DNA of 64,000 nt, from the NCBI RefSeq assembly GCF_036365525.1, contig NW_027140825.1, positions 1,550,001-1,614,000 on the forward strand, given 5' to 3'. The position numbers and the translations under genes are program-made. This document shows, in pieces, positions 1 to 64,000 of this stretch (its first letter is position 1; every line of letters begins with the position of its first letter). This DNA is from Heterodontus francisci (lineage: Eukaryota). The notes below the pieces were generated by a model. The model was not told the DNA's origin. It saw nothing but the letters and a program-made list of their open reading frames with translations, and made no database searches.

Positions 1-283
1 GACTGGGGGAGTGTGATACAGTGACTGAGTAGAGTGTGATACACTGTCTGAGGGGAGTGGAATGCAGTGACTGAAGGGAATATAATGCAGTGACTGAGGG
101 GATTGTGATACAGTGAGCTGAAGGGAGTGCGATGCAGCGACTGAGGAGAGTGTGATACAGCGACTGACGGGAGTGGGATACAGCGACTGAGGGGAGTGTG
201 ATACAGTGACTGAGGGGAATGTGATAAAGTGACTGAGGTGAGTGTAATGCAGTGACTGAGGTGACTGTGATAGAGACTGAGGG
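1..283 (+). repeat. ~23-bp minisatellite (GACTGAGGGGAGTGTGATACAGT)n, truncated by window start
   Basis: About 12 degenerate tandem copies visible. Confidence 0.85.
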
Positions 284-404
284 CAGGATGATGCTCAAAC
301 TCAGGAATCCGAGGAACAATCGACTAGAGAATCTACTGAGGTTTCATCCACTACCCACCGGGCTCTAGAAGCTAAGGTATCTGCTTTGTGGGGTTATCAT
401 CGCA

Positions 405-1265
405 GAATCATGGAATCAAAGACTGGTTACGGCACAGAAAGTTTCTGTTCAGCCCATCTTCACCGTGCCAGCTCTCTGGCAGTGCAACTCACCTACTCCC
501 ACTCCTGCCATTTTCCTGTCGCCCTGCAGATTTTTTCTGCCATGACAATTATCCAATTCCCTTTTGAAAGCCTCAATTAAACCTGCCTCCAGCACACTCT
601 CATGCAGTGCATTTCAGATCCTAACCACTCACTGTGTGAAAAGGTTTCCCTGTCTCTGTTGTGACTTTTACCACTCACCTAAAACCGTTGCTCTCTCGTT
701 CTGGATCCTCCCACCAAGAGGAACAGTTTTTCCCTGACTACTCTGTCCAGTTCCCTCTTGATTATGAACATCTTGCTCAAATCTCGTCTTAATCGTCTCT
801 TCTCCAGGGAGAACAGCCCCAGCTTCTCCGATCTATTCATGTCACTGACGTCCCTCATCCCGGGAACCATTCTGGTAAATCTTCTCTGCACCCTCTCGAA
901 TACCTTAACATCCTTCCTAAGTATTGACAGCTCTCTCGACCTGTCTTGCCACCTTCAATGATTTGTGCACATGTCCCCCCAGGTCCCACTGCCCCTGCAT
1001 CTCCTTTAGAATTGTATCCTTTATTTTATATTGCCTCTCGTTCGTCTGACCAAAAATGAATCACTTCACAATTCTCTGTGATAAATTTCATTTGCCAGTG
1101 TCTGCCCATCCCACCAGCCTGTCTATAACCTCCTGACGTCTATTGCTATCCTCCTCACAGTTCACAATACTTCCAGGTTTTGTGTCATCTGCAGATTTTG
1201 AAAGTGTGCCCTGTACGCCCCAGTCGATGTCATTAATATACATCAGGAACAACAGTGGTCTGAGC
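405..1265 (-). mobile_element. CR1-clade LINE fragments (RT and 3' end)
   Basis: Minus-strand ORFs QRRFTRMVPGM...LGLFSLEKRRLRRDL and LLFLMYIND...ADDTK. Confidence 0.85.
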
Positions 1266-1371
1266 ATTATTAGAGAGCAAAACATAGATGCACAGAGAAT
1301 TAGGAGGGACAGATAACAAAGGAGTCGATAAGAGTATCGTATGAGACGGGGACAGTGTAAGAGGAAAGGAG

Positions 1372-1615
1372 ATGAGCTGTAAATTCAGTTTAATGTGTGT
1401 GTATATGGATGCACGGAGAGTGGTAAATAAGGTTGTTGAGCTTCAGGCGCAGATAGCCACGTGGAAATATGATGTTGTGGCAATTACAGGGTCCTGGCTC
1501 GAAGAGGGGCAGGACTGGGTAGTGAATATTCCTGACTACAAGGTGTTCAGGAAAGAGAGGGGAGGAAGGAAAGGAGGAGGGGTATCAGTATTGATTAAGG
1601 GGAACATTACAGTGC
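1372..1615 (+). mobile_element. CR1 ORF2 apurinic endonuclease fragment
   Basis: ARRVVNKVVEL...YDVVAITGSWL...YKVFRKER...KGGGV matches the APE N-terminus. Confidence 0.8.
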
Positions 1616-3189
1616 TGTTTTCTTTTCTCACTCTTGTTCACACTCATTCCAGAAATCCCTTACTCTTTTCTGTCTCACACCTGTCGCCTTCCCTCCTTTT
1701 CTCTCACTCCTGCTCTCTGTTGTTCTCTGACTCCACTTTCCCCCTGCCGTTTCGCTGATCACTTTGATAATCTCGTGAGTTTTCTCTGTTAGTTTTTGTT
1801 TCTTGTTGGAGTAGTAACTGATTCTGCAGCCGATGATATCTTGTGTCTCCCCTCAGTAAAGGCTGGTATACATTGATTCAGTGTGTCGAGGGAGTTAGAT
1901 TACATACGAGAGGAGGTTCTGTGTTGAAACACTTCTGTCCACTCATCCAGCGTTCTGAATCCCAGTGAAATTCCTCTTGTCTTTATTTGATCCTCTCAGA
2001 CTCGGGGATTCCGTCTACTCCCGAGGAACCTCCCGACTCCCAGCCTGTTTCTGATGACGGTGGGAACGTTTCAGATCCTCCACATTTCAGGAATATTAAA
2101 TCGCTCCTGCTGTCTCAGTCTGGCACAAATATATCAGGACCGAGGGCCTCCAAACAGCTGTGTGATCGTTCTGTGTAGGGAAACCCATCGTTCTCACTCT
2201 CTCTCTGTCTCTCTCTCTGTCTTGTCTGTGCTGTCAGACAAGAGTTGCAATCACTTGTGTTCAGCATGAGTGGATACATTGGGAAACACAGAAACGTAAA
2301 CGTTCAGAAATTCCTTCAGAAATATCTTTGAGCTTCTATCTCACATCCCTCTCTCTGTAACTCTCAGTTTTATCTCTGTCTCTCTGTTTCTCCTTTATCT
2401 GCCTTTCACACGCATATATAAATATATTTCATTTCTGTAACCGCCTCTCTCCGATGTGGGTCTCAGTTTCTCCAGCTCCCTCTTTCGCCTCACTCTGTCT
2501 CCCACTCTCTCTGATGTTCTGTCTCCCTGTCTGTCTCTCTGACTCTCACTTTCTCTCTCTGTCTCTCTCACAGATGCTCTTTGTCTGTCTCTCTGTCTTT
2601 GTCTTTGTCAGAGGGACAGAGAGCATCAGAGAGAGAGAGAGAGAGTGAGAGTGATCGACAGAGACAGAGAAAAGGGCAGTGAGACTGGAGTAAACACGGA
2701 ATGCAAATGATCTTGGGAGATGGAACAAGAGGCAACAGAGAAGAGAGTGCAGGATAGAGGATGATAACACAGGGAGGGCAGATTAGAGACAAGACGAGTT
2801 GAGATAGAGAGAATAACAGAGACAGATGAACAAACGAGTGGTTGACAAACTGGAGGAAAGAGAGTTTAAATTAGAGAGGAGAGATCATTCGAAATACGTC
2901 CCGTGCCCTGTGCTAAACTCTGGGTGTGTTCAACCTGTTGATGTTGTGACTGTTGTGTTTAGATACCAAATACAAGAGGATTAATGTGAAGATCACTTCA
3001 ATGACTGATCTGGATGATGAAACTGCAAAGAGAATCGTTGTGGAGAGGGTCAGAGACTGCACTGTACTGAGGAGAAACACGGGAGACAACAGATCCTCCC
3101 CCTCACTGTCTGTATTCACTGAATGGGAACTCCAGGTCATTATTTAAACAGCTCTAATTCCCCCTCTGCTTATCTTCTGGTCCCCCAGA

Positions 3190-3372
3190 TCAGGCTTGTG
3201 AGGGGTTGAATGGGCTTCCTCCTGAGCCTGTGTGAAAGGCTGGAGAGGGGGTGAGGGGGCTGAATGGCCTTCTCCTGTTCCTGTGTAAGAACTCGAAAGA
3301 GGGGCTCAATGGCCTCCTCCTGTTCCTGTGTAACAGATTCGAGGGGATGAATGGCCTCCTCGTTGTACGGTA
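3190..3372 (+). repeat. Short tandem repeat derived from CR1 3' end (GGCTGAATGGCCTCCTCCTGTTCCTGTGTAA); inverted relative at ~10950-11112
   Basis: 3-4 degenerate copies; reverse-complement copies next to V1. Confidence 0.6.
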
Positions 3373-4519
3373 ACCTCTCTCTGATCTTCCCTCTCAATCT
3401 CCCCATTCTCTCTTTATGTCCTTTCTATCTCTGTCTCTTTCTCTGCCTCGCTCACCCACTCTGTATTTCTCTTTCTTTGTCTTTCTTTCTGTCTGTGTCT
3501 GACTCTCCCTCACTGCATCTCTGACGACCTCTCGCTCTCACGCCCTCTGTTTCTCTACCTCTGTCACAATCCATGTAGCTCTCCCACCCTCTCTCTCCTT
3601 CTCTCCCTCTATCTGAGTATCTTTGCCTCACCCTGTCTCTCACTGTCTTGCCCCCACCCTCTCTCCCGATCTCTGTCTGTATCCTCTCTGTCTCTTTCTA
3701 TTCACTCCTCCCCTTGCAGTAATACTCATCGTTTCTCCGCTCTGTGATGCAGATGAAGCACATGTTCCAGGATCAGTGTCCACACACGAAGCTCGAATTG
3801 AATCCAGAAGACGTTCAGTGCTCGGCTAGTGAGCCTGTGGAAGTGTGAAGGTGTTTGGACATGTCAACAAGCATCCGACACGTGTGATCCAGTCTCTGTG
3901 TGTTTTGCATCCTCACTCAATCACTGCACCATCTTATCTTCACCTTGTTTAACTCAAGGAAATTGTCAGCAAAGGGTTAATCTCCGACTAGAAGTATGCT
4001 AATGTTATACTGTAATTGGTGTGTCTTTATACTGCAGGGGTGTGGGAGCTTTAAGCTATTGCTTTGTTAAATAGAGAAGTACGATCCCATTTGTATACAG
4101 TGACCACTGGTCAGCTGAACCCAGACTAACCTGACAGCTCTGGCCAGTTTCAGGATGAAGTGATCTCAGGTTTAATGAGGGAGTTTCTTTAAAGATCTAC
4201 CATTGAGTAGAGGTCCCTAAGCTTCATGGAGCTGTCAGCACTGAGAATTGGGGCAAGGAAAACAGTTGGTCCTTGTCCAAGGAGAACCTCAGGGTAGATA
4301 ACATCTTTTAAATTGAGGGTTCATGCAGAATGGGGGATCGGTTGATGCTGAACTTTGCAGAATCAAAATATATTGAAAAGGAAAGCTTTCATTGAGTACA
4401 AAGCATTTATGTGTGGCATATGTCAAATGTTTAATAACAAAGGAAGGGAGTTATACTGAGCTCAGGAACCTAATGCTGACAACACTCCATCTCAATAACA
4501 CCTCTGTGAATGCTTCCAT

Positions 4520-5010
4520 TGTCTCTGCTCTGCCACACTGCTTGTCTAACATCCAATACTGGATGAGCAGCTATTTTCTCCGACTAAATATTGGGAAGAC
4601 TGAAGCCAATGTCTGTGGTCCCCGACACAAATGTCATTCTTGGACCACCGACACCATCTCTGGTACCTGTCTGAAACTGATCAAGACAGTTTTTAGCCTT
4701 TGTTGTTGTGTTTGACCCCGAGATGAGTTTCCGACCACATATCCACACCATCACCAAGACTGTCCATTTCCACCTCCATACCATCTCTCGACTCCGCCCC
4801 TGCTTCAGCTCATCTGCTGCTGGAACCCTCATCAGTGCCTCTGTTACCTCCAGACTGGACTATTCCAATACTCTCCTGGCCAACCGCACATCTTTCACAC
4901 TTCCTGATCTTATCCTCATACAAACATTTGCTGCCTGTGTCTTCACTCACTCCGAAACCTGTTCACCCATAACCCCTGGAACTATTGCCATTCACTGACT
5001 CCCTGCTCCT
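4520..5010 (+). mobile_element. L2-clade LINE RT/C-terminal fragment
   Basis: WMSSYFLRLNIGKTE; FDPEMSFRPHI...VTSRLDYSN. Confidence 0.8.
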
Positions 5011-5559
5011 CTCCAATTTCCCAATATTAACATCCTGATCAGTCTGTTGAACTGTTGTGAAATGACTCATTGGTCACAACTCTCTGGTGCAACAATGTAA
5101 AACGTCTGCAATAAGTGAACATGGCTGTGTATCTTCCATTGATGGACATTCAAACAAGGAGTGCTGCAGCATGGAAAGGCCTTTTAACTTGTTTGACTCC
5201 CTGACCACCCAGTGTGATTGTAAATCTGATTGTAAACTGTGTGTTTAAAGTTTTATTGCATTCTCTGTCTGCTCAATATATCTATGAACGCTAAACCTGA
5301 CCGTCTCAAGAAGCTGATTGATTTTGCTGGAATGGCTTTCCCATCTGATCATGGAAATCCAGTGTTTTTTTGTTCTGGGAGGGAACACTCACTGTTAAAT
5401 GATTGCTGAGGGCTGAGATCAGAAGGGATGTGACTGTACGTGGTGGGACTGCCCAGCATTCCCCAAACCTTGTGCTACTCCATTCTATTCTGGTCTGTGC
5501 TTCCACCCTGGATAATCCAGCTCATTCAAGGCCTGACAGAGGAAAATGAGAAATCCTGA

Positions 5560-6735
5560 CCTTTCAAAAGGCATTTGATACAGTTCCACACATCAGACTT
5601 GTGAGCAAACATGTAGCTCTTGGAATGCATAGGACGGTAGCAACATGGATTACGAAATTGGCTGAGTGACAGGAAACAGAGAATAGTGGATAATGGATGT
5701 TTTTCGGACTGGAGAAAGGTTTGTAGTGGACTTCCCCAGGGATCAGTGTTGGGACCCTTGCTTTTCCTGATATATATTAATGTCCTGGACCTCGGAGTAC
5801 AGGGCACAATTTCAAAATTTGCAGATGAGACGAAACTTGGAAGCATTGTGAACTGTGAGGAGGATAGTGTAGAACTTCACAAGGACAGAGACAAGTTGGT
5901 GGAATGGGCGGACAAGTGACAGATGAGGTTCAATGTGGAGAAATGTGAAGTGATTAATTTTGTTAGGAAGAACATGGAGAGAAAATATAGAATCGAGGTT
6001 ACAATTCTAAAGGGGGTGAAGGAGCAGAGAGACCTGTGTGTATCAGTGCATAAGTCATTGAAGATGGCAGGAAGGATTGCGAGAGTGGTTGATAAAGCAT
6101 ACAGTATCCTGGGCTATATTAATAGGGGCATAGATTACAAGAGCAAGGAAGTTATGTTGAACCCGTATAAGACACTAGTTTGTCCTCAGCTGGAGTATTG
6201 CCTCCAATTCTAGGTGTTGCACTTGAGAAAAGATGTGAGGGCATTTGAGAGAGTACAGACGAGATTCACAAGAATGGTTCCAGGTATGAGGAATTTCAGT
6301 TATGAAGATAGATTGGAGAAGTTTGGACTGTTTTCCTTGGAGAGGAGAAGGCTGGGAGGTGATTTGAGAGAGCTATTCAAAATCATGAGGGGCCTGGACA
6401 GAGTAGACACTGTTCCCACTCGTGAAATTATCGAGAACGAGAGGGCACAGATTTAAAGTATTTGGTAAGAGAAGCAAAGGTGACATGGGGAAACAAGTTT
6501 TCATGCAGCGAGTGGTTAAGGTCTGGAATGCGCTGCCTGGGAACATGGTGGAGGCAGATTCAACTGAAACATTTAAAATAAAATTAGACAGTTACATGAA
6601 ATGGAAGAATTTGCAGGGTTACAGGAAGAGGCCGGGGGAGTGGAACTGAGGGAGTTGCACTTTCAGAGAGCCGGTGCAGACACGATGGGCCGAATGGCCT
6701 CCTTCTGCGTGGTCACAATTCTGTGATTCTTTGAT
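5560..6735 (+). mobile_element. CR1 LINE, decayed RT through 3' UTR
   Basis: PQGSVLGPLLFLIYIN, FADETK, FNVEKC, with in-frame stops; 3' UTR GGGCCGAATGGCCTCCT. Confidence 0.9.
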
Positions 6736-6739
6736 TATT

Positions 6740-7172
6740 ATGAGGAATGTTTGAAGAGGTTGGGCAGATACTCATTGGAGTTTAGAAAAATGAGCCACGT
6801 AAGATTCTGAGGGGGCTTGACTGTGTAGATGCTGAGTGGATGTTCCTTCTCGTTGGGGAATCTAGAACTAGGCGTAACAATTTCAGAATAAGGGCCTCTC
6901 CCATTTAAGACGGAGATGAGGAGGATATTTTTCTCTCAGAGGATTGTGAGTCTGTGGAACTCCGTTCCCTGGAGAGCAACGGAGGCTGGGTCATTGAATA
7001 TATTCAAGCCTGAGTTTGACAGATTTTGATTCTACAAGGGAGTCGGGGTTATAGTGGGCAGAAAGGAAAGTGGAGTTGAAGCTGCAATCAGATCAGTCAT
7101 GAACTTATAGAATGGCTGAGCAGGCTCGAGGGGCCGAATGGCCTACTCCTTGCACCCATTTCGTATAATCTT
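6740..7172 (+). mobile_element. Second CR1 3'-end fragment
   Basis: TTTTTCTCTCAGAGGATTGTGAGTCTGTGGAA and GGGCCGAATGGCCTACTCCT tail. Confidence 0.75.
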
Positions 7173-7849
7173 ACTGAATGCCCAATTCAATATCGGGGTA
7201 GTTAAAGTCTCAAATCATCACATATTTTTTTTCACCCCTCAGTTATTTCTTTACAGCTCTGCTCCTCTATGTCCTTCCTGCTCTATGGCAGCTGATAAAA
7301 TACCTGCAAAGTAAAAATGTTTGTCAGAAGATGCTCACAGTCGGAGAACAGTGGACTGTTCATATCAGGGGCACAGACAAGATCTCCCACAGGCCACAGG
7401 TACACATTCAGCAACATATGCAAACAACAATGAGCAAAGCCAGAGAGCTGGGAGAAGGCTTTTGTAGGCAGGACACGCGACATTGTGAGGCCCCTGAGCA
7501 GATATCAATGTCCCTGCTGCTGTGCCCCTGACATTGGGACTGCAATGAATTTGCATTTACAGTCAAGCATTGCCCAGATTACATTGCAGAAAGATGAATG
7601 AATTCTGCCCACTTGAGGGAGTTATTGAGAGAACCCTCGCCCATGACTGACACATTGCACCAATGGGAAAATACTGCAGATGCTGGAACTCTGAAACACA
7701 AACAGAATATTGAGTAGGTCTGGCAGCATTTGTGGAGAGAGAAACAGAGTTAACGTTTCAGCTTGGTCAGCCTTCTTCAGAACGGCAATGGTGAGAGATG
7801 GTACAGATGTTAATAAAGTACAGAGGCAGGGAAAGGGACAAAACAGCAA

Positions 7850-9905
7850 TTTATAATACTCTCGCACCTTTAACGTAATAAAACCTGCCAAGGCTCTTCA
7901 CAGGAGCATTATAAACACAGTATGAAACTGAGTGACATAAGGAAAGATTCGGTCAGACAATCAAAATCTCAGTCAAAGAGGTAAGTTTTAAGGAGAATTT
8001 TAAATTGAAAAGTGAGGTGGAGAGGCGGAGAGGTGTAGTGAAGCAATTCCAGAGCTTAGGCCGCAGGCAACTGAAGGTGTGACCACCAATGGTTGAACAA
8101 TTAAGGTCGGGGATGCTTAAAGGGCCAGAATTAGAGGAGTGCAGAGATTCCGGAAGGTTGTAGAGGCTGGAGGACGTTACAGCGATAGGGAGGGCTGTAG
8201 GTGCTGGTGAAGGTTACAGAGAGAGGGATGGCTGTCGGAGTTGGTGGATGTTACAGAGATAGGGAGGGTTGTAGGAGCTGGTGGAGGTTAAAGAGATAGG
8301 GAGTGCTGTTGGAGCTGGTGGAGGTTACAGAGATAGGGAGTGCTGTAGGAGCTGTTGGATATTACAGAGATAGGGAGGGTTGTAGAGACTGGTGGAGATT
8401 ACAGAGATAGGGAGGGGTGTTGGAGATGGTGGAGGTTACAGAGATAGGGAGGGTTGTGGAGACTGGTGGAGGTTACAGAGATAGGGAGGGTTGTAGGAGC
8501 TGGAGGAGGTTAACGCGATAGGGAGTGTTGTAGAGACTGGTGGAGGTTACAGAGATAGGGAGAGCTGTACGAGCTTGTGGATGTTACAGAGATAGGGTGG
8601 GTTGTTGGAGCTGGAGGAGGTTAACGCGATAGGGAGGGTTGTAGAGACTGGTGGAGGTTACAGAGATAGGGAGAGCTGTACGAGCTGGTGGAGGTTACAG
8701 AGATAGGGAGGGTTGTAGAGACTGGTGGAGGTTACAGAGATAGGGAGAGTTGTAGAGACTGGTGGTGATTACAGAGATAAGGAGGATTGTTGGAGCTGGT
8801 GGAGGTTACAGAGATAGGGAGGGCTGTAGGAGCTGGAGGAGGTTAACGCGATTGGAAGGGTTGTAGAGACTGGTGGAGGCTACAGAGATAGGGAGGATTG
8901 TTGGAGCTGGTGGAGGTTACAGAGATAGGGAGGGCTGTAGGAGATGAGGAGGTTAACGTGATAGGGAGGGTTGTAGAGACTGGTGGAGGTTACAGAGATA
9001 GGGAGGGCTGTAGGAGCTGGAGGAGGTTAACGCGATTGGAAGGGTTGTAGAGACTGGTGGAGGCTACAGAGATAGGGAGGATTGTTGGAGCTGGTGGAGG
9101 TTACAGAGATAGGGAGGGCTGTCGGAGCTGGAGGAGGTTAACGCGATTGGAAGGGTTGGAGAGACTGGTGGAGGCTACAGAGATAGGGAGGATTGTTGGA
9201 GCTGGTGGAGGTTACAGAGATTGGGAGGGCTGTAGGAGCTGGAGGAGGTTAACGCGATAGGGAGGGTTGTAGAGACTGGTGCAGGTTACAGAGATAGGGA
9301 GGGCTGTAGGAGCTGGTGGATGTTACAGAGATAGGGAGGGCTGTAGGAGCTGAGGAGGTTAACGCAATAGGGAGGGTTGTAGAGACTGGTGCAGGTTACA
9401 GAGATAGGGAGGGCTGTAGAAGGTCAACGCGATAGGGAGGGGAAGGGCCATGGGGGATTTGAGGACAAGGACGAGAAACTTAAAATGTGGATGTTGCTTG
9501 ACTGGGAGACAATGCAGGGCAGTGAGAGCAGGAGTGACAGGGGATCAGGACTTGGAGCAACTTAAGACACAGGCAGAAGAGTTTTAGATGACCTCAGGTT
9601 TACAGAAATTGGGTGAGCATCAGGACTGCCTTGACATTGTCAAGTCCAGAGCTGACAATGTCTTGAATGAGGGTTTCAGCCACATTTCAGCTGAAATTGG
9701 GGCGCGTTCGGGTGATCTTACAGAGGTGGAAATGTGCAGCGTTAGTGATGGTGCCTACATGAGGTCAGAAGCGCATCTCGGCGTCAAATGTGGCACCAGG
9801 ATTTCGAACAGACTGGCTTAAACTCAGATCGCTGCCGGGGAGAGAGGTAGAGTCAGTAGTTAAGGAATGGAGTTTGGAGCGGAAACTGAAAACAGTAGCT
9901 TCAGT
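7850..9905 (-). mobile_element. L2-clade LINE 3' portion interrupted by an internal tandem expansion
   Basis: Minus strand SVRNPGATFDAEM resembles the element at 4520-5010; 3' part lies on the other side of the array. Confidence 0.65.
8160..9440. repeat. 37-bp minisatellite (GGTGGAGGTTACAGAGATAGGGAGGGTTGTAGGAGCT)n, ~34 copies
   Basis: Period 37 measured (8281 vs 8318). Confidence 0.9.
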
Positions 9906-9909
9906 TATG

Positions 9910-10946
9910 AGGGCAGTACTGAGGGAGTGCTGCACTGTCGTAGGGTCAGTACTGAGAGAGTGCTGTACTGTCAGAGGGTCAATACTGAGGGAGTGCTGCA
10001 CTGTCAGAGGGTCTGTACTGAGGGAGTGCTGCACTGTTGGAAGGTCAGTACTGAGGGAGCGCTTCACTCACAGAGGGTCAGTACTGAGGGAGTGCTGCAC
10101 TGTTAGAGGGTCAGGACTGAGGGTGTGCGGCACTGTCGGAGGGTCAGTACTGAGTGAGTGCTGCACTGTGACAGGGCCAGTACTGAGGGAGTGCTGCACT
10201 GACAGAGGGTCAGTACTGAGTGAGTGCTGCACTGTCAGAGGGGAAAACTGAGGGAGTGCTGCACTGTCGGAGGGTCAGTACGGAGGGAGTGCTGCACTGT
10301 CCGAGGGTCAGTACTGAGTGAGTGCTGCACTGTCAGAGGGGCTAACTGAGGGAGTGCAGCACTCTGCGAGGGTCAGAACTGAGGGAGTGCTGCACTGTCA
10401 GAGGGACAAACTGAGGGAGTGCTGCACTGTTAGAGGGTCAGTACTGAGTGAGTGCTGTACTGTCAGAGGGTCAGTACTGAGGGAGTGCTGCACTGTCAGT
10501 GGATCAGTACTGAGGGAGTGCTGCACTGTGAGAGGAGCAGTACTGAGTGAGTGCTGCACTGTCAAGGGTCAGTACTGAGTGAGTGCTGTACTGTCAGAGG
10601 GTCAGTACTGAGGGAGTGCTGCACTGTCAGAGGGTCAGTACTGAGGGAGTGCTGCACAGTTATTGGGGCAGTACTGAGTGAGTGCTGCACTGTCAGAGGG
10701 TCAGTACTGAGGGAGTGCTGCCCTGTCAGAGGAGCAGTACTGAGTTAGTGCTGCACTGTCAGAGGGTCAGTACTGAGTGAGTGCTGTACTGTCAGAGGGT
10801 CAGTACTGAGGGAGTGCTGCACTGTGAGAGCAGCAGTACTGAGTGAGTGCTGCACTGTCAAGGGTCAGTACCGAGGGAGTGCTGCCCTGTCAGAGGAGCA
10901 GTACTGAGTGAGTGCTGCACTGTCAGAGGGTCAGTACTGAGGGAGT
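9910..10946. repeat. 33-bp minisatellite (CAGTACTGAGGGAGTGCTGCACTGTCAGAGGGT)n, ~31 copies, DeuSINE-domain-like
   Basis: Clear tandem copies; produces spurious VLRECCTV ORFs. Confidence 0.9.
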
Positions 10947-11111
10947 CCATAAAGCCACTCCGTCGACCCTGTTATGCAGGAACAGCAGGAGGCCCTTTCA
11001 GTCCCTCTGTCGGGACTGTTACGCAGGCACAGCAGGAGACCCATTCAGCCCCTCTGTCGAGCCTGTTACACAGGAACAGGTGGAGGCCCATTCATCCCCT
11101 CTGTCGAGCCT

Positions 11112-11433
11112 GTGCATGGTACCAGGATCACTCAGATGTACTGGGACAGACAATATCTGGGGAAGGAGCCGCAGCTGATGTTTTACTCCCTAACTGCACA
11201 AAGGGTGAACTCAGAGGGGACAGTGGAGCAGTACCCTCTGCATGTACTGGTACAGACAAGATCTGGGGAAGAAGCCGCTGTTGATGTTTTACTCCAATAC
11301 TGCTAACTATGTGGATCCAGAGGGGATGGTGGACCATTTTACTGCCGAGAGACCGACTGACTCCGAGTACAACCTGGAGTCCTCCAGCCTGCGGGAGAAT
11401 CACTCGGCCTTGTATTTCTGTGCCTGAAGACAT
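11112..11433 (+). pseudogene. TRBV: V1: chimeric 5'-truncated TCR beta V pseudogene (family A)
   Basis: No leader/FR1; FR2-CDR2 present twice (MYWDRQ..SLTAQ then MYWYRQ..SNTANY); CA-TGA stop at 11425. Confidence 0.9.
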
Positions 11434-11472
11434 CACAGTGACTCAGCGGGATGGAGCTGTTCAACAAAAACC
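11434..11472 (+). other. 23-RSS of V1
   Basis: CACAGTG-23 bp-ACAAAAACC. Confidence 0.95.
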
Positions 11473-12182
11473 CAAAAGGCTGCAGGAAACACCTGTTTCA
11501 GATAAAATTGCTCTGTGGCCCTTATGCAGAGTGAAAGCGTTTATTACAATAAAAAGAACTGAGTTATGATTGTAGTGACAAATTGAATTTACAGGTACTG
11601 GCGAGGGTGCAAAGAACGATGAATAAGGATGTCACGAGATAGGGAGACAAAGATAGCGTCAAAGACAGCGAGACAGCAAGAGAGACATAATGAGAGAGAG
11701 AGATCGACAGAGTGGACAGCGGGAGAGAGGAGGAGAGAAAGAGAGACTGAGATTTAAAAAAAACAAAGCCTGAGACAGATAGGGCGATAGAGATAGAGAC
11801 AAACACAGTGACAGAGAAAGAACTAAAGAGATAGCAAAACTAAGAAATTGGGAGAGAGAGAGAGAGAGTCAGAGAGAGACGGAGAGAGTGGAAGGTAAAC
11901 TGAGAGAGAGAGATAGTCAGAGAGAGGGAGACAGCGAAAGGTAAACTGAGAGAGAGGGAGAGAGTGGAAGGTAAACTGAGAGAAAGAGAGAGAAGTAGAT
12001 TGGCAAACAATTTGATTGTGATTTGTTCACCTGGGGGAATGGGCGTCTCCAACATTGTATCACTTCCTAATGCTCTTCATGTTCCTCCCAATGATTTGTA
12101 AAGAGTGGATTTGGACCCTCACAAGACTCTAAGCTCCTGATCTCACTCCTATGTCTATTAATAGAACAAGTTGAAGTGAAAG

Positions 12183-12639
12183 ATGTATCAGTTACTGTGT
12201 CTGAGAATCCTGTTTCATTGTATGTGAGTGTGAAATGCAAAAAATTATTGTTAATAACCTTCCTCTCCTCTCTCTGTCTCCCTTTCATTCCCAGAAGTTC
12301 CCTGTTTACTGATATCCTCCTCTCTCCATCTCTCTCCCAGATGTGAACTCACAGACTATCCACCAGATTCCTGCCGCTGTCTCCAGATTACCCGGGAAAG
12401 GAGTGGAACTGAGGTGCACTCTGGAGGGGAGCAGCAGTATCATCTCCATGTACTGGTACAGACAAGAGCCGGGGAAGGAGCCGCTGCTGATGTTTTACTC
12501 CAGTATTGCTAACTATGTGGATCCAGAGGGGACGGTGGGCGGTTTCACTGTGGAGAGACCGACTGACTCCCAGTTCAACCTGGAGACCTCCAGCCTGCAG
12601 GAGAATCACTCGGCCGTGTATCTCTGAGCCTGGAGTCTT
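12183..12639 (+). pseudogene. TRBV: V2: TCR beta V pseudogene (family A); leader 12183-12219, V exon 12341-12639
   Basis: SQTIHQ..C..WYRQ; second Cys codon is TGA (12625). Confidence 0.93.
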
Positions 12640-12678
12640 CACACTGACTCAGAGAGATGGAGAAGTTCAAGAAAAACC
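12640..12678 (+). other. Degenerate 23-RSS of V2
   Basis: CACACTG-23-AGAAAAACC. Confidence 0.9.
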
Positions 12679-12991
12679 CCAAAGGCAGCAGGAAACACCT
12701 GTTTCAGATAAAACCAGGCGGTGCTGCGTCCTGTTGGGTGTTTTCATCATTGGGAACATGTTTTTCACAAGACAGGGCGGATTTAAATAGATAGAGACTG
12801 GTTAGAAATAGAAGCCCAGGGGAATTGTGAAATAGACTTTACAGGAATGATATCAGGAAACAGAGGTTAAAGTTATCAAGATAGTTTGAACATCGGGGGA
12901 TCTTTGTTCCAGAAAGGAGAAGAATGAAGGGTAAACCTTCATCCGTCTTAGAGAGATTATTAAAGACTTTAATATGTGAAGTGAAGATCAG

Positions 12992-13128
12992 NNNNNNNNN
13001 NNNNNNNNNNNNNNNNNNNNNNNNNNNNNNNNNNNNNNNNNNNNNNNNNNNNNNNNNNNNNNNNNNNNNNNNNNNNNNNNNNNNNNNNNNNNNNNNNNNN
13101 NNNNNNNNNNNNNNNNNNNNNNNNNNNN
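12992..13128. other. Assembly gap (N)
   Basis: Run of N. Confidence 1.
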
Positions 13129-14454
13129 CATACATACATACGGTGTGGTTTTATGTCACAGTGTTTTCTTTCTCCAAAGGGACAGCAGAGTGCGCTGTAG
13201 GACCATGATAAACATCAGAGTCTGGAACACACTTGAACAGTAACCTGGGAACATAAGGAGAACATTCATCACCTCGGAAACACTCCGTCCTTCAATGAGA
13301 TCATGACTGATCAATAACTTCTTGTCGGTCCCTCTCTGCATTCCCCCCCTCTCTCTCTCTCTCTCTCCCTCCATCCCTCTCTCTCACTCTAGTTACCAAG
13401 CTGGTGTAAAATGAGAGAATGACAATTAACAACCCTGCCTTTTACAGGGGCAGTGACTGTCTCTCTCACTCGCTATTTCTCTACCTCTCTGACTTTCCCT
13501 CTATCTCTCTATTTCTCTACCTTTCCACATATCTATCTGTCTACCTGACTGTCTCTCTATCTAGCTCGTTATTTCTCTACCTATATGACTTTCCCTCTAT
13601 CTCTCTATTTCTCGACCTCTCTCCATATCTACCTGTCTACCTGACTGTCTCTCTATCCAGCTCGCTATTTCTCTACCTATCTGACTTTCCCTCTATCTAC
13701 CTCTCTCTCTATATCTACCTGTCTACCTGACTGTCTCTCTATCCAGCTCGCTATTTCACAACCTATCTGACTTTCCCTCGATCCCTCTATTTCTCTACCT
13801 CTCTCTATATCTATCTGTCTACCTGACTGTCTCTCGATCTATCTATCTCTCTACCTGGTTATCTATCTCTCTGTCTCTCTATCTATCTAACTATATCTTT
13901 AGGTGATTACAGTTTGTATGAATTAATTAAACATATTGCAGTAATGTAATGAATGCCCATCTTTTCATAGATTTTCTATATATTAACCAGTTGATGATCT
14001 GGTTTGTCATCAATTATCTATCAAAATCCTCTATGATCTTCAATATCTAGAATCACATCTACCATTAACCTTCTCTGCTCTAAGGGGATAAACCCCCAGC
14101 TTCTACAGTCTCTCCACAGTAACTGAAGTCCCTCATCCCTGGTTCCAGTCTGGTTCATCTCCCTCTAACCTTCACTACACAGAGGTGAACAACTCCCCAA
14201 TGTACAGGAACTAAACCAGCTCAGAACCCTTAGCCATCTGAGCACTGTTTCACACTGTAGAAAGGCGAGACCGCTCTCCAGATACCTTCATCTCTGGGAC
14301 ACCTGCCTCCTGACAGCGAGTTCAGAAGCTGCTGAAAACTCTTTACCCACTTTCATCTCAGACTCGAGTCACATTTGATGTGTTCTTCAAAGAAACTAGC
14401 AGTTCAGACCAGTGAACTATTTCACACTTTAACTCCGATTCAGCAACGAGGTAC

Positions 14455-14805
14455 GGGAGCAGAGCAGTTATGTTACTGGACTAGTAATCCAGAGGCCTGG
14501 ACTAATGATCCCCAGATATGAGTTCAGTTCTCAGCAGGGGCAGAAATGGAATTTAAATTTAATTAAGTAAATAAATAAAATCTGTAATGGAAAGTAAGAG
14601 CAATTCTGAACATGGAGTGTCGTAAAAAGCCAACGTATTCATTGATAACCTTCAGGGAAGGAAATCTGCCATTCTTACCCGGTCTGGCCTATATGTGACT
14701 GCAGACCCACAGCAATGTAGTTGACTGTTAACTGCCCTTTGATATGGCCCAGCAGGTATTCCCGAAGATGGTTCACCACCACCTTCTCAGGGGCAATAAG
14801 GGATG
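14455..14805 (+). mobile_element. tRNA-derived shark SINE (HE1-like) upstream of family-B promoter; further copies ~32115-32470, ~56070-56420, inverted at ~17370-17740 and ~34065-34350
   Basis: GTTACTGGACTAGTAATCCAGAG head, GGAAATCTGCC..CCGGTCTGGCCTA core, GGGCAATAAGGGATG tail; family name from recall. Confidence 0.65.
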
Positions 14806-15097
14806 TACACACTCTCTGGGTATGGAGGGTTGTTTCCCTGAATTCTACTCTATCAAATCCCTTTCTGAAATGTGAACACCTCTATTCAATCTCCCCCTAT
14901 CCTCCTGTGTTGTATCATTCTACAACATTGCTTTGCAAAGTAATGGGGAGGAGCAGAGTGTCGCAGTAAGTGACTGCCAATCACAATGACAACCGGATGC
15001 TGGGTATTTAATTGGATACAATATCGAAACCGACTGCAAGTGTGTTGTTGAAAACTCCACACGTTCACACATCGAGTTAGTATCGAATGAAGAAATC

Positions 15098-15930
15098 ATG
15101 TTGCATGAAGTTCTCTGTCTAACCTTGATGGCTGCACTCTTCCCACGTAAGTCAAAGTCAGAAACTGTGCACAATAATGTATTGTCATGTCAGCGGTGAT
15201 TCTGTCCAAAACACTCCTGTGTCAGAGTCTCACTACAGAACATTGAGCTCAAAGTCAAGGCTGACAACCCAGGTGTCAGGACCGAGGGAGTGCTGCACTG
15301 TCGCAGAGGCAGTACAGAGGGAATGCTGCACTATCGCAGAGGCTGTACTGAGAGAGTGCTGCACTGTCGCAGAGTCAGCACAGAGGGAGTGCTGCACTGT
15401 CACAGAGGCACTATTGAGGAAGTGCTGCACTGTCGACGAAGCAGCACTGAGGGAGTGCTGCACTGTCGCAGAGGCAGTACTGAGGGAGTACCTACATTGG
15501 TTGCAAAGCCCTTTCTGATGACCTGAGGTCCTGAACGGCGCTATATTAATGTAAGCCCTTTATTTCTTGCAATGCAGCTCCTGCTCCAATCCATTATTGA
15601 CTGAAATAATAATCTAATCGATGTTCCATTCCACAGGAATACTCTCCTCCTATGTGGAACAGTCGCCCTCTATCCTATCGCTTTCCGCAGGAGAGTCGAC
15701 AACACTCAGATGCACGCTGACCAATACTGACTATTCCTTTCTATACTGGTACAGACAACAAGCAGACAGGGCACTGGAAGCTCTGTTCTATTCTGCTACA
15801 GAAGGGTCTGTTACCAATTACACGTCCGAGTCATTTAAGGCAGTCAGAGCCAGCAATACACTGTTTACTTTGGCACTGAGAGACGCCGCTCCATCTCACA
15901 CCGCTGTCTACTTCTGCACTTGTAGTATCG
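15098..15930 (+). CDS. TRBV: V3: TCR beta V segment, family B, potentially functional; leader 15098-15146 (MLHEVLCLTLMAALFP), V exon 15637-15930
   Basis: GT/AG phase-1 intron, C..WYRQ..YFCTCS, open frame, consensus RSS. Confidence 0.93.
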
Positions 15931-15969
15931 CACAGTGTTTGAGAAAGCGGATCCGCAGCTGCAAAAACC
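15931..15969 (+). other. 23-RSS of V3
   Basis: CACAGTG-23-GCAAAAACC. Confidence 0.95.
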
Positions 15970-15989
15970 TGCAGTGGATGAATGGGAGT

Positions 15990-17199
15990 TCAGTGCTCAT
16001 CTTCCCCCGGCAGGGGGCAGCAGTAGATTAAATCTCAATGCTCATCTTCCCCCGGCAGGGGGCAGCAGTAGATTGAATCTCAGCGCTCATCTTCCCCCGG
16101 CAGGGGGCAGCAGTAGATTGAATCTCAGTGCTCATCTTCCCCCGGCAGGGGGCAGCAGTAGATTGAATCTCAGTGCTCATCTTCCCCCGGCAGGGGGCAG
16201 CAGTAGATTGAATCTCAGTGCTCATCTTCCCCCGGCAGGGGGCAGCAGTAGATTAAATCTCAGTGCTCATCTCCCCCCGGCAGGGGGCAGCAGTAGATTA
16301 AATCTCAGTGCTCATCTCCCCCCGGCAGGGGGCAGCAGTAGATTGAATCTCTGCGCTCATCTTCCCCCGGCAGGGGGCAGCAGTAGATTGAATCTCAGTG
16401 CTCATCTTCCCCTGGCAGGGGGCAGCAGTAGATTGAATCTCTGCGCTCATCTTCCCCCGGCAGGGGGCAGCAGTAGATTAAATCTCAGTGTTCATCTTCC
16501 CCCGGCAGGGGGCAGCAGTAGATTGAATCTCTGCGCTCATCTTCCCCCGGCAGGGGGCAGCAGTAGATTGAATCTCTGCGCTCATCTTCCCCCGGCAGGT
16601 GGCAGCAGTAGATTGAATCTCTGCGCTCATCTTCCCCCGGCAGGGGGCAGCAGTGGATTGAATCTCAGTGCTCATCTTCCCCCGGCAGGGGGCAGCAGTA
16701 GATTGAATCTCTGCGCTCATCTTCCCCCGGCAGGGGGCAGCAGTAGATTGAATCTCAGTGCTCATCTTCCCCCGGCAGGGGGCAGCAGTAGATTGAATCT
16801 CAGTGCTCATCTTCCCCCGGCAGGGGGCAGCAGTAGATTGAATCTCTGCGCTCATCTTCCCCCGGCAGGGGGCAGCAGTAGATTGAATCTCTGCGCTCAT
16901 CTTCCCCCGGCAGGGGGCAGCAGTAGATTGAATCTCTGCGCTCATCTTCCCCCGGCAGGGGGCAGCAGTAGATTGAATCTCAGTGCTCATCTTCCCCCGG
17001 CAGGGGGCAGCAGTAGATTGAATCTCAGTGCTCATCTTCCCCCGGCAGGGGGCAGCAGTAGATTGAATCTCTGCGCTCATCTTCCCCCGGCAGGGGGCAG
17101 CAGTAGATTGAATCTCAGTGCTCATCTTCCCCCGGCAGTGGGCAGCAGTAGATTGAATCTCAGTGCTCATCTTCCCCCGGCAGTGGGCAGCAGTAGATT
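15990..17199 (+). repeat. 45-bp tandem array, 27 copies, each with a CTCF-type core CCGGCAGGGGGCAGC
   Basis: Cores at 16007+45n to 17177; unit AATCTCAGTGCTCATCTTCCCCCGGCAGGGGGCAGCAGTAGATTG. The array is certain; CTCF binding is inferred. Confidence 0.95.
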
Positions 17200-18131
17200 T
17201 GATCCTCCCTGATGGTGATGGGCACAGTAATGAGCACAGACCAAGCTGTAGAATAGATCAGCAGCCCAGTGTGACCCAGATATTGTTCCACCTACTTCCC
17301 TCGGGCCAATGTTGCAGAAAACGTTTGCCAGGAGTCCCACCTGACCATTTGTGAATCAACATCTGGCTGTTTTTCTTAATTCGTTCATGGAATGTGGGCC
17401 TCGCTGGCTCTGCCATCATTTATTGCCCATCCCTAATTGCCCTTGAACTGAGTGACTTGCTTGGCCATTCCAGAGGGCATTTAACAGTCAACTACATTGT
17501 GTGGATCTGGAGTCACATGTAGACCAGACCAGGTGAAGGCGGTAGATTTCCTTCCCTAACATCAGTGAACGAGATGGATTGTTGCAACAATGGTCACCAT
17601 TAGACGAGATTCTTTTGAAAATATAGATTTATTAATGACATTGAAATGTCTTTATTTGTGTTGGTGGGATTCCCCCCCCCCCCCTCCCCCGCCCCACGTC
17701 GCTATAACTCTAGCCGAGGCTGTGGATTAAGAATCTAGTCAAGTCAGCCACGCACTAATACATCCCCTACAGGAGCAGATCATTTGGAATGCAGATGTCT
17801 ATAATTGGAAATCTACATGTGGCTAATGTGGGAATGCCGATGAGGTTCATTACGTACAATTGGAGATTTCTAATCAGTAAATTAGAAACTGAACAACAGA
17901 CACCCTTGTTGGGGATGTCAACAACACTTACTCCAGTCACTCAACCATCATAAGCAACCACGTCCATTCTGATTGGTTGGGTGCTGGAAGGGGCGTGTCC
18001 AACACTGCATTACTTCCTCATGCCCTTCATGTTTTACTCAATGATTTGTAAAGAGCGGATTGGTTAGTCACAGAACTGATTTCCTCTGTTCCACTTCCTT
18101 TGCTGTTTGAGAGGGCAGTGTCAAGTGGGAG

Positions 18132-18515
18132 ATGTATCTGTTCCTGGCTCTGATAATCCTGGGTCAAGGATACAAAGATTATCCTTCAGAACCTTCCTGT
18201 CTTCTCCCTGTCTCCCTTCCATTCCCAGAAGTTCCCTGTTTACTGATCTCCTCCTCTCTCCATCTCTCTCCCAGATGTGAACTCACAGACTATCCACCAG
18301 ACTCCCGCCGCAGTCTCCAGGTTTCCCGAGAAATGAGTGGAACTGAGGTGCACTGTGGAGGGGAGCAGCAGTCACCTCTCCATGTACTGGTACAGACAAG
18401 AGCCGGGGAAGGAGCCGCTGTTGATGTTTTACTCCAGTACTGTTAACTATGTGGATCCAGAGGGGACGGTGGGCGGTTTCACCGCCGAGAGACCGACTGA
18501 CTCCCAGTTCAACCT
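18132..18515 (+). pseudogene. TRBV: V4: family A pseudogene, 3'-truncated
   Basis: Leader donor deleted, TGA at 18334, FR3 end and RSS deleted after 18515. Confidence 0.92.
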
Positions 18516-18550
18516 TTGCTCCAGAAAGGAGAAGACTGAAGGGTAAACAC

Positions 18551-18604
<54 letters not shown>

Positions 18605-19559
18605 TACGGTGTGGTGTCATGTCACTGTGTTTCCTTTCTCCAAAGGGACAGCAGAGTGCACTGTAGGACCATGATAAACATCAGAGTCTGCAACACACTT
18701 TAACAGTGACCTGGGAACACAAGGAGACCATTCATCACCTCGGAAACACTCCGACCTTCAATGAGATCATGACTGATCAATAACTTCCTGTCGCTCCCTC
18801 TTTCCATCCCTCTTTCTCCATCCCTCTCTCCATCCCCCTCTCTCCCCATCTCTCCATCCCTCTTTCTCCAAACCTACGCTCCCTCTCTCTCCCTCCCTCT
18901 CTCTCCCACTAGCTACAAAGCCGGTGTAAAACGAGAGAATGCCAATTAACATCCCTGTCTTTAACATGGGCAGTGACTGCCTCTCTATCTAGCTCGCTAA
19001 ATCTCTACCTATCTGACTTTCCCTCTATCTCTGTATTTCTCTACCTCTCTATATATCTATCTTTGTACCTGACTGTCTATCTATCTATCTCTCTACCTGG
19101 TTATCTATCGCTCTTTCTCGCTATCTATCTAACTCTATCTTTAGCTGATTACAGTTTGTATGAACTGATTAAACATACTGTAATAATGTAATGAATGACC
19201 ATCTTTTCAGAGATTTTCTATATATTGACCAGTCGATGATGTGGTTTGTCATCAATTATCTATCAAAATCCTCTATGATCTTCAATGTCTGTATCACATC
19301 TACCATTAACCTTCTGTGCTGCAAGTAGAGAAACCCCCACATTCTCCAGTCTCTCCACAGTAACTGAAGTCCCTCATCCCTGGCACCAGTCTGGTTAATA
19401 TCCCTCTCACCTTCACTGCACAGAGGGGAACAACCCCCAATGCACAGGGACTCAATACATCCGGTGATAAAACACAGAGACAGAGAGAGTGAATCAGGGA
19501 GACATAGAGAGGAAAAACTCAGCGTAAATGAACGGGACAGAGGGAGACAGAGAGAGAAC

Positions 19560-19597
<38 letters not shown>

Positions 19598-19777
19598 TAC
19601 AGAGTGAGAAAGAGATTGAAAGAGTTGGAGACATAAAGCTCGATACATGCAGAGAGAGAGAGAGAGAGATAGAAACAAAGTGTAAGAAAGAGAGAGGAAG
19701 GCGGATTGAGATAGATAGAGAGAGAGACGTTGTCAACCTACTCCACTCTAACTTGTTGACCTGGGCGTCACCATCTC

Positions 19778-19790
19778 TGCATCACTTCCT
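19778..19790 (+). promoter_or_regulatory. Family A promoter motif TGCATCACTTCCT (ETS AGGAAGTG plus decamer-like AGTGATGCA on minus strand)
   Basis: Recurs ~115-125 bp before the ATG of V2, V4, V5, V7, V8, V13, V14, V16, V17, V18. Confidence 0.55.
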
Positions 19791-19903
19791 AACGCTCTCC
19801 CTGTTCCTCCCAATGATTTGTAAAGAGTGGGTTGGTTATTAACAACACTCATCACTCCTGCTCTCTTCTCTTTGCTGATTCAGAGGGCAGCTTCAAGTAA
19901 AAG

Positions 19904-20378
19904 ATGTATCTGTTACTGACTCTGATCACCCTGTTTCACCGTAAGGGATTTTATTGAAACAATAATTCTACTTAACATTTCTTTCATTTTATTTATTTTT
20001 GATTCTCTCTCTCTCTCTTCTCTCTCCCCAAGGCACTGAATGTCCCTGTTTACTGATCTCTCTGTCTCTTTCCCAGATGTGAACTCACAGACTATCCACC
20101 AGACTCCCACCGCTGTCTCTAAATTGCCTGGTGAGAGAGTGGAACTGAAGTGCACTGTGCAGGGCAGCAGCACCAGTATCCTATACATGTACTGGTACAG
20201 ACAATACCCGGGGAAGGAGCCACAGATGATGTTTTACTCTATCGCTGCACAAAACGTGAAATCAGAGGGGATGGTGGACGGTTTCACCGCCGAGAGACCG
20301 AGTAACTTCGACTTCAACCTGGAGTCCTCCAGCCTGCGGGAGGATCACTCGGCCGTGCATTTCTGTGCCTGGAGTCTT
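19904..20378 (+). CDS. TRBV: V5: family A V, open frame; leader 19904-19940, V exon 20077-20378; conserved Tyr replaced (HFC)
   Basis: MYLLLTLITLFH-H-VNSQTIHQTP...HFCAWSL; functionality uncertain. Confidence 0.88.
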
Positions 20379-20417
20379 CACAGAGACTCAGAGAGATGGA
20401 GCAGTTCAACAAAAACC
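20379..20417 (+). other. 23-RSS of V5 with variant heptamer
   Basis: CACAGAG-23-ACAAAAACC. Confidence 0.9.
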
Positions 20418-20494
20418 CCAAAGGCAGCAGGAAACACCTGTGGACTTTAAAACTGCTCGGAGCCGAGAACTTCTTTCGTTTAGCAGAGCGAAAG

Positions 20495-22124
20495 AATACT
20501 GAGATTCAGGCTACTCGGCTAGATGGGATTGAGGTTCACAAGGAGGAGGTGTTAGCAATTTTGGAAAGTGTGAAAATAGATAAGTCCCCTGGGCCAGATG
20601 GGATTTATCCTAGGATTCTCTGGGAAGCCAGGGAGGAGATTGCAGAGACTTTGTCCTTGATCTTTATGTCATCATTGTCGACAGGAATAGTGCTGGAAGA
20701 CTGGAGGATAGCAAATGTTGTCCCCTTGTTCAAGAAGGGGAGTAGAGACAGCCCTGGTAATTATAGACCTGTGAGCCTTACTTCGGTTGTGGGTAAAATG
20801 TTGGAAAAGGTTACAAGAGACAGGATTTATAATCATCTTGAAAAGAATAAGTTCATTAGCGATAGTCAGCACGGTTTTGTGAAAGGTAGGTCGTGCCTCA
20901 CAAACCTTATTGAGTTTTTCGAGAAGGTGACCAAACAGGTGGATGAGGGTAAAGCCGTGGATGTGGTCTATATGGATTTCAGTAAGGCGTTTGATAAGGT
21001 TCCCCACGGTAGGCTATTGCAGAAAATACGGAAGTATGGGGTTGAAGGTGAATTAGTGCCTTGGATCAGAAATTGGCTAGCTGAAAGAAGACAGAGGGTG
21101 GTGGTTAATGGCAAATGTTCATCCTGGAGTTTAGTTACTAGTGGTGTACCGCAAGGATCTGTTTTGGGGCCACTGCTGTTTGTCATTTTTATAAATGACC
21201 TGGAAGAGGGTGTAGAAGGGTGGGTTAGTAAATTTGCAGATGACACTAAGGTCGGTGGAGTTGTGGATAGTGCCGAAGGATGTTGTAGGGTACAGAGGGA
21301 CATAGATAGGCTGCAGAGCTGGGCTGAGAGATGGCAAATGGAGTTTAATGCGGAAAAGTGCGAGGTGATTCACTTTGGAAGGAGTAACAGGAATGCAGAG
21401 TACTGGGCTAATGGGAAGATTCTTGGTAGTGTAGATGAACAGAGAGATCTTGGTGTCCAGGTGCATAAATCCCTGAAGGTTGCTACCCAGGTTAATAGGG
21501 CTGTTAAGAAGGCATATGGTGTGTTAGCTTTTATTAGTAGGGGGATCGAGTTTCGGAGCCACGAGGTCATGCTGCAGCTGTACAAAACTCTGGTGAGACC
21601 GCACCTGGAGTATTGCGTGCAGTTCTGGTCACCGCATTATAGGAAGGATGTGGAAGCTTTGGAAAAGGTGCAGAGGAGATTTACTAGGATGTTGCCTGGT
21701 ATGGAGGGAAGGTCCTACGAGGAAATGTTGAGGGACTTGAGGTTGTTTTCGTTGGAGAGAAGGAGGAGGAGAGGTGACTTAATAGAGACATATAAGATAA
21801 TCAGAGGGTTAGATAGGGTGGATAGTGAGAGTCTTTTTCCTCGGATGGTGATGGCAAACACGAGGGAACATAGCTTTAAGTTGAGGGGTGATAGATATAG
21901 GACAGATGTCAGAGGTAGTTTCTTTACACAGAGAGTAGTATGGGCGTGGAACGCCCTGCCTGCAACAGTAGTAGACTCGCCAACTTTAAGGGCATTTAAG
22001 TGGTCATTGGATAGACATATGGATGAAAATGGAATAGTGTAGGTCAGATGGTTTCACAGGTCGGCGCAACATCGAGGGCCGAAGGGCCTGTACTGCGCTG
22101 TAATGTGCTAATTCTAATTCTAAT
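20495..22124 (+). mobile_element. 5'-truncated young CR1 LINE with uninterrupted RT frame (stop at 22042) and (ATTCTA)n tail
   Basis: KSPGPDG, YRPVSLTS, DFSKAFD, PQGSVLGP, FADD; no endonuclease domain. Confidence 0.95.
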
Positions 22125-22241
22125 AACAAAAACACCAAAGGCAGCAGGAAAGATTTGTAAAGAGTGGATTTGGACCCTCACAAGACTCTAAGCTCCTACT
22201 GTCACTCCTGTGTCTATTAAGAGAACAAGTTACAGTGAAAG

Positions 22242-22697
22242 ATGTATCTGTTAATAGGTCTGATAATCCTGTTTCACTGCAAGTGATCATGAAATGCAAA
22301 GATTATCGTTAATAACCTTCCTCTCCTCTCCCTGTCTCCCTTTCATTCCCAGAAATTCCCTGTTTACTGATCTCCTCCTCTGTCCATCTCTGTCCCAGAT
22401 GTGAACTGACAGACTATCCACCAGACTCCCACCGCTGTCTCCAGATTTCCCGGGAAAGGAGTAGAACTGATGTGCACTGTCAAGGGGAGCAGCAGTAGCA
22501 TCTCCATGTACTGATACAGACAACACCCGGGGAAGGAGCCGCTGTTGATGTTTTACTCCAGTACTGCTAACTATGTGGATCCAGAGGGGACGGGGAAAGG
22601 TTTTACCGCCGAGAAAATTAATAAGTACGAGTTCAAACTGGAGTCCTCCAGCCTGCGTGAGAATCACTCGGCCGTGTATTTCTGTGCCTGGAGTCTT
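22242..22697 (+). pseudogene. TRBV: V6: family A pseudogene; leader 22242-22278, V exon 22399-22697
   Basis: GC donor, TGA after VN, Trp->TGA, truncated promoter. Confidence 0.93.
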
Positions 22698-22730
22698 CAC
22701 AGTGAGAGATGGAGCAGTTCAACAAAAACC
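22698..22730 (+). other. Defective RSS of V6 (17-bp spacer)
   Basis: CACAGTG-17-ACAAAAACC. Confidence 0.9.
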
Positions 22731-23269
22731 CCAAAGGCAGCAGGAAACACCTGTTTCAGATAAAACCAGGCGGTGCTGCGTCCTGTTGGTTGTTTTTGGC
22801 ATTGGAAAAGTGTTTTTCACAAGAAGACAGGGCGGATTTAAACAGAAAGTGAGAGGTTAGAAATAGAAGCACAGGGGAATTGTGAAATAGACTTTACAGG
22901 AATGATATCGGAACAAAGATAGTTTGAACATCTTTGCTCCAGAAAGGAGAAGACTGAAGGGTGAACATTCATAGTTCTTAGAAAGATTATAAAAGGCTTT
23001 AATGTGTGAAGTGAAGATCAGATAGGTAGGGAGATAGGTCGATAGATAGCTGGCAGGCAGACAGACACTGTTGTGTTTTATTCACTGACTGTGTTGTCTT
23101 TATCCAAAGGGACAGCAGAGGGCGGTGTAGGACCGTGATAAGTATCAGATTATTGATGATGTTTCAATAGGGACTTTGAAACTTGTCTATGAACCTCTCC
23201 TGATAATTATAGAACTACATCCCGGTTACAGTCTGGTGAACTGAACACAAGGTACCGCAGATGCTGGAT

Positions 23270-23840
23270 GGTTTAGGTTCTGGGCGCTCTGTCACTATAT
23301 TGGAGCTCATTGCGTTTCTGGGATATAAATAAATAAGGATGGAAATACTAATCAGGTCAGACAGCCTCTGTGGAGAGAGACAAAATATTAACATATCAGG
23401 TCGTAGACCTTTCAACAGAACTGGAAGGATTTAGTGATCTATCAGCTATTAAGCAGCAGAAAGCCAGGGAGAGGGAGAATGGGAGGAATGCAGGAGAGAT
23501 TTAATAACAAAACTGAGGCTGGTGCAAGACAAAGGAGATGTTAATGGGTCAAGAAAAGAACAAGAGATGGGTCTAGAGGAGGTGAAAGTAGCAGAAACAC
23601 AATCATTACCAACAAACCTCTGCCCATATAAACCGGAGCAGTTGTTATGATCAGAAATTGTTCAACTCATTGTTGAGCCCTGAAAGCTGTAAAGAATCCA
23701 ATTGAAAGATGATGTGCTTTTCTTCGAGTTTCTGTGCAGCTTCACTGGAGCAGAGAAGGAGGTCGAGGACAGAGAGGTCAGGGTGGGAGTGGGAATGAGA
23801 ATTAAAAGTATCCGCTAAACGGAATCTCAGGGTCACACTT
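23270..23840 (-). mobile_element. Penelope-like retroelement 3' fragment (copy at ~46790-47360; short related piece ~7665-7850)
   Basis: FNSHSHSH.DLSVL.LL....KLEEKHIIFQL..LQ.SGLN resembles the GIY-YIG C-terminus. Confidence 0.65.
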
Positions 23841-24494
23841 GCAGCCTGAATGCAGGATGTTCCACAATGCTGTTAGCCTGTTGCTGTACTTGGTCTCTGC
23901 AGCTAGTCCCACTCCCCCTGCCCTTTCTAAATAACACTGCACATTTTCCTTTCAGATAATTATCCAAATTTCCTTTTGAAAGCGACGATTGAAACTGCCT
24001 CCCCCGCACTCTCAGGTAGTGCATTCCAGATCCTAACCATTCACTGTGTCAAAACGTTTCCTCAGTTCACCTTTGGATCTTCTGCCAATTACCATCAATA
24101 AGTGACCTCTGGTTCTCAATCAATCCGGTGATGAAACATACAGACAGAGAAGGTGAATCAGGGAGACGTCGTGAGGAAAAGCTCAGTGGAAATGAACGGG
24201 ACAGAGGGAGACAGAGACAGAAAGATGCACACACACACAAACACACACAGATACAGAGAGAGAAAGAGAGTGAAAGAGTTGTAGACATAAAGCTGGATGT
24301 ATGCAGATAGAGAGAGAGAGACATTGTCAACCTACTCCACTCTGACTTGTTTACCTGGGCGTCACCATCTCTGCATCACTTCCTAATGCTCTTCCTGTTC
24401 CTCCCAATGATTTGTAAAGAGTGGGTTGGTTATTGACAACACTCATCACTCCTGCTCTCTCCCCTTTGCTGATTCAGACGGCAGCTTAAAGTAA

Positions 24495-24971
24495 ATGATG
24501 TATCCGTTACTGACTCTGATCACCCTGTTTCACCGTAAGGCATTTTATTGAAACAATAGTTCTACTTAACATTTCTTTAGGTGATGTTTTTATTTATTTA
24601 TTTCTCTCTGTCTCTCTCCCACTGGACAGAAGTTCCCTGTTTACTGATCTCCTCCTCTCCCTGTCTCTTTCCCAGATGTGAACTCATAGAATATCCACCA
24701 GACTCCCGCCGCTGTCTCCAAATTTTCTGAGGAGCAGGTGAAGTTGAAATGCACCGTGCAGGGCAGCAGTAACCCTGACATGTTCTGATACAGACAATAC
24801 CCGGGGAAGGAGCCACAGTTTATGTTTTACTCCACAGGTACTGATCACATAAATCCGGAGAAGGCGGTGGACGGTTTCACCGCCGAGAGACCGACTAGCT
24901 CCCAGTTCAATCTGGAGCCCTCCAGCCTGCGGGAGAATCACTCGACCGTGTATTTCTGTGCCTGGAGAGAT
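24495..24971 (+). pseudogene. TRBV: V7: family A (CAWRD type) pseudogene; leader to 24534, V exon 24676-24971
   Basis: TAG after VNS and Trp->TGA; paralog of V16. Confidence 0.93.
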
Positions 24972-25008
24972 CACAGTGACTCAGAGTTGGAGCAGTTCAA
25001 CAAAAACC
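24972..25008 (+). other. RSS of V7 (21-bp spacer)
   Basis: CACAGTG-21-ACAAAAACC. Confidence 0.9.
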
Positions 25009-26249
25009 CCAAAGGCAGCAGGAAACACCTGTGGAGGGTAAAACTGCCCGAAGCCTCGAATTTCTTTCGTTTTGCAGAGCGAAAGTGTTTATGATAACAA
25101 GAAGAGATGGGTCAGAGTGGTAGTGAGAGATTAGATATACAGGTAGTAGAGAATGTGCTAAGAACAATTGACAAGGATAACACGAGATCTGAGGTTCTAA
25201 CTATCAGGAAAGATCAACTATAAAACGACTTGAGTTCTTCTGCATTGACACTGAGTTTTCCTCCTCTGTAGGGTTAACAGAGGGTGCTCTAGGACCATGA
25301 ATGCACAATGGCCTGGCAAACATTTAATAGGAAAACAGAAAGAGGCAGAGATCATACAGCCCTCGAGCTTCATACACATTGACAGGAGAAGCACATTCAT
25401 CACCTTTGAGAGGGATACACACGCACTCAACGAGAGAGACAAAGAGAGATTGAGACAGACAGGAGAAGAGAGAGGAGAGCGAGGAGGACAGAGAGGGGGA
25501 ACAAGAAAGAGAGAGAGGGAGAACAAAAAACACAGAGGAAGAGACTGAGACAGAGAGACTGAGACAGAGAAACAGTGAGGGAGACTGAGAGAGAGAGACT
25601 GAGAGACAGAGAGAGACAGAGAGTGAGAGAGAGACAGAGAGAGAGAGACAGAGACAGAGAGAGAGAGACTGAGAGAGAGACAGAGAGAAAGCGACTGAGG
25701 GAAAGCGACTGAGACAGAGAGACAGACAGAGGAGAGAGAGGAGGACAGAGAGGGGGAAGAAGGAAGTGCGAGAGAAAAGCAAAAAAAACACAGAGGAAGA
25801 GAGTGAGACAGATTGGGAGACAGACACACACACACACAGAATGAGACAGGGAGAGAAAGACAGCAAGCAGTAAAACAGAGGGAGACAGTTAACTAAAGAC
25901 AGAGCGAGTGAAAAACACACGCACACACATGCACAGCTTTGTATCCGTGCCCATTCATCTTCCAGCTCATTGAATAAGAATATCCCGTGATCTCAGGATT
26001 GTAACTATCAGGAATGAATAACAATAAAAGGACTGGGGCTGTTATAGACTGACTCTGTGTATGTTTTCACCACAGGGACAGCTGAGGACGCTCTAGGACC
26101 ATGTGATGTACAATGGCTTTTGAGAAGGAGTTCACAGGAAAACTGAAACAGTGAGAGAACATACAGTCCTCCAGGTTGATATACATGACCAGGAGAAGGA
26201 AATCCACATCCTTAGAGAGAGAGAAGAGAGAGAGAGACACACACTCAGC

Positions 26250-26293
<44 letters not shown>

Positions 26294-26619
26294 CCTAATG
26301 TGTGTGTATCTGTGAGAGAGAGACTGAAATAAACAGACTGAGACATATAGGGAGGCACAGAAGAGAGACAGAGAGGAAGAAAGGAGCATCACAAGTAAAG
26401 GACAGGGAGAGACAGAGAGAGAGAGAGAAAGTGGGTCATTGGCAACCAACTCGATTCTCATTTGTTGATGTGGGAAATGAACGTCACCATCTCTGCATCA
26501 CTTCCTAATGCTCTCCCTGTTCCTCCCAATGATTTGTAAAGAGAGGGTTGGTTATTGACAACACTCATCACTCCTGCTCTCTCCCCTTTGCAGATTCAGA
26601 AGGCAGCTTAAAGGAAAAG

Positions 26620-26867
26620 ATGTATCTGTTACTGACTCTGATCACCCTGCTTCACCGTAAGGAATTTTATTGAAACAATAATTCTACTTAACATTTCTTT
26701 AGGATATGGTTTTATTTATTTCGTTCTCTCCTTCTCTCTCGTTCTCTCTCCCCACTGGACTGAATTTCCCTGTTTACTGATCTCCTCCTCTCCCTGTCTC
26801 CTTCCCAGATGTGAACTCACAGACTATCCACCAGACTCCCGCCGCTGTCTCCAAATTTTCTGAGGAG
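26620..26867 (+). pseudogene. TRBV: V8: family A fragment (leader 26620-26656 + FR1 26809-26867)
   Basis: Breaks after ...SKFSEE; remainder and RSS deleted. Confidence 0.9.
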
Positions 26868-27712
26868 TTTAACAGTGACCTGGGAACACAAGGAGAACAT
26901 TTATCACCTCGAAAACACTCCGCCCTTCAATGAGTTCGTGACTTTTCAATAACTTTCTGTCGCTCCCTCTCTCCATCCCTCTCGCTCCATCCCTCTCTCT
27001 CCATCCCTCTCTCTCCATCCCTCTCTCTCCATCTCTCTCGCTCCCTCTCTCTCTATTCCCCACTCTACCACTAGCTACAAAGCCGGCGTAAAATGGGAGT
27101 TTGCGAATTAACATTCCTGTCTTTTACAGGGGCAGTGACTGTCTCTCTATGTAGCTCGCTATTTCTCTACCTGTCTGACTTTCCCTCCAACTCTCTATTT
27201 CTCTACCTCTCTCGATATCAATCTATCTCTCTCCCTGGTGATCTATCTCTCTGTCTCTCTATCTATCCAACTCTATCTTTGGGTGATTACACTTTGTATG
27301 AACTAATTAAACATGCTGCACCAATATAATGAATGACCATCTTTTCCGGGATTTTCTATACATTGACCAGTAGATGATGTGGTTTGTCATCAATTATCTA
27401 TCAAAATCTTTTATCATCTTCAATATCTGTATCACATCTACCATTAACCTTCTCTGCTCTCAGGAGAGAAACCCCCAGCTTCTCCAGTCTCTCCACAGTA
27501 ATTGAACTCCCTCATCCCTGGTACCAGTCTTGTTAATCTCCCTCTAACCTTCACTACACAGAGGCGAACAACCCCCCAATGAACAGGAACTAACTCAGCT
27601 CGGAACCCTTAACCATCTGAGCGCTGTTTCACACTGTTGAAAGGCGAGATCCCTCTCCAGATAACTTCATCTCTGGGACACCTGCCTCCTGACAGCGAGT
27701 TCAGAAGAGCAC

Positions 27713-27995
27713 AAGTGTCCTTCTTGAATAATGGTACAACATTCGCTGTCCTCCAGTCCTCTGAGACCACTCCTGTGGCCAGAGAGAATTGAAAATTTGT
27801 GTCAGAGGCCCTGAAATCTCCTCCCTTGCCTCACATAACAGCCTGGGATATGTCTCATCCGGGCTGCGGTCTTATCCACTTTTAAGACTGCTAAAACAGC
27901 TAATACTCCTCCCTTTAAAAGCTAATATGTTCAAGTATATCACAACCCCCCTCCCTGATATCTACACCTACATCATCCTTCTCCATAGTGAACAT
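27713..27995 (-). mobile_element. Short CR1 RT fragment (copies ~29905-30185 and ~53722-54005)
   Basis: Minus strand reads EDWRTANVVPLFKK. Confidence 0.75.
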
Positions 27996-28422
27996 AGTGA
28001 AATATGCCGTTCTTACACGGTCTGGCCTATATGTGCCTCCAGACCAACAGCAATGTTGTTTACTATTAACTGCCCAGCAGGCATTCCCGAAGATGGTTCA
28101 CCACCACCAACTCAAGGGCAATAAGGGATGGGCACACTCTCCAGGTACAGAGGGTTGTTTCCCTGAATTCTACTCTATCAAATCCCTTTCTGAAATGTGA
28201 ACACCTCTATTCAATCTCCCCCTATCCTCCTGTGTTGCATCATTCTACAACATTGCTATGTAAAGTAATGGGGTGGAGCAGAGTGTTGCAGTAAGTGACT
28301 GCCAATCACAATGACAACCGGATGCTGGGTATTTAATTGGATACAATATAGAAACCGCCTGCAAGTGCGTTGTTGAAAACTCCACACGTTCACACATCGA
28401 GTTAGTATCGAATGAAGAAATC

Positions 28423-29257
28423 ATGTTGCATGAAGTTCTCAGTCTAATCTTGATGGCTGCACTCTTCCCACGTAAGTCAAAGTCAGAAACTGTGTCGAAT
28501 AATGTATTGTAATGTCAGCGGTGATTCTGTTCCATAACACTGCTGTGTCAGAGTCTCACTCCAGAACACTTGAGCTCAAAGTCAAAACTAACACCCCAGG
28601 TGTCAGGGCTGAGGGAGTGCTGGACTGTCGCAGAGGCAGTACTGCGGGTGTGCTGCACTGTCGCAGAGGCAGTACTGAGGGTGTGCTGCACTGTCGCAGA
28701 GGCAGTACTGAGGGAGTGCAGCACTGTCACAGAGGCAGTACTGAGGGAGTGCTGCACTGTTGCGGAGGCAGTACTGAGGGAGTGCCGCACTGTCGCAGAG
28801 GCAGTACTGAGGGAGTAACTACATTGGTTGCAAAGCCCTTTCTGATGTCCTGAGGTCCTGAACGGCGATATATTAATGTAAGCCCTCTCTTTCTTGCAAT
28901 GCAGCCCCTCCTCCAATCCATTATTGACTGAAATAATAATCTAATCGATGTTCCGTCCCACAGGAATACTCTCCTCCTATGTGGAACAGTCACCCTCCAT
29001 CCTATCGATTTCCGCAGGAGAGTCGACAACACTCAGATGCACGCTGAAGAATACTGGCTATACATTAATGTACTGGTACAGACAACAACCGGACAGGGCA
29101 CTGGAAGCTCTGTTCTATTCTGCTGGAACAGGGTTTGTCACCAATTACACATCCGAGTCATTTAAGGCAGACAGAGCCAGGAATACACTGTTTACTTTGG
29201 CACTGAGAGACGGCGCTCCATCTCACACCGCTGTCTATTTCTGCGCTTGTAGTATCG
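28423..29257 (+). CDS. TRBV: V9: family B V, potentially functional; leader 28423-28471, V exon 28964-29257
   Basis: Open frame, YFCACSI, intact splice sites. Confidence 0.93.
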
Positions 29258-29296
29258 CACAGTGTTTGAGAAAGCGGATCCGCAGCTGCAAAAACC
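29258..29296 (+). other. 23-RSS of V9
   Basis: CACAGTG-23-GCAAAAACC. Confidence 0.95.
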
Positions 29297-29333
29297 TGCA
29301 GCGGATGAACGGGAGTTCAGTGCTCATCTTCAA

Positions 29334-29348
29334 CTGGCAGGGGGCAGC
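29334..29348 (+). promoter_or_regulatory. Single RSS-proximal CTCF-type motif
   Basis: CTGGCAGGGGGCAGC 37 bp after nonamer. Confidence 0.55.
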
Positions 29349-30616
29349 AGTAGATTGAAGCTTATTGTTCATATCTATCTGTCCACCTGATTGTTTATCT
29401 CTCTGTCTCTCTATCTATCTATCTCTTTACCTGGTTATCCATCTCTGTCTCTCTATCTATCTAACTCTATCGTTAGTTCATTACAGTTTGTGAGAACTAA
29501 TTAAACATACTGCAGTAATGTAATGAATGACCATCTTTTCATCGATTTTCTATATATTGACCAGTAGAAGATGTGATTTGTCATCAATTATCTATCAAAA
29601 TCCTCTATGATCTTCAATATCTGTATCACATCTACCATTAACCTTCTCTGCTCTAAGGGCAGAAACCCCCAGCTTCTCCAGTCTCTCCACAGTAATTGAA
29701 CTCCCACATCCCTGGTACCAGTCTTGTTAATCTCCCTCTAACCTTCACTACACAGAGGCGAACAACCCCCCAATGAACAGGAACTAACTCAGATCGGAAC
29801 CCTTAACCATCTGAGCGCTGTTTCACACTGTTCAAAGGCGAGATCCCTCTCCAGATAACTTCATCTCTGGGACACCTGCCTCCTGACAGCGAGTTCAGAA
29901 GCGCCCAAGTGTCCTTCTTGAATAATGTTACAACATTCGCTGTCCTCCATTCCTCTGAGACCACTCCTGTGGCCAGAGAGAATTGAAAATTTGTGTCAGA
30001 GGCCCTGAAATCTCCTCCCTTGCCTCACATAACAGCCTGGGATATGTCTCATCCGGGCTGCGGTCTTATCCACTTTTAAGACTGCTAAAACAGCTAATAC
30101 TCCTCCCTTTAAAAGCTAATATGTTCAAGTATATCACAACCCCCCTCCCTGATATCTACACCGACATCATCCTTCTCCATAGTGAACATAGTGAAATATG
30201 CCGTTCTTATCCGGTCTGGCCTATATGTGCCTCCAGACCAACAGCAATGTTGTTGACTATTAACTGCCCAGCAGGCATTCCCGAAGATGGTTCACCACCA
30301 CCAACTCAAGGGCAATAAGGGATGCGCACACTCTCCGGGTACAGAGGGTTGTTTCCCTGAATTCTACTCTATCAAATCCCTTTCTGAAATGTGAACACCT
30401 CTATTCAATCTCCCCCTATCCTCCTGTGTTGTATCATTCTACAACATTGCTATGTAAAGTAATGGGGTGGAGCAGAGTGTTGCAGTAAGTGACTGCCACT
30501 CACAATTACAACCGGATGCTGGGTATTTAATTGGATACAATATAGAAACTGCCTGCAAGTGTGTTGTTGAAAACTCCACACGTTCACACATCGAGTTAGT
30601 ATCGAATGAAGAAATC

Positions 30617-31352
30617 ATGTTGCATGAAGTTCTCAGTCTAATCTTGATGGCTGCTCTCTTCCCACGTAAGTCAAAGTCAGAAACTGTGTCGAATAATGTA
30701 TTGTAATGTCAGCGGTGATTCTGTTCCATAACACTGCTGTGTCAGAGTCTCACGCCAGAACACTTGAGCTCAAAGTCAAAACTAACACCCCAGGTGTCAG
30801 GGCTGTGGGAGTGCTGGACTGTCACAGAGGCAGTACTGAGGGTGTGCTGCACTGTCGCAGAGGCAGTACTGAGGGAGTGCTGCACTGTTGCAGAGGCAGT
30901 ACTGAGGGAGTAACTACATTGGTTGCAAAGCCCTTTCTGATGCTCTGAGGTCCTGAACGGCGGTATATTAATGTAAGCCCTCTCTTTCTTGTAATGCAGC
31001 CTCTGCTCCAATCCATTATTGACTGAAATAATAATCTAATCGATGTTCCATTCCACAGGAATACTCGCCTCCTATGTGGAACAGTCACCCTCTATCCTAT
31101 CGATTTCCGCAGGAGAGTCGACAACACTCAGATGCACGCTGAAGAATACTGCCTATCTTACAATGTACTGGTACAGACAACAAGCAGACAGGGCACTGGA
31201 AGCTCTGTTCTATTCTGCTGGAACAGGGTCTGTCACCAATTACACATCCGAGTCATTTAAGGCAGACAGAGCCAGCAATACACTGTTTACTTTGGCACTG
31301 AGAGACGCCGCTCCGTCTCACACCGCTGTCTATTTCTGCGCTTGTAGTATCA
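30617..31352 (+). CDS. TRBV: V10: family B V, potentially functional; leader 30617-30665, V exon 31059-31352
   Basis: Open frame, YFCACSI. Confidence 0.93.
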
Positions 31353-31391
31353 CACAGTGTTTGAGAAAGCAGATCAGCAGCTGCAAAAACC
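31353..31391 (+). other. 23-RSS of V10
   Basis: CACAGTG-23-GCAAAAACC. Confidence 0.95.
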
Positions 31392-31428
31392 TGCAGCGGA
31401 TGAACGGGAGTTCAGTGCTCATCTTCAA

Positions 31429-31443
31429 CTGGCAGGGGGCAGC
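31429..31443 (+). promoter_or_regulatory. Single RSS-proximal CTCF-type motif
   Basis: CTGGCAGGGGGCAGC. Confidence 0.55.
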
Positions 31444-32757
31444 AGTAGATTGAAGCTTATTGTTCATATCTATCTGTCCACCTGATTGTTTATCTCTCTG
31501 TCTCTCTATCTATCTATCTCTCTACCTGGTTATCTATCTCTCTGTCTCTCTATCTATCGAACTCTATCTTTAGGTAATTACAGATTGTATGAACTAATTA
31601 AACATACTGCAGTAATGTAATGAATGACCATCTTTTCATAGATTTTCTATATATTGACCAGTAGAAGATGTGATTTGTCATCAATTATCTATCAAAATCC
31701 TCTATGATCTTCAATATCTGTATCACATCTAATTAACCTTCTCTGCTCTGAGGGCAGAAACCCCCAGCTTCTCCAGTCTCTCCACAGTAACTGAAGTCCC
31801 TCATCCCTGATACAAGTCTGGTTAATCTCCCTCTAACCTTCACTACACAGAGGTGAACAACTCCCCAATGCACAGAATCTAACTCAGCGCAGAACCCTGA
31901 ACCATCTGAGCGCTGTTTTACACTGTTCAAAGTCGAAACCCCTCTCCAGATACCTTCATCTCTGGGACACCTGCCTCCTGACAGCGAGTTCAGAAGCTGC
32001 TGAAAACTCTTTACCCACTTTCACCTCAGACTCGAGTCACATGTTCTTCAAAGAAACTAGCAGTTCAGACCAGTGAACAATTTAACCATTTAACTCCCAT
32101 TCACCACGGAGGTTCGGCAGCAGAGCAGTTATGTTACTGGGCTCGTAATCCAGAGGCCTGGACTAATGATCCCCAGACTTGAGTTCAATTCCCACACTGG
32201 CAGAAATGCAATTTAAATTCAATTAATTAAATAAATAAAAATCTGTCATGGAAAGTATGAGTAATCCTGAACATGGAGTGTCTTAAAAACCCAACGTCTT
32301 CATTGATTACCTTCAGGAAAGGAATCCACCATTCCTACCCGGTCTGGCCGATATGTGACTCCAGACCCACAGCAATGTGGTTGACTATTAACTGCCCTCT
32401 GATATGGCCCAGCAGGTATTCCCGAAGATGGTTCACCATCACCTTCTCAGGGGCAATAAGGGATGGGCACATTCTCTGGGTGTAGAGGGGCGTTTCCCTG
32501 AATTCTACTCTATCAAAGCCCTTTCTGAAATGTGAACACCTCTATTCAATCTCCCCCTATCCTCCTGTGTTGTATCATTCCACAACATTGCTATGCAAAG
32601 TAATGGGGTGGAGCAGAGTGTCGCAGTAAGTGACTGCCAATAACAATGACAACCGGATGCTGGGTATTTGATTGGATACAATATAGAAACCGACTGCAAG
32701 TGTGTTGTTGAAAACTCCACACGTTCACACATCGAGTTAGTATCGAATGAAGAAATC

Positions 32758-33656
32758 GTGTTGCATGAAGTTCTCTGTCTAATCTTGATGTCTGCCCTGT
32801 TCCCACGTAAGTCAAAGTCAGAAACAGTGTCGAATAATGTATTGTAATGTTAGGGGTGATTCTGTCCGGAACACTCCTGTGTCTGAGTCTCACTCCAGAA
32901 CATTTGAGCTCAATGTCAAGGCTGACAAACCACGTGTCAGGACTGAGGGAGTGCTGCACTGTCGCAGAGGCAGTACTGGGGAAGTGCTGCACTGTCGCAG
33001 AGGCAGTACTGAGGGAGTGCTGCACTGTCGCAAAGGCTGTACTGAGGGTGTGCTGCACTGTCGCAGAGGCAGTACTGAGGGAGTGCAGCACTGTCACAGA
33101 GGCAGTACTGAGGGTGTGCTGCACTGTCGCAGAGGCAGTACTGAGGGAGTGCAGCACTGTCACAGAGGCAGTACTTAGTGGGTGCTGCACTGTCGCAGAG
33201 GCTGTACTGAGGGAGTAACTACATTGGTTGCAAAGCCCTTTCTGATGTCCTGAGGTCCTGAATGGCGCTATATCAATGTAAGCCCTTTTTTTCTTGCAAT
33301 GCAACCCCTGCTCCATTCCATTATTGACTGAAATGATAATCTAATCGATGTTCCATCCACAGGAATACTCGCCTCCTATGTGGAACAGTCGCCCTCTATC
33401 CTATCGATTGCAGCAGGAGAGTCGACAACACTCAGATGCACGCTGACCAATACTGCCTATTCCTATATGTACTGGTACAGACAACAAGCAGACAGGGCAC
33501 TGGAAGCTCTGTTCTTTTCTGCTACAGAAGGGTCTGTTACCAATTACACGTCCGAGTCATTTAAGGCAGACAGAGCCAGCAATACACTGTTTACTTTGGC
33601 ACTGTGAGACGCCACTCCATCTCACACCGCTGTCTATTTCTGCGCTTGCAGTATCG
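32758..33656 (+). pseudogene. TRBV: V11: family B pseudogene; leader 32758-32806, V exon 33363-33656
   Basis: Start ATG->GTG; TGA at 33605 in FR3. Confidence 0.93.
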
Positions 33657-33695
33657 CACAGTGTTTGAGAAAGCGGATCCGCAGCTGCAAAAACC
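33657..33695 (+). other. 23-RSS of V11
   Basis: CACAGTG-23-GCAAAAACC. Confidence 0.95.
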
Positions 33696-33715
33696 TGCAG
33701 CGGATGAACGGGAGT

Positions 33716-33885
33716 TCAGTGCTCATCTTCCACCGACAGGGGGCAGCAGTAGATTGAATCTCTGTGCTCATCCTCCCCCGGCAGGGGGCAACAGAGAATG
33801 AATCTCAGTGCTCATTTGTCGCCAGCAGGTGGCAGCAGTAGATTGAATCTCAGTGCTCATTTTCCGCCAGCAGGTGGCAGCAGTA
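33716..33885 (+). repeat. 45-bp CTCF-motif array, 4 diverged copies
   Basis: Includes GCCAGCAGGTGGCAGCA twice. Confidence 0.88.
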
Positions 33886-34762
33886 TTTTTGAGCCACCCT
33901 GATGGTTATGGGCCCAGTAATGAGCACAGACCGAGCTGTCGAATAGATCAGCAGCCCAGTGTGACCCAGATATTGTTGAACCTACTTCCCTTTGGCCAGT
34001 GTTGCAGGAAATGATTGCCAGGACTCCCAGCTGACTATTTGTGAATCAACATCGGCCTGTTTTTCTTAATTCGTTCATGAGATGTGGGCCTCGCCAGCGA
34101 GGCCAGCATTTATTGCCCATTCCTAATAGCCCTTGAACTGGATGACTTGCTTGGTCATTGCAGAGGGCTTTTAAGAGTCAACCACAATGTGTGGATCTGG
34201 AGTCACAAGTAGGCCAGACCAGGTGAAGGAGGCAGATTTTCATCCCTAATGGACATCAGTGAACTAAATGGATTGCTGCAATTTCATGATCTGTATTGGT
34301 GGGATTCACCCTCACGTTACGAAAACACTAGCTGAGGCTGTGGATGAGGAGTCTAGTTAAATTAGCAACACACGAATACATCCTCCACAAGAGCAGATCA
34401 TTTGGAATCCAGATGTCTATCATTGGGAATCTACATGTGGCTAATTTGGGAATGCCGATGAGGTTTATTTGGAATCTGGATATGAACAGTTGGAGATTTC
34501 TAATCAATAAGTTAGGAACTGAACAACAGACACCCTTGTTGAGGATGTTAACAACACTTAATCCAGTCACTCAGCCATCATAAGCAACCACGTCCATTCT
34601 GATTGGTTGGGTGGTGGAAGGGGGCGTGTCCAACACTGCATCACGTCTTCATGCCCTTCATGTCTTACTCAATGATTTGTCAGGAGCGGATTGGTTAGCC
34701 ACAGAACTGATCTCATCTGTTCCACTGCCTTTGCTGTTTGACAGGGCAGTGTCAAGTGGGAG

Positions 34763-35214
34763 ATGTATCTGTTCCTGGCTCTGATAATCCTGGTTCAACG
34801 TAAGTGCCAAATACAAAGATTATCAGTCAGAACCTTCCTCTCCTCTCCCTGTCTTTCTTTCATTCCCAGAAATTCCCTGTTTACTGATCTCCTCCTCTCT
34901 CCATCTCTCTCCCAGATGTGAACTCACAGACTATCCACCAGATTCCCGCCGCTGTCTCCAGATTTCCCGGGAAAGGAGTGGAACTGATGTGCACTGTGGA
35001 GGGGAGCAGCAGTAACCTCAACATGTACTGGTACAGACAATACCCGGGGAACGAGCCGCTGTTGATGTTTTACTCCAATACTGCTAACTATGTGGATCCA
35101 GAGGGGACAGTGGATGGTTTCACCGCCGAGAGACAGACTGATTCCCAGTTCAACCTGGAGTCCTCCAGCCTTCGGGAGAATCACTCGGCCGTGTATTTCT
35201 GTGCCTGGAGTCTT
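34763..35214 (+). CDS. TRBV: V12: family A V, open frame but inactive RSS; leader 34763-34799, V exon 34916-35214
   Basis: MYLFLALIILVQ-H-VNSQTIHQIP...YFCAWSL. Confidence 0.88.
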
Positions 35215-35253
35215 CAGACTGACTCAGAGAGATGGTGCAGTTCAACAAAAACC
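35215..35253 (+). other. Defective 23-RSS of V12
   Basis: CAGACTG-23-ACAAAAACC; essential CAC broken. Confidence 0.9.
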
Positions 35254-36207
35254 CCAAAGGCAGCAGGAAATACCTGTTTCAGATAAAATCAGGCGGTGCT
35301 GCATCCTGTTGGGTGTTTTTATCATTGGGAACATGTTTTTCACAAGAAGACAGGCGGATTTCAATAGAAAGTAACAGGTTAGATATGGAAACACATGAGA
35401 ATTGTGAAATCGACTTCACAGGAATGATATCAGAACACAGAGGTTAAAGTTATCAAGATAGTTTGAACATCAGGGGATCTTTGCTCCAGAAAGGAGAAAC
35501 TGAAGGGTAAACATTCAGCGTTCTTAGAGAGATTATTAAAGATTTTAATATGTGAAATGAAGATCAGATAAATACAGATAGATAGAGAGATCGATAGATA
35601 GAGAGATAGATACATACGTTGTCGTTTTATGTCACTGTGTTTTTTTTCTCCAAAGGGACAGCGGAGTGCGCTGTAGGACCATGATAAACATCAGAGTCTG
35701 GAACACACTTTAACAGTGACCTGGGAACACAAGGAGAACATTCATCACCTCGGAAACACACCGCCCTTCAAGGAGATCATGACTGATCAATAACTTCCTG
35801 TCGCTCCCTCTCTCCATCCCTCTCTCTCACTCTCTCCATCTCTCTCTCTCCCTCTCTCCAACAGTCTCCCTCCATTCCTCTCTCTCCCTCCCTCTCTTTC
35901 CCTCTCCCTCCATCCCTCTACCTCATTCTAGTTACCAAGCTGGTGTAAAATGAGAGAATGCCAATTAACATCCCTGTCTTTTGCAGGGGCAGTGACTGTC
36001 TCTCTGTCTGGCTCGTTATTTCTCTACCTCTCTGAATTTCCCTCTATCTCTCTATTTCTCAACCTCTCTCTATATCTATCTGTCTACCTGACTGTCTCTC
36101 TATCCAGCTTGCTATTTCTCTACCTATCTGAGTTTCCCTCGATCCACCTCTCTCTCTCTGTATCTACCTGTCTACCTGACTGTCTCTCTATCTATCCATC
36201 TCTCTAA

Positions 36208-36832
36208 CTGGTTATCTATCTCTCTGTCTCTCTATCTATATATCTCTCTAACTGGTTATCTATCTCTCTGTCTCTCTATCTATATATCTCTCTACCTGGT
36301 TATCTATCTCTCTGTCTCTCTATCTATATATCTCTCTAACTGGTTATCTATCTCTCTGTCTCTCTATCTATATATCTCTCTACCTGGTTATCTATCTCTC
36401 TGTCTCTCTATCGAAATATCTCTCTAACTGGTTATCTATCACTCTGTCTCTCGATCTATATATCTCTCTAACTGGTTATCTATCACTCTGTCTCTCTATC
36501 TATATATCTCTCTAACTGGTTATCTATCTCTCTGTCTCTCTATCTATATATCTCTCTACCTGGTTATCTATCACTCTGTCTCTCTATCTATATATCTCTC
36601 TACCTGGTTACCTATCTCTCTGTCTCTCTATCTATATATCTCTCTAACTGGTTACCTATCACTCTGTCTCTCTATCTATATATCTCTCTAACTGGTTATC
36701 TATCACTCTGTCTCTCTATCTATCTATCTCTCTACCTGGTTACCTATCACTCTGTCTCTGGATCTATCTATCTCTTACCTGGTTATCTATCTCTCTGTCT
36801 CTCTATCTGTATATCTCTCTAACTGGTTATCT
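36208..36832. repeat. 44-bp minisatellite (CTGGTTATCTATCTCTCTGTCTCTCTATCTATATATCTCTCTAA)n, ~14 copies
   Basis: Period 44 (36208, 36252, 36296). Confidence 0.9.
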
Positions 36833-36835
36833 ATC

Positions 36836-39800
36836 CCCGGAACAGGATCCTATCTAAATACCCCCCCCAGGAACAGACTCCTATCTAAATACCTCCCCCC
36901 CCCCGGGAACAGACCCCCATCTAAATACCCCCCCCAGGAACAGCCTCCTATCTAAATACCCCACCACCCCCGAGGAACAGACTCCTATCTAAATACCCCA
37001 CAACAGACTCCTATGTAAATACCCCACCGGGAACAGACTCCTATCTAAATAACCCCCCCCCCCGGGAACAGACTCCTATCTAAATACCCCCCCCCGGGCC
37101 CCGGGAACAGACCCCCATCTAAATACCCCCCCCCCCCAGGAACAGACTCCTATCTAAATACCCCACCACGCCCGAGGAACAGACTCCCATCTAAATACCT
37201 CCCCCAGGAACAGACTCCCATCTAAATACCTCCCCCAGGAACAGACTCCTATCTAAATACCTCCCCCAGGAACAGCCTCCTATCTAAATACCCCACCACC
37301 CCCGAGGAACAGACTCCTATCTAAATACCCCACAACAGACTCCTATCTAAATACCCCCCCCGGGAACCGACTCCTATCTAAATACCCCACCGGGAACAGA
37401 CTCCTATCTAAATACCCCCCCGGGAACAGACTCCTATCTAAATACCACCCCGCCCCCCGGGCCCCGGGAACAGACCCCCATCTAAATACCCCCCCCAGGA
37501 ACAGACTCCTATCTAAATACCGCCCCCCCACCCCCGGAACAGACTCCTATCTAAATACCCCCCCCCCCGGGAACAGACTCCTATCTAAATACCACCCCCC
37601 CACCCCCGGAACAGGATCCTATCTAAATACCCCACAGGGAACAGACTCCTATCTAAATACCCCCCCCCCGGGCCCCGGGAACGGACCCCCATCTAAATAC
37701 CCCCCCCAGGAACAGACTCCTATCTAAATACCCCCCCCGGGCCCCGGGAACAGACCCCCATCTAAATACCCCCCCAGGAACAGACTCCTACCTAAATACC
37801 CCCCACCGGGCCCCGGGAACAGACCCCCATCTAAATACCCCCCCCCCAGGAACAGACTCCTATCTAAATACCCCACAACAGACTCCTATCTAAATACCCC
37901 ACCGGGAACAGACTCCTATCTAAATACCCCCCCCGGGAACAGACTCCTATCCAAATACCCCCCCCGGGCCCCGGGAACAGACCCCCATCTAAATACCCCC
38001 CCCAGGAACAGCCTCCTATCTAAATACCCCACCACCCCCGAGGAACAGCCTCCTATCTAAATACCCCACCACCCCCGAGGAACAGACTCCCATCTAAATA
38101 CCTCCCCCAGGAACAGACTCCTATCTAAATACCCCCCCCCCAGGAACAGACTCCTATCTAAATACCCCCCCCACCCCCGGAACAGGATCCTATCTAAATA
38201 CCCCACAGGGAACAGACTCCTATCTAAATACCCCCCCCCCGGGCCACGGGAACAGACCCCCATATAAATACCCCCCCAGGAACAGACTCCTATCTAAATA
38301 CCCCCCCCCCGTGCCCCGGGAACAGACCCCCATCTAAATACCCCCCCAGGAACAGACTCCTTTCTAAATACCCCCCCGGGCCCCGGGAACAGACCCCCAT
38401 CTAAATACCCCCCTCCCCCAGGAACAGACTCCTATCTAAATACCCCACCACCCCCGAGGAACAGACTCCTATCTAAATACCCCACAACAGACTCCTATCT
38501 AAATACCCCACCGGGAACAGACTCCTATCTAAATACCCCCCCACCGGGCCCCGGGAACAGACCCCCATCTAAATACCCACCCCCAGGAACAGCCTCCTAT
38601 CTAAATACCCCACCACCCCCGAGGAACAGCCTCCTATCTAAATACCCCACCACCCCCGAGGAACAGACTCCCATCTAAATACCTCCCCCAGGAACAGACT
38701 CCTATCTAAATACCTCCCCAGGAACAGCCTCCTATCTAAATACCCCACCACCCCCGAGGAACAGACTCCTATCTAAATACCCCACAACAGACTCCTATCT
38801 AAATACCCCCCCCCGGGAACAGACTCCTATCTAAATACCCCACCGGGAACAGACACCTATCTAAATACCCCCCCCCCGGGAACAGACTCCTATCTAAATA
38901 CCACCCCCACCCCCGGGCCCCGGGAACAGACCCCCATCTAAATACCCCCCCCAGGAACAGACTCCTATCTGAATACCCCCCCCCGGGCCCCGGGAACAGA
39001 CCCCCATCTAAATACCCCCCCCAGGAACAGCCTCCTATCTAAATACCCCACAACAGACTCCTATCTAAATACCCCACCGGGAACAGACTCCTATCTAAAT
39101 ACCCCCCCCCCCGGGAACAGACTCCTATCTAAATACCCCCCCCCCCCCCGGGCCCCGGGAACAGACCCCCATCTAAATACCCTCCCCCCAGGAACAGCCT
39201 CCTATCTAAATACCCCACCACCCCCGAGGAACAGACTCCTATCTAAATACCCCACAACAGACTCCTATCTAAATACCCCAAGGGGAACAGACTCCTATCT
39301 AAATACTCCCCCCCCGGGAACAGACTCCTATCTAAATACCCCACCGGGAACAGACTCCTATCTAAATACCCCCCCGGGAACAGACTCCGATCTAAATACC
39401 CCACCGGGAACAGACTCCTATCTAACTTCCCCCCCCCCCGGGCCCCGGGAACAGACCCCATCCAAATACCCCCCCCAGGAACAGACTCCTATCTAAATAC
39501 CCCACCACGCCCGAGAAACAGACTCCCATCTAAATACCTCCCCCAGGAACAGACTCCCATCTAAATACCTCCCCCAGGAACAGACTCCTAACTAAATACC
39601 TCCCCCAGGAACAGCCTCCTATCTAAATACCCCACCACCCCCGAGGAACAGACTCCTATCTAAATACCCCACAACAGACTCCTATCTAAATACCCCCCCC
39701 CCCCGGGAACAGACTCCTATCTAAATACCCCACCGGGAACAGACTCCTATCTAAATACCCCCCCCGGGAACAGACTCCTATCTAAATACCACCCCCCCCC

Positions 39801-41045
39801 GGGCCCCGGGAACAGACCCCCATCTAAATACCCCCCCCAGGAACAGACTCCTATCTAAATACCGCCCCCCCTCCCCCGGAACAGACTCCTATCTAAATAC
39901 CCCCCCCGGGAACAGACTCCTATCTAAATACCCCCCCCCCACCCCCGGAACAGGATCCTATCTAAATACCCCACAGGGAACAGACTCCTATCTAAATACC
40001 CCCCCCCCCCCGGAACAGACTCCTATCGAAACACACCCCCCCCCCCCCGGGAGCAGACTCCTGTCTAAATACCCCCCCAGGAACAGCCTCCTATCTAAAT
40101 ACCCCACCACCCCCGAGGATCAGACTCCTATCTAAATACCCCACAACAGACTCCTATCTAAATACCCCACAGGGAACAGACTCCTATCTAAATACCCCCC
40201 CGGGAACAGACTCCTATCTAAATACCCCCCCGGGCCCCGGGAACAGACCCCCATCTAAATACCCCCCCCCAGGAACAGACTCCCATCTAAATACCCCACC
40301 ACGCCCGAGGAACAGACTCCCATCTAAATACCCCACCACGCCCGAGGAACAGACTCCTATCTAAATACCCCACAACAGACTCCTATCTAAATACCCCACT
40401 GGGAACAGACTCCTATCTAAATACCCCACCACGCCCGAGGAACAGACTCCTATCTAAATACCCCACAACAGACTCCTATCTAAATACCCCCCCCGGGAAC
40501 AGACTCCTATCTAAATACCCCCCCGGGAACAGACTCCTATCTAAATACCCCACAACAGACTCCTATCTAAATACCCCCCCCCCCGAGGAACAGACTCCTA
40601 TCTAAATACCCCACAACAGACTCCTATCTAAATACCCCCACCCGGGAACAGACTCCTATCTAAATACCCCCACCGGGAACAGACTCCTATCTAAATACCC
40701 CCCCGGGAACAGACTCCTATCTAAATACCACCCCCCCCCGGGCCCCGGGAACAGACCCCCATCTAAATACCCCCCCCGGGAACAGAGTCCTATCTAAATA
40801 CCGCCCCCCCCACCCCCGGAACAGACTCCTATCTAAATACCCCCCCCCGGGAACAGACTCCTATCTAAATACCCCCCCCCCACCCCCGGAACAGACTCCT
40901 ATCTAAATACCCCCCCCGGGAACAGACTCCTATCTAAATACCGCCCCCCCCCCACCCCCGGAACAGACTCCTATCTAAACACCCCCCCCCCCCCGGGAAC
41001 AGACTCCTATCTAAATACCCCACAGGGAACAGACTCCGATCTAAC
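36836..41045. repeat. 4.2-kb satellite: constant GGAACAGACTCCTATCTAAATA plus variable C-rich linker
   Basis: >100 units of ~29-45 bp with higher-order blocks. Confidence 0.95.
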
Positions 41046-41280
41046 AGACACTCTTGTTGGGGATGTTAACAACACTTAATCCAGTCACTCAACCATCATA
41101 AGCAACCACGTCCATTCTGATTGGTTGGGTGCTGGAAGGGGGCGTGTCCAACACTGCATGACTTCCTCATGCCCTTCATGTTTTACTCAATGACTTGTAA
41201 AGAGCGGATTGGTTAGTCACAGAACTGATTTCCTCTGTTCCACTTCCTTTGCTGTTTGAGAGGGCAGTGTCAAGTGGGAG

Positions 41281-41722
41281 ATGTATCTGTTCCTGGCTCT
41301 GATAATCCTGGTTCAAGGATACAAAGATTATCCTTCAGAACCTTCCTGTCTTCTCCCTGTCTCCCTTCCATTCCCAGAAGTTCCCTGTTTACTGATCTCC
41401 TCCTCTCTCCATCTCTCTCCCAGATGTCAACTCACAGACTATCCACCAGACTCCCGCCGCAGTCTCCAGGTTTCCCGAGAAATGAGTGGAACTGAGGTGC
41501 ACCGTGGAGGGGAGCAGCAGTAACCTCTCCATGTACTGGTACAGACAATAACCGGGGAAGGAGCCGCTGTTGATGTTTTACTCCAGTACTGTTAACTATG
41601 TGGATCCAGAGGGGACAGTGGGCGGTTTCACCGCCGAGAGACCGACTGACTCCCAGTTCAATCTGGAGACCTCCAGCCTGCGGGAGAATCACTCGGCCGT
41701 GTATTTCTGAGCCTGGAGACTT
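41281..41722 (+). pseudogene. TRBV: V13: family A pseudogene; V exon 41424-41722
   Basis: Donor deleted; TGA 41483, TAA in FR2, second Cys->TGA. Confidence 0.93.
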
Positions 41723-41761
41723 CACACTGACTCAGAGAATTGGAACAGTTCAATAAAAACC
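41723..41761 (+). other. Degenerate 23-RSS of V13
   Basis: CACACTG-23-ATAAAAACC. Confidence 0.88.
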
Positions 41762-42000
41762 CCAAAGGCAGCAGGAAACACCTGTTTTAGATAAAACCAG
41801 GCGGTGCTGCGTCCTGTTGGGTGTTTTTATCATTGGGATCATGTTTTCCGCAAGAAGACAGGGTGGATTTAAATAGAAGGTCGCAGGTTAGAAAGAAGAA
41901 CAGGGAAATTGCGAAATACACTTAACATGAACACAGAGGTTAAAGTTATGAAGATTAATTTGAACATTGGGGGATCTTTGCTCCAGAAAGGAGAAGACTG

Positions 42001-42141
42001 NNNNNNNNNNNNNNNNNNNNNNNNNNNNNNNNNNNNNNNNNNNNNNNNNNNNNNNNNNNNNNNNNNNNNNNNNNNNNNNNNNNNNNNNNNNNNNNNNNNN
42101 NNNNNNNNNNNNNNNNNNNNNNNNNNNNNNNNNNNNNNNNN
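42001..42141. other. Assembly gap (N)
   Basis: Run of N. Confidence 1.
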
Positions 42142-43430
42142 TCACGTGTTTCCTTTCTCCAAAGGGACAGCAGAGTGCACTGTAGGACCATGATAAACAT
42201 CAGAGTCTGCAACACACTTTAACAGTGACCTGGGAACACAAGGAGACCATTCATCACCTCGGAAAAACTCCGACCTTCAATGAGATCAGGAATGATCAAT
42301 AACTTCCTGTCGCTCCCTCTCTCCATTGCTCTTTCTCCATCCCTCTCTCCATCCCCCTCTTTCCCCCTCTCGCCATCCCTCTTTCTCCATCCCCACTCTC
42401 CCTCTCTCTCCCTCCCTCTCTCTCCCACTCGCTACAAAGCCGGTGTAAAATGAGAGAATGCCAATTAACATCCCTGTCTTTTACATGGGCAGTGACTGCC
42501 TCTCTATCTAGCTCGCTAAATCTCTACCTATCTGACTTTCCCTCTATCTCTGTATTTCTCTACCTCTCTATATATCTATCTGTGTACCTGACTGTCTATC
42601 TATCTATCTCTCTACCTGATTATCTATCGCTCTTTCTCGCTATCTATCTAACTCTATCTTTAGCTGATTACAGTTTGTATGAACAGATTAAACATACTGT
42701 AATAATGTAATGAATGACCATCTTTTCAGAGATTTTCTATATATTGACCAGTCGATGATGTGGTTTGTCATCAATTATCTATCAAAATCCTCTATGATCT
42801 TCAATGTCTGTATCACATCTACCATTAACCTTCTGTGCTGCAAGTAGAGAAACCCCCACATTCTCCAGTCTCTCCACAGTAACTGAAGTCCCTCATCCCT
42901 GGCACCAGTCTGGTTAATATCCCTCTCACCTTCACTGCACAGAGGGGAACAACCCCCAATGCACAGGGACTCAATACATCCGGTGATGAAACACAGAGAC
43001 AGAGAGGGTGAATCAGGGAGACATAGAGAGGAAAAACTCAGCGTAAATGAACGGGACAGAGGGAGACAGAGAGAGAACGACACACACACACACACACACT
43101 CACACACACACACACAGACACAGATACAGAGTGAGAAAGAGATTGAAAGAGTTGGAGACATAAAGCTCGATACATGCTGAGAGAGAGAGAGAGAGATAGA
43201 AACAAAGTGTAAGAAAGAGAGAGGAAGGCGGATTGAGATAGATAGAGAGAGAGACGTTGTCAACCTACTCCACTCTAATTTGTTGACCTGGGCGTCACCA
43301 TCTCTGCATCACTTCCTAATGCTCTCCCTGTTCCTCCCAATGATTTGCAAAGAGTGGGTTGGTTATTGACAACACTCATCACTCCTGCTCTCTTCTCTTT
43401 GCTGATTCAGAGGGCAGCATAAAGTAAAAG

Positions 43431-43903
43431 ATGTATCTGTTACTGACTCTGATCACCCTGTTTCACCGTAAGGGATTATATTGAAACAATAATTCTACTT
43501 AACATTTCTTTCGTTGTATTTATTTTTGATTCTCTCTCTCTCTTCTCTCTCCCCAAGGCACTGAATGTCCCTGTTTACTGATCTCTCTGTCTCTTTCCCA
43601 GATGTGAACTCACAGACTATCCACCAGACTCCCACCGCTGTCTCTAAATTGCCTGGTGAGAGAGTGGAACTGAAGTGCACTGTGCAGCGCAGCAGCACCA
43701 GTATCCTATACATGTACTGGTACAGACAATACCCAGGGAAGGAGCCGCAGATGATGTTTTACTCTATCGCTGCACAAAACGTGAAATCAGAGGGGATGGT
43801 GGACGGTTTCACCGCCGAGAGACCGAGTAACTTCGACTTCAACCTGGAGTCCTCCAGCCTGCGGGAGGATCACTCGGCCGTGTATTTCTGTGCCTGGAGT
43901 CTT
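43431..43903 (+). CDS. TRBV: V14: family A V, potentially functional; leader 43431-43467, V exon 43602-43903
   Basis: Open frame, YFCAWSL, consensus RSS. Confidence 0.93.
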
Positions 43904-43942
43904 CACAGTGACTCAGAGAGATGGAGCAGTTCAACAAAAACC
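43904..43942 (+). other. 23-RSS of V14
   Basis: CACAGTG-23-ACAAAAACC. Confidence 0.95.
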
Positions 43943-44019
43943 CCAAAGGCAGCAGGAAACACCTGTGGACTTTAAAACTGCTCGGAGCCGAGAACTTCTT
44001 TCGTTTAGCAGAGCGAAAG

Positions 44020-45649
44020 AATACTGAGATTCAGGCTACTCGGCTCGATGGGATTGAGGTTCACAAGGAGGAGGTGTTAGCAATTTTGGAAAGTGTGAAA
44101 ATAGATAAGTCCCCTGGGCCAGATGGGATTTATCCTAGGATTCTCTGGGAAGCCAGGGAGGAGATTGCAGAGACTTTGTCCTTGATCTTTATGTCATCAT
44201 TGTCGACAGGAATAGTGCTGGAAGACTGGAGGATAGCAAATGTTGTCCCCTTTTTCAAGAAGGGGAGTAGAGACAGCCCTGGTAATTATAGACCTGTGAG
44301 CCTTACTTCGGTTGTGGGTAAAATGTTGGAAAAGGTTACAAGAGACAGGATTTATAATCATCTTGAAAAGAATAAGTTCATTAGCGATAGTCAGCACGGT
44401 TTTGTGAAAGGTAGGTCGTGCCTCACAAACCTTATTGAGTTTTTCGAGAAGGTGACCAAACAGGTGGATGAAGGTAAAGCCGTGGATGTGGTCTATATGG
44501 ATTTCAGTAAGGCGTTTGATAAGGTTCCCCACGGTAGGCTATTGCAGAAAATACGGAAGTATGGGGTTGAAGGGGATTTCGAGCTTTGGATCAGAAATTG
44601 GCTAGCTGAAAGAAGACAGAGGGTGGTGGTTAATGGCAAATGTTCATCCTGGAGTTTAGTTACTAGTGGTGTACCGCAAGGATCTGTTTTGGGGCCACTG
44701 CTGTTTGTCATTTTTAGAAATGACCTGGAAGAGGGTGTAGAAGGGTGGGTTAGTAAATTTGCAGATGACACTAAGGTCGGTGGAGTTGTGAATAGTGCCG
44801 AAGGATGTTGTAGGGTACAGAGAGACATAGATAGGCTGCAGAGCTGGGCTGAGAGATGGCAAATGGAGTTTAATGCGGAAAAGTGCGAGGTGATTCACTT
44901 TGGAAGGAGTAACAGGAATGCAGAGTACTGGGCTAATGGGAAGATTCTTGGTAGTGTAGATGAACAGAGAGATCTTGGTGTCCAGGTGCATAAATCCCTG
45001 AAGGTTGCTACCCAGGTTAATAGGGCTGTTAAGAAGGCATATGGTGTGTTAGCTTTTATTAGTAGGGGGATCGAGTTTCGGAGCCACGAAGTCATGCTGC
45101 AGCTGTACAAAACTCTGGTGAGGCCGCACCTGGAGTATTGCGTGCAGTTCTGGTCACCGCATTATAGGAAGGATGTGGAAGCTTTGGAAAAGGTGCAGAG
45201 GAGATTTACTAGGATGTTGCCTGGTATGGAGGGAAGGTCCTACGAGGAAATGTTGAGGGACTTGAGGTTGTTTTCGTTGGAGAGAAGGAGGAGGAGAGGT
45301 GACTTAATAGAGACATATAAGATAATCAGAGGGTTAGATAGGGTGGATAGTGAGAGTCTTTTTCCTCGGATGGTGATGGCAAACACGAGGGAACATAGCT
45401 TTAAGTTGAGGGGTGATAGATATAGGACAGATGTCAGAGGTAGTTTCTTTACACAGAGAGTAGTATGGGCGTGGAACGCCCTGCCTGCAACAGTAGTAGA
45501 CTCGCCAACTTTAAGGGCATTTAAGTGGTCATTGGATAGACATATGGATGAAAATGGAATAGTGTAGGTCAGATGGTTTCACAGGTCGGCGCAACATCGA
45601 GGGCCGAAGGGCCTGTACTGCGCTGTAATGTGCTAATTCTAATTCTAAT
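44020..45649 (+). mobile_element. Duplicate of the 5'-truncated CR1 LINE (RT frame open to 45567)
   Basis: Near-identical to 20495-22124 with the same junctions. Confidence 0.95.
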
Positions 45650-45766
45650 AACAAAAACACCAAAGGCAGCAGGAAAGATTTGTAAAGAGTGGATTTGGAC
45701 CTTCACAAGACTCTAAGCTCCTACTGTCACTCCTGTGTCTATTAAGAGAACAAGTTACAGTGAAAG

Positions 45767-46222
45767 ATGTATCTGTTAATGGGTCTGATAATCCTGTTTC
45801 ACTGTAAGTGAGCATGAAATACAAAGATTATCGTTAATAACCTTCCTCTCCTCTCCCTGTCTCCCTTTCATTCCCAGAAATTCCCTGTTTACTGATCTCC
45901 TCCTCTGTCCATCTCTGTCCCAGATGTGAACTGACAGACTATCCACCAGACTCCCACCGCTGTCTCCAGATTTCCCGGGAAAGGAGTAGAACTGATGTGC
46001 ACTGTCAAGGGGAGCAGCAGTAGCATCTCCATGTACTGATACAGACAACACCCGGGGAAGGAGCCGCTGTTGATGTTTTACTCCAGTTTTGCTAACTATG
46101 TGGATCCAGAGGGGACGGGGAAAGGTTTTACCGCCGAGAAACTGAATAAGTACGAGTTCAAACTGGAGTCCTCCAGCCTGCGTGAGAATCACTCGGCCGT
46201 GTATTTCTGTGCCTGGAGTCTT
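45767..46222 (+). pseudogene. TRBV: V15: family A pseudogene; leader 45767-45803, V exon 45924-46222
   Basis: Same two TGA stops as V6. Confidence 0.93.
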
Positions 46223-46255
46223 CACAGTGAGAGATGGAGCAGTTCAACAAAAACC
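46223..46255 (+). other. Defective RSS of V15 (17-bp spacer)
   Basis: CACAGTG-17-ACAAAAACC. Confidence 0.9.
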
Positions 46256-48014
46256 CCAAAGGCAGCAGGAAACACCTGTTTCAGATAAAACCAGGCGGTG
46301 CTGCGTCCTGTTAGTTGTTTTTGGCATTGGAAAAGTGTTTTTCACAAGAAGACAGGGCGGATTTAAACAGAAAGTGAGAGGTTAGAAATAGAAGCACAGG
46401 GGAATTGTGAAATAGACTTCACAGGAATGATATCGGAACAAAGATAGTTTGAACATCTTTGCTCCAGAAAGGAGAAGACTGAAGGGTGAACATTCATAGT
46501 TCTTAGAAAGATTATAAAAGGGTTTAATGTGTGAAGTGAAGATCAGATAGGTAGGGAGATAGGTCGATAGATAGCTGGTAGGCAGACAGACAAAGTTGTG
46601 TTTTATTCACCGACAATGTTGTCTTTATCCACAGCGACAGCAGAGGGCGGTGTAGGACCGTGATAAGTATCAGATTATTGATGATGTTTCAATAGGGACT
46701 TTGAAACTTGTCTATGAACCTCTCCTGATAATTATAGAACTACATCCCGGTTACAGTCTGGTGAACTGAACACAAGGTACCGCAGATGCTGGATGGTTTA
46801 GGTTCTGGGCGCTCTTTCACTGTCTTGGAGCTCATTGTGTTTCTGGGTTATAAATAAATAAGGATGGAAATACTAATCAGGTCAGACAGCCTCTGTGGAG
46901 AGAGACAAAACATTAACATATCAGGTCGTAGACCTTTCAACAGAACTGGAAGGATTTAGTGATCTATCAGCTTTTAAGCAGCAGAAAGCCAGGGAGAGGG
47001 AGAATGGGAGGAATGCAGGAGAGACTTAATAACAAAACTGAGGCTGGTGCAAGACAAAGGAGATGTTAATGGGTCAAGTAAAGAACAAGAGATGGGTCTA
47101 GAGGAGGTGAAAGTAGCAGAAACACAATTATTACCAACAAACCTCTGCCCATATAAACCGGAGCAGTTGTTACGATCAGAAATTGTTTAACTCACTGTTG
47201 AGCCCAGAAAGCTGCAAAGTATCCAATTGAAAGATGATGTGCTTTTCTTCGAGTTTCTGTTGAGCTTCACTGGAGCAGAGAAGGAGGTCGAGGACAGAGA
47301 GGTGGGAGTGGGAATGAGAATTAAAAGTATCCGCTAACGAGAATCTCAGGGTCACACTTGCAGCCTGAATGCAGGATGTTCCACAATGCTGTTAGCCTGT
47401 AGCTGTACTTGGTCTCTGCAGCTAGTCCCACTCCCCCTGCCCTTTCTAAATAACACTGCATATTTTTCTTACACATAATTATTCAAATTTCCTTTTGAAA
47501 GCGACGATTGAAACTGCCTCCCCCGCACTCTCAGGTAGTGCATTCCAGATCCTAACCATTCACTGTGTCAAAACGTTTCCTCAGTTCACCTTTGGATCTT
47601 CTGCCAATTACCATCAATAAGTGACCTCTGGTTCTCAATCAATCCGGTGATGAAACATAGAGACAGAGAGGGTGAATCAGGGAGACGTCGTGAGGAAAAG
47701 CTCAGTGGAAATGAACGGGACAGAGGGAGACAGAGACAGAAAGATGCACACACTCACAAACACACACAGATACAGAGAGAGAAAAAAGAATGAAAGAGTT
47801 GCAGACATAAAGCTGGATGTATGCAGATAGAGAGAGAGAGACATTGTCAACCTACTCCACTCTGACTTGTTTACCTGGGCGTCACCATCTCTGCATCACT
47901 TCCTAATGCTCTCCCTGTTCCTCCCAATGATTTGTAAAGAGTGGGTTGGTTATTAACAACACTCATCACTCCTGCTCTCTCCCCTTTGCTGATTCAGAGG
48001 GCAGCTTAAAGTAA

Positions 48015-48491
48015 ATGATGTATCCGTTAATGACTCTGATCACCCTGTTTCACCGTAAGGCATTTTATTGAAACAATAATTCTACTTAACATTTCTTTAG
48101 GTTATGTTTTTATTTATTTATTTCTCTCTTTCTCTCTCCCACTGGACTGAAGTTCCCTGTTTACTGATCTCCTCCTCTCCCTGTCTCTTTCGCAGATGTG
48201 AACTCACAGAATATCCACCAGACTCCCGCCGCTGTCTCCAAATTTTCTGAGGAGCAGGTGAAGCTGAAATGCACCGTGCAGGGCAGCAGTAACCCTGACA
48301 TGTTCTGGTACAGACAATACCCGGGGAAGGAGCCACAGTTTATGTTTTACTCCACAGGTACTGATCACATAAATCCGGAGAAGGCGGTGGACGGTTTCAC
48401 CGCCGAGAGACCGACTAGCTCCCAGTTCAATCTGGAGTCCTCCAGCCTGCGGGAGAATCACTCGGCCGTGTATTTCTGTGCCTGGAGAGAT
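48015..48491 (+). CDS. TRBV: V16: family A (CAWRD) V, open frame; leader to 48054, V exon 48196-48491
   Basis: SQNIHQTP..CTVQGSSNPDMFWYRQ..YFCAWRD. Confidence 0.9.
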
Positions 48492-48528
48492 CACAGTGAC
48501 TCAGAGTTGGAGCAGTTCAACAAAAACC
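48492..48528 (+). other. RSS of V16 (21-bp spacer)
   Basis: CACAGTG-21-ACAAAAACC. Confidence 0.9.
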
Positions 48529-50261
48529 CCAAAGGCAGCAGGAAACACCTGTGGAGGGTAAAACTGCCCGAAGCCTCGAATTTCTTTCGTTTTGCAGAGC
48601 GAAAGTGTTTATGATAACAAGAAGAGATGGGTCAGAGTGGTAGTGAGAGATTAGATATACAGGTAGTAGAGAATGTGCTAAGAACAATTGACAAGGATAA
48701 CACGAGATCTGAGGTTCTAACTATCAGGAAAGATCAACTATAAAACGACTTGAGTTCTTCTGCATTGACACTGAGTTTTCCTCCTCTGTAGGGTTAACAG
48801 AGGGTGCTCGAGGACCATGAATGCACAATGGCCTGGCAAACATTTAATAGGAAAACAGAAAGAGGCAGAGGTCATACAGCCCTCGAGCTTCATACACATT
48901 GACAGGAGAAGCACATTCATCACCTTAGAGAGGGATATACACACACTCAACGAGAGAGACAAATCGAGGGAGACCGAGTGTGTGAGAGAGGGATAGAACA
49001 AGATTGAGAGGAAAACTGACAGAGACAGAGAGACTGAGACAGAGAGACTGGGACTGAGACAGAGAGAGACTGAGAGAGAGAGACTGAGAAAGAGAGATTG
49101 AGACAGACAGGAGAAGAGAGAGGAGAGCGAGGAGGACAGAGATGGGGAACAAGAAAGAGAGAGAGGGAGAACAAAAAACACAGAGGAAGAGACTGAGACA
49201 GAGAGACTGAGACAGAGAAACAGTGAGGGAGACTGAGAGAGAGAGACTGAGAGACAGAGAGAGACAGAGAGTGAGAGAGAGACAGAGAGAGAGAGACAGA
49301 GACAGAGAGAGAGAGACTGAGAGAGAGACAGAGAGAAAGCGACTGAGGGAAAGCGACTGAGACAGAGAGACAGACAGAGGAGAGAGAGGAGGACAGAGAG
49401 GGGGAAGAAGGAAGTGCGAGAGAAAAGCAAAAAAAACACAGAGGAAGAGAGTGAGACAGATTGGGAGACAGACACACACACACACAGAATGAGACAGGGA
49501 GAGAAAGACAGCAAGCAGTAAAACAGAAAGAGACAGTTAACTAAAGACAGAGCGAGTGAGAAACACACGCACTCACATGCACAGCTTTGTATCCGTGCCC
49601 ATTCATCTTCCAGCTCATTGAATAAGAATATCCCGTGATCTCAGGATTGTAACTATCAGGAATGAATAACAATAAAAGGACTGGGGCTGTTATAGACTGA
49701 CACTGTGTATATTTTCACCACAGGGACAGCTGAGGACGCTCTTGGACCATGTGATGTACAATGGCTTTTGAGAAGGAGTTCACAGGAAAACTGAAACAGT
49801 GGGAGAACATACAGTCCTCCAGGTTGATATACATGACCAGGAGAAGGAAATCCACATCCTTAGAGAGAGAGAAGAGAGAGAGAGACACACACACAGCGAG
49901 AGAGACAGAGAGAGAGACAAAGACAGAGAGAGAGACCTAATGTGTGTGTATCTGTGAGAGAGAGACTGAAATAAACAGACTGAGACATACAGGGAGGCAC
50001 AGAAGAGAGACAGAGAGGAAGAAAGGAGCATCTCAAGTAAAGGACAGGGAGAGACAGAGGGAGAGAGAGAAAGTGGGTCATTGGCAACCAACTCGATTCT
50101 CATTTGTTGATGTGGGAAATGAACATCACCATCTCTGCATCACTTCCTAATGCTCTTCCTGTTCCTCCCAATGATTTGTAAAGAGTGGGTTGGTTATTAA
50201 CAACACTCATCACTCCTGCTCTCTCCCCTTTGCAGATTCAGAAGGCAGCTTAAAGTAAAAG

Positions 50262-50746
50262 ATGTATCTGTTACTGACTCTGATCACCCTGTTTCACCGT
50301 AAGGAATTTTATTGAAACAATAATTCTACTTAACATTTCTTTAGGATATGGTTTTATTTATTTCGTTCTCTCCTTCTCTCTCTTTCTCTCTCCCCACTGG
50401 ACTGAATTTCCCTGTTTATTGATCTCCTCCTCTCCCTGTCTCTTTCCCAGATGTGAACTCACAGACTATCCTCCAGTCTCCCGCCACTGTCTCCAGATTT
50501 TCTGAGGAGCAGGTGAAGCTGAAATGCACCGTGGAAACGACCAGTGACCCTTACATGTACTGGTACAGACAATACCCGGGGAAGGAGCCGCAGCTGATGT
50601 TTTACTCCCTAACTGCACAAAGGGAGAACTCAGAGGGGACGGTGGAAGGTTTCACCGCCGAGAGACCGACAAACTCTGAGTTCAACCTGGAGTCCTCCAG
50701 CCTGCGGGAGAATCACTCGGCCGTGTATTTCTGTGCCTGGAGAGAT
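50262..50746 (+). CDS. TRBV: V17: family A (CAWRD) V, open frame; leader 50262-50298, V exon 50451-50746
   Basis: CTVETTSDPYMYWYRQ..YFCAWRD. Confidence 0.9.
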
Positions 50747-50783
50747 CACAGTGACTCAGAGATGGAGCAGTTCAACAAAAACC
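50747..50783 (+). other. RSS of V17 (21-bp spacer)
   Basis: CACAGTG-21-ACAAAAACC. Confidence 0.9.
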
Positions 50784-51287
50784 CTAAAGGCAGCAGGAAA
50801 CACCTGTGGAGGATAAAACTGCTCGGAGCCTCGAACTTCTTTCGTTTTGCAGAGAGAAAGTGTTCATGATAACAAGAAGAGATGGGTTTGAGTGGTAGTG
50901 AGAGATTAGATATACAGGTAGTGGAGAATGTGCAAAGAACAATTAACAAGGATAACACCAGATCTGAGGTGTAACTATCAGGAAGAATTAACTATAAAAC
51001 GACTTGAGTTTTACTGCACTGACACTGAGTTTTCTTCCTCTATATGGTTAACAGAGGGTGCTCTAGGACCATGAATACACAATGGCCTGTAAAACATTTA
51101 ATAGGAAAACAGGAAGAGGCAGAGGTCATCCAGCCCTCCAGCATCATACACATGGACAGGAGAAGGACATTCATCACCTTAGAGAGGGATACACACACAC
51201 AGTGAGAGAGACAAAGAGAGGGAGACCGAGTGTGAGAGAGGGTCAGAACGAGATTTAGAGGAAAACTGACAGAGACAACAGACTGAA

Positions 51288-51472
51288 NNNNNNNNNNNNN
51301 NNNNNNNNNNNNNNNNNNNNNNNNNNNNNNNNNNNNNNNNNNNNNNNNNNNNNNNNNNNNNNNNNNNNNNNNNNNNNNNNNNNNNNNNNNNNNNNNNNNN
51401 NNNNNNNNNNNNNNNNNNNNNNNNNNNNNNNNNNNNNNNNNNNNNNNNNNNNNNNNNNNNNNNNNNNNNNNN
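51288..51472. other. Assembly gap (N)
   Basis: Run of N. Confidence 1.
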
Positions 51473-51886
51473 TACTGAGACAGAGAGGGGTCAGAGAGAC
51501 TGAAACAGATCGACTGAGAGAGAGAGGCGGACAGAGAGACTGAAACAGAGAGAGTGAGAGAGAGAGAGCCTGAGACAGAGAGGGGGATAGAGAGACTGAG
51601 ACAGTGAGAGTGAGACAGAGAGACTGAGAGAGAGAGAGGGGGACAGAGAGACTGAGATAGAGAGGGGGACAGAGAGAGAGAGAGAGAGAGAGAGAGAAGG
51701 AGATTGGCAGCCAATACAATTCTGATTTGTTGACCTGGGGGAATGGGCGTCTCCAACATTGTATCACTTCCTAATGCTCTTCATGTTCCTCCCAATGATT
51801 TGTAAAGAGTGGATTTGGACCTTCACAAGACTCTAAGCTCCTGCTCTCACTCCTGTGTCGATTAAGAGAACACGTTGAAGTGAAAG

Positions 51887-52342
51887 ATGTATCTGTTACT
51901 GGGTCTGATAATCCTGTTTCATTGTAAGTGAGTATGAAATGCAAAGATTATCGTTAATAACCTTCCTCTCCTCTCCCTGTCTCCCTTTCATTCCCAGATG
52001 CTCCCTGTTTACTGATCTCCTCCTCTCTCCATCTCTCTCCCAGATGTGAACTCACAGACTATCCGCCAGACTCCCGCCGCTGTCTCCAGATTTCCTGGGA
52101 AAGGAGTGGAACTGAGGTGCACTGTGGAGGGGATCAGCAGTACCATCTCCATGTACTGGTACAGACAAGAGCCGGGGAAGGAGCTGCTGTTGATGTTTTA
52201 CTCCAATACTGCTAACTATGTGGATCCAGAGGGGACAGTGGATGGTTTCACCGCTGAGAGACCGAATGAGTACGAGTTCAACCTGGAGTCCTCCAGCCTG
52301 TGGGAGAATCACTCGGCCGTGTATTTCTGTGCCTGGAGTCTT
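51887..52342 (+). CDS. TRBV: V18: family A V, potentially functional; leader 51887-51923, V exon 52044-52342
   Basis: MYLLLGLIILFH-Y-VNSQTIRQTP...YFCAWSL. Confidence 0.93.
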
Positions 52343-52381
52343 CACAGTGACTCAGAGCGATGGAGCAGTTCAACAAAAACC
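52343..52381 (+). other. 23-RSS of V18
   Basis: CACAGTG-23-ACAAAAACC. Confidence 0.95.
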
Positions 52382-54430
52382 CCAAAGGCAGCAGGAAATA
52401 CCTGTTTCAGATAAAACCAGGCGGTGCTGCGTCCTGTTGGGTGTTTTTATCATTGGGAACATGTTTTTCACAAGAAGACTGGGCGGATTTAAATAGAAAT
52501 TGAGTGGTTAGATATTGAAACACAGGGGAATTGTGAAATAGACTTTACAGGAATGATATCAGAACACAGAGGTTAAAGTTATCAAGAAAGTTTGAACATC
52601 GGGGGATTATTTCTCCAGAAAGGAGAAGACAAGAGTAAACTTTAAGCGGTCTAAGGGAGATTATTAAAGATTTTAATATCTGAAATGAAGATCAGATAAA
52701 AACAGAAAGACAGACAGACAGTCAGATAGACAGATAGATAGATACGGTGTGGTTTTATTTCACTGCGTTTTCTTTCTCCAAAGGGACAGCAGAGTGCGCT
52801 GTTGGACCATGATAAACATCAGAGTCTGGAACACAGTTTAAGTGACCTGGGAACACAAGGAGAACATTCATCACCTCGAAAACACTCCGCCCTTCAATGA
52901 GTTCGTGACTTATCAATAACTTTCTGTCGCTCCCTCTCTCCATCCCTCTCGCTCCATCCCTCTCTCTCCATCCCTCTCTCTCCATTCCTCTCTAACCATC
53001 CCTCTGTCTCCATCCCTCTCTCTCCATCCCACTCTCTCCATCTCTGTCGCTCCCTCTCTCTCTATTCCCCACTCTACCACTGGCTGCAAAGCTGGCGTAA
53101 AATGGTAGAATGCGAATTAACATTCCTGTCTTTTACAGGGGCAGTGACTGTCTCTCCATGTAGCTCGCTATTTCTCTACCTGTCTGACTTTCCTTCCAAC
53201 TCTCTATTTCTCTACCTCTCTCGATACCAATCTATCTCTCTACCTGGTGATCTATCTCTCTGTCTCTCTATATATTCAACTCTATCTTTAGGTGATTACA
53301 GTTTGTATGAACTAATTAAACATGCTGCACTAATATAATGAATGACCATCATTTCCGGGATTTTCTATACATTGACCAGTAGATGATGTGGTTTGTCATC
53401 AATTATCTATCAAAATCTTTTATCATCTTCAATATCTGTATCACATCGACCATTAAACTTCTCTGCTCTCAGGAGAGAAACCCCCAGCTTCTCCAGTCTC
53501 TCCACAGTAATTGAACTCCCTCATCCCTGGTACCAGTCTTGTTAATCTCCCTCTAACCTTCACTACACAGAGGCGAACAACCCCCCAATGAACAGGAACT
53601 AACTCAGCTCGGAACCCTTAACCATCTGACCGCTGTTTCACACTGTTGAAAGGCGAGATCCCTCTCCAGATAACTTCATCTCTGGGACACCTGCCTCCTG
53701 ACAGCGAGTTCAGAAGAGCACAAGTGTCCTTCTTGAATAATGGTACAACATTCGCTGTCCTCCAGTCCTCTGAGACCACTCCTGTGGCCAGAGAGAATTG
53801 AAAATTTGTGTCAGAAGCCCTGAAATCTCCTCCCTTGCCTCACATAACAGCCTGGGATATGTCTCATCCGGGCTGCGGTCTTATCCACTTTTAAGACTGC
53901 GAAAACAGCTAATACTCCTCCCTTTAAAAGCTAATATGTTCAAGTATATCACAACCCCCCTCCCTGATATCTACACCTACATCATCCTTCTCCATAGTGA
54001 ACATAGTGAAATATGCCGTTCTTACACGGTCTGGCCTATATGTGCCTCCAGACCAACAGCAATGTTGTTGACTATTAACTGCCCAGCAGGTATTCCCGAA
54101 GATGGTTCACCACCACCAACTCAAGGGCAATAAGGGATGGGCACACTCTCCGGGTACAGAGGGTTGTTTCCCTGAATTCTACTCTATCAAATCCCTTTCT
54201 GAAATGTGAACACCTCTATTCAATCTCCCCCTATCCTCCTGTGTTGTATCATTCAACAACATTGCTACACAATGTAATGGGGTGGAGCAGAGTGTGCAGT
54301 AAGTGACTGCCAATCACAATGACAACCGGATGCTGGGTATTTAATTGGATACAATATAGAAACCGCCTGCAAGTGCGTTGTTGAAAACTCCACACGTTCA
54401 CACATCGAGTTAGTATCGAATGAAGAAATC

Positions 54431-55298
54431 ATGTTGCATGAAGTTCTCAGTCTAATCTTGATGGCTGCACTCTTCCCACGTAAGTCAAAGTCAGAAACTG
54501 TGTCGAATAATGTATTGTAATGTCAGCGGTGATTCTGTTCCATAACACTGCTGTGTCAGAGTCTCACTCCAGAACACTTGAGCTCAAAGTCAAAACTAAC
54601 ACCCCAGGTGTCAGGGCTGAGGGAGTGCTGGACTGTCGCAGAGGCAGTACTGCGGGTGTGCTGCACTGTCGCAGAGGCAGTACTGAGGGTGTGCTGCACT
54701 GTCGCAGAGGCAGTACTGAGGGAGTGCAGCACTGTCACAGAGGCAGTACTGAGGGAGTGCAGCACTGTCGCAGAGGCAGTACTGAGGGAGTGCCGCACTG
54801 TTGCAGAGGCAGTACTGAAGGAGTGCTGCACTGTCGCTGAGGCAGTACTGAGGGAGTAACTACATTGGTTGCAAAGCCCTTTCTGATGCCCTAAGGTCCT
54901 GAACGGCGATATATTAATGTAAGCCCTCTCTTTCTTGTAATGCAGCCCCTGCTCCAGTCCATTATTGACTGAAATAATAATTTAATCGATGTTCCGTCCC
55001 ACAGGAATACTCGCCTCCAATGTGGAACAGACACCCTCTATCCTATCGCTTTCCGCAGGAGAGTCGACAACACTCAGATGCACGCTGAAGAATACTGGCT
55101 ATCCTACAATGTCCTGGTACAGACAACAGCCAGACAGGGCACTGGAAGCTCTGTTCAATTCTGCTGGAACAGGGTCTGTCACCAATTACACGTCCGAGTC
55201 ATTTAAGGCAGACAGACCCAGCAATACACTGTTTACTTTGGCACTGAGAGACGCCGCTCCATCTCACACCGCTGTCTATTTCTGCGCTTGTAGTATCG
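54431..55298 (+). CDS. TRBV: V19: family B V, potentially functional; leader 54431-54479, V exon 55005-55298
   Basis: LRCTLKNTGYPTMSWYRQ..YFCACSI. Confidence 0.93.
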
Positions 55299-55337
55299 CA
55301 CAGTGTTTGAGAAAGCGGATCCTCAGCTGCAAAAACC
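55299..55337 (+). other. 23-RSS of V19
   Basis: CACAGTG-23-GCAAAAACC. Confidence 0.95.
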
Positions 55338-55374
55338 TGCAGCGGATGAACGGGAGTTCAGTGCTCATCTTCAA

Positions 55375-55389
55375 CTGGCAGGGGGCAGC
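55375..55389 (+). promoter_or_regulatory. Single RSS-proximal CTCF-type motif
   Basis: CTGGCAGGGGGCAGC. Confidence 0.55.
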
Positions 55390-56711
55390 AGTAGATTGAA
55401 GCTTATTGTTCATATCTATCTGTCCACCTGATTGTTTATCTCTCTGTCTCTCTATCTATCTATCTCTTTACCTGGTTATCTATCTCTCTGTCTCTCTATC
55501 TATCTAACTCTATCTTTAGGTAATTACAGTTTGTTTGAACTAATTAAACATACTGCAGTAATGTAATGAATGACCATCTTTTCATAGATTTTCTATATAT
55601 TGACCAGTAGAAGATGTGATTTGTCATCAATTATCTATCAAAATCCTCTATGATCTTCAATATCTGTATCACATCTAATTAACCTTCTCTGCTCTAAGGG
55701 CAGAAACCCCCAGCTTCTCCAGTCTCTCCACAGTAACTGAAGTCCCTCATCCCTGATACCAGTCTGGTTAATCTCCCTCTAACCTTCACAAAACAGAGGC
55801 GAACAACCCCCCAATGCACAGGAACTAACTCAGCACAGAACCATTAACCATCTGAGCGCTGTTTCACACTGTTCAAAGGCGAAACCCCTCTCCAGATAAC
55901 TTCATCTCTGGGACACCTGCCTCCTGACAGCGAGTTCAGAAGCTGCTGAAAACTCTTTACCCACTTTCACCTCAGACTCGAGTCACATTTAATGTGTTCT
56001 TCAAAGAAGCCAGCAGTTCAGACCAGTGAACAATTTAACCATTTAACTCCCATTCACCACAGAGGTTCGGCAGCAGGGCAGTAATGTTACTGGGCTAGTA
56101 ATCCAGACGCCTGGACTGATGATCCCCAGACTTGAGTTCAATTCCCACCGGGGCAGAAATGCAATTTAAATTCAATTAATTAAATAAATAAAAAATTGTC
56201 ATGGAAAGTATGAGTAATCCTGAACATGGAGTGTCTTAAAAACCCAACGTCTTCATTGATGACCTTCAGGGAAGGAAATCCGCCATTCCTACCCGGTCTG
56301 GCCTATATGTGACTGCAGACCCACAGCAATGTGGTTGACTGTTAACTGCGCCCTGATATGGCCCAGCAGGTATTCCCGAAGATGGTTCACCATCACCTTC
56401 TCAGGGGCAATAAGGGATGGGCACACTCTCTGGGTATAGAGGGTTGCTTCCCTGAATTCTACTCTATCAAATCCCTTTCTGAAATGTGAACACCTCTATT
56501 CAATCTCCCCCTATCCTCCTGTGTTGTATCATTCAACAACATTGCTATGTAAAGTAATGGGGAGGAGCAGAGTGTCGCAGTAAGTGACTGCCAATCACAA
56601 TGACAACCGGATGCTGGGTATTTAATTGGATACAATATAGAAACCGCCTGCAAGTGTGTTGTTGAAAACTCCACACGTTCACACATCGAGTTAGTATCGA
56701 ATGAAGAAATC

Positions 56712-57578
56712 ATGTTGCACGAAGTTCTCTGTCTAATCTTGATGCCTGCCCTGTTCCCACGTAAGTCAAAGTCAGAAACAGAGTCGAATAATGTATTGTA
56801 ATGTTAGGGGTGATTCTGTCCGGAACACTCCTGTGTCTGAGTCTCACTCCAGAACATTTGAGCTCAATGTCAAGGCTGACAAACCACGTGTCAGGACTGA
56901 GGGAGTGCTGCACTGTCGCAGAGGCAGTACTGAGGGAGTGCTGCACTTTCACAGAAGCAGTACTGAGGGAGTGCTGCACTGTCACAGAGGCAGTACTGAG
57001 GGAGTGCTGCACTGTCGCAGAGGCAGTACAGAGTGAGTTCTGCACTGTCGCAGAGGCAGTACTGAGGGACTGCAGCACTGTCGCAGAGGCAGTACTGAGG
57101 GACTGCTGCACTGTCGAATAGGCAGTACTGATGGAGTAACTGCATTTGTTGCAAAGCACTTTCTGATGTCCGGAGGTCCTGAACGGCGCTATATTAATGT
57201 AAGCCCTTTCTTTCTTGCAATGCAGCTCCTGCTCCAATCCATTATTGACTGAAATAATAATCTAATCGATGTTCCATTCCACAGGAATACTCTCCTCCTA
57301 TGTGGAACAGTCACCCTCGATCCTATCGATTGCAGCAGGAGGGTCGACAACACTCAGATGCACGCTGACCAATACTGCCTATTCCTATATGTACTGGTAC
57401 AGACAACAACCAGACAGGGCACTGGAAGCTCTGTTCTATTCTGCTACAGAAGGGTCTGTTACCAATTACACGTCCGAGTCACTTAAGGCAGTCAGAGCCA
57501 GCGATACGCTGTTTACTTTGGCACTGAGAGACGCCGCTCCATCTCACACCGCTGTTTATTTCTGCGCTTGTAGTATTG
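56712..57578 (+). CDS. TRBV: V20: family B V, potentially functional; leader 56712-56760, V exon 57285-57578
   Basis: Open frame, YFCACSI. Confidence 0.93.
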
Positions 57579-57617
57579 CACAGTGTTTGAGAAAGCGGAT
57601 ACTCAGCTGCAAAAACC
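57579..57617 (+). other. 23-RSS of V20
   Basis: CACAGTG-23-GCAAAAACC. Confidence 0.95.
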
Positions 57618-57637
57618 TGCAGCGGATGAACAGGAGT

Positions 57638-58127
57638 TCAGTGCTCATCTTCCACCGGCAGGGGGCAGCAGCAGATTGTATCTCAATGCTCATTTTCCAC
57701 CAGCAGGGGGCAGCAGTAGATTGAATCTCAGTTATCATCTTCCAACGGCAGAGGGGCAGCAGTAGATTGAATCTCAGTTATCATCTTCCACCGGCAGGGG
57801 GCAGCAGTAGATTGAATCTCAGTGCTCATCATCCACTGGCAGGGGGCAGCAGTAGATTGAATCTCAGTGCTCATCTTCCCCCTGCAGGGGGCAGCAGTGG
57901 ATTGAATCTCAGTGCTCAACTTCCACCGGCAGGAGGCAGCAGTAGATTGAATCTCAGTGCTCATCCTCCACCGGCAGGGAGCAGCAGTTGATTGAATCTC
58001 AGTGCTCATCTTCCACCGGCAGGGGGCAGCAGTAGATTGAATCTCAGTGCTCATCTTCCACCGGCAGGGGGCAGCAGTAGATTGAATCTCAGTGCTCATC
58101 TTCCACCGGCAGGGGGCAGCAGTAGAC
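57638..58127 (+). repeat. 45-bp CTCF-motif array, 11 copies
   Basis: CCACCGGCAGGGGGCAGCAGTAG units from 57655 to 58106. Confidence 0.93.
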
Positions 58128-58509
58128 TGACTGCTCATTTTCTGCAACCAGTTCATGGAATCATCTTGGATAACAGAACAGAAGGAGACCATTCGGCCCA
58201 TCTCCCCCGTACTGGCTTATTTGAAAGAACTGTCCAGTTTATGCTCTTCCCCCCTGCTACTTCCCCATAGCCATGCACATTGATTCCATTCACGTGTGCA
58301 ATCCATTGCCTTTTGAATGTTCATGTTCAAGGTGCTTCCAACACCCTTTCAGACAGTGCTAGCCACATCATAACAACTCGCTGCTTAAACAAATCATCAC
58401 ATCTCCCCCCTCCCCCCACTTATTCATCTGCCAGTTACATTTAATCAATGTCTCCTGGTTGCCTTCTGCCGAAAGAAGCAGCTTCTGTTCATTTATAGTT
58501 TTAAAATAA

Positions 58510-59060
58510 TTATTTATTGAGATGTGAGCATCGCTGACCAGTCCAACATTTGCTATCCATCCCAAATTGCCCTTGAGAAGGTGGTGGTGAGCTGCCTTCT
58601 TGAACCACTGCAGTCCATGTGGGGTAGGTCCACCCACGGTCCTGTTAGGAATGGAGTTCCAGGATTTTGACCCAGCGACAGTGAAGGAACGGCGATATAG
58701 TTCCAAGTCAGGATGGTATGTGGCTTGAAGGAGAACCTGCAGTTGGTGATGTTCCCGTGCATCTGCTGTCCTTGTCCTTCTAGGTGTTGGAGGTCGTGGT
58801 TTTGGAAGGTGTTGTCGAAGGAGCCTTGGTGCATTGCTGCAGTGCATTTTCTATATAGTACACACTGCTGCCACTGTGCGTCGGTGGTGGAGGGGTGAAA
58901 GTTTGTGAATGGGGTGCCAATCAAGCGGGCTGTTTTGTCCTGGATGGTATCGAGCTTCTTCAGTGTTGTTGGAGCCACACTCTAGTGGAGAGTATTCCAA
59001 CACACTCCTGACTTGTACCTTATAGATGGTGGACAGGCTTTGGGGAGTCAGGAGGTGAGG
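58510..59060 (-). mobile_element. LINE 3' end (HER1-like, shares tail with the HE1-like SINE)
   Basis: APTTLKKLDTIQDK.ARLIG; AGSKSWNS.P...FKKAAHHHLLKG. Confidence 0.7.
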
Positions 59061-60331
59061 TACTCAAGACTCAACGTGCGCTGCCTGAGTGGGTAGAACT
59101 GTCCTCTCTGAGTTAGAAGGACCCACTCCACAGACTGGAGCCAAGAAAAAGGCTGACACTTTAGTGCCAAAAAACTGCAGGTAAGTCAAAACAAATCCAC
59201 CGAGCAAAAATGTCGTACCGAAATGCATGTTTCATACTATTTTCCCTGATTAAGCAGAATTAACGCACACAATTTTGAATGCAACACAAACGCAACAAAT
59301 TGATGCTAAACCATTTATAAAAAGCCTGTTTTGGCTTCAACCGGTGTGCTACGTCCACTTCTGTACATGACATTGTTGGGAGGATGCAGAGGGTGCAAAG
59401 GAGATTTACAAGGAGGTGACCGGGCGTGAGGGATTTCAGCTATGTGGAGGTGTGGGAGAAGCTGTTCATTGTAACACACAAGGTTCCAAAAAGTCCCAGA
59501 ACCCTATCCAGAAGGTTAGGGGTGCGATGCTGGACCACACCACTGCTCATTCAATCCACACACATTGGAATGTTTCCCATTCCATCCATGGTCTCCTCAC
59601 TTCATGTCAAGTGCATCTATGGAATAGTTAACTTGTCACCCCACTCCTGGTCTAACCTTTAACATTTCCATTGTTACCGAGTCCTGATGGATATTTAAGA
59701 AAGAAAGTGAACATTTACTCTTGTAACATCTCAGCTTTTCTGAAATGACCCTCCCAGCAATGCACACATCCCATCACTGAATACATTCAGATACAATTGG
59801 AAGTGAACAAGCTTGATAATGATGGTAGAGTGAGCATCTTTTCATGGTTATGAGGCTGCTGAGGGTGAGGCTGACACAGATGCTGGCGGTCGGGAGGAGG
59901 GTGACAATGTGGCCTCAGATGGTAATGATGAGTGTGAGGATGGTGTCAGGATGAATGTGGTTATGATCAGGGGAGTATTGAAGGTATTGATGATCCCAAC
60001 ACACCCGCTCATTTAATCACCTCTCCACCACAGAAGATAGTTTACATCACATTTACTCCCTTCCTTTCAGCAACTTTCAAAGACATGAAACAGAACTGCA
60101 GGCCCAGAAACCGATGAGCTGAGGGTCAAACATTGGTCCCTCCCCAGAAATGACGAGTCCTCGGTGAGCCCATGAGCAAAGAAAGAAAGCTTGGCTCCGC
60201 ATAGGCAAGTGTTGAAGATGATGGAGACGGAAGCTATAAATTCCAGTCAGTACCCAGAACTTTGGGGTACTCGACAATACAAGTGCTCAGTCATTTCATA
60301 TAAAACCACACGGATCCTTCACCCTCCAGAG

Positions 60332-60950
60332 ATGGCTGTGTCTCAGCTCTGGGTTGTGTTGTTGGTGTTAACGGGTAAGGAGGTGCCTGAACTGTGAGGT
60401 TACAATGATGTACATGTGTCTCTGCTTCTCAGTCTCTGGCTGTCTTTGTCTCTCTCCTTCTCCCTCCATATTTCGTTCTCTGTCTCTCATCTCTCTCTCT
60501 CTGCCTCTCTGCCTCTAACTGGTCCCCACCGCTCTCTCTATCTCTGTCTGTCTGCCCACTTCTACCTCTTCTTGTTGGTAACGATATGGACATTGTCCCT
60601 GGGTTTATCTCTCTATTTCTCACTCTCTCTCTCTCCCTCTCTGTTTTACAGATGTGGGGGCTGTGTTGATCCAACAGACTCCCGCTTCCATATCCCATTC
60701 CCCAGGCTCTCCAGTCAGGATCCAATGTATTTACACAGAAGCAACAGCAGGCTCCTATTTCTACTGGTACCGATGGCATCTGGACCGTGAGCCTCAGGAC
60801 CTTTTCTATTCCAGCTACGCCGGAACGGTCAACCCCTCAGGTGAGGTGGACGGTTTCACCGCCAGGAGACCCGAAAACACCCATTTTTTCCTGGAGTCCT
60901 CCAGCCTGTGGGTGAATCAATCAGCCGTGTATTACTGTGCCTGGAGTCAG
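60332..60950 (+). CDS. TRBV: V21: family C TCR beta V, potentially functional; leader 60332-60374 (MAVSQLWVVLLVLT), V exon 60652-60950
   Basis: IQQTP..C..WYRW..YYCAWSQ; TATAAAA ~30 bp before ATG. Confidence 0.92.
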
Positions 60951-60989
60951 CACAGTGATTCAGAAAGGCGCCGGAGTTCAGCAAAAACT
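60951..60989 (+). other. 23-RSS of V21
   Basis: CACAGTG-23-GCAAAAACT. Confidence 0.93.
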
Positions 60990-61779
60990 CTAGACATTGT
61001 CAGAGCTCACTTGTGGGAGATAGACCTGTCTATCTGGGGTGTCATTCTATCACTCTGACGATCTGTCAGTTTCTATGTCTACTGTCGAATGAACTGGCTC
61101 TTTGACAGAGTTGTCTGACCAGTTCCCATTCACTGACCAGTTCTCCATTACATTAATAAATCTCCCCATCATCTGCTTCTCCAATTGACATCTGGAAGTT
61201 ACTATTGGATGGTCTTCCACCGCCCTTTCAGTCAGTGTCCTCCACATGATAACAATTCACTGAGGAGAAAGATTCCACTCATCTCCCACTCTGGTTCCTT
61301 TCCCAATTACCTTCAATTCTTGGTCCCTGGTTTATCGACCCTCCTGACAGTAGATACGACCCTCTGGATACAGTTTCTCTTTCAAGACACTTCTGACAAC
61401 ATCTTTCAAATCTCCCCTTACCCTCATTACTCTAATGGACACAAGTCCATACAAATAGGAAATGGTTGATCTTGGAACCTTTAATCATGTCTCTGATGAT
61501 TCATACAGTGCAAAGGCGAGAAACCTCTCCAGATCCGTCTCTGACTGGAACACCTGCCTCCAGACGGCGGCTTCAGCATCTGTTCAAAACTGTTAACCCA
61601 CTTGTCTCTCAGTCTCTCGGTGTCTTTTGAAGAATTTTCACAATGACTGGAGTTCAGTGCGGTGAAGAACTTAACCCTTTAGCTCCCGTTTAGTACAAGT
61701 GGGGGAAGGGGGTGGGGGAGGTGTGGGTGGGGAATGAAACTGTCTTGGCCCTGAAACAAGGCAGCAGGTTGATGGGTCT

Positions 61780-62100
61780 TATTGGATCATAGAATAATGC
61801 AGGACAAATCCAGGCCATTCAGCCCATCGATCCTGGCCTGGCTGTTCGAAAGAGCGACCTCCTCCCATCTCTCTTCATCCTACCCTATCAACAGATTCTC
61901 CTATTCCTTTCTCACTCATGTATTTATTGAGCTCCCCCCTTAACAGTATTGTCTCTATTCGACCTCAACCCATTCCAGTTGGTCGCGAATTCCACATTCT
62001 GACCGCTCCCTGGGTTAAAGAACCTCCTTCTGAATTCCCAATTGGATTTATTAAGGACAACCTTACATTTATGATCCCTCGTTTTCATCTTCCCTGTCCA
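61780..62100 (-). mobile_element. Decayed CR1 3'-end fragment
   Basis: KTRDHKCK....RRRFFN; AGGCCATTCAGCCC tail. Confidence 0.6.
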
Positions 62101-63059
62101 ATTACTCCCACTCCCTGTTCTTTCTGAATATCCCTGCACTTGATCTTGCAGCTTGTCTGCCTCCTTCCCGACATTACAACAGTGACTGCACTTCAAAATG
62201 TATTTGACTGGTTGCGGCTTGAGTGAAGCAGAGAGCTGTCTGGCCGAATGGCGCGGAAGAGTGCATTAACTTCCATCTGGTTCTATGCCACAAGCGCAAA
62301 CGGGAGTCGAGTAGGATGACAAAGCCAATGACTGATACAATTTTAGAGTCTGAGACTGAAACGCCTGCAGAATCGGTGCTTGCAGTTGCACGTGAAGCCA
62401 CTAGGTGCCAGTGTTACTCTAGTGTCGCCGCTGCCCAGAACATGCTCAGACAGAGTGAGCTTTACCCACAGCAGCTCAACAGGTCAACTTGGCTGCTTCT
62501 GAAATGTTTCACTTCTCAACTATTTCACACAAAATATTCCGGCAATGTCAAACAAATCAATGATTTGATATCAGGTAGATGATCTTTAAATCTGATCCTT
62601 TTGGGGTCATTAAGTGACATTAATATCAGTCCAACCTTGAAATAGTTGCAGTCAGATGCCAGTTTGTAGATTTCCAGTTTCTATTTTACAATTACATAGT
62701 CCCAGGTGTTTGTAGGAAACTAGGAGAGAGCCTGAATGTCCATCCTGACTTTAGCACAACTCCCACATGTATCGTGCCAAGTGTAAAGTAACATTTGCCC
62801 CCCATGTTCCCTGTTTCCTGGTGGAAAACGGGAGATCTGGTGCTCACTTCATGTGATCAAGTGAGGGACAGTTTTCAGAACAGAAGGCTTCACAATGACA
62901 TGTTGTGATATCCTCACACCGCTGGTGGAGGTGCTGTATTAATCAGGTCTGTTCTTTGAGGAGGTGAAACTCAGTATGTTGAGGTTTTAAGAGCGGGTTT
63001 GCTTTTGCAGAATGGTGCAAAATAATAAATTAACACGGAAGCTGGAGAGAGTTCACCTT

Positions 63060-63660
63060 CTTAGGCAGTTCCCCCTGGATTGAGGATGACTTGCTTCCAC
63101 TCCGGTTCAATGGGTTCTGAGATGGCTGATGAGTCCAGTGTATGATCTGCAGACTCTGTCACATGAGGGGCAGGTGGTGCTTTGAGGATCAGGCAGGTGA
63201 GTAGTTTGCAGGTTTGTGCGCTCCCTCCGATGCCTCGGCCTTACCTCTGCATGTTCCTTAAGTTCCTCGAGGTGTCCAATGCCTTCCCGTATGTCCTTTC
63301 TCCAACTGGGATGTTCAGGAGCCATGTTCTCCCAGGAGTCAATGCGGATGTTTCATCTCTCCAGGGATGCTGTGAGGACATCTCTAAAACGTTTCCGCTG
63401 TCCTCCTGGGAGTCTCCTGACACGGCTAAGTTCTGAGTAGAACTGCTTCTTTGGGGAGTCTGGTGGCAGGAATGTGAACGACATGTCCCAGCCAGTGGAG
63501 CTGGTTTTGGGTGACTCGAACCCTGACACTAGACAGATTGGTTTGGGAGAGGACGATGCTGTTGGACAACCTGTTTTGCCACTGGATTTGGAGGTTAATG
63601 CGGAGGCACCTCTGGTGTTACTTCTCTTGTGCTTTGAAGTGTCGACTGTAGGTTCTCCAA
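63060..63660 (-). mobile_element. RTE-clade LINE C-terminal fragment
   Basis: WRKDIREGI...CPSCDRVCRSYTGLISHLRTH C2H2-type end. Confidence 0.8.
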
Positions 63661-64000
63661 GGTAAGGTCAATGTGGAGGTGCATTTATTTACAGTGACTG
63701 ACAGGACAAAGCAGTTCAGAGCTATCCACTGTCTAGACAAAGAACCACATACAGACTGACCTCAAACTCACGTAATTTTTCCACCAACTCAAAGAGCAGG
63801 GCCTCATCCACAGTTTTATCTTCATGTACCTGGGTTCCAAAATTGGAATTTGCACATGTTTGGCCTCCAACCTCCTTGGTTAAAACACACTGGGTGCACT
63901 GTCAACATTTCAGGACTCCTCATTCCTTGGTTAGACTTCATTTGGAGAACTGTGCACTGTTCCATTCTCATTATACATTGGTTAGATCAAAACTGGAGCA

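What the first reader, a model, noticed from the sequence alone, without database searches (positions are those of the whole stretch)
15990..17199. 27-copy tandem array of forward CTCF-type sites starting 37 bp behind a V-gene RSS
Seen: each 45-bp unit carries CCGGCAGGGGGCAGCAGT. The first core starts 37 bp after the V3 nonamer and all copies face the same way as the V. One variant unit keeps consensus (AGGTGGCAG). Known: this matches the CTCF core CC(A/G)(C/G)(C/T)AG(A/G)(G/T)GGC(A/G); in mouse Igh, single CBEs just 3' of proximal VH RSSs stall cohesin extrusion and boost V use during RAG scanning, and a multi-CBE cluster anchors the 3' end. Inference: an RSS-linked CBE has become a minisatellite 'super-anchor' that could set V usage or block scanning. 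A 45-bp period would fit roughly one CTCF footprint, and the core CpG (CCGG) could make it methylation-switchable. I know of no description of this in cartilaginous fish.
Basis: partly seen in the sequence, partly recalled or inferred. Interest (0 to 1): 0.92.

Follow-up and report, generated by a model that had tools for sequence, protein, structure and literature searches.

The report
CTCF-motif minisatellite behind shark TRBV RSS
Twenty bases behind the recombination signal of an intact shark T-cell-receptor beta-type V gene lie 27 head-to-tail 45-bp repeats, most of them a strong same-direction match to the binding site of the genome-looping protein CTCF, so this is a plausible but untested loop barrier beside a V(D)J cutting site.

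Summary
The array is real: 15990-17199, period 45, 26.9 copies, 96% alike. The exact 18-nt core is in 23 of 27 units, not in each. 24 of 27 units fit the CTCF consensus, all on the V strand. The first core starts 37 nt after the nonamer.

The unit occurs in the window only behind the six RSSs of one V family, with 27, 1, 1, 4, 1 and 11 copies. It is not a high-copy satellite, and contigs of a second species label also hold V end, RSS and unit. Its CpG sits at core position 2, where methylation blocks CTCF (PMC10484683).

Against the strong reading:
- The "single" copies look like truncated arrays.
- A pseudogene carries the best sites, while three intact Vs have only a weak site.
- The core is no more conserved than the rest of the unit.
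- CpG content equals background.
- CTCF binding is untested.

Verdict: an RSS-linked minisatellite of CTCF-type sites. It is probably a directional cohesin barrier when unmethylated, and its copy number probably drifts. This scan has already noted the same 45-bp arrays behind other V genes of this genome.

The parts
15098..15146 (+). Candidate leader exon of the V gene (MLHEVLCLTLMAALFP, GT donor, phase 1)
   Evidence: One search found it as the most hydrophobic ATG...GT candidate. One search found it conserved with its GT donor upstream of all 6 V genes of this family; one copy, V33657, has GTG in place of ATG. No RNA joint from this donor was seen, because the stretch laid began at 15200.
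15277..15489 (.). 33-bp satellite inside the leader intron (genome-wide repeat, not part of the CTCF-type array)
   Evidence: TRF gives period 33 and 6.5 copies. Summed contig word depth is 1.3e5-4e5 in X1, against 500-1200 on the V exon.
15637..15930 (+). V exon, intact, TCR-beta-like V-set domain ending YFCTCSI
   Evidence: Open frame. Pfam V-set E 6.3e-15. Many of the best solved-structure matches are TCR beta chains. A GT..AG joint with its acceptor at 15637 stands in an RNA-type contig set (table 5).
15931..15969 (+). 23-RSS: heptamer CACAGTG, 23-nt spacer, nonamer GCAAAAACC
15970..15989 (+). 20-nt linker between nonamer and array, shared by all six paralogues
15990..17199 (+). 45-bp minisatellite, 26.9 copies. 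Each unit holds one CTCF-type core on the + strand. Two unit subtypes (TCAGTGC / TCTGCGC) are interspersed.
16007..16024 (+). First core CCGGCAGGGGGCAGCAGT, 37 nt after the nonamer; CpG at core positions 2-3
   Evidence: numbering from PMC10484683.
33716..33885 (+). Paralogous array, 3.8 copies, behind pseudogene V33657; holds the two best CTCF matches in the window (33819, 33864)
57638..58130 (+). Paralogous array, 10.9 copies, behind intact V57579; units mostly CCACCGG
29317..29372 (+). About 1.2 units behind intact V29258 (core CTGG form, 9.8 bits), then a switch to a TATC-type repeat
31412..31467 (+). About 1.2 units behind intact V31353 (same form)
55358..55413 (+). About 1.2 units behind intact V55299 (same form)

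Best explanation
A minisatellite has grown at a fixed spot 20 nt behind the 23-RSS of one subfamily of shark TCR-beta-type V genes, and its 45-bp unit is a CTCF-type binding site.

Shown:
- The array, its strong co-oriented motif matches, and its exclusive link to the RSS of this V family in the window.
- Array-specific unit variants, which mean that each array was expanded or homogenised on its own.
- Presence in contigs of a second species label.
- A CpG at the methylation-sensitive core position 2.

Inferred:
- In thymocytes, unmethylated units are occupied by CTCF.
- The N-terminus of CTCF then faces the 3' side, the side where D-J-C must lie for deletional joining. The site therefore stalls cohesin coming from the recombination centre, or anchors extrusion that starts at the V gene. 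Either way the V RSS is held near the D-J RSS, as shown for mouse VH81X and Trbv1.
- Many sites in a row raise the chance that at least one is occupied, and they strengthen the barrier.
- The copy number itself (1 to 27 here) is most likely the product of slippage and unequal exchange that drifts, not a tuned value.
For: Motif:
- 24 of 27 units fit the IUPAC consensus. The window has 32 matches, all on the + strand, against 0.08 expected.
- 23 units score 16.19 bits and one 15.47 bits, p about 2e-6, with the recalled MA0139.1 matrix.
- Shuffled units reach 16.19 bits in 10 of 20000. The other 11 tandem-repeat consensus units tested reach 5.66 bits at most.

Link to the RSS:
- All 6 of 6 V genes of this family have the unit at the same offset. 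None of the 7 V genes of the other family has it.
- No unit-like match lies anywhere else in the 64 kb.

Not a dispersed satellite:
- Summed contig depth over the array is 0-806, like the V exon (500-1200). The flanking 33-bp satellite and the SINE-like repeat give 1e5-1.7e6.

Second species label:
- A 171-nt contig covers V end, RSS and the first core with 11 differences. Contigs of up to 120 nt lie inside the array (records 27-32).

Published context (passages read):
- The mammalian matrix finds oriented CTCF motifs at TAD boundaries of a cartilaginous fish, the little skate (PMC10115646).
- Mouse VH genes that recombine have a CTCF site just 3' of the RSS. Mutating or repairing it changes V use (PMC7930373).
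- Mouse Tcrb has 18 V-side CTCF sites, all convergent to the D-J sites, and scrambling the Trbv1 site lowers Trbv1 joining (PMC10772921).
- Two to four copies of a CTCF site block increasingly (PMC11417384).
- ZF3-ZF11 were crystallised on 35 bp of DNA, and ZF1-2 continue from the core without a gap. About 41 bp per protein therefore fits a 45-bp period; this last figure is my inference.
Against: - No binding data of any kind.
- A core match alone may not bind. A synthetic core-only site bound almost no CTCF (PMC11417384).
- The core is not more conserved than the rest of the unit. High-information positions show 9 variant haplotype cells over 8 positions, against 61 over 37 elsewhere, among 45 units and 29 haplotypes.
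- Site quality does not follow V intactness. The pseudogene V33657 has the best sites, and three intact Vs have one 9.8-bit site.
- This array has fixed CCCCCGG (16.2 bits). The CCACCGG form scores 18.5 bits and is the form in all nine X1 contigs at that place.
- CpG observed/expected is 0.36 in the array and 0.36 in the window. The core CpG is lost in 9 of 45 units, 8 of them by CpG-type transitions (C>T in five, G>A in three) and one by G>T. Both point to germline methylation, which would block binding at core position 2.
- D-J-C is not in the window, so convergence is inferred from V orientation only.
Confidence: 0.5

Rival explanations
1. A neutral GC-rich minisatellite. The unit expands and contracts by slippage and unequal exchange, and it is methylated and unoccupied. 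Its likeness to a CTCF site is either a relic of an old site or chance, and has no present role in recombination.
For: - Copy number runs 1, 1, 1, 4, 11, 27 among paralogues, with no link to V intactness.
- The two unit subtypes are interspersed in the pattern typical of minisatellites.
- Within-array identity is 96% although the cassettes are only about 91% alike, which indicates homogenisation.
- The single strand folds into C5/G5 hairpins with z -3.0, which favours slippage.
- The core is not better conserved than the rest of the unit.
- CpG observed/expected is at background, and the core CpG decays.
- The window is crowded with tandem repeats: 106 TRF rows.
Against: - A match this strong is rare for the unit's composition: 10 of 20000 shuffles. 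None of the other 11 repeat consensus units tested comes near it.
- The position and direction are those of known V-side CTCF sites.
- The unit is kept at the same offset from the RSS in six paralogues about 9% diverged, and in a second species label.
Confidence: 0.35
2. A regulatory repeat read by another factor or process. Candidates are another zinc-finger protein, an Ikaros/ETS-type GGAA reader on the minus strand of CATCTTCC, or a pause or termination zone for germline V transcripts.
For: - RNA-type contigs of the same sample cross the V/RSS border and the first units. Depths are 114-230 there, falling to 4 and then 0, against 9.5 in the leader intron. Germline read-through transcription therefore enters the array.
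- Unit positions outside the core are as conserved as the core.
Against: - No motif other than CTCF was tested with a matrix. The GGAA idea is recalled, not computed.
- Contig depth cannot rank parts of a gene, as the output itself warns.
- The contigs may come from paralogues.
Confidence: 0.08
3. A coding 15-residue repeat, a transposon fragment, a known RNA, or an assembly artefact.
For: - The period is a multiple of three, and a + frame is open from 15935 to 17212.
Against: - The paralogous arrays hold units of 44 and 46 nt that break any frame. The open frame starts inside the RSS.
- There is no Rfam match in 14500-18800.
- Depth is three orders below that of the flanking dispersed repeats.
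- Independent contigs hold tandem units and the exact 3' junction (records 6, 7, 28-32).
Confidence: 0.04

Closest known systems
RSS-proximal CTCF-binding elements of mouse proximal VH genes (VH81X, VHQ52.2.4), as reviewed in PMC7930373 (passages read)
   Same: - A CTCF-type site lies just 3' of the V RSS and points the same way along the V cluster.
- In the mouse such a site stalls RAG scanning and raises use of its V gene.
   Different: - The mouse has one site per V gene. Here there are 1 to 27 in tandem.
- This locus is TCR-beta-like, not Igh.
- In the mouse, pseudogenes lack the site. Here a pseudogene has the best sites.
- Binding and function are untested here.
V-beta-side CTCF sites of mouse Tcrb, e.g. 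the Trbv1 site (PMC10772921, passages read)
   Same: - The locus type is the same.
- All V-side sites share one orientation, convergent to the D-J sites.
- Scrambling the Trbv1 site lowers joining of Trbv1.
   Different: - The mouse sites are single.
- The passages I read do not place them directly behind the RSS.
- Tcrb joining in the mouse relies on extrusion that starts at the V gene plus diffusion, not only on RAG scanning. 'Blocking scanning' may therefore not be the right picture here.
Tandem CTCF-site arrays: the DXZ4/Dxz4 macrosatellite (PMC5899087, PMC3491370; search listing and abstracts only) and the engineered array of 20 CTCF sites put into the Igh V region (via PMC7930373, passage)
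   Same: - Many co-oriented CTCF sites in tandem act as a strong, orientation-dependent anchor.
- The engineered array changed loop domains in Igh.
   Different: - The DXZ4 unit is kilobases long (recalled) and has nothing to do with V(D)J.
- The Igh array is man-made.
- A natural 45-bp-period array beside an RSS turned up in none of my searches.
Methylation-sensitive CTCF sites of the H19/Igf2 imprinting control region (PMC10484683, passages read)
   Same: - A CpG at core positions 2-3, where full methylation inhibits binding.
- CpA at core positions 12-13.
   Different: No evidence here for differential methylation. CpG content is at background.
Classical GC-rich minisatellites (VNTRs) (recalled, no call)
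   Same: - The unit is tens of bases long and G-rich.
- Variant units are interspersed.
- Copy number changes fast between copies.
   Different: Here the unit carries a full CTCF-type site and is tied to one kind of gene landmark.

Membership tests
CTCF-binding element | Match to the 12-15-bp core consensus | tested here: met
   24 of 27 units fit the IUPAC pattern. 24 of 27 score 15.5-16.2 bits, 2 score 10.1 and 1 is under 8, with a matrix recalled for MA0139.1. The skate study used a threshold of 8 (PMC10115646).
CTCF-binding element | Occupancy by CTCF in cells (ChIP, CUT&Tag, footprint) | not testable with these tools
   The 15 listed runs held no ChIP, ATAC, Hi-C or bisulfite library on record.
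CTCF-binding element | 5' upstream motif read by ZF9-11 (present in a minority of strong sites) | not tested
The unit has TCAGTGCTC about 8 nt before the core, but 10 of 27 units read TCTGCGCTC there.
RSS-proximal V-gene CTCF site (mouse Igh type) | Lies within tens of bases 3' of a V RSS | tested here: met
   The array starts 20 nt and the first core 37 nt after the nonamer, in all 6 of 6 family members.
RSS-proximal V-gene CTCF site (mouse Igh type) | Orientation convergent to sites at the D-J-C end | tested here: inconclusive
   All cores are on the V strand, and all 13 V genes face +. D-J-C and its sites are not in the window.
RSS-proximal V-gene CTCF site (mouse Igh type) | Present at functional V genes and absent at pseudogenes | tested here: not met
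   The pseudogene V33657 (GTG start, in-frame TGA) has sites of 22.6 and 22.0 bits. The intact V29258, V31353 and V55299 have one 9.8-bit site each. n = 6.
RSS-proximal V-gene CTCF site (mouse Igh type) | Changes use of its V gene | not testable with these tools
   Contigs cannot give V use. V15931's own letters at 15762, 15911 and 15918 were absent from the RNA-type contigs; its letters at 15762 and 15911 were absent from the DNA contigs too.
Minisatellite / VNTR | Head-to-tail units of 10-100 bp with variant units and changing copy number | tested here: met
   Period 45, 26.9 copies, 14 unit variants. Paralogues hold 1.2, 1.2, 1.2, 3.8 and 10.9 copies. Variation between individuals was not tested.
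Genome-wide satellite or transposon-borne repeat | High copy number, dispersed without regard to V genes | tested here: not met
   Depth is 0-806 over the array against 1e5-1.7e6 for the flanking dispersed repeats. No copy lies elsewhere in the window. Whole-genome placement was not testable. The scan's earlier notes place further arrays behind V RSSs, and one between the last V genes and a D-J pair (unchecked).

The most novel reading that the evidence does not exclude
The arrays are a heritable, copy-number-variable and methylation-switchable set of CTCF anchors. The number of unmethylated units behind each V-beta RSS would set how long cohesin holds that V gene at the recombination centre. 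On that reading, minisatellite instability itself reshapes the shark TCR-beta repertoire between paralogues, between individuals and between species.
Probability: 0.15. Interest if true: 0.85.

Novelty: new variant of a known kind. Interest (0 to 1): 0.6.

Why it matters
CTCF sites beside V-gene recombination signals steer V choice in mice. How old that arrangement is remains unknown, as does what happens when the number of sites changes.

This shark locus offers a natural dose series at one fixed position behind near-identical RSSs:
- about 1, 4, 11 and 27 units in this window;
- 13 to 37 units elsewhere in the genome, by the scan's earlier notes.

The series includes strong (CCAG), medium (CCGG) and weak (CTGG) core variants, and a CpG on the one core position where methylation blocks binding.

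If CTCF binds, RSS-linked loop barriers would date back to cartilaginous fish. The site-number and methylation questions would then be testable without engineering. If it does not bind, the case is a useful warning that strong motif arrays can arise by minisatellite growth alone.

Tried and rejected
- Constraint test within units. With 45 units and 29 haplotypes, the high-information core positions are not clearly less variable than the rest. The test has too little power and is blurred by homogenisation, so it is inconclusive.
- Coding-repeat idea. Rejected, because the paralogous arrays contain 44- and 46-nt units.
- Known RNA family. No match.
- Dispersed repeat. Rejected for the window and by contig depth. 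Whole-genome placement could not be done.
- V15931-specific expression. The RNA-type contigs over the V exon carry paralogue letters at 15762, 15911 and 15918. Only the family is shown to be transcribed, not this gene. Contigs drop rare variants, so this is no proof of silence.
- The GT..AG joint 15550>15637 in one RNA-type contig would put TGA in the V frame (my reading). I take it as a non-coding splice form or a paralogue's. The likely coding leader is 15098-15146, which lies outside the stretch laid.
- Upstream CTCF motif and footprint size. The papers' text gave no consensus letters, Nakahashi 2013 is not held, and supplements are closed. Supplementary tables of PMC10484683 and PMC11417384 may hold the oligo sequences needed.
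- A find in PMC7200164 for site spacing gave nothing.
- Searching the scan's findings by sequence was blank.
- Literature. Searches found no paper in the held library on CTCF-motif tandem arrays beside V RSSs, nor on CTCF at shark antigen-receptor loci. Subscription journals are largely missing from that library.

Full report
WHAT IS THERE

Tandem Repeats Finder reports 15990-17199, period 45, 26.9 copies, 96% matches and no indels. In register this is 26 full units and one of 40 nt, in 14 distinct versions.

The other four units differ as follows:
- unit 10 has CCTGG;
- unit 14 has AGGTGGCAG;
- units 26 and 27 have CAGTGGGCAG.

The array begins 20 nt after a 23-RSS:
- heptamer CACAGTG, 15931-15937;
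- a 23-nt spacer;
- nonamer GCAAAAACC, 15961-15969.

The first core starts at 16007, so 37 nt lie between nonamer and core.

The RSS ends an intact V exon, 15637-15930. Evidence on the gene:
- Pfam V-set, E 6.3e-15.
- TCR beta chains are prominent among the best solved-structure matches.
- A conserved candidate leader exon lies at 15098-15146.

THE WINDOW AS A WHOLE

There are 13 V-type 23-RSSs, all on the + strand, in two V families.

All six members of the family that ends in FCACSI (FCTCSI in V15931) carry the 45-bp unit at the same offset. Their copy numbers are 27, about 1.2, about 1.2, 3.8, about 1.2 and 10.9. None of the seven members of the other family has it. A sensitive search found no other unit-like stretch in the 64 kb, only 10-11-nt chance words.

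IS IT A CTCF-TYPE SITE?

- The IUPAC pattern CCRSYAGRKGGCRS hits 32 times in the window, all on the + strand and all in the three arrays. The expectation was 0.08.
In the array, 23 units score 16.19 bits, one 15.47, two 10.10 and one under 8.
- The best sites of the window are in the paralogous arrays: 22.6 and 22.0 bits at 33819 and 33864 (CCAGCAGGTGGCAG), and 21.8 bits at 57697.
- Shuffles of the unit with the same composition reach 16.19 bits in 10 of 20000. The consensus units of 11 other tandem repeats from this window reach at most 5.66 bits.
- That the mammalian matrix applies to cartilaginous fish is supported by the little skate study. It used MA0139.1 with a threshold of 8 and found oriented CTCF motifs at TAD boundaries (PMC10115646, passages).

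THE CpG

Aligned to the 15-bp core, the unit reads C1 C2 G3 G4 C5 A6 G7 G8 G9 G10 G11 C12 A13 G14 C15.

The passages read in PMC10484683 say three things:
- Full methylation of a CpG at positions 2-3 inhibits binding to the H19 sequence.
- Methylation at positions 12-13 does not inhibit binding.

The sequence, however, gives no sign that the array escapes methylation:
- CpG observed/expected is 0.36 in the array and 0.36 in the whole window.
- The core CpG is lost in 9 of 45 units: C>T in five, G>A in three and G>T in one.
- G>A makes a better CTCF site (CCAG). C>T nearly destroys it (CTGG, 9.8 bits).

HISTORY

- The array-bearing cassettes are about 91% alike, yet units inside array 1 are 96% alike.
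- Array 1 has fixed CCCCCGG, while array 3 has mostly CCACCGG.
- In DNA contigs laid at 90% likeness, all nine contigs covering 16006 read A there, which is the CCACC form.
- Each array was therefore expanded or homogenised on its own, and this one fixed a slightly weaker variant: 16.2 against 18.5 bits.
- The three 'single-copy' cassettes stay homologous for about 11-15 nt into a second unit and then switch to a TATC-type repeat. They look like arrays cut short.
- The single strand of three units folds better than shuffles, z -3.0, through C5/G5 hairpins. That would favour slippage.

DOES SITE QUALITY FOLLOW GENE QUALITY?

It does not, in this sample of six.
- V33657 is a pseudogene (GTG for ATG in the leader, in-frame TGA in the V exon), yet it has the two best sites.
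- V29258, V31353 and V55299 are intact and have one weak site each.
- V15931 and V57579 are intact and have long arrays.

Within units, the high-information core positions are not clearly less variable than the rest: 9 variant cells over 8 positions against 61 over 37.

READS

All four runs laid were Logan contigs, so depth is only a rough guide.

| Stretch | Summed word depth, DNA-type run X1 |
|---|---|
| 33-bp satellite in the leader intron | 1.3e5-4e5 |
| SINE-like repeat at 17384-17551 | 3e5-1.7e6 |
| V exon | 500-1200 |
| 45-bp array | 0-806 |

So the unit is not a high-copy dispersed satellite.

In X5, an RNA-type run of the same sample:
- The V exon stands at about 4400-5300, against 9.5 in the leader intron.
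- One contig shows a GT..AG joint, 15550>15637.
- Contigs cross the V/RSS border into the first units, at depths of 114-230 falling to 0.

The family is therefore transcribed, and germline transcripts probably run into the array. The letters specific to V15931 at 15762, 15911 and 15918 were not seen in RNA contigs, so expression of this particular gene is not shown.

In X7, which has another species label, a 171-nt contig covers V end, RSS and first core with 11 differences. Contigs of up to 120 nt lie inside the array. The arrangement therefore exists beyond one species label.

HOW IT MOST LIKELY WORKS

The first half of the chain below comes from passages I read. The second half is my inference.

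From the papers:
- ZF1-ZF7 run from the 3' to the 5' end of the motif strand (PMC10484683).
- The N-terminus of CTCF binds cohesin, and orientation decides how well a site blocks (PMC10772921).
- In mouse Igh, a site just 3' of a VH RSS raises use of that VH (PMC7930373).
- In mouse Tcrb, all 18 V-side sites are convergent to the D-J sites, and scrambling the Trbv1 site cuts its joining.
- Two to four copies of one site block increasingly (PMC11417384).

My inference:
- With the motif on the V strand, the N-terminus faces downstream. That is the side where D-J-C must lie for deletional joining.
- ZF3-ZF11 were crystallised on 35 bp, and ZF1-2 continue from the core. About 41 bp per protein therefore fits the 45-bp period.

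Against over-reading: a core-only synthetic site bound almost no CTCF.

COMPARISON AND NOVELTY

The parts are known. CTCF sites beside V RSSs, tandem CTCF arrays such as DXZ4, an engineered 20-site array in Igh, and methylation-sensitive sites such as H19 have all been described.

A natural 45-bp-period array of such sites fixed behind a V RSS, with changing copy number, turned up in none of my searches. The held library lacks most subscription journals.

The scan's own earlier notes report the same 45-bp arrays, with 10 to 37 copies, behind other V RSSs. Some are on this piece, 395-945 kb before the window, and some on other pieces. One low-copy array lies before a D-J pair. Apart from the copies in my own window, I did not check those notes.

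VERDICT

I rate it a new variant of a known kind, with interest 0.6. My confidence that it acts as a CTCF barrier is about 0.5.

Noticed in passing
window 13179, 18645, 23109, 35655, 42164, 46634, 52783 (19-mers, + strand): A second, unrelated family of CTCF-like sites, GGGACAGCAGAG(T/G)GCG..., sits in a conserved context (...ctttctccaaa|site|taggaccatgataa...) after GATA/CAGA microsatellites. The six that pass 8 bits score 10.9-17.95 bits; the seventh, at 35655, falls below 8 (CGG for CAG). All seven are on the + strand. Three lie 440-540 nt behind RSSs of the other V family, and one lies 1.45 kb behind the array. V-side co-oriented CTCF motifs may be general in this locus.
   Followed up: partly
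whole window, PWM hits of 8 bits or more outside the six unit loci: 18 hits lie on + and 1 on -. After collapsing duplicated segments that is about 9 independent + against 1 -. This may reflect a co-oriented site layout, or only the G/A-rich + strand.
   Followed up: no
window 18622-25752 vs 42142-49289; 26967-28816 vs 52976-54824; 30803-33175 vs 54749-57129: Large recent segmental duplications, 95-98% alike, carry whole V cassettes. The V cluster grows by tandem block duplication.
   Followed up: partly
window 15277-15489, 9909-10946, 28609-28816, 30803-30911, 32938-33216, 54617-54857, 56892-57137: A 33-bp satellite (CAGTACTGAGGGAGTGCTGCACTGTCGCAGAGG) lies inside the leader intron of every V gene of this family, and also as a 31-copy block. 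Its contig depth is 1e5 or more, so it is a genome-wide repeat.
   Followed up: partly
window 36860-41044: A 4.2-kb C-rich tandem block with a unit of about 30-35 nt (CCCCGGGAACAGACTCCTATCTAAATACCCC) and many indels lies between V33657 and V41723.
   Followed up: no
window 15550>15637: One RNA-type contig joins a GT donor inside the leader intron to the V-exon acceptor. In this copy that join would give TGA in the V frame, so it is an alternative or non-coding splice form, or it comes from a paralogue.
   Followed up: partly
window 11434-11500, 12640-12700, 20379-20440, 41723-41790, 43904-43970, 52343-52410: Six of the seven V genes of the other family share a conserved stretch right after the nonamer, CC(C)AAAGGC(A/T)GCAGGAAA(C/T)ACCTGT, with an E-box-like CACCTG; in 52343 a C>T change breaks it to TACCTG. 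It gives no CTCF hit of 8 bits or more.
   Followed up: no
window 20442 onward and 43967 onward: In two paralogues of that family, the sequence after CACCTGT is replaced by an insertion of about 2.3 kb that pushes the downstream CTCF-like site from about 0.45 kb to 2.7 kb behind the RSS. Probably a transposon.
   Followed up: no

Follow-up and report, generated by a model that had tools for sequence, protein, structure and literature searches.

A 45-bp CTCF-consensus unit behind the recombination signals of a shark TCR-beta V family, present in 1-42 tandem copies

Our analysis indicates that the 11-copy tandem array behind a V gene of the window, by which we mean the whole stretch of 64,000 nucleotides analysed (C779:1550001-1614000 of a 6.0-Gb assembly), belongs to a long series of arrays at the same place, all built from a 45-bp unit that carries a CTCF-consensus site and stands behind the RSS of one TCR-beta V family. 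The best reading is that the unit is probably an old RSS-linked CTCF element, like the CBEs of mouse proximal VH genes, and that it would have been amplified into a drifting minisatellite.

Results

The array and the V gene in front of it

On the + strand, a leader exon of a TCR-beta V at 56712..56760 (MLHEV..., then a GT donor), whose N-terminus resembles the shark TRB proteins P0002 and P0004, precedes a V exon at 57285..57578 with a 97-amino-acid open frame ending in YFCACSI. Among 492 candidates, its translation gave four matches, TCR-beta chains from three sharks, at 64-75% identity; the V gene before the array is therefore a shark TRBV. The exon is followed by a 23-RSS at 57579..57617, found in the RSS scan with an exact heptamer and one mismatch in the nonamer, by a spacer at 57618..57637 which family comparison shows to be of constant length, and by the array at 57638..58130. 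Two runs, X5 and X8, that look like RNA (the tool's guess) have loose ends resembling the leader where the V exon starts, and this suggests that the family is spliced. Contigs of the same runs over 57140-57690 continue past the RSS into the single-unit 3' junction; they are possibly unrearranged V transcripts, or DNA carry-over.

TRF describes the array as a tandem repeat of period 45 with 10.9 copies, 91% matches and a score of 830, well inside the range of VNTRs with head-to-tail units of 10-100 bp. We divided it into 11 units of 45 bp, with one forward CTCF-consensus site per unit; the 14-mer cores lie at 57655, 57700, 57791, 57836, 57881, 57926, 57971, 58016, 58061 and 58106, unit 3 being disrupted by an insertion. 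The 3' junction at 58131..58160 (+), which we call the T1 tail, opens like a worn unit start and resembles a tail in the sawshark protein P0003; going by this resemblance to a unit, it is the probable seed repeat for the first duplication. A coding role of the array was rejected, since the read-through frame meets a stop in unit 2.

Scored against the 14-mer CTCF consensus CCASYAGRKGGCRS quoted in PMC6746451, units 1-11 have 1, 0, 4, 1, 2, 1, 2, 2, 1, 1 and 1 mismatches, so that 10 of the 11 match with at most two mismatches (12-14 of 14 positions) and 7 with at most one. When one unit was dinucleotide-shuffled 20,000 times, 54 shuffles gave a match with at most one mismatch on either strand; DNA outside arrays has 16 such sites in 595,870 strand-bases, a background of about 0.0013 per 50 bp. 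In the accessible part of Table S1 of PMC6746451, mCTCF43, which is predicted to be an RSS-associated site of the mouse, has a 12-base core identical to that of the shark unit, and a distance of 34 bp is given for one mouse site. The CTCF core of the unit contains a CpG, which could be methylated.

An earlier note on this DNA, whose labels V20 and V3 we keep where needed, had set this array beside a 27-copy paralogous array at 15990..17199 (+; 3' junction 'T2'; TRF and unit split) behind V3, claiming that both occupy the same place relative to the RSS, that their majority units differ and that the 57638 array is the more heterogeneous. Our measurements bear out all of this. Each array begins 20 bp past the nonamer of its 23-RSS (RSS at 57579 and 15931); the majority unit is CCACCGGCAG in 7 of 11 units of the first and CCCCCGGCAG in 26 of 27 units of the second; and the mean distance between units over 39 columns is 3.5 in the 57638 array against 1.6 in the V3 array. 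Between the two arrays it is 3.7, with a minimum of 1.

A unit fixed behind one V family

The window holds 16 V-type 23-RSS, all on the + strand, and the 45-bp unit stands behind all six members of the V family, in 27, 1, 1, 4, 1 and 11 copies. Four of these had been overlooked by the earlier note, namely a divergent 4-copy paralogous array at 33716..33885 behind a V with a stop codon (RSS at 33657), and single units at 29317..29361 (two mismatches to the consensus; RSS at 29258; inner member of a 2.2-kb V run), at 31412..31456 (RSS at 31353) and at 55358..55402, the last behind the V with RSS at 55299, immediately upstream of the array-bearing V; all four are on the + strand. Behind the 10 other-family V genes of the window, no site with at most two mismatches lies within 100 bp in any case.

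Genome-wide, an exact RSS pattern gave 110 sites, and 100 of these together with further matches led to the 76 merged stretches that we examined. They contain at least 136 family V genes, including the window's six, and the unit is found behind the RSS in 135 of the 136, the exception being clipped by a stretch edge. The units are on the V strand in every family member, and the first 14-mer core begins exactly 35 bp past the nonamer in 132 of 135. Excluding nine edge-cut V genes leaves 127 V genes with 769 units (255 distinct); 59 of these genes are single-copy and 68 carry 2-42 copies. An exact 27-mer matches 269 times in the genome; 262 matches lie within the examined stretches, every one behind a family RSS, and the other 7 lie outside the examined DNA; on this ground we rejected a dispersed repeat or a piece of a transposon.

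At least one site with no more than one mismatch is retained in all 68 multi-unit V genes and is present in just 3 of the 59 single-unit genes. Since the frame is open in 55 of these 59, a strong site is dispensable for an intact V. One of the recurrent changes in the single-unit genes is, however, common among the predicted mouse VH sites in Table S1 of PMC6746451, so that worn sites may still bind.

The arrangement is also found beyond this assembly. A second individual of the source species shows the 45-bp go-back joint of a tandem unit in raw short reads (12 reads, 11 starts), and in one sample of a second species (organism B) contigs link V, RSS and unit, again with 45-bp go-back joints. 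Moreover, the sawshark protein P0003, annotated through the RSS, aligns with the spacer and one unit (alignment score 78, against a mean of 20 and a maximum of 45 in 2,000 shuffles) and then with a T1-type tail. By codon logic the sawshark unit, seen as protein only, must depart from the consensus in at least one of the 14 positions, and the read-through points to one ancestral site. A further protein search for read-through homologues gave one protein, which ends before the unit.

Homogenisation and change of array length

Minisatellites and VNTRs evolve by unequal exchange and conversion, and the shark array resembles them in its lineage-specific homogenisation, its block duplications and its length differences between near-identical copies. 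It is unlike an ordinary VNTR in that the unit is a regulatory consensus at a fixed distance from the RSS and in that the length differences are known between gene copies.

The claim that the arrays were homogenised separately is sustained over the whole family: among the 43 arrays of at least five units, units differ by 2.6 inside arrays versus 4.3 between them, a contrast reached in 0 of 500 permutations. Divergence falls with array length (rho -0.70, 43 arrays), from about 6-8 differences between units in short arrays to about 1.5-1.9 in long, homogeneous ones. The two main 3'-junction classes, with 93 and 100 distinct units, have just 5 units in common; at a diagnostic position, 243 of 257 units in the 57638 array's class have A, and 286 of 414 in the other have C. 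A unit tree of the window arrays gives a CCAC/CCCC split with bootstrap 59 and places unit 6 of the 57638 array among V3 units; the tree is built on few sites, with most supports below 60.

Copy number is likewise unstable, here between gene copies, where the earlier note had supposed a VNTR that may be polymorphic between individuals. Ten V genes at least 98.5% identical to the 57285 V (itself counted) and sharing its 3' flank carry 7, 8, 8, 8, 8, 9, 11, 11, 13 and 13 units, and copy number is unequal in 29 of 65 near-identical V pairs, these sisters all coming from one assembly and probably being paralogues. What does not survive is the description of the 57638 array as independent, since the unit is fixed across the V family, the short arrays are divergent and of old standing, and an array is present in a second species too. 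Units inside short arrays differ by 15-20%, while the 57285 V and V3 differ by 6.5% over 539 bp; unit divergence greater than V divergence suggests that the multi-copy state is itself old. We draw no order of events from the V tree, which, rooted at its midpoint, shows one aberrantly long branch and deep nodes that are weak.

Single-copy genes have a characteristic position. In the class with the single-unit junction, the next family V lies within 2.6 kb downstream in 53 of 56 genes, whereas none of the 63 genes of the two array-type junction classes has a family V within 7 kb downstream in the examined stretches. We infer that single-copy genes are inner members of V runs, produced by a 2.2-kb V duplication that breaks after unit 1; having one copy only, such inner genes would be unable to expand by unequal exchange.

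Two local rearrangements were seen along the way. The segments 17895-33200 and 41043-57130 form a recent segmental duplication (offset about 23.5-24 kb, 95-98% identical), in which the 57285 V and the 4-copy V with RSS at 33657 occupy matching places yet have different 3' junctions, suggesting conversion or unequal exchange. In a sister V with 14 units at C761:911629 (L081), the usual tail is gone and the array is joined directly to sequence further downstream, which is a deletion at the array end.

Tests for selection on motif and copy number

To look for selection we used a minimum-spanning tree of 204 unit haplotypes with 296 events. In array units the non-CpG changes that break the motif number 60.8, where the rates outside the core predict 61.6 and permutation gives a mean of 64.0 (p=0.33), so that there is no depletion; on this tree no purifying selection on the motif inside arrays is detected, by a test that is weak if the remainder of the unit is likewise constrained. 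CpG decay is symmetric, with 6.6 breaking and 6.0 improving events, and an apparent 49:16 CpG-decay bias toward the consensus among haplotypes was gone once events were counted. For motif versus flank conservation, the deep comparison consists of one read-through protein (P0003), beside the p=0.33 within arrays.

Gene integrity has no monotonic relation to copy number over the 127 V genes: frames are open in 55 of 59 genes with one unit, 18 of 27 with 2-6 units and 37 of 41 with at least 7. Among 30 related V genes, copies are weakly more numerous nearer D (rho -0.36, p=0.048).

Cassettes of the TRB locus

A constant-domain search, in which the best 150 of 373 candidates were scored, gave at least 21 strong C exons on six contigs (C407, C761, C779, C1317, C1675 and C2233) and on both strands. 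These 21 exons represent 11 distinct DNA sequences, 1-5 differences apart, with one amino-acid variant. We mapped two cassettes, over 157 and 146 kb, and the order in both is V(n), D, D, at least two J, C; in the window's cassette (C779:1561434-1663400), D1 lies 28 kb and C 54 kb downstream of the 57285 V. We conclude that the V(n)-D-D-J(n)-C cassettes of TRB, which lie in both orientations, number at least 21 and probably 23. Several TCR-beta constant genes were reportedly suggested for the horn shark by cDNA and Southern work in the 1990s, which may partly anticipate the layout. A multi-cassette TRB is unexpected against the usual picture of a single translocon, the translocon type being what PMC6795676 gives for shark TCR loci; the portions available of PMC12227049, PMC2435157 and PMC11754216 hold nothing on TRB cassette number. 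So many cassettes raise questions of allelic and cassette exclusion.

At the level of motifs, the V-strand sites are convergent with sites near D and 3' of C. In both mapped cassettes the V-side CTCF-consensus sites are oriented as their V, and a forward/reverse pair 105 bp apart, facing inward, lies about 5 kb upstream of D1 (in the window's cassette, L108, at C779:1631217 and 1631322). The forward half of this pair has 23 genomic copies, of which 21 lie 25-46 kb upstream of a same-strand C and two near contig ends; the reverse half was examined in the two cassettes. The position of the pair is IGCR1-like. Behind C, a reverse site stands 7.5-8.5 kb from C exon 1 in all 19 full-length stretches (L131-L149), none of which has a forward site there, two more stretches being clipped by contig ends; this reverse site is a candidate 3' anchor. 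Because the cassettes are copies of one ancestral cassette, the layout counts as one observation, and since all gene and cassette copies have a common ancestry, our large counts do not stand for separate events. Where a V gene is inverted with respect to the nearest C, as some are, its sites are flipped along with it, so that the whole locus is not one-directional.

Discussion

How could such a series have arisen, and what might it do? We propose, with a probability of roughly 0.55, that the unit is an RSS-linked CTCF element which stalls cohesin loop extrusion and so presents the adjacent V to RAG, and that its copy number drifts. In this scheme one ancestral site, with a short direct repeat at its flanks, would have been duplicated once via slippage or unequal exchange; arrays of two or more copies would then have expanded, contracted and been homogenised lineage by lineage, while 2.2-kb V duplications with their breakpoint at the end of unit 1 would have left stable single-copy inner genes. 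By analogy with the mouse proximal VH genes, CTCF would bind the unit in thymocytes, and additional copies would be redundant, with no selection on individual copies. The drift is supported by the homogeneity of long arrays beside the divergence of short ones and by unequal lengths in 29 of 65 near-identical pairs. The CTCF part is supported by the motif match, the fixed position of the unit and its restriction to one RSS family, its presence in organism B and sawshark, and the orientation of the sites near D and behind C. Against the proposal count the lack of depletion of motif-breaking changes, the weak sites of single-unit genes with open frames, the mismatch in the sawshark unit, a spacing unlike that of mouse and human, the CpG in the core and the inward-facing pair before D.

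The closest known system is mouse Igh, where proximal VH genes carry a CBE just 3' of the RSS. According to the accessible text of PMC7930373 and bioRxiv 2020.01.01.891473, a VH with a mutated CBE is used less, a VH whose dead CBE is repaired becomes dominant, and these CBEs are oriented toward IGCR1-CBE1 and the 3'CBEs; RSS-linked CTCF elements are established for mammalian IgH. The shark unit is like these proximal-VH CBEs (VH81X-CBE) in its near-identical core, its fixed short distance past the nonamer and its single orientation, and also in its tie to certain V families and in being accompanied by sites of the opposite orientation at the V-D boundary and downstream of C. It differs in belonging to TCR-beta and not IgH, in having 1-42 tandem copies and not one, and in being known from sequence alone. 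Moreover, its 35-bp spacing is fixed but of a different length from the 17-19 bp of most mouse VH-type sites and the 19 or 48 bp of human ones (PMC6746451, available sections), and its D-boundary pair faces inward, whereas the mouse IGCR1 pair is divergent.

In appearance the arrays recall the CTCF 'hot spots' of human IGH, with up to 50 sites in 2.1 kb that are not RSS-associated (PMC6746451, text and Table S2 as available). The hot spots share with them dense, co-oriented CTCF-consensus sites in the V region, at a mean spacing of about 42 bp, but the shark array starts at an RSS-linked place and recurs behind dozens of paralogous V genes in varying lengths. The Igh 3'CBEs and the protocadherin clusters likewise have many same-direction sites predicted to stall cohesin more often, and tandem CTCF sites are treated as permeable, cumulative anchors (PMC7087399, in the text available); those, however, are spaced, distinct sites on the scale of a cluster, while the shark array is a 45-bp minisatellite that varies between gene copies. 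Most plausibly, the shark element works like the proximal-VH CBEs and looks like the IGH hot spots. The literature searched, from which most subscription papers fell outside, gave no report of CTCF arrays at shark TCR RSSs or of a shark TRB with more than 20 cassettes, and the combination of RSS anchoring, minisatellite and paralogue copy series was not found in it.

Could copy number itself be what matters, as in the earlier note's suggestion of a VNTR that tunes V accessibility? More tandem sites might make a stronger extrusion stop, with more use of the adjacent V or V run and shielding of upstream V genes, an array at the D-proximal end of a run serving the whole run; copy number, from 1 to 42, would then dial V usage across more than 20 parallel TCR-beta cassettes through extrusion-stop strength at D-proximal run ends. 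We find this doubtful. Arrays do sit on the last V of runs (0 of 63 array-junction V genes have a family V within 7 kb downstream, against the 53 of 56 single-unit-junction genes with one within 2.6 kb), yet that placement follows from the duplication breakpoints alone. A good site is kept in 68 of 68 multi-unit genes, and the 45-bp period would be compatible with one CTCF per unit, but no constraint on individual copies is detected (p=0.33). The weak increase of copies toward D (rho -0.36) points the same way as the proposal, while the sisters span 7-13 copies with no apparent optimum and the share of open frames does not track copy number. From other systems, CTCF sites are described as permeable to cohesin and tandem sites as balancing contacts (PMC7087399, accessible text), and an inserted 20-CBE array changes Igh looping (PMC7930373, accessible text).

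The same absence of depletion would be expected of a neutral G+C-rich minisatellite whose source site is no longer bound, for instance because it is methylated, or was never relevant to TRB rearrangement. The region is rich in other minisatellites (106 TRF rows), single-unit genes combine worn sites with open frames, and the accessible Table S3 of PMC6746451 gives one VH-type site for each of the mouse and human TCR-beta loci; yet neutrality sits poorly with the fixed 35-bp spacing, the restriction of the unit to one RSS family, the consensus-compatible unit in sawshark and the reverse sites at the D boundary and behind C, and we consider it improbable. Far less likely still is that the copy series and the many cassettes are mostly haplotype duplicates and mis-sized repeats of the assembly. 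The locus is indeed spread over 7 unjoined contigs, and 16 groups of V sequences are identical between places; but the 11 distinct DNA sequences to which the 21 C exons reduce are more than two haplotypes can supply, D and J are not the same in the two mapped cassettes, what distinguishes the arrays is ordered, shared unit variants and not random length, and the 45-bp go-back joint recurs in another individual's raw reads (12 reads, 11 starts).

If the layout of an RSS-linked, drifting CTCF element holds at shark TCR-beta, CTCF-guided V(D)J recombination would date from early jawed vertebrates and would extend to a T-cell locus. The number of CBEs is an open point in the RAG-scanning model, and here nature offers an experiment: dozens of near-identical V genes in near-identical cassettes that differ mainly in site number. 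With a copy series of 1-42 over more than 20 cassettes the question of CBE dose is directly testable, and one thymus data set could address it. Should copy number prove to set V usage after all, the arrays would control the T-cell repertoire in a heritable and fast-mutating way, and would supply a ready-made dose series for the effect of CBE number on RAG scanning.

Other features of the window

Another large V family, with RSS at 11434, 12640, 20379, 24972, 41723, 43904, 48492, 50747 and 52343, has CACCTG about 15 bp past the nonamer in 8 of 9 members, within a conserved stretch that replaces the CTCF site; we take this to be an E-box-like word. The V genes at 24972, 48492 and 50747 have an RSS spacer of 21-22 bp and not 23, and the first also has stop codons. 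Further forward CTCF-consensus sites keep fixed, larger distances from other V types: those at 23113 and 46638 follow one V type by about 2.7 kb, and one near 62398 follows the V at 60951 by 1.4 kb. Such sites recur in the C761 map. A possible J segment at window position 467 was rejected, being a 12-RSS-like match without a J behind it.

Every V of the array-bearing family in the window has a 33-bp minisatellite of variable length in its leader-V intron (at 15277-15489, 28609-28816, 30803-30911, 32938-33216, 54617-54857 and 56892-57137), which gives each gene a second repeat that varies in length, and a 4.2-kb C-rich complex minisatellite with a period of about 30-36 bp and a strong strand skew lies between V genes at 36835-41044.
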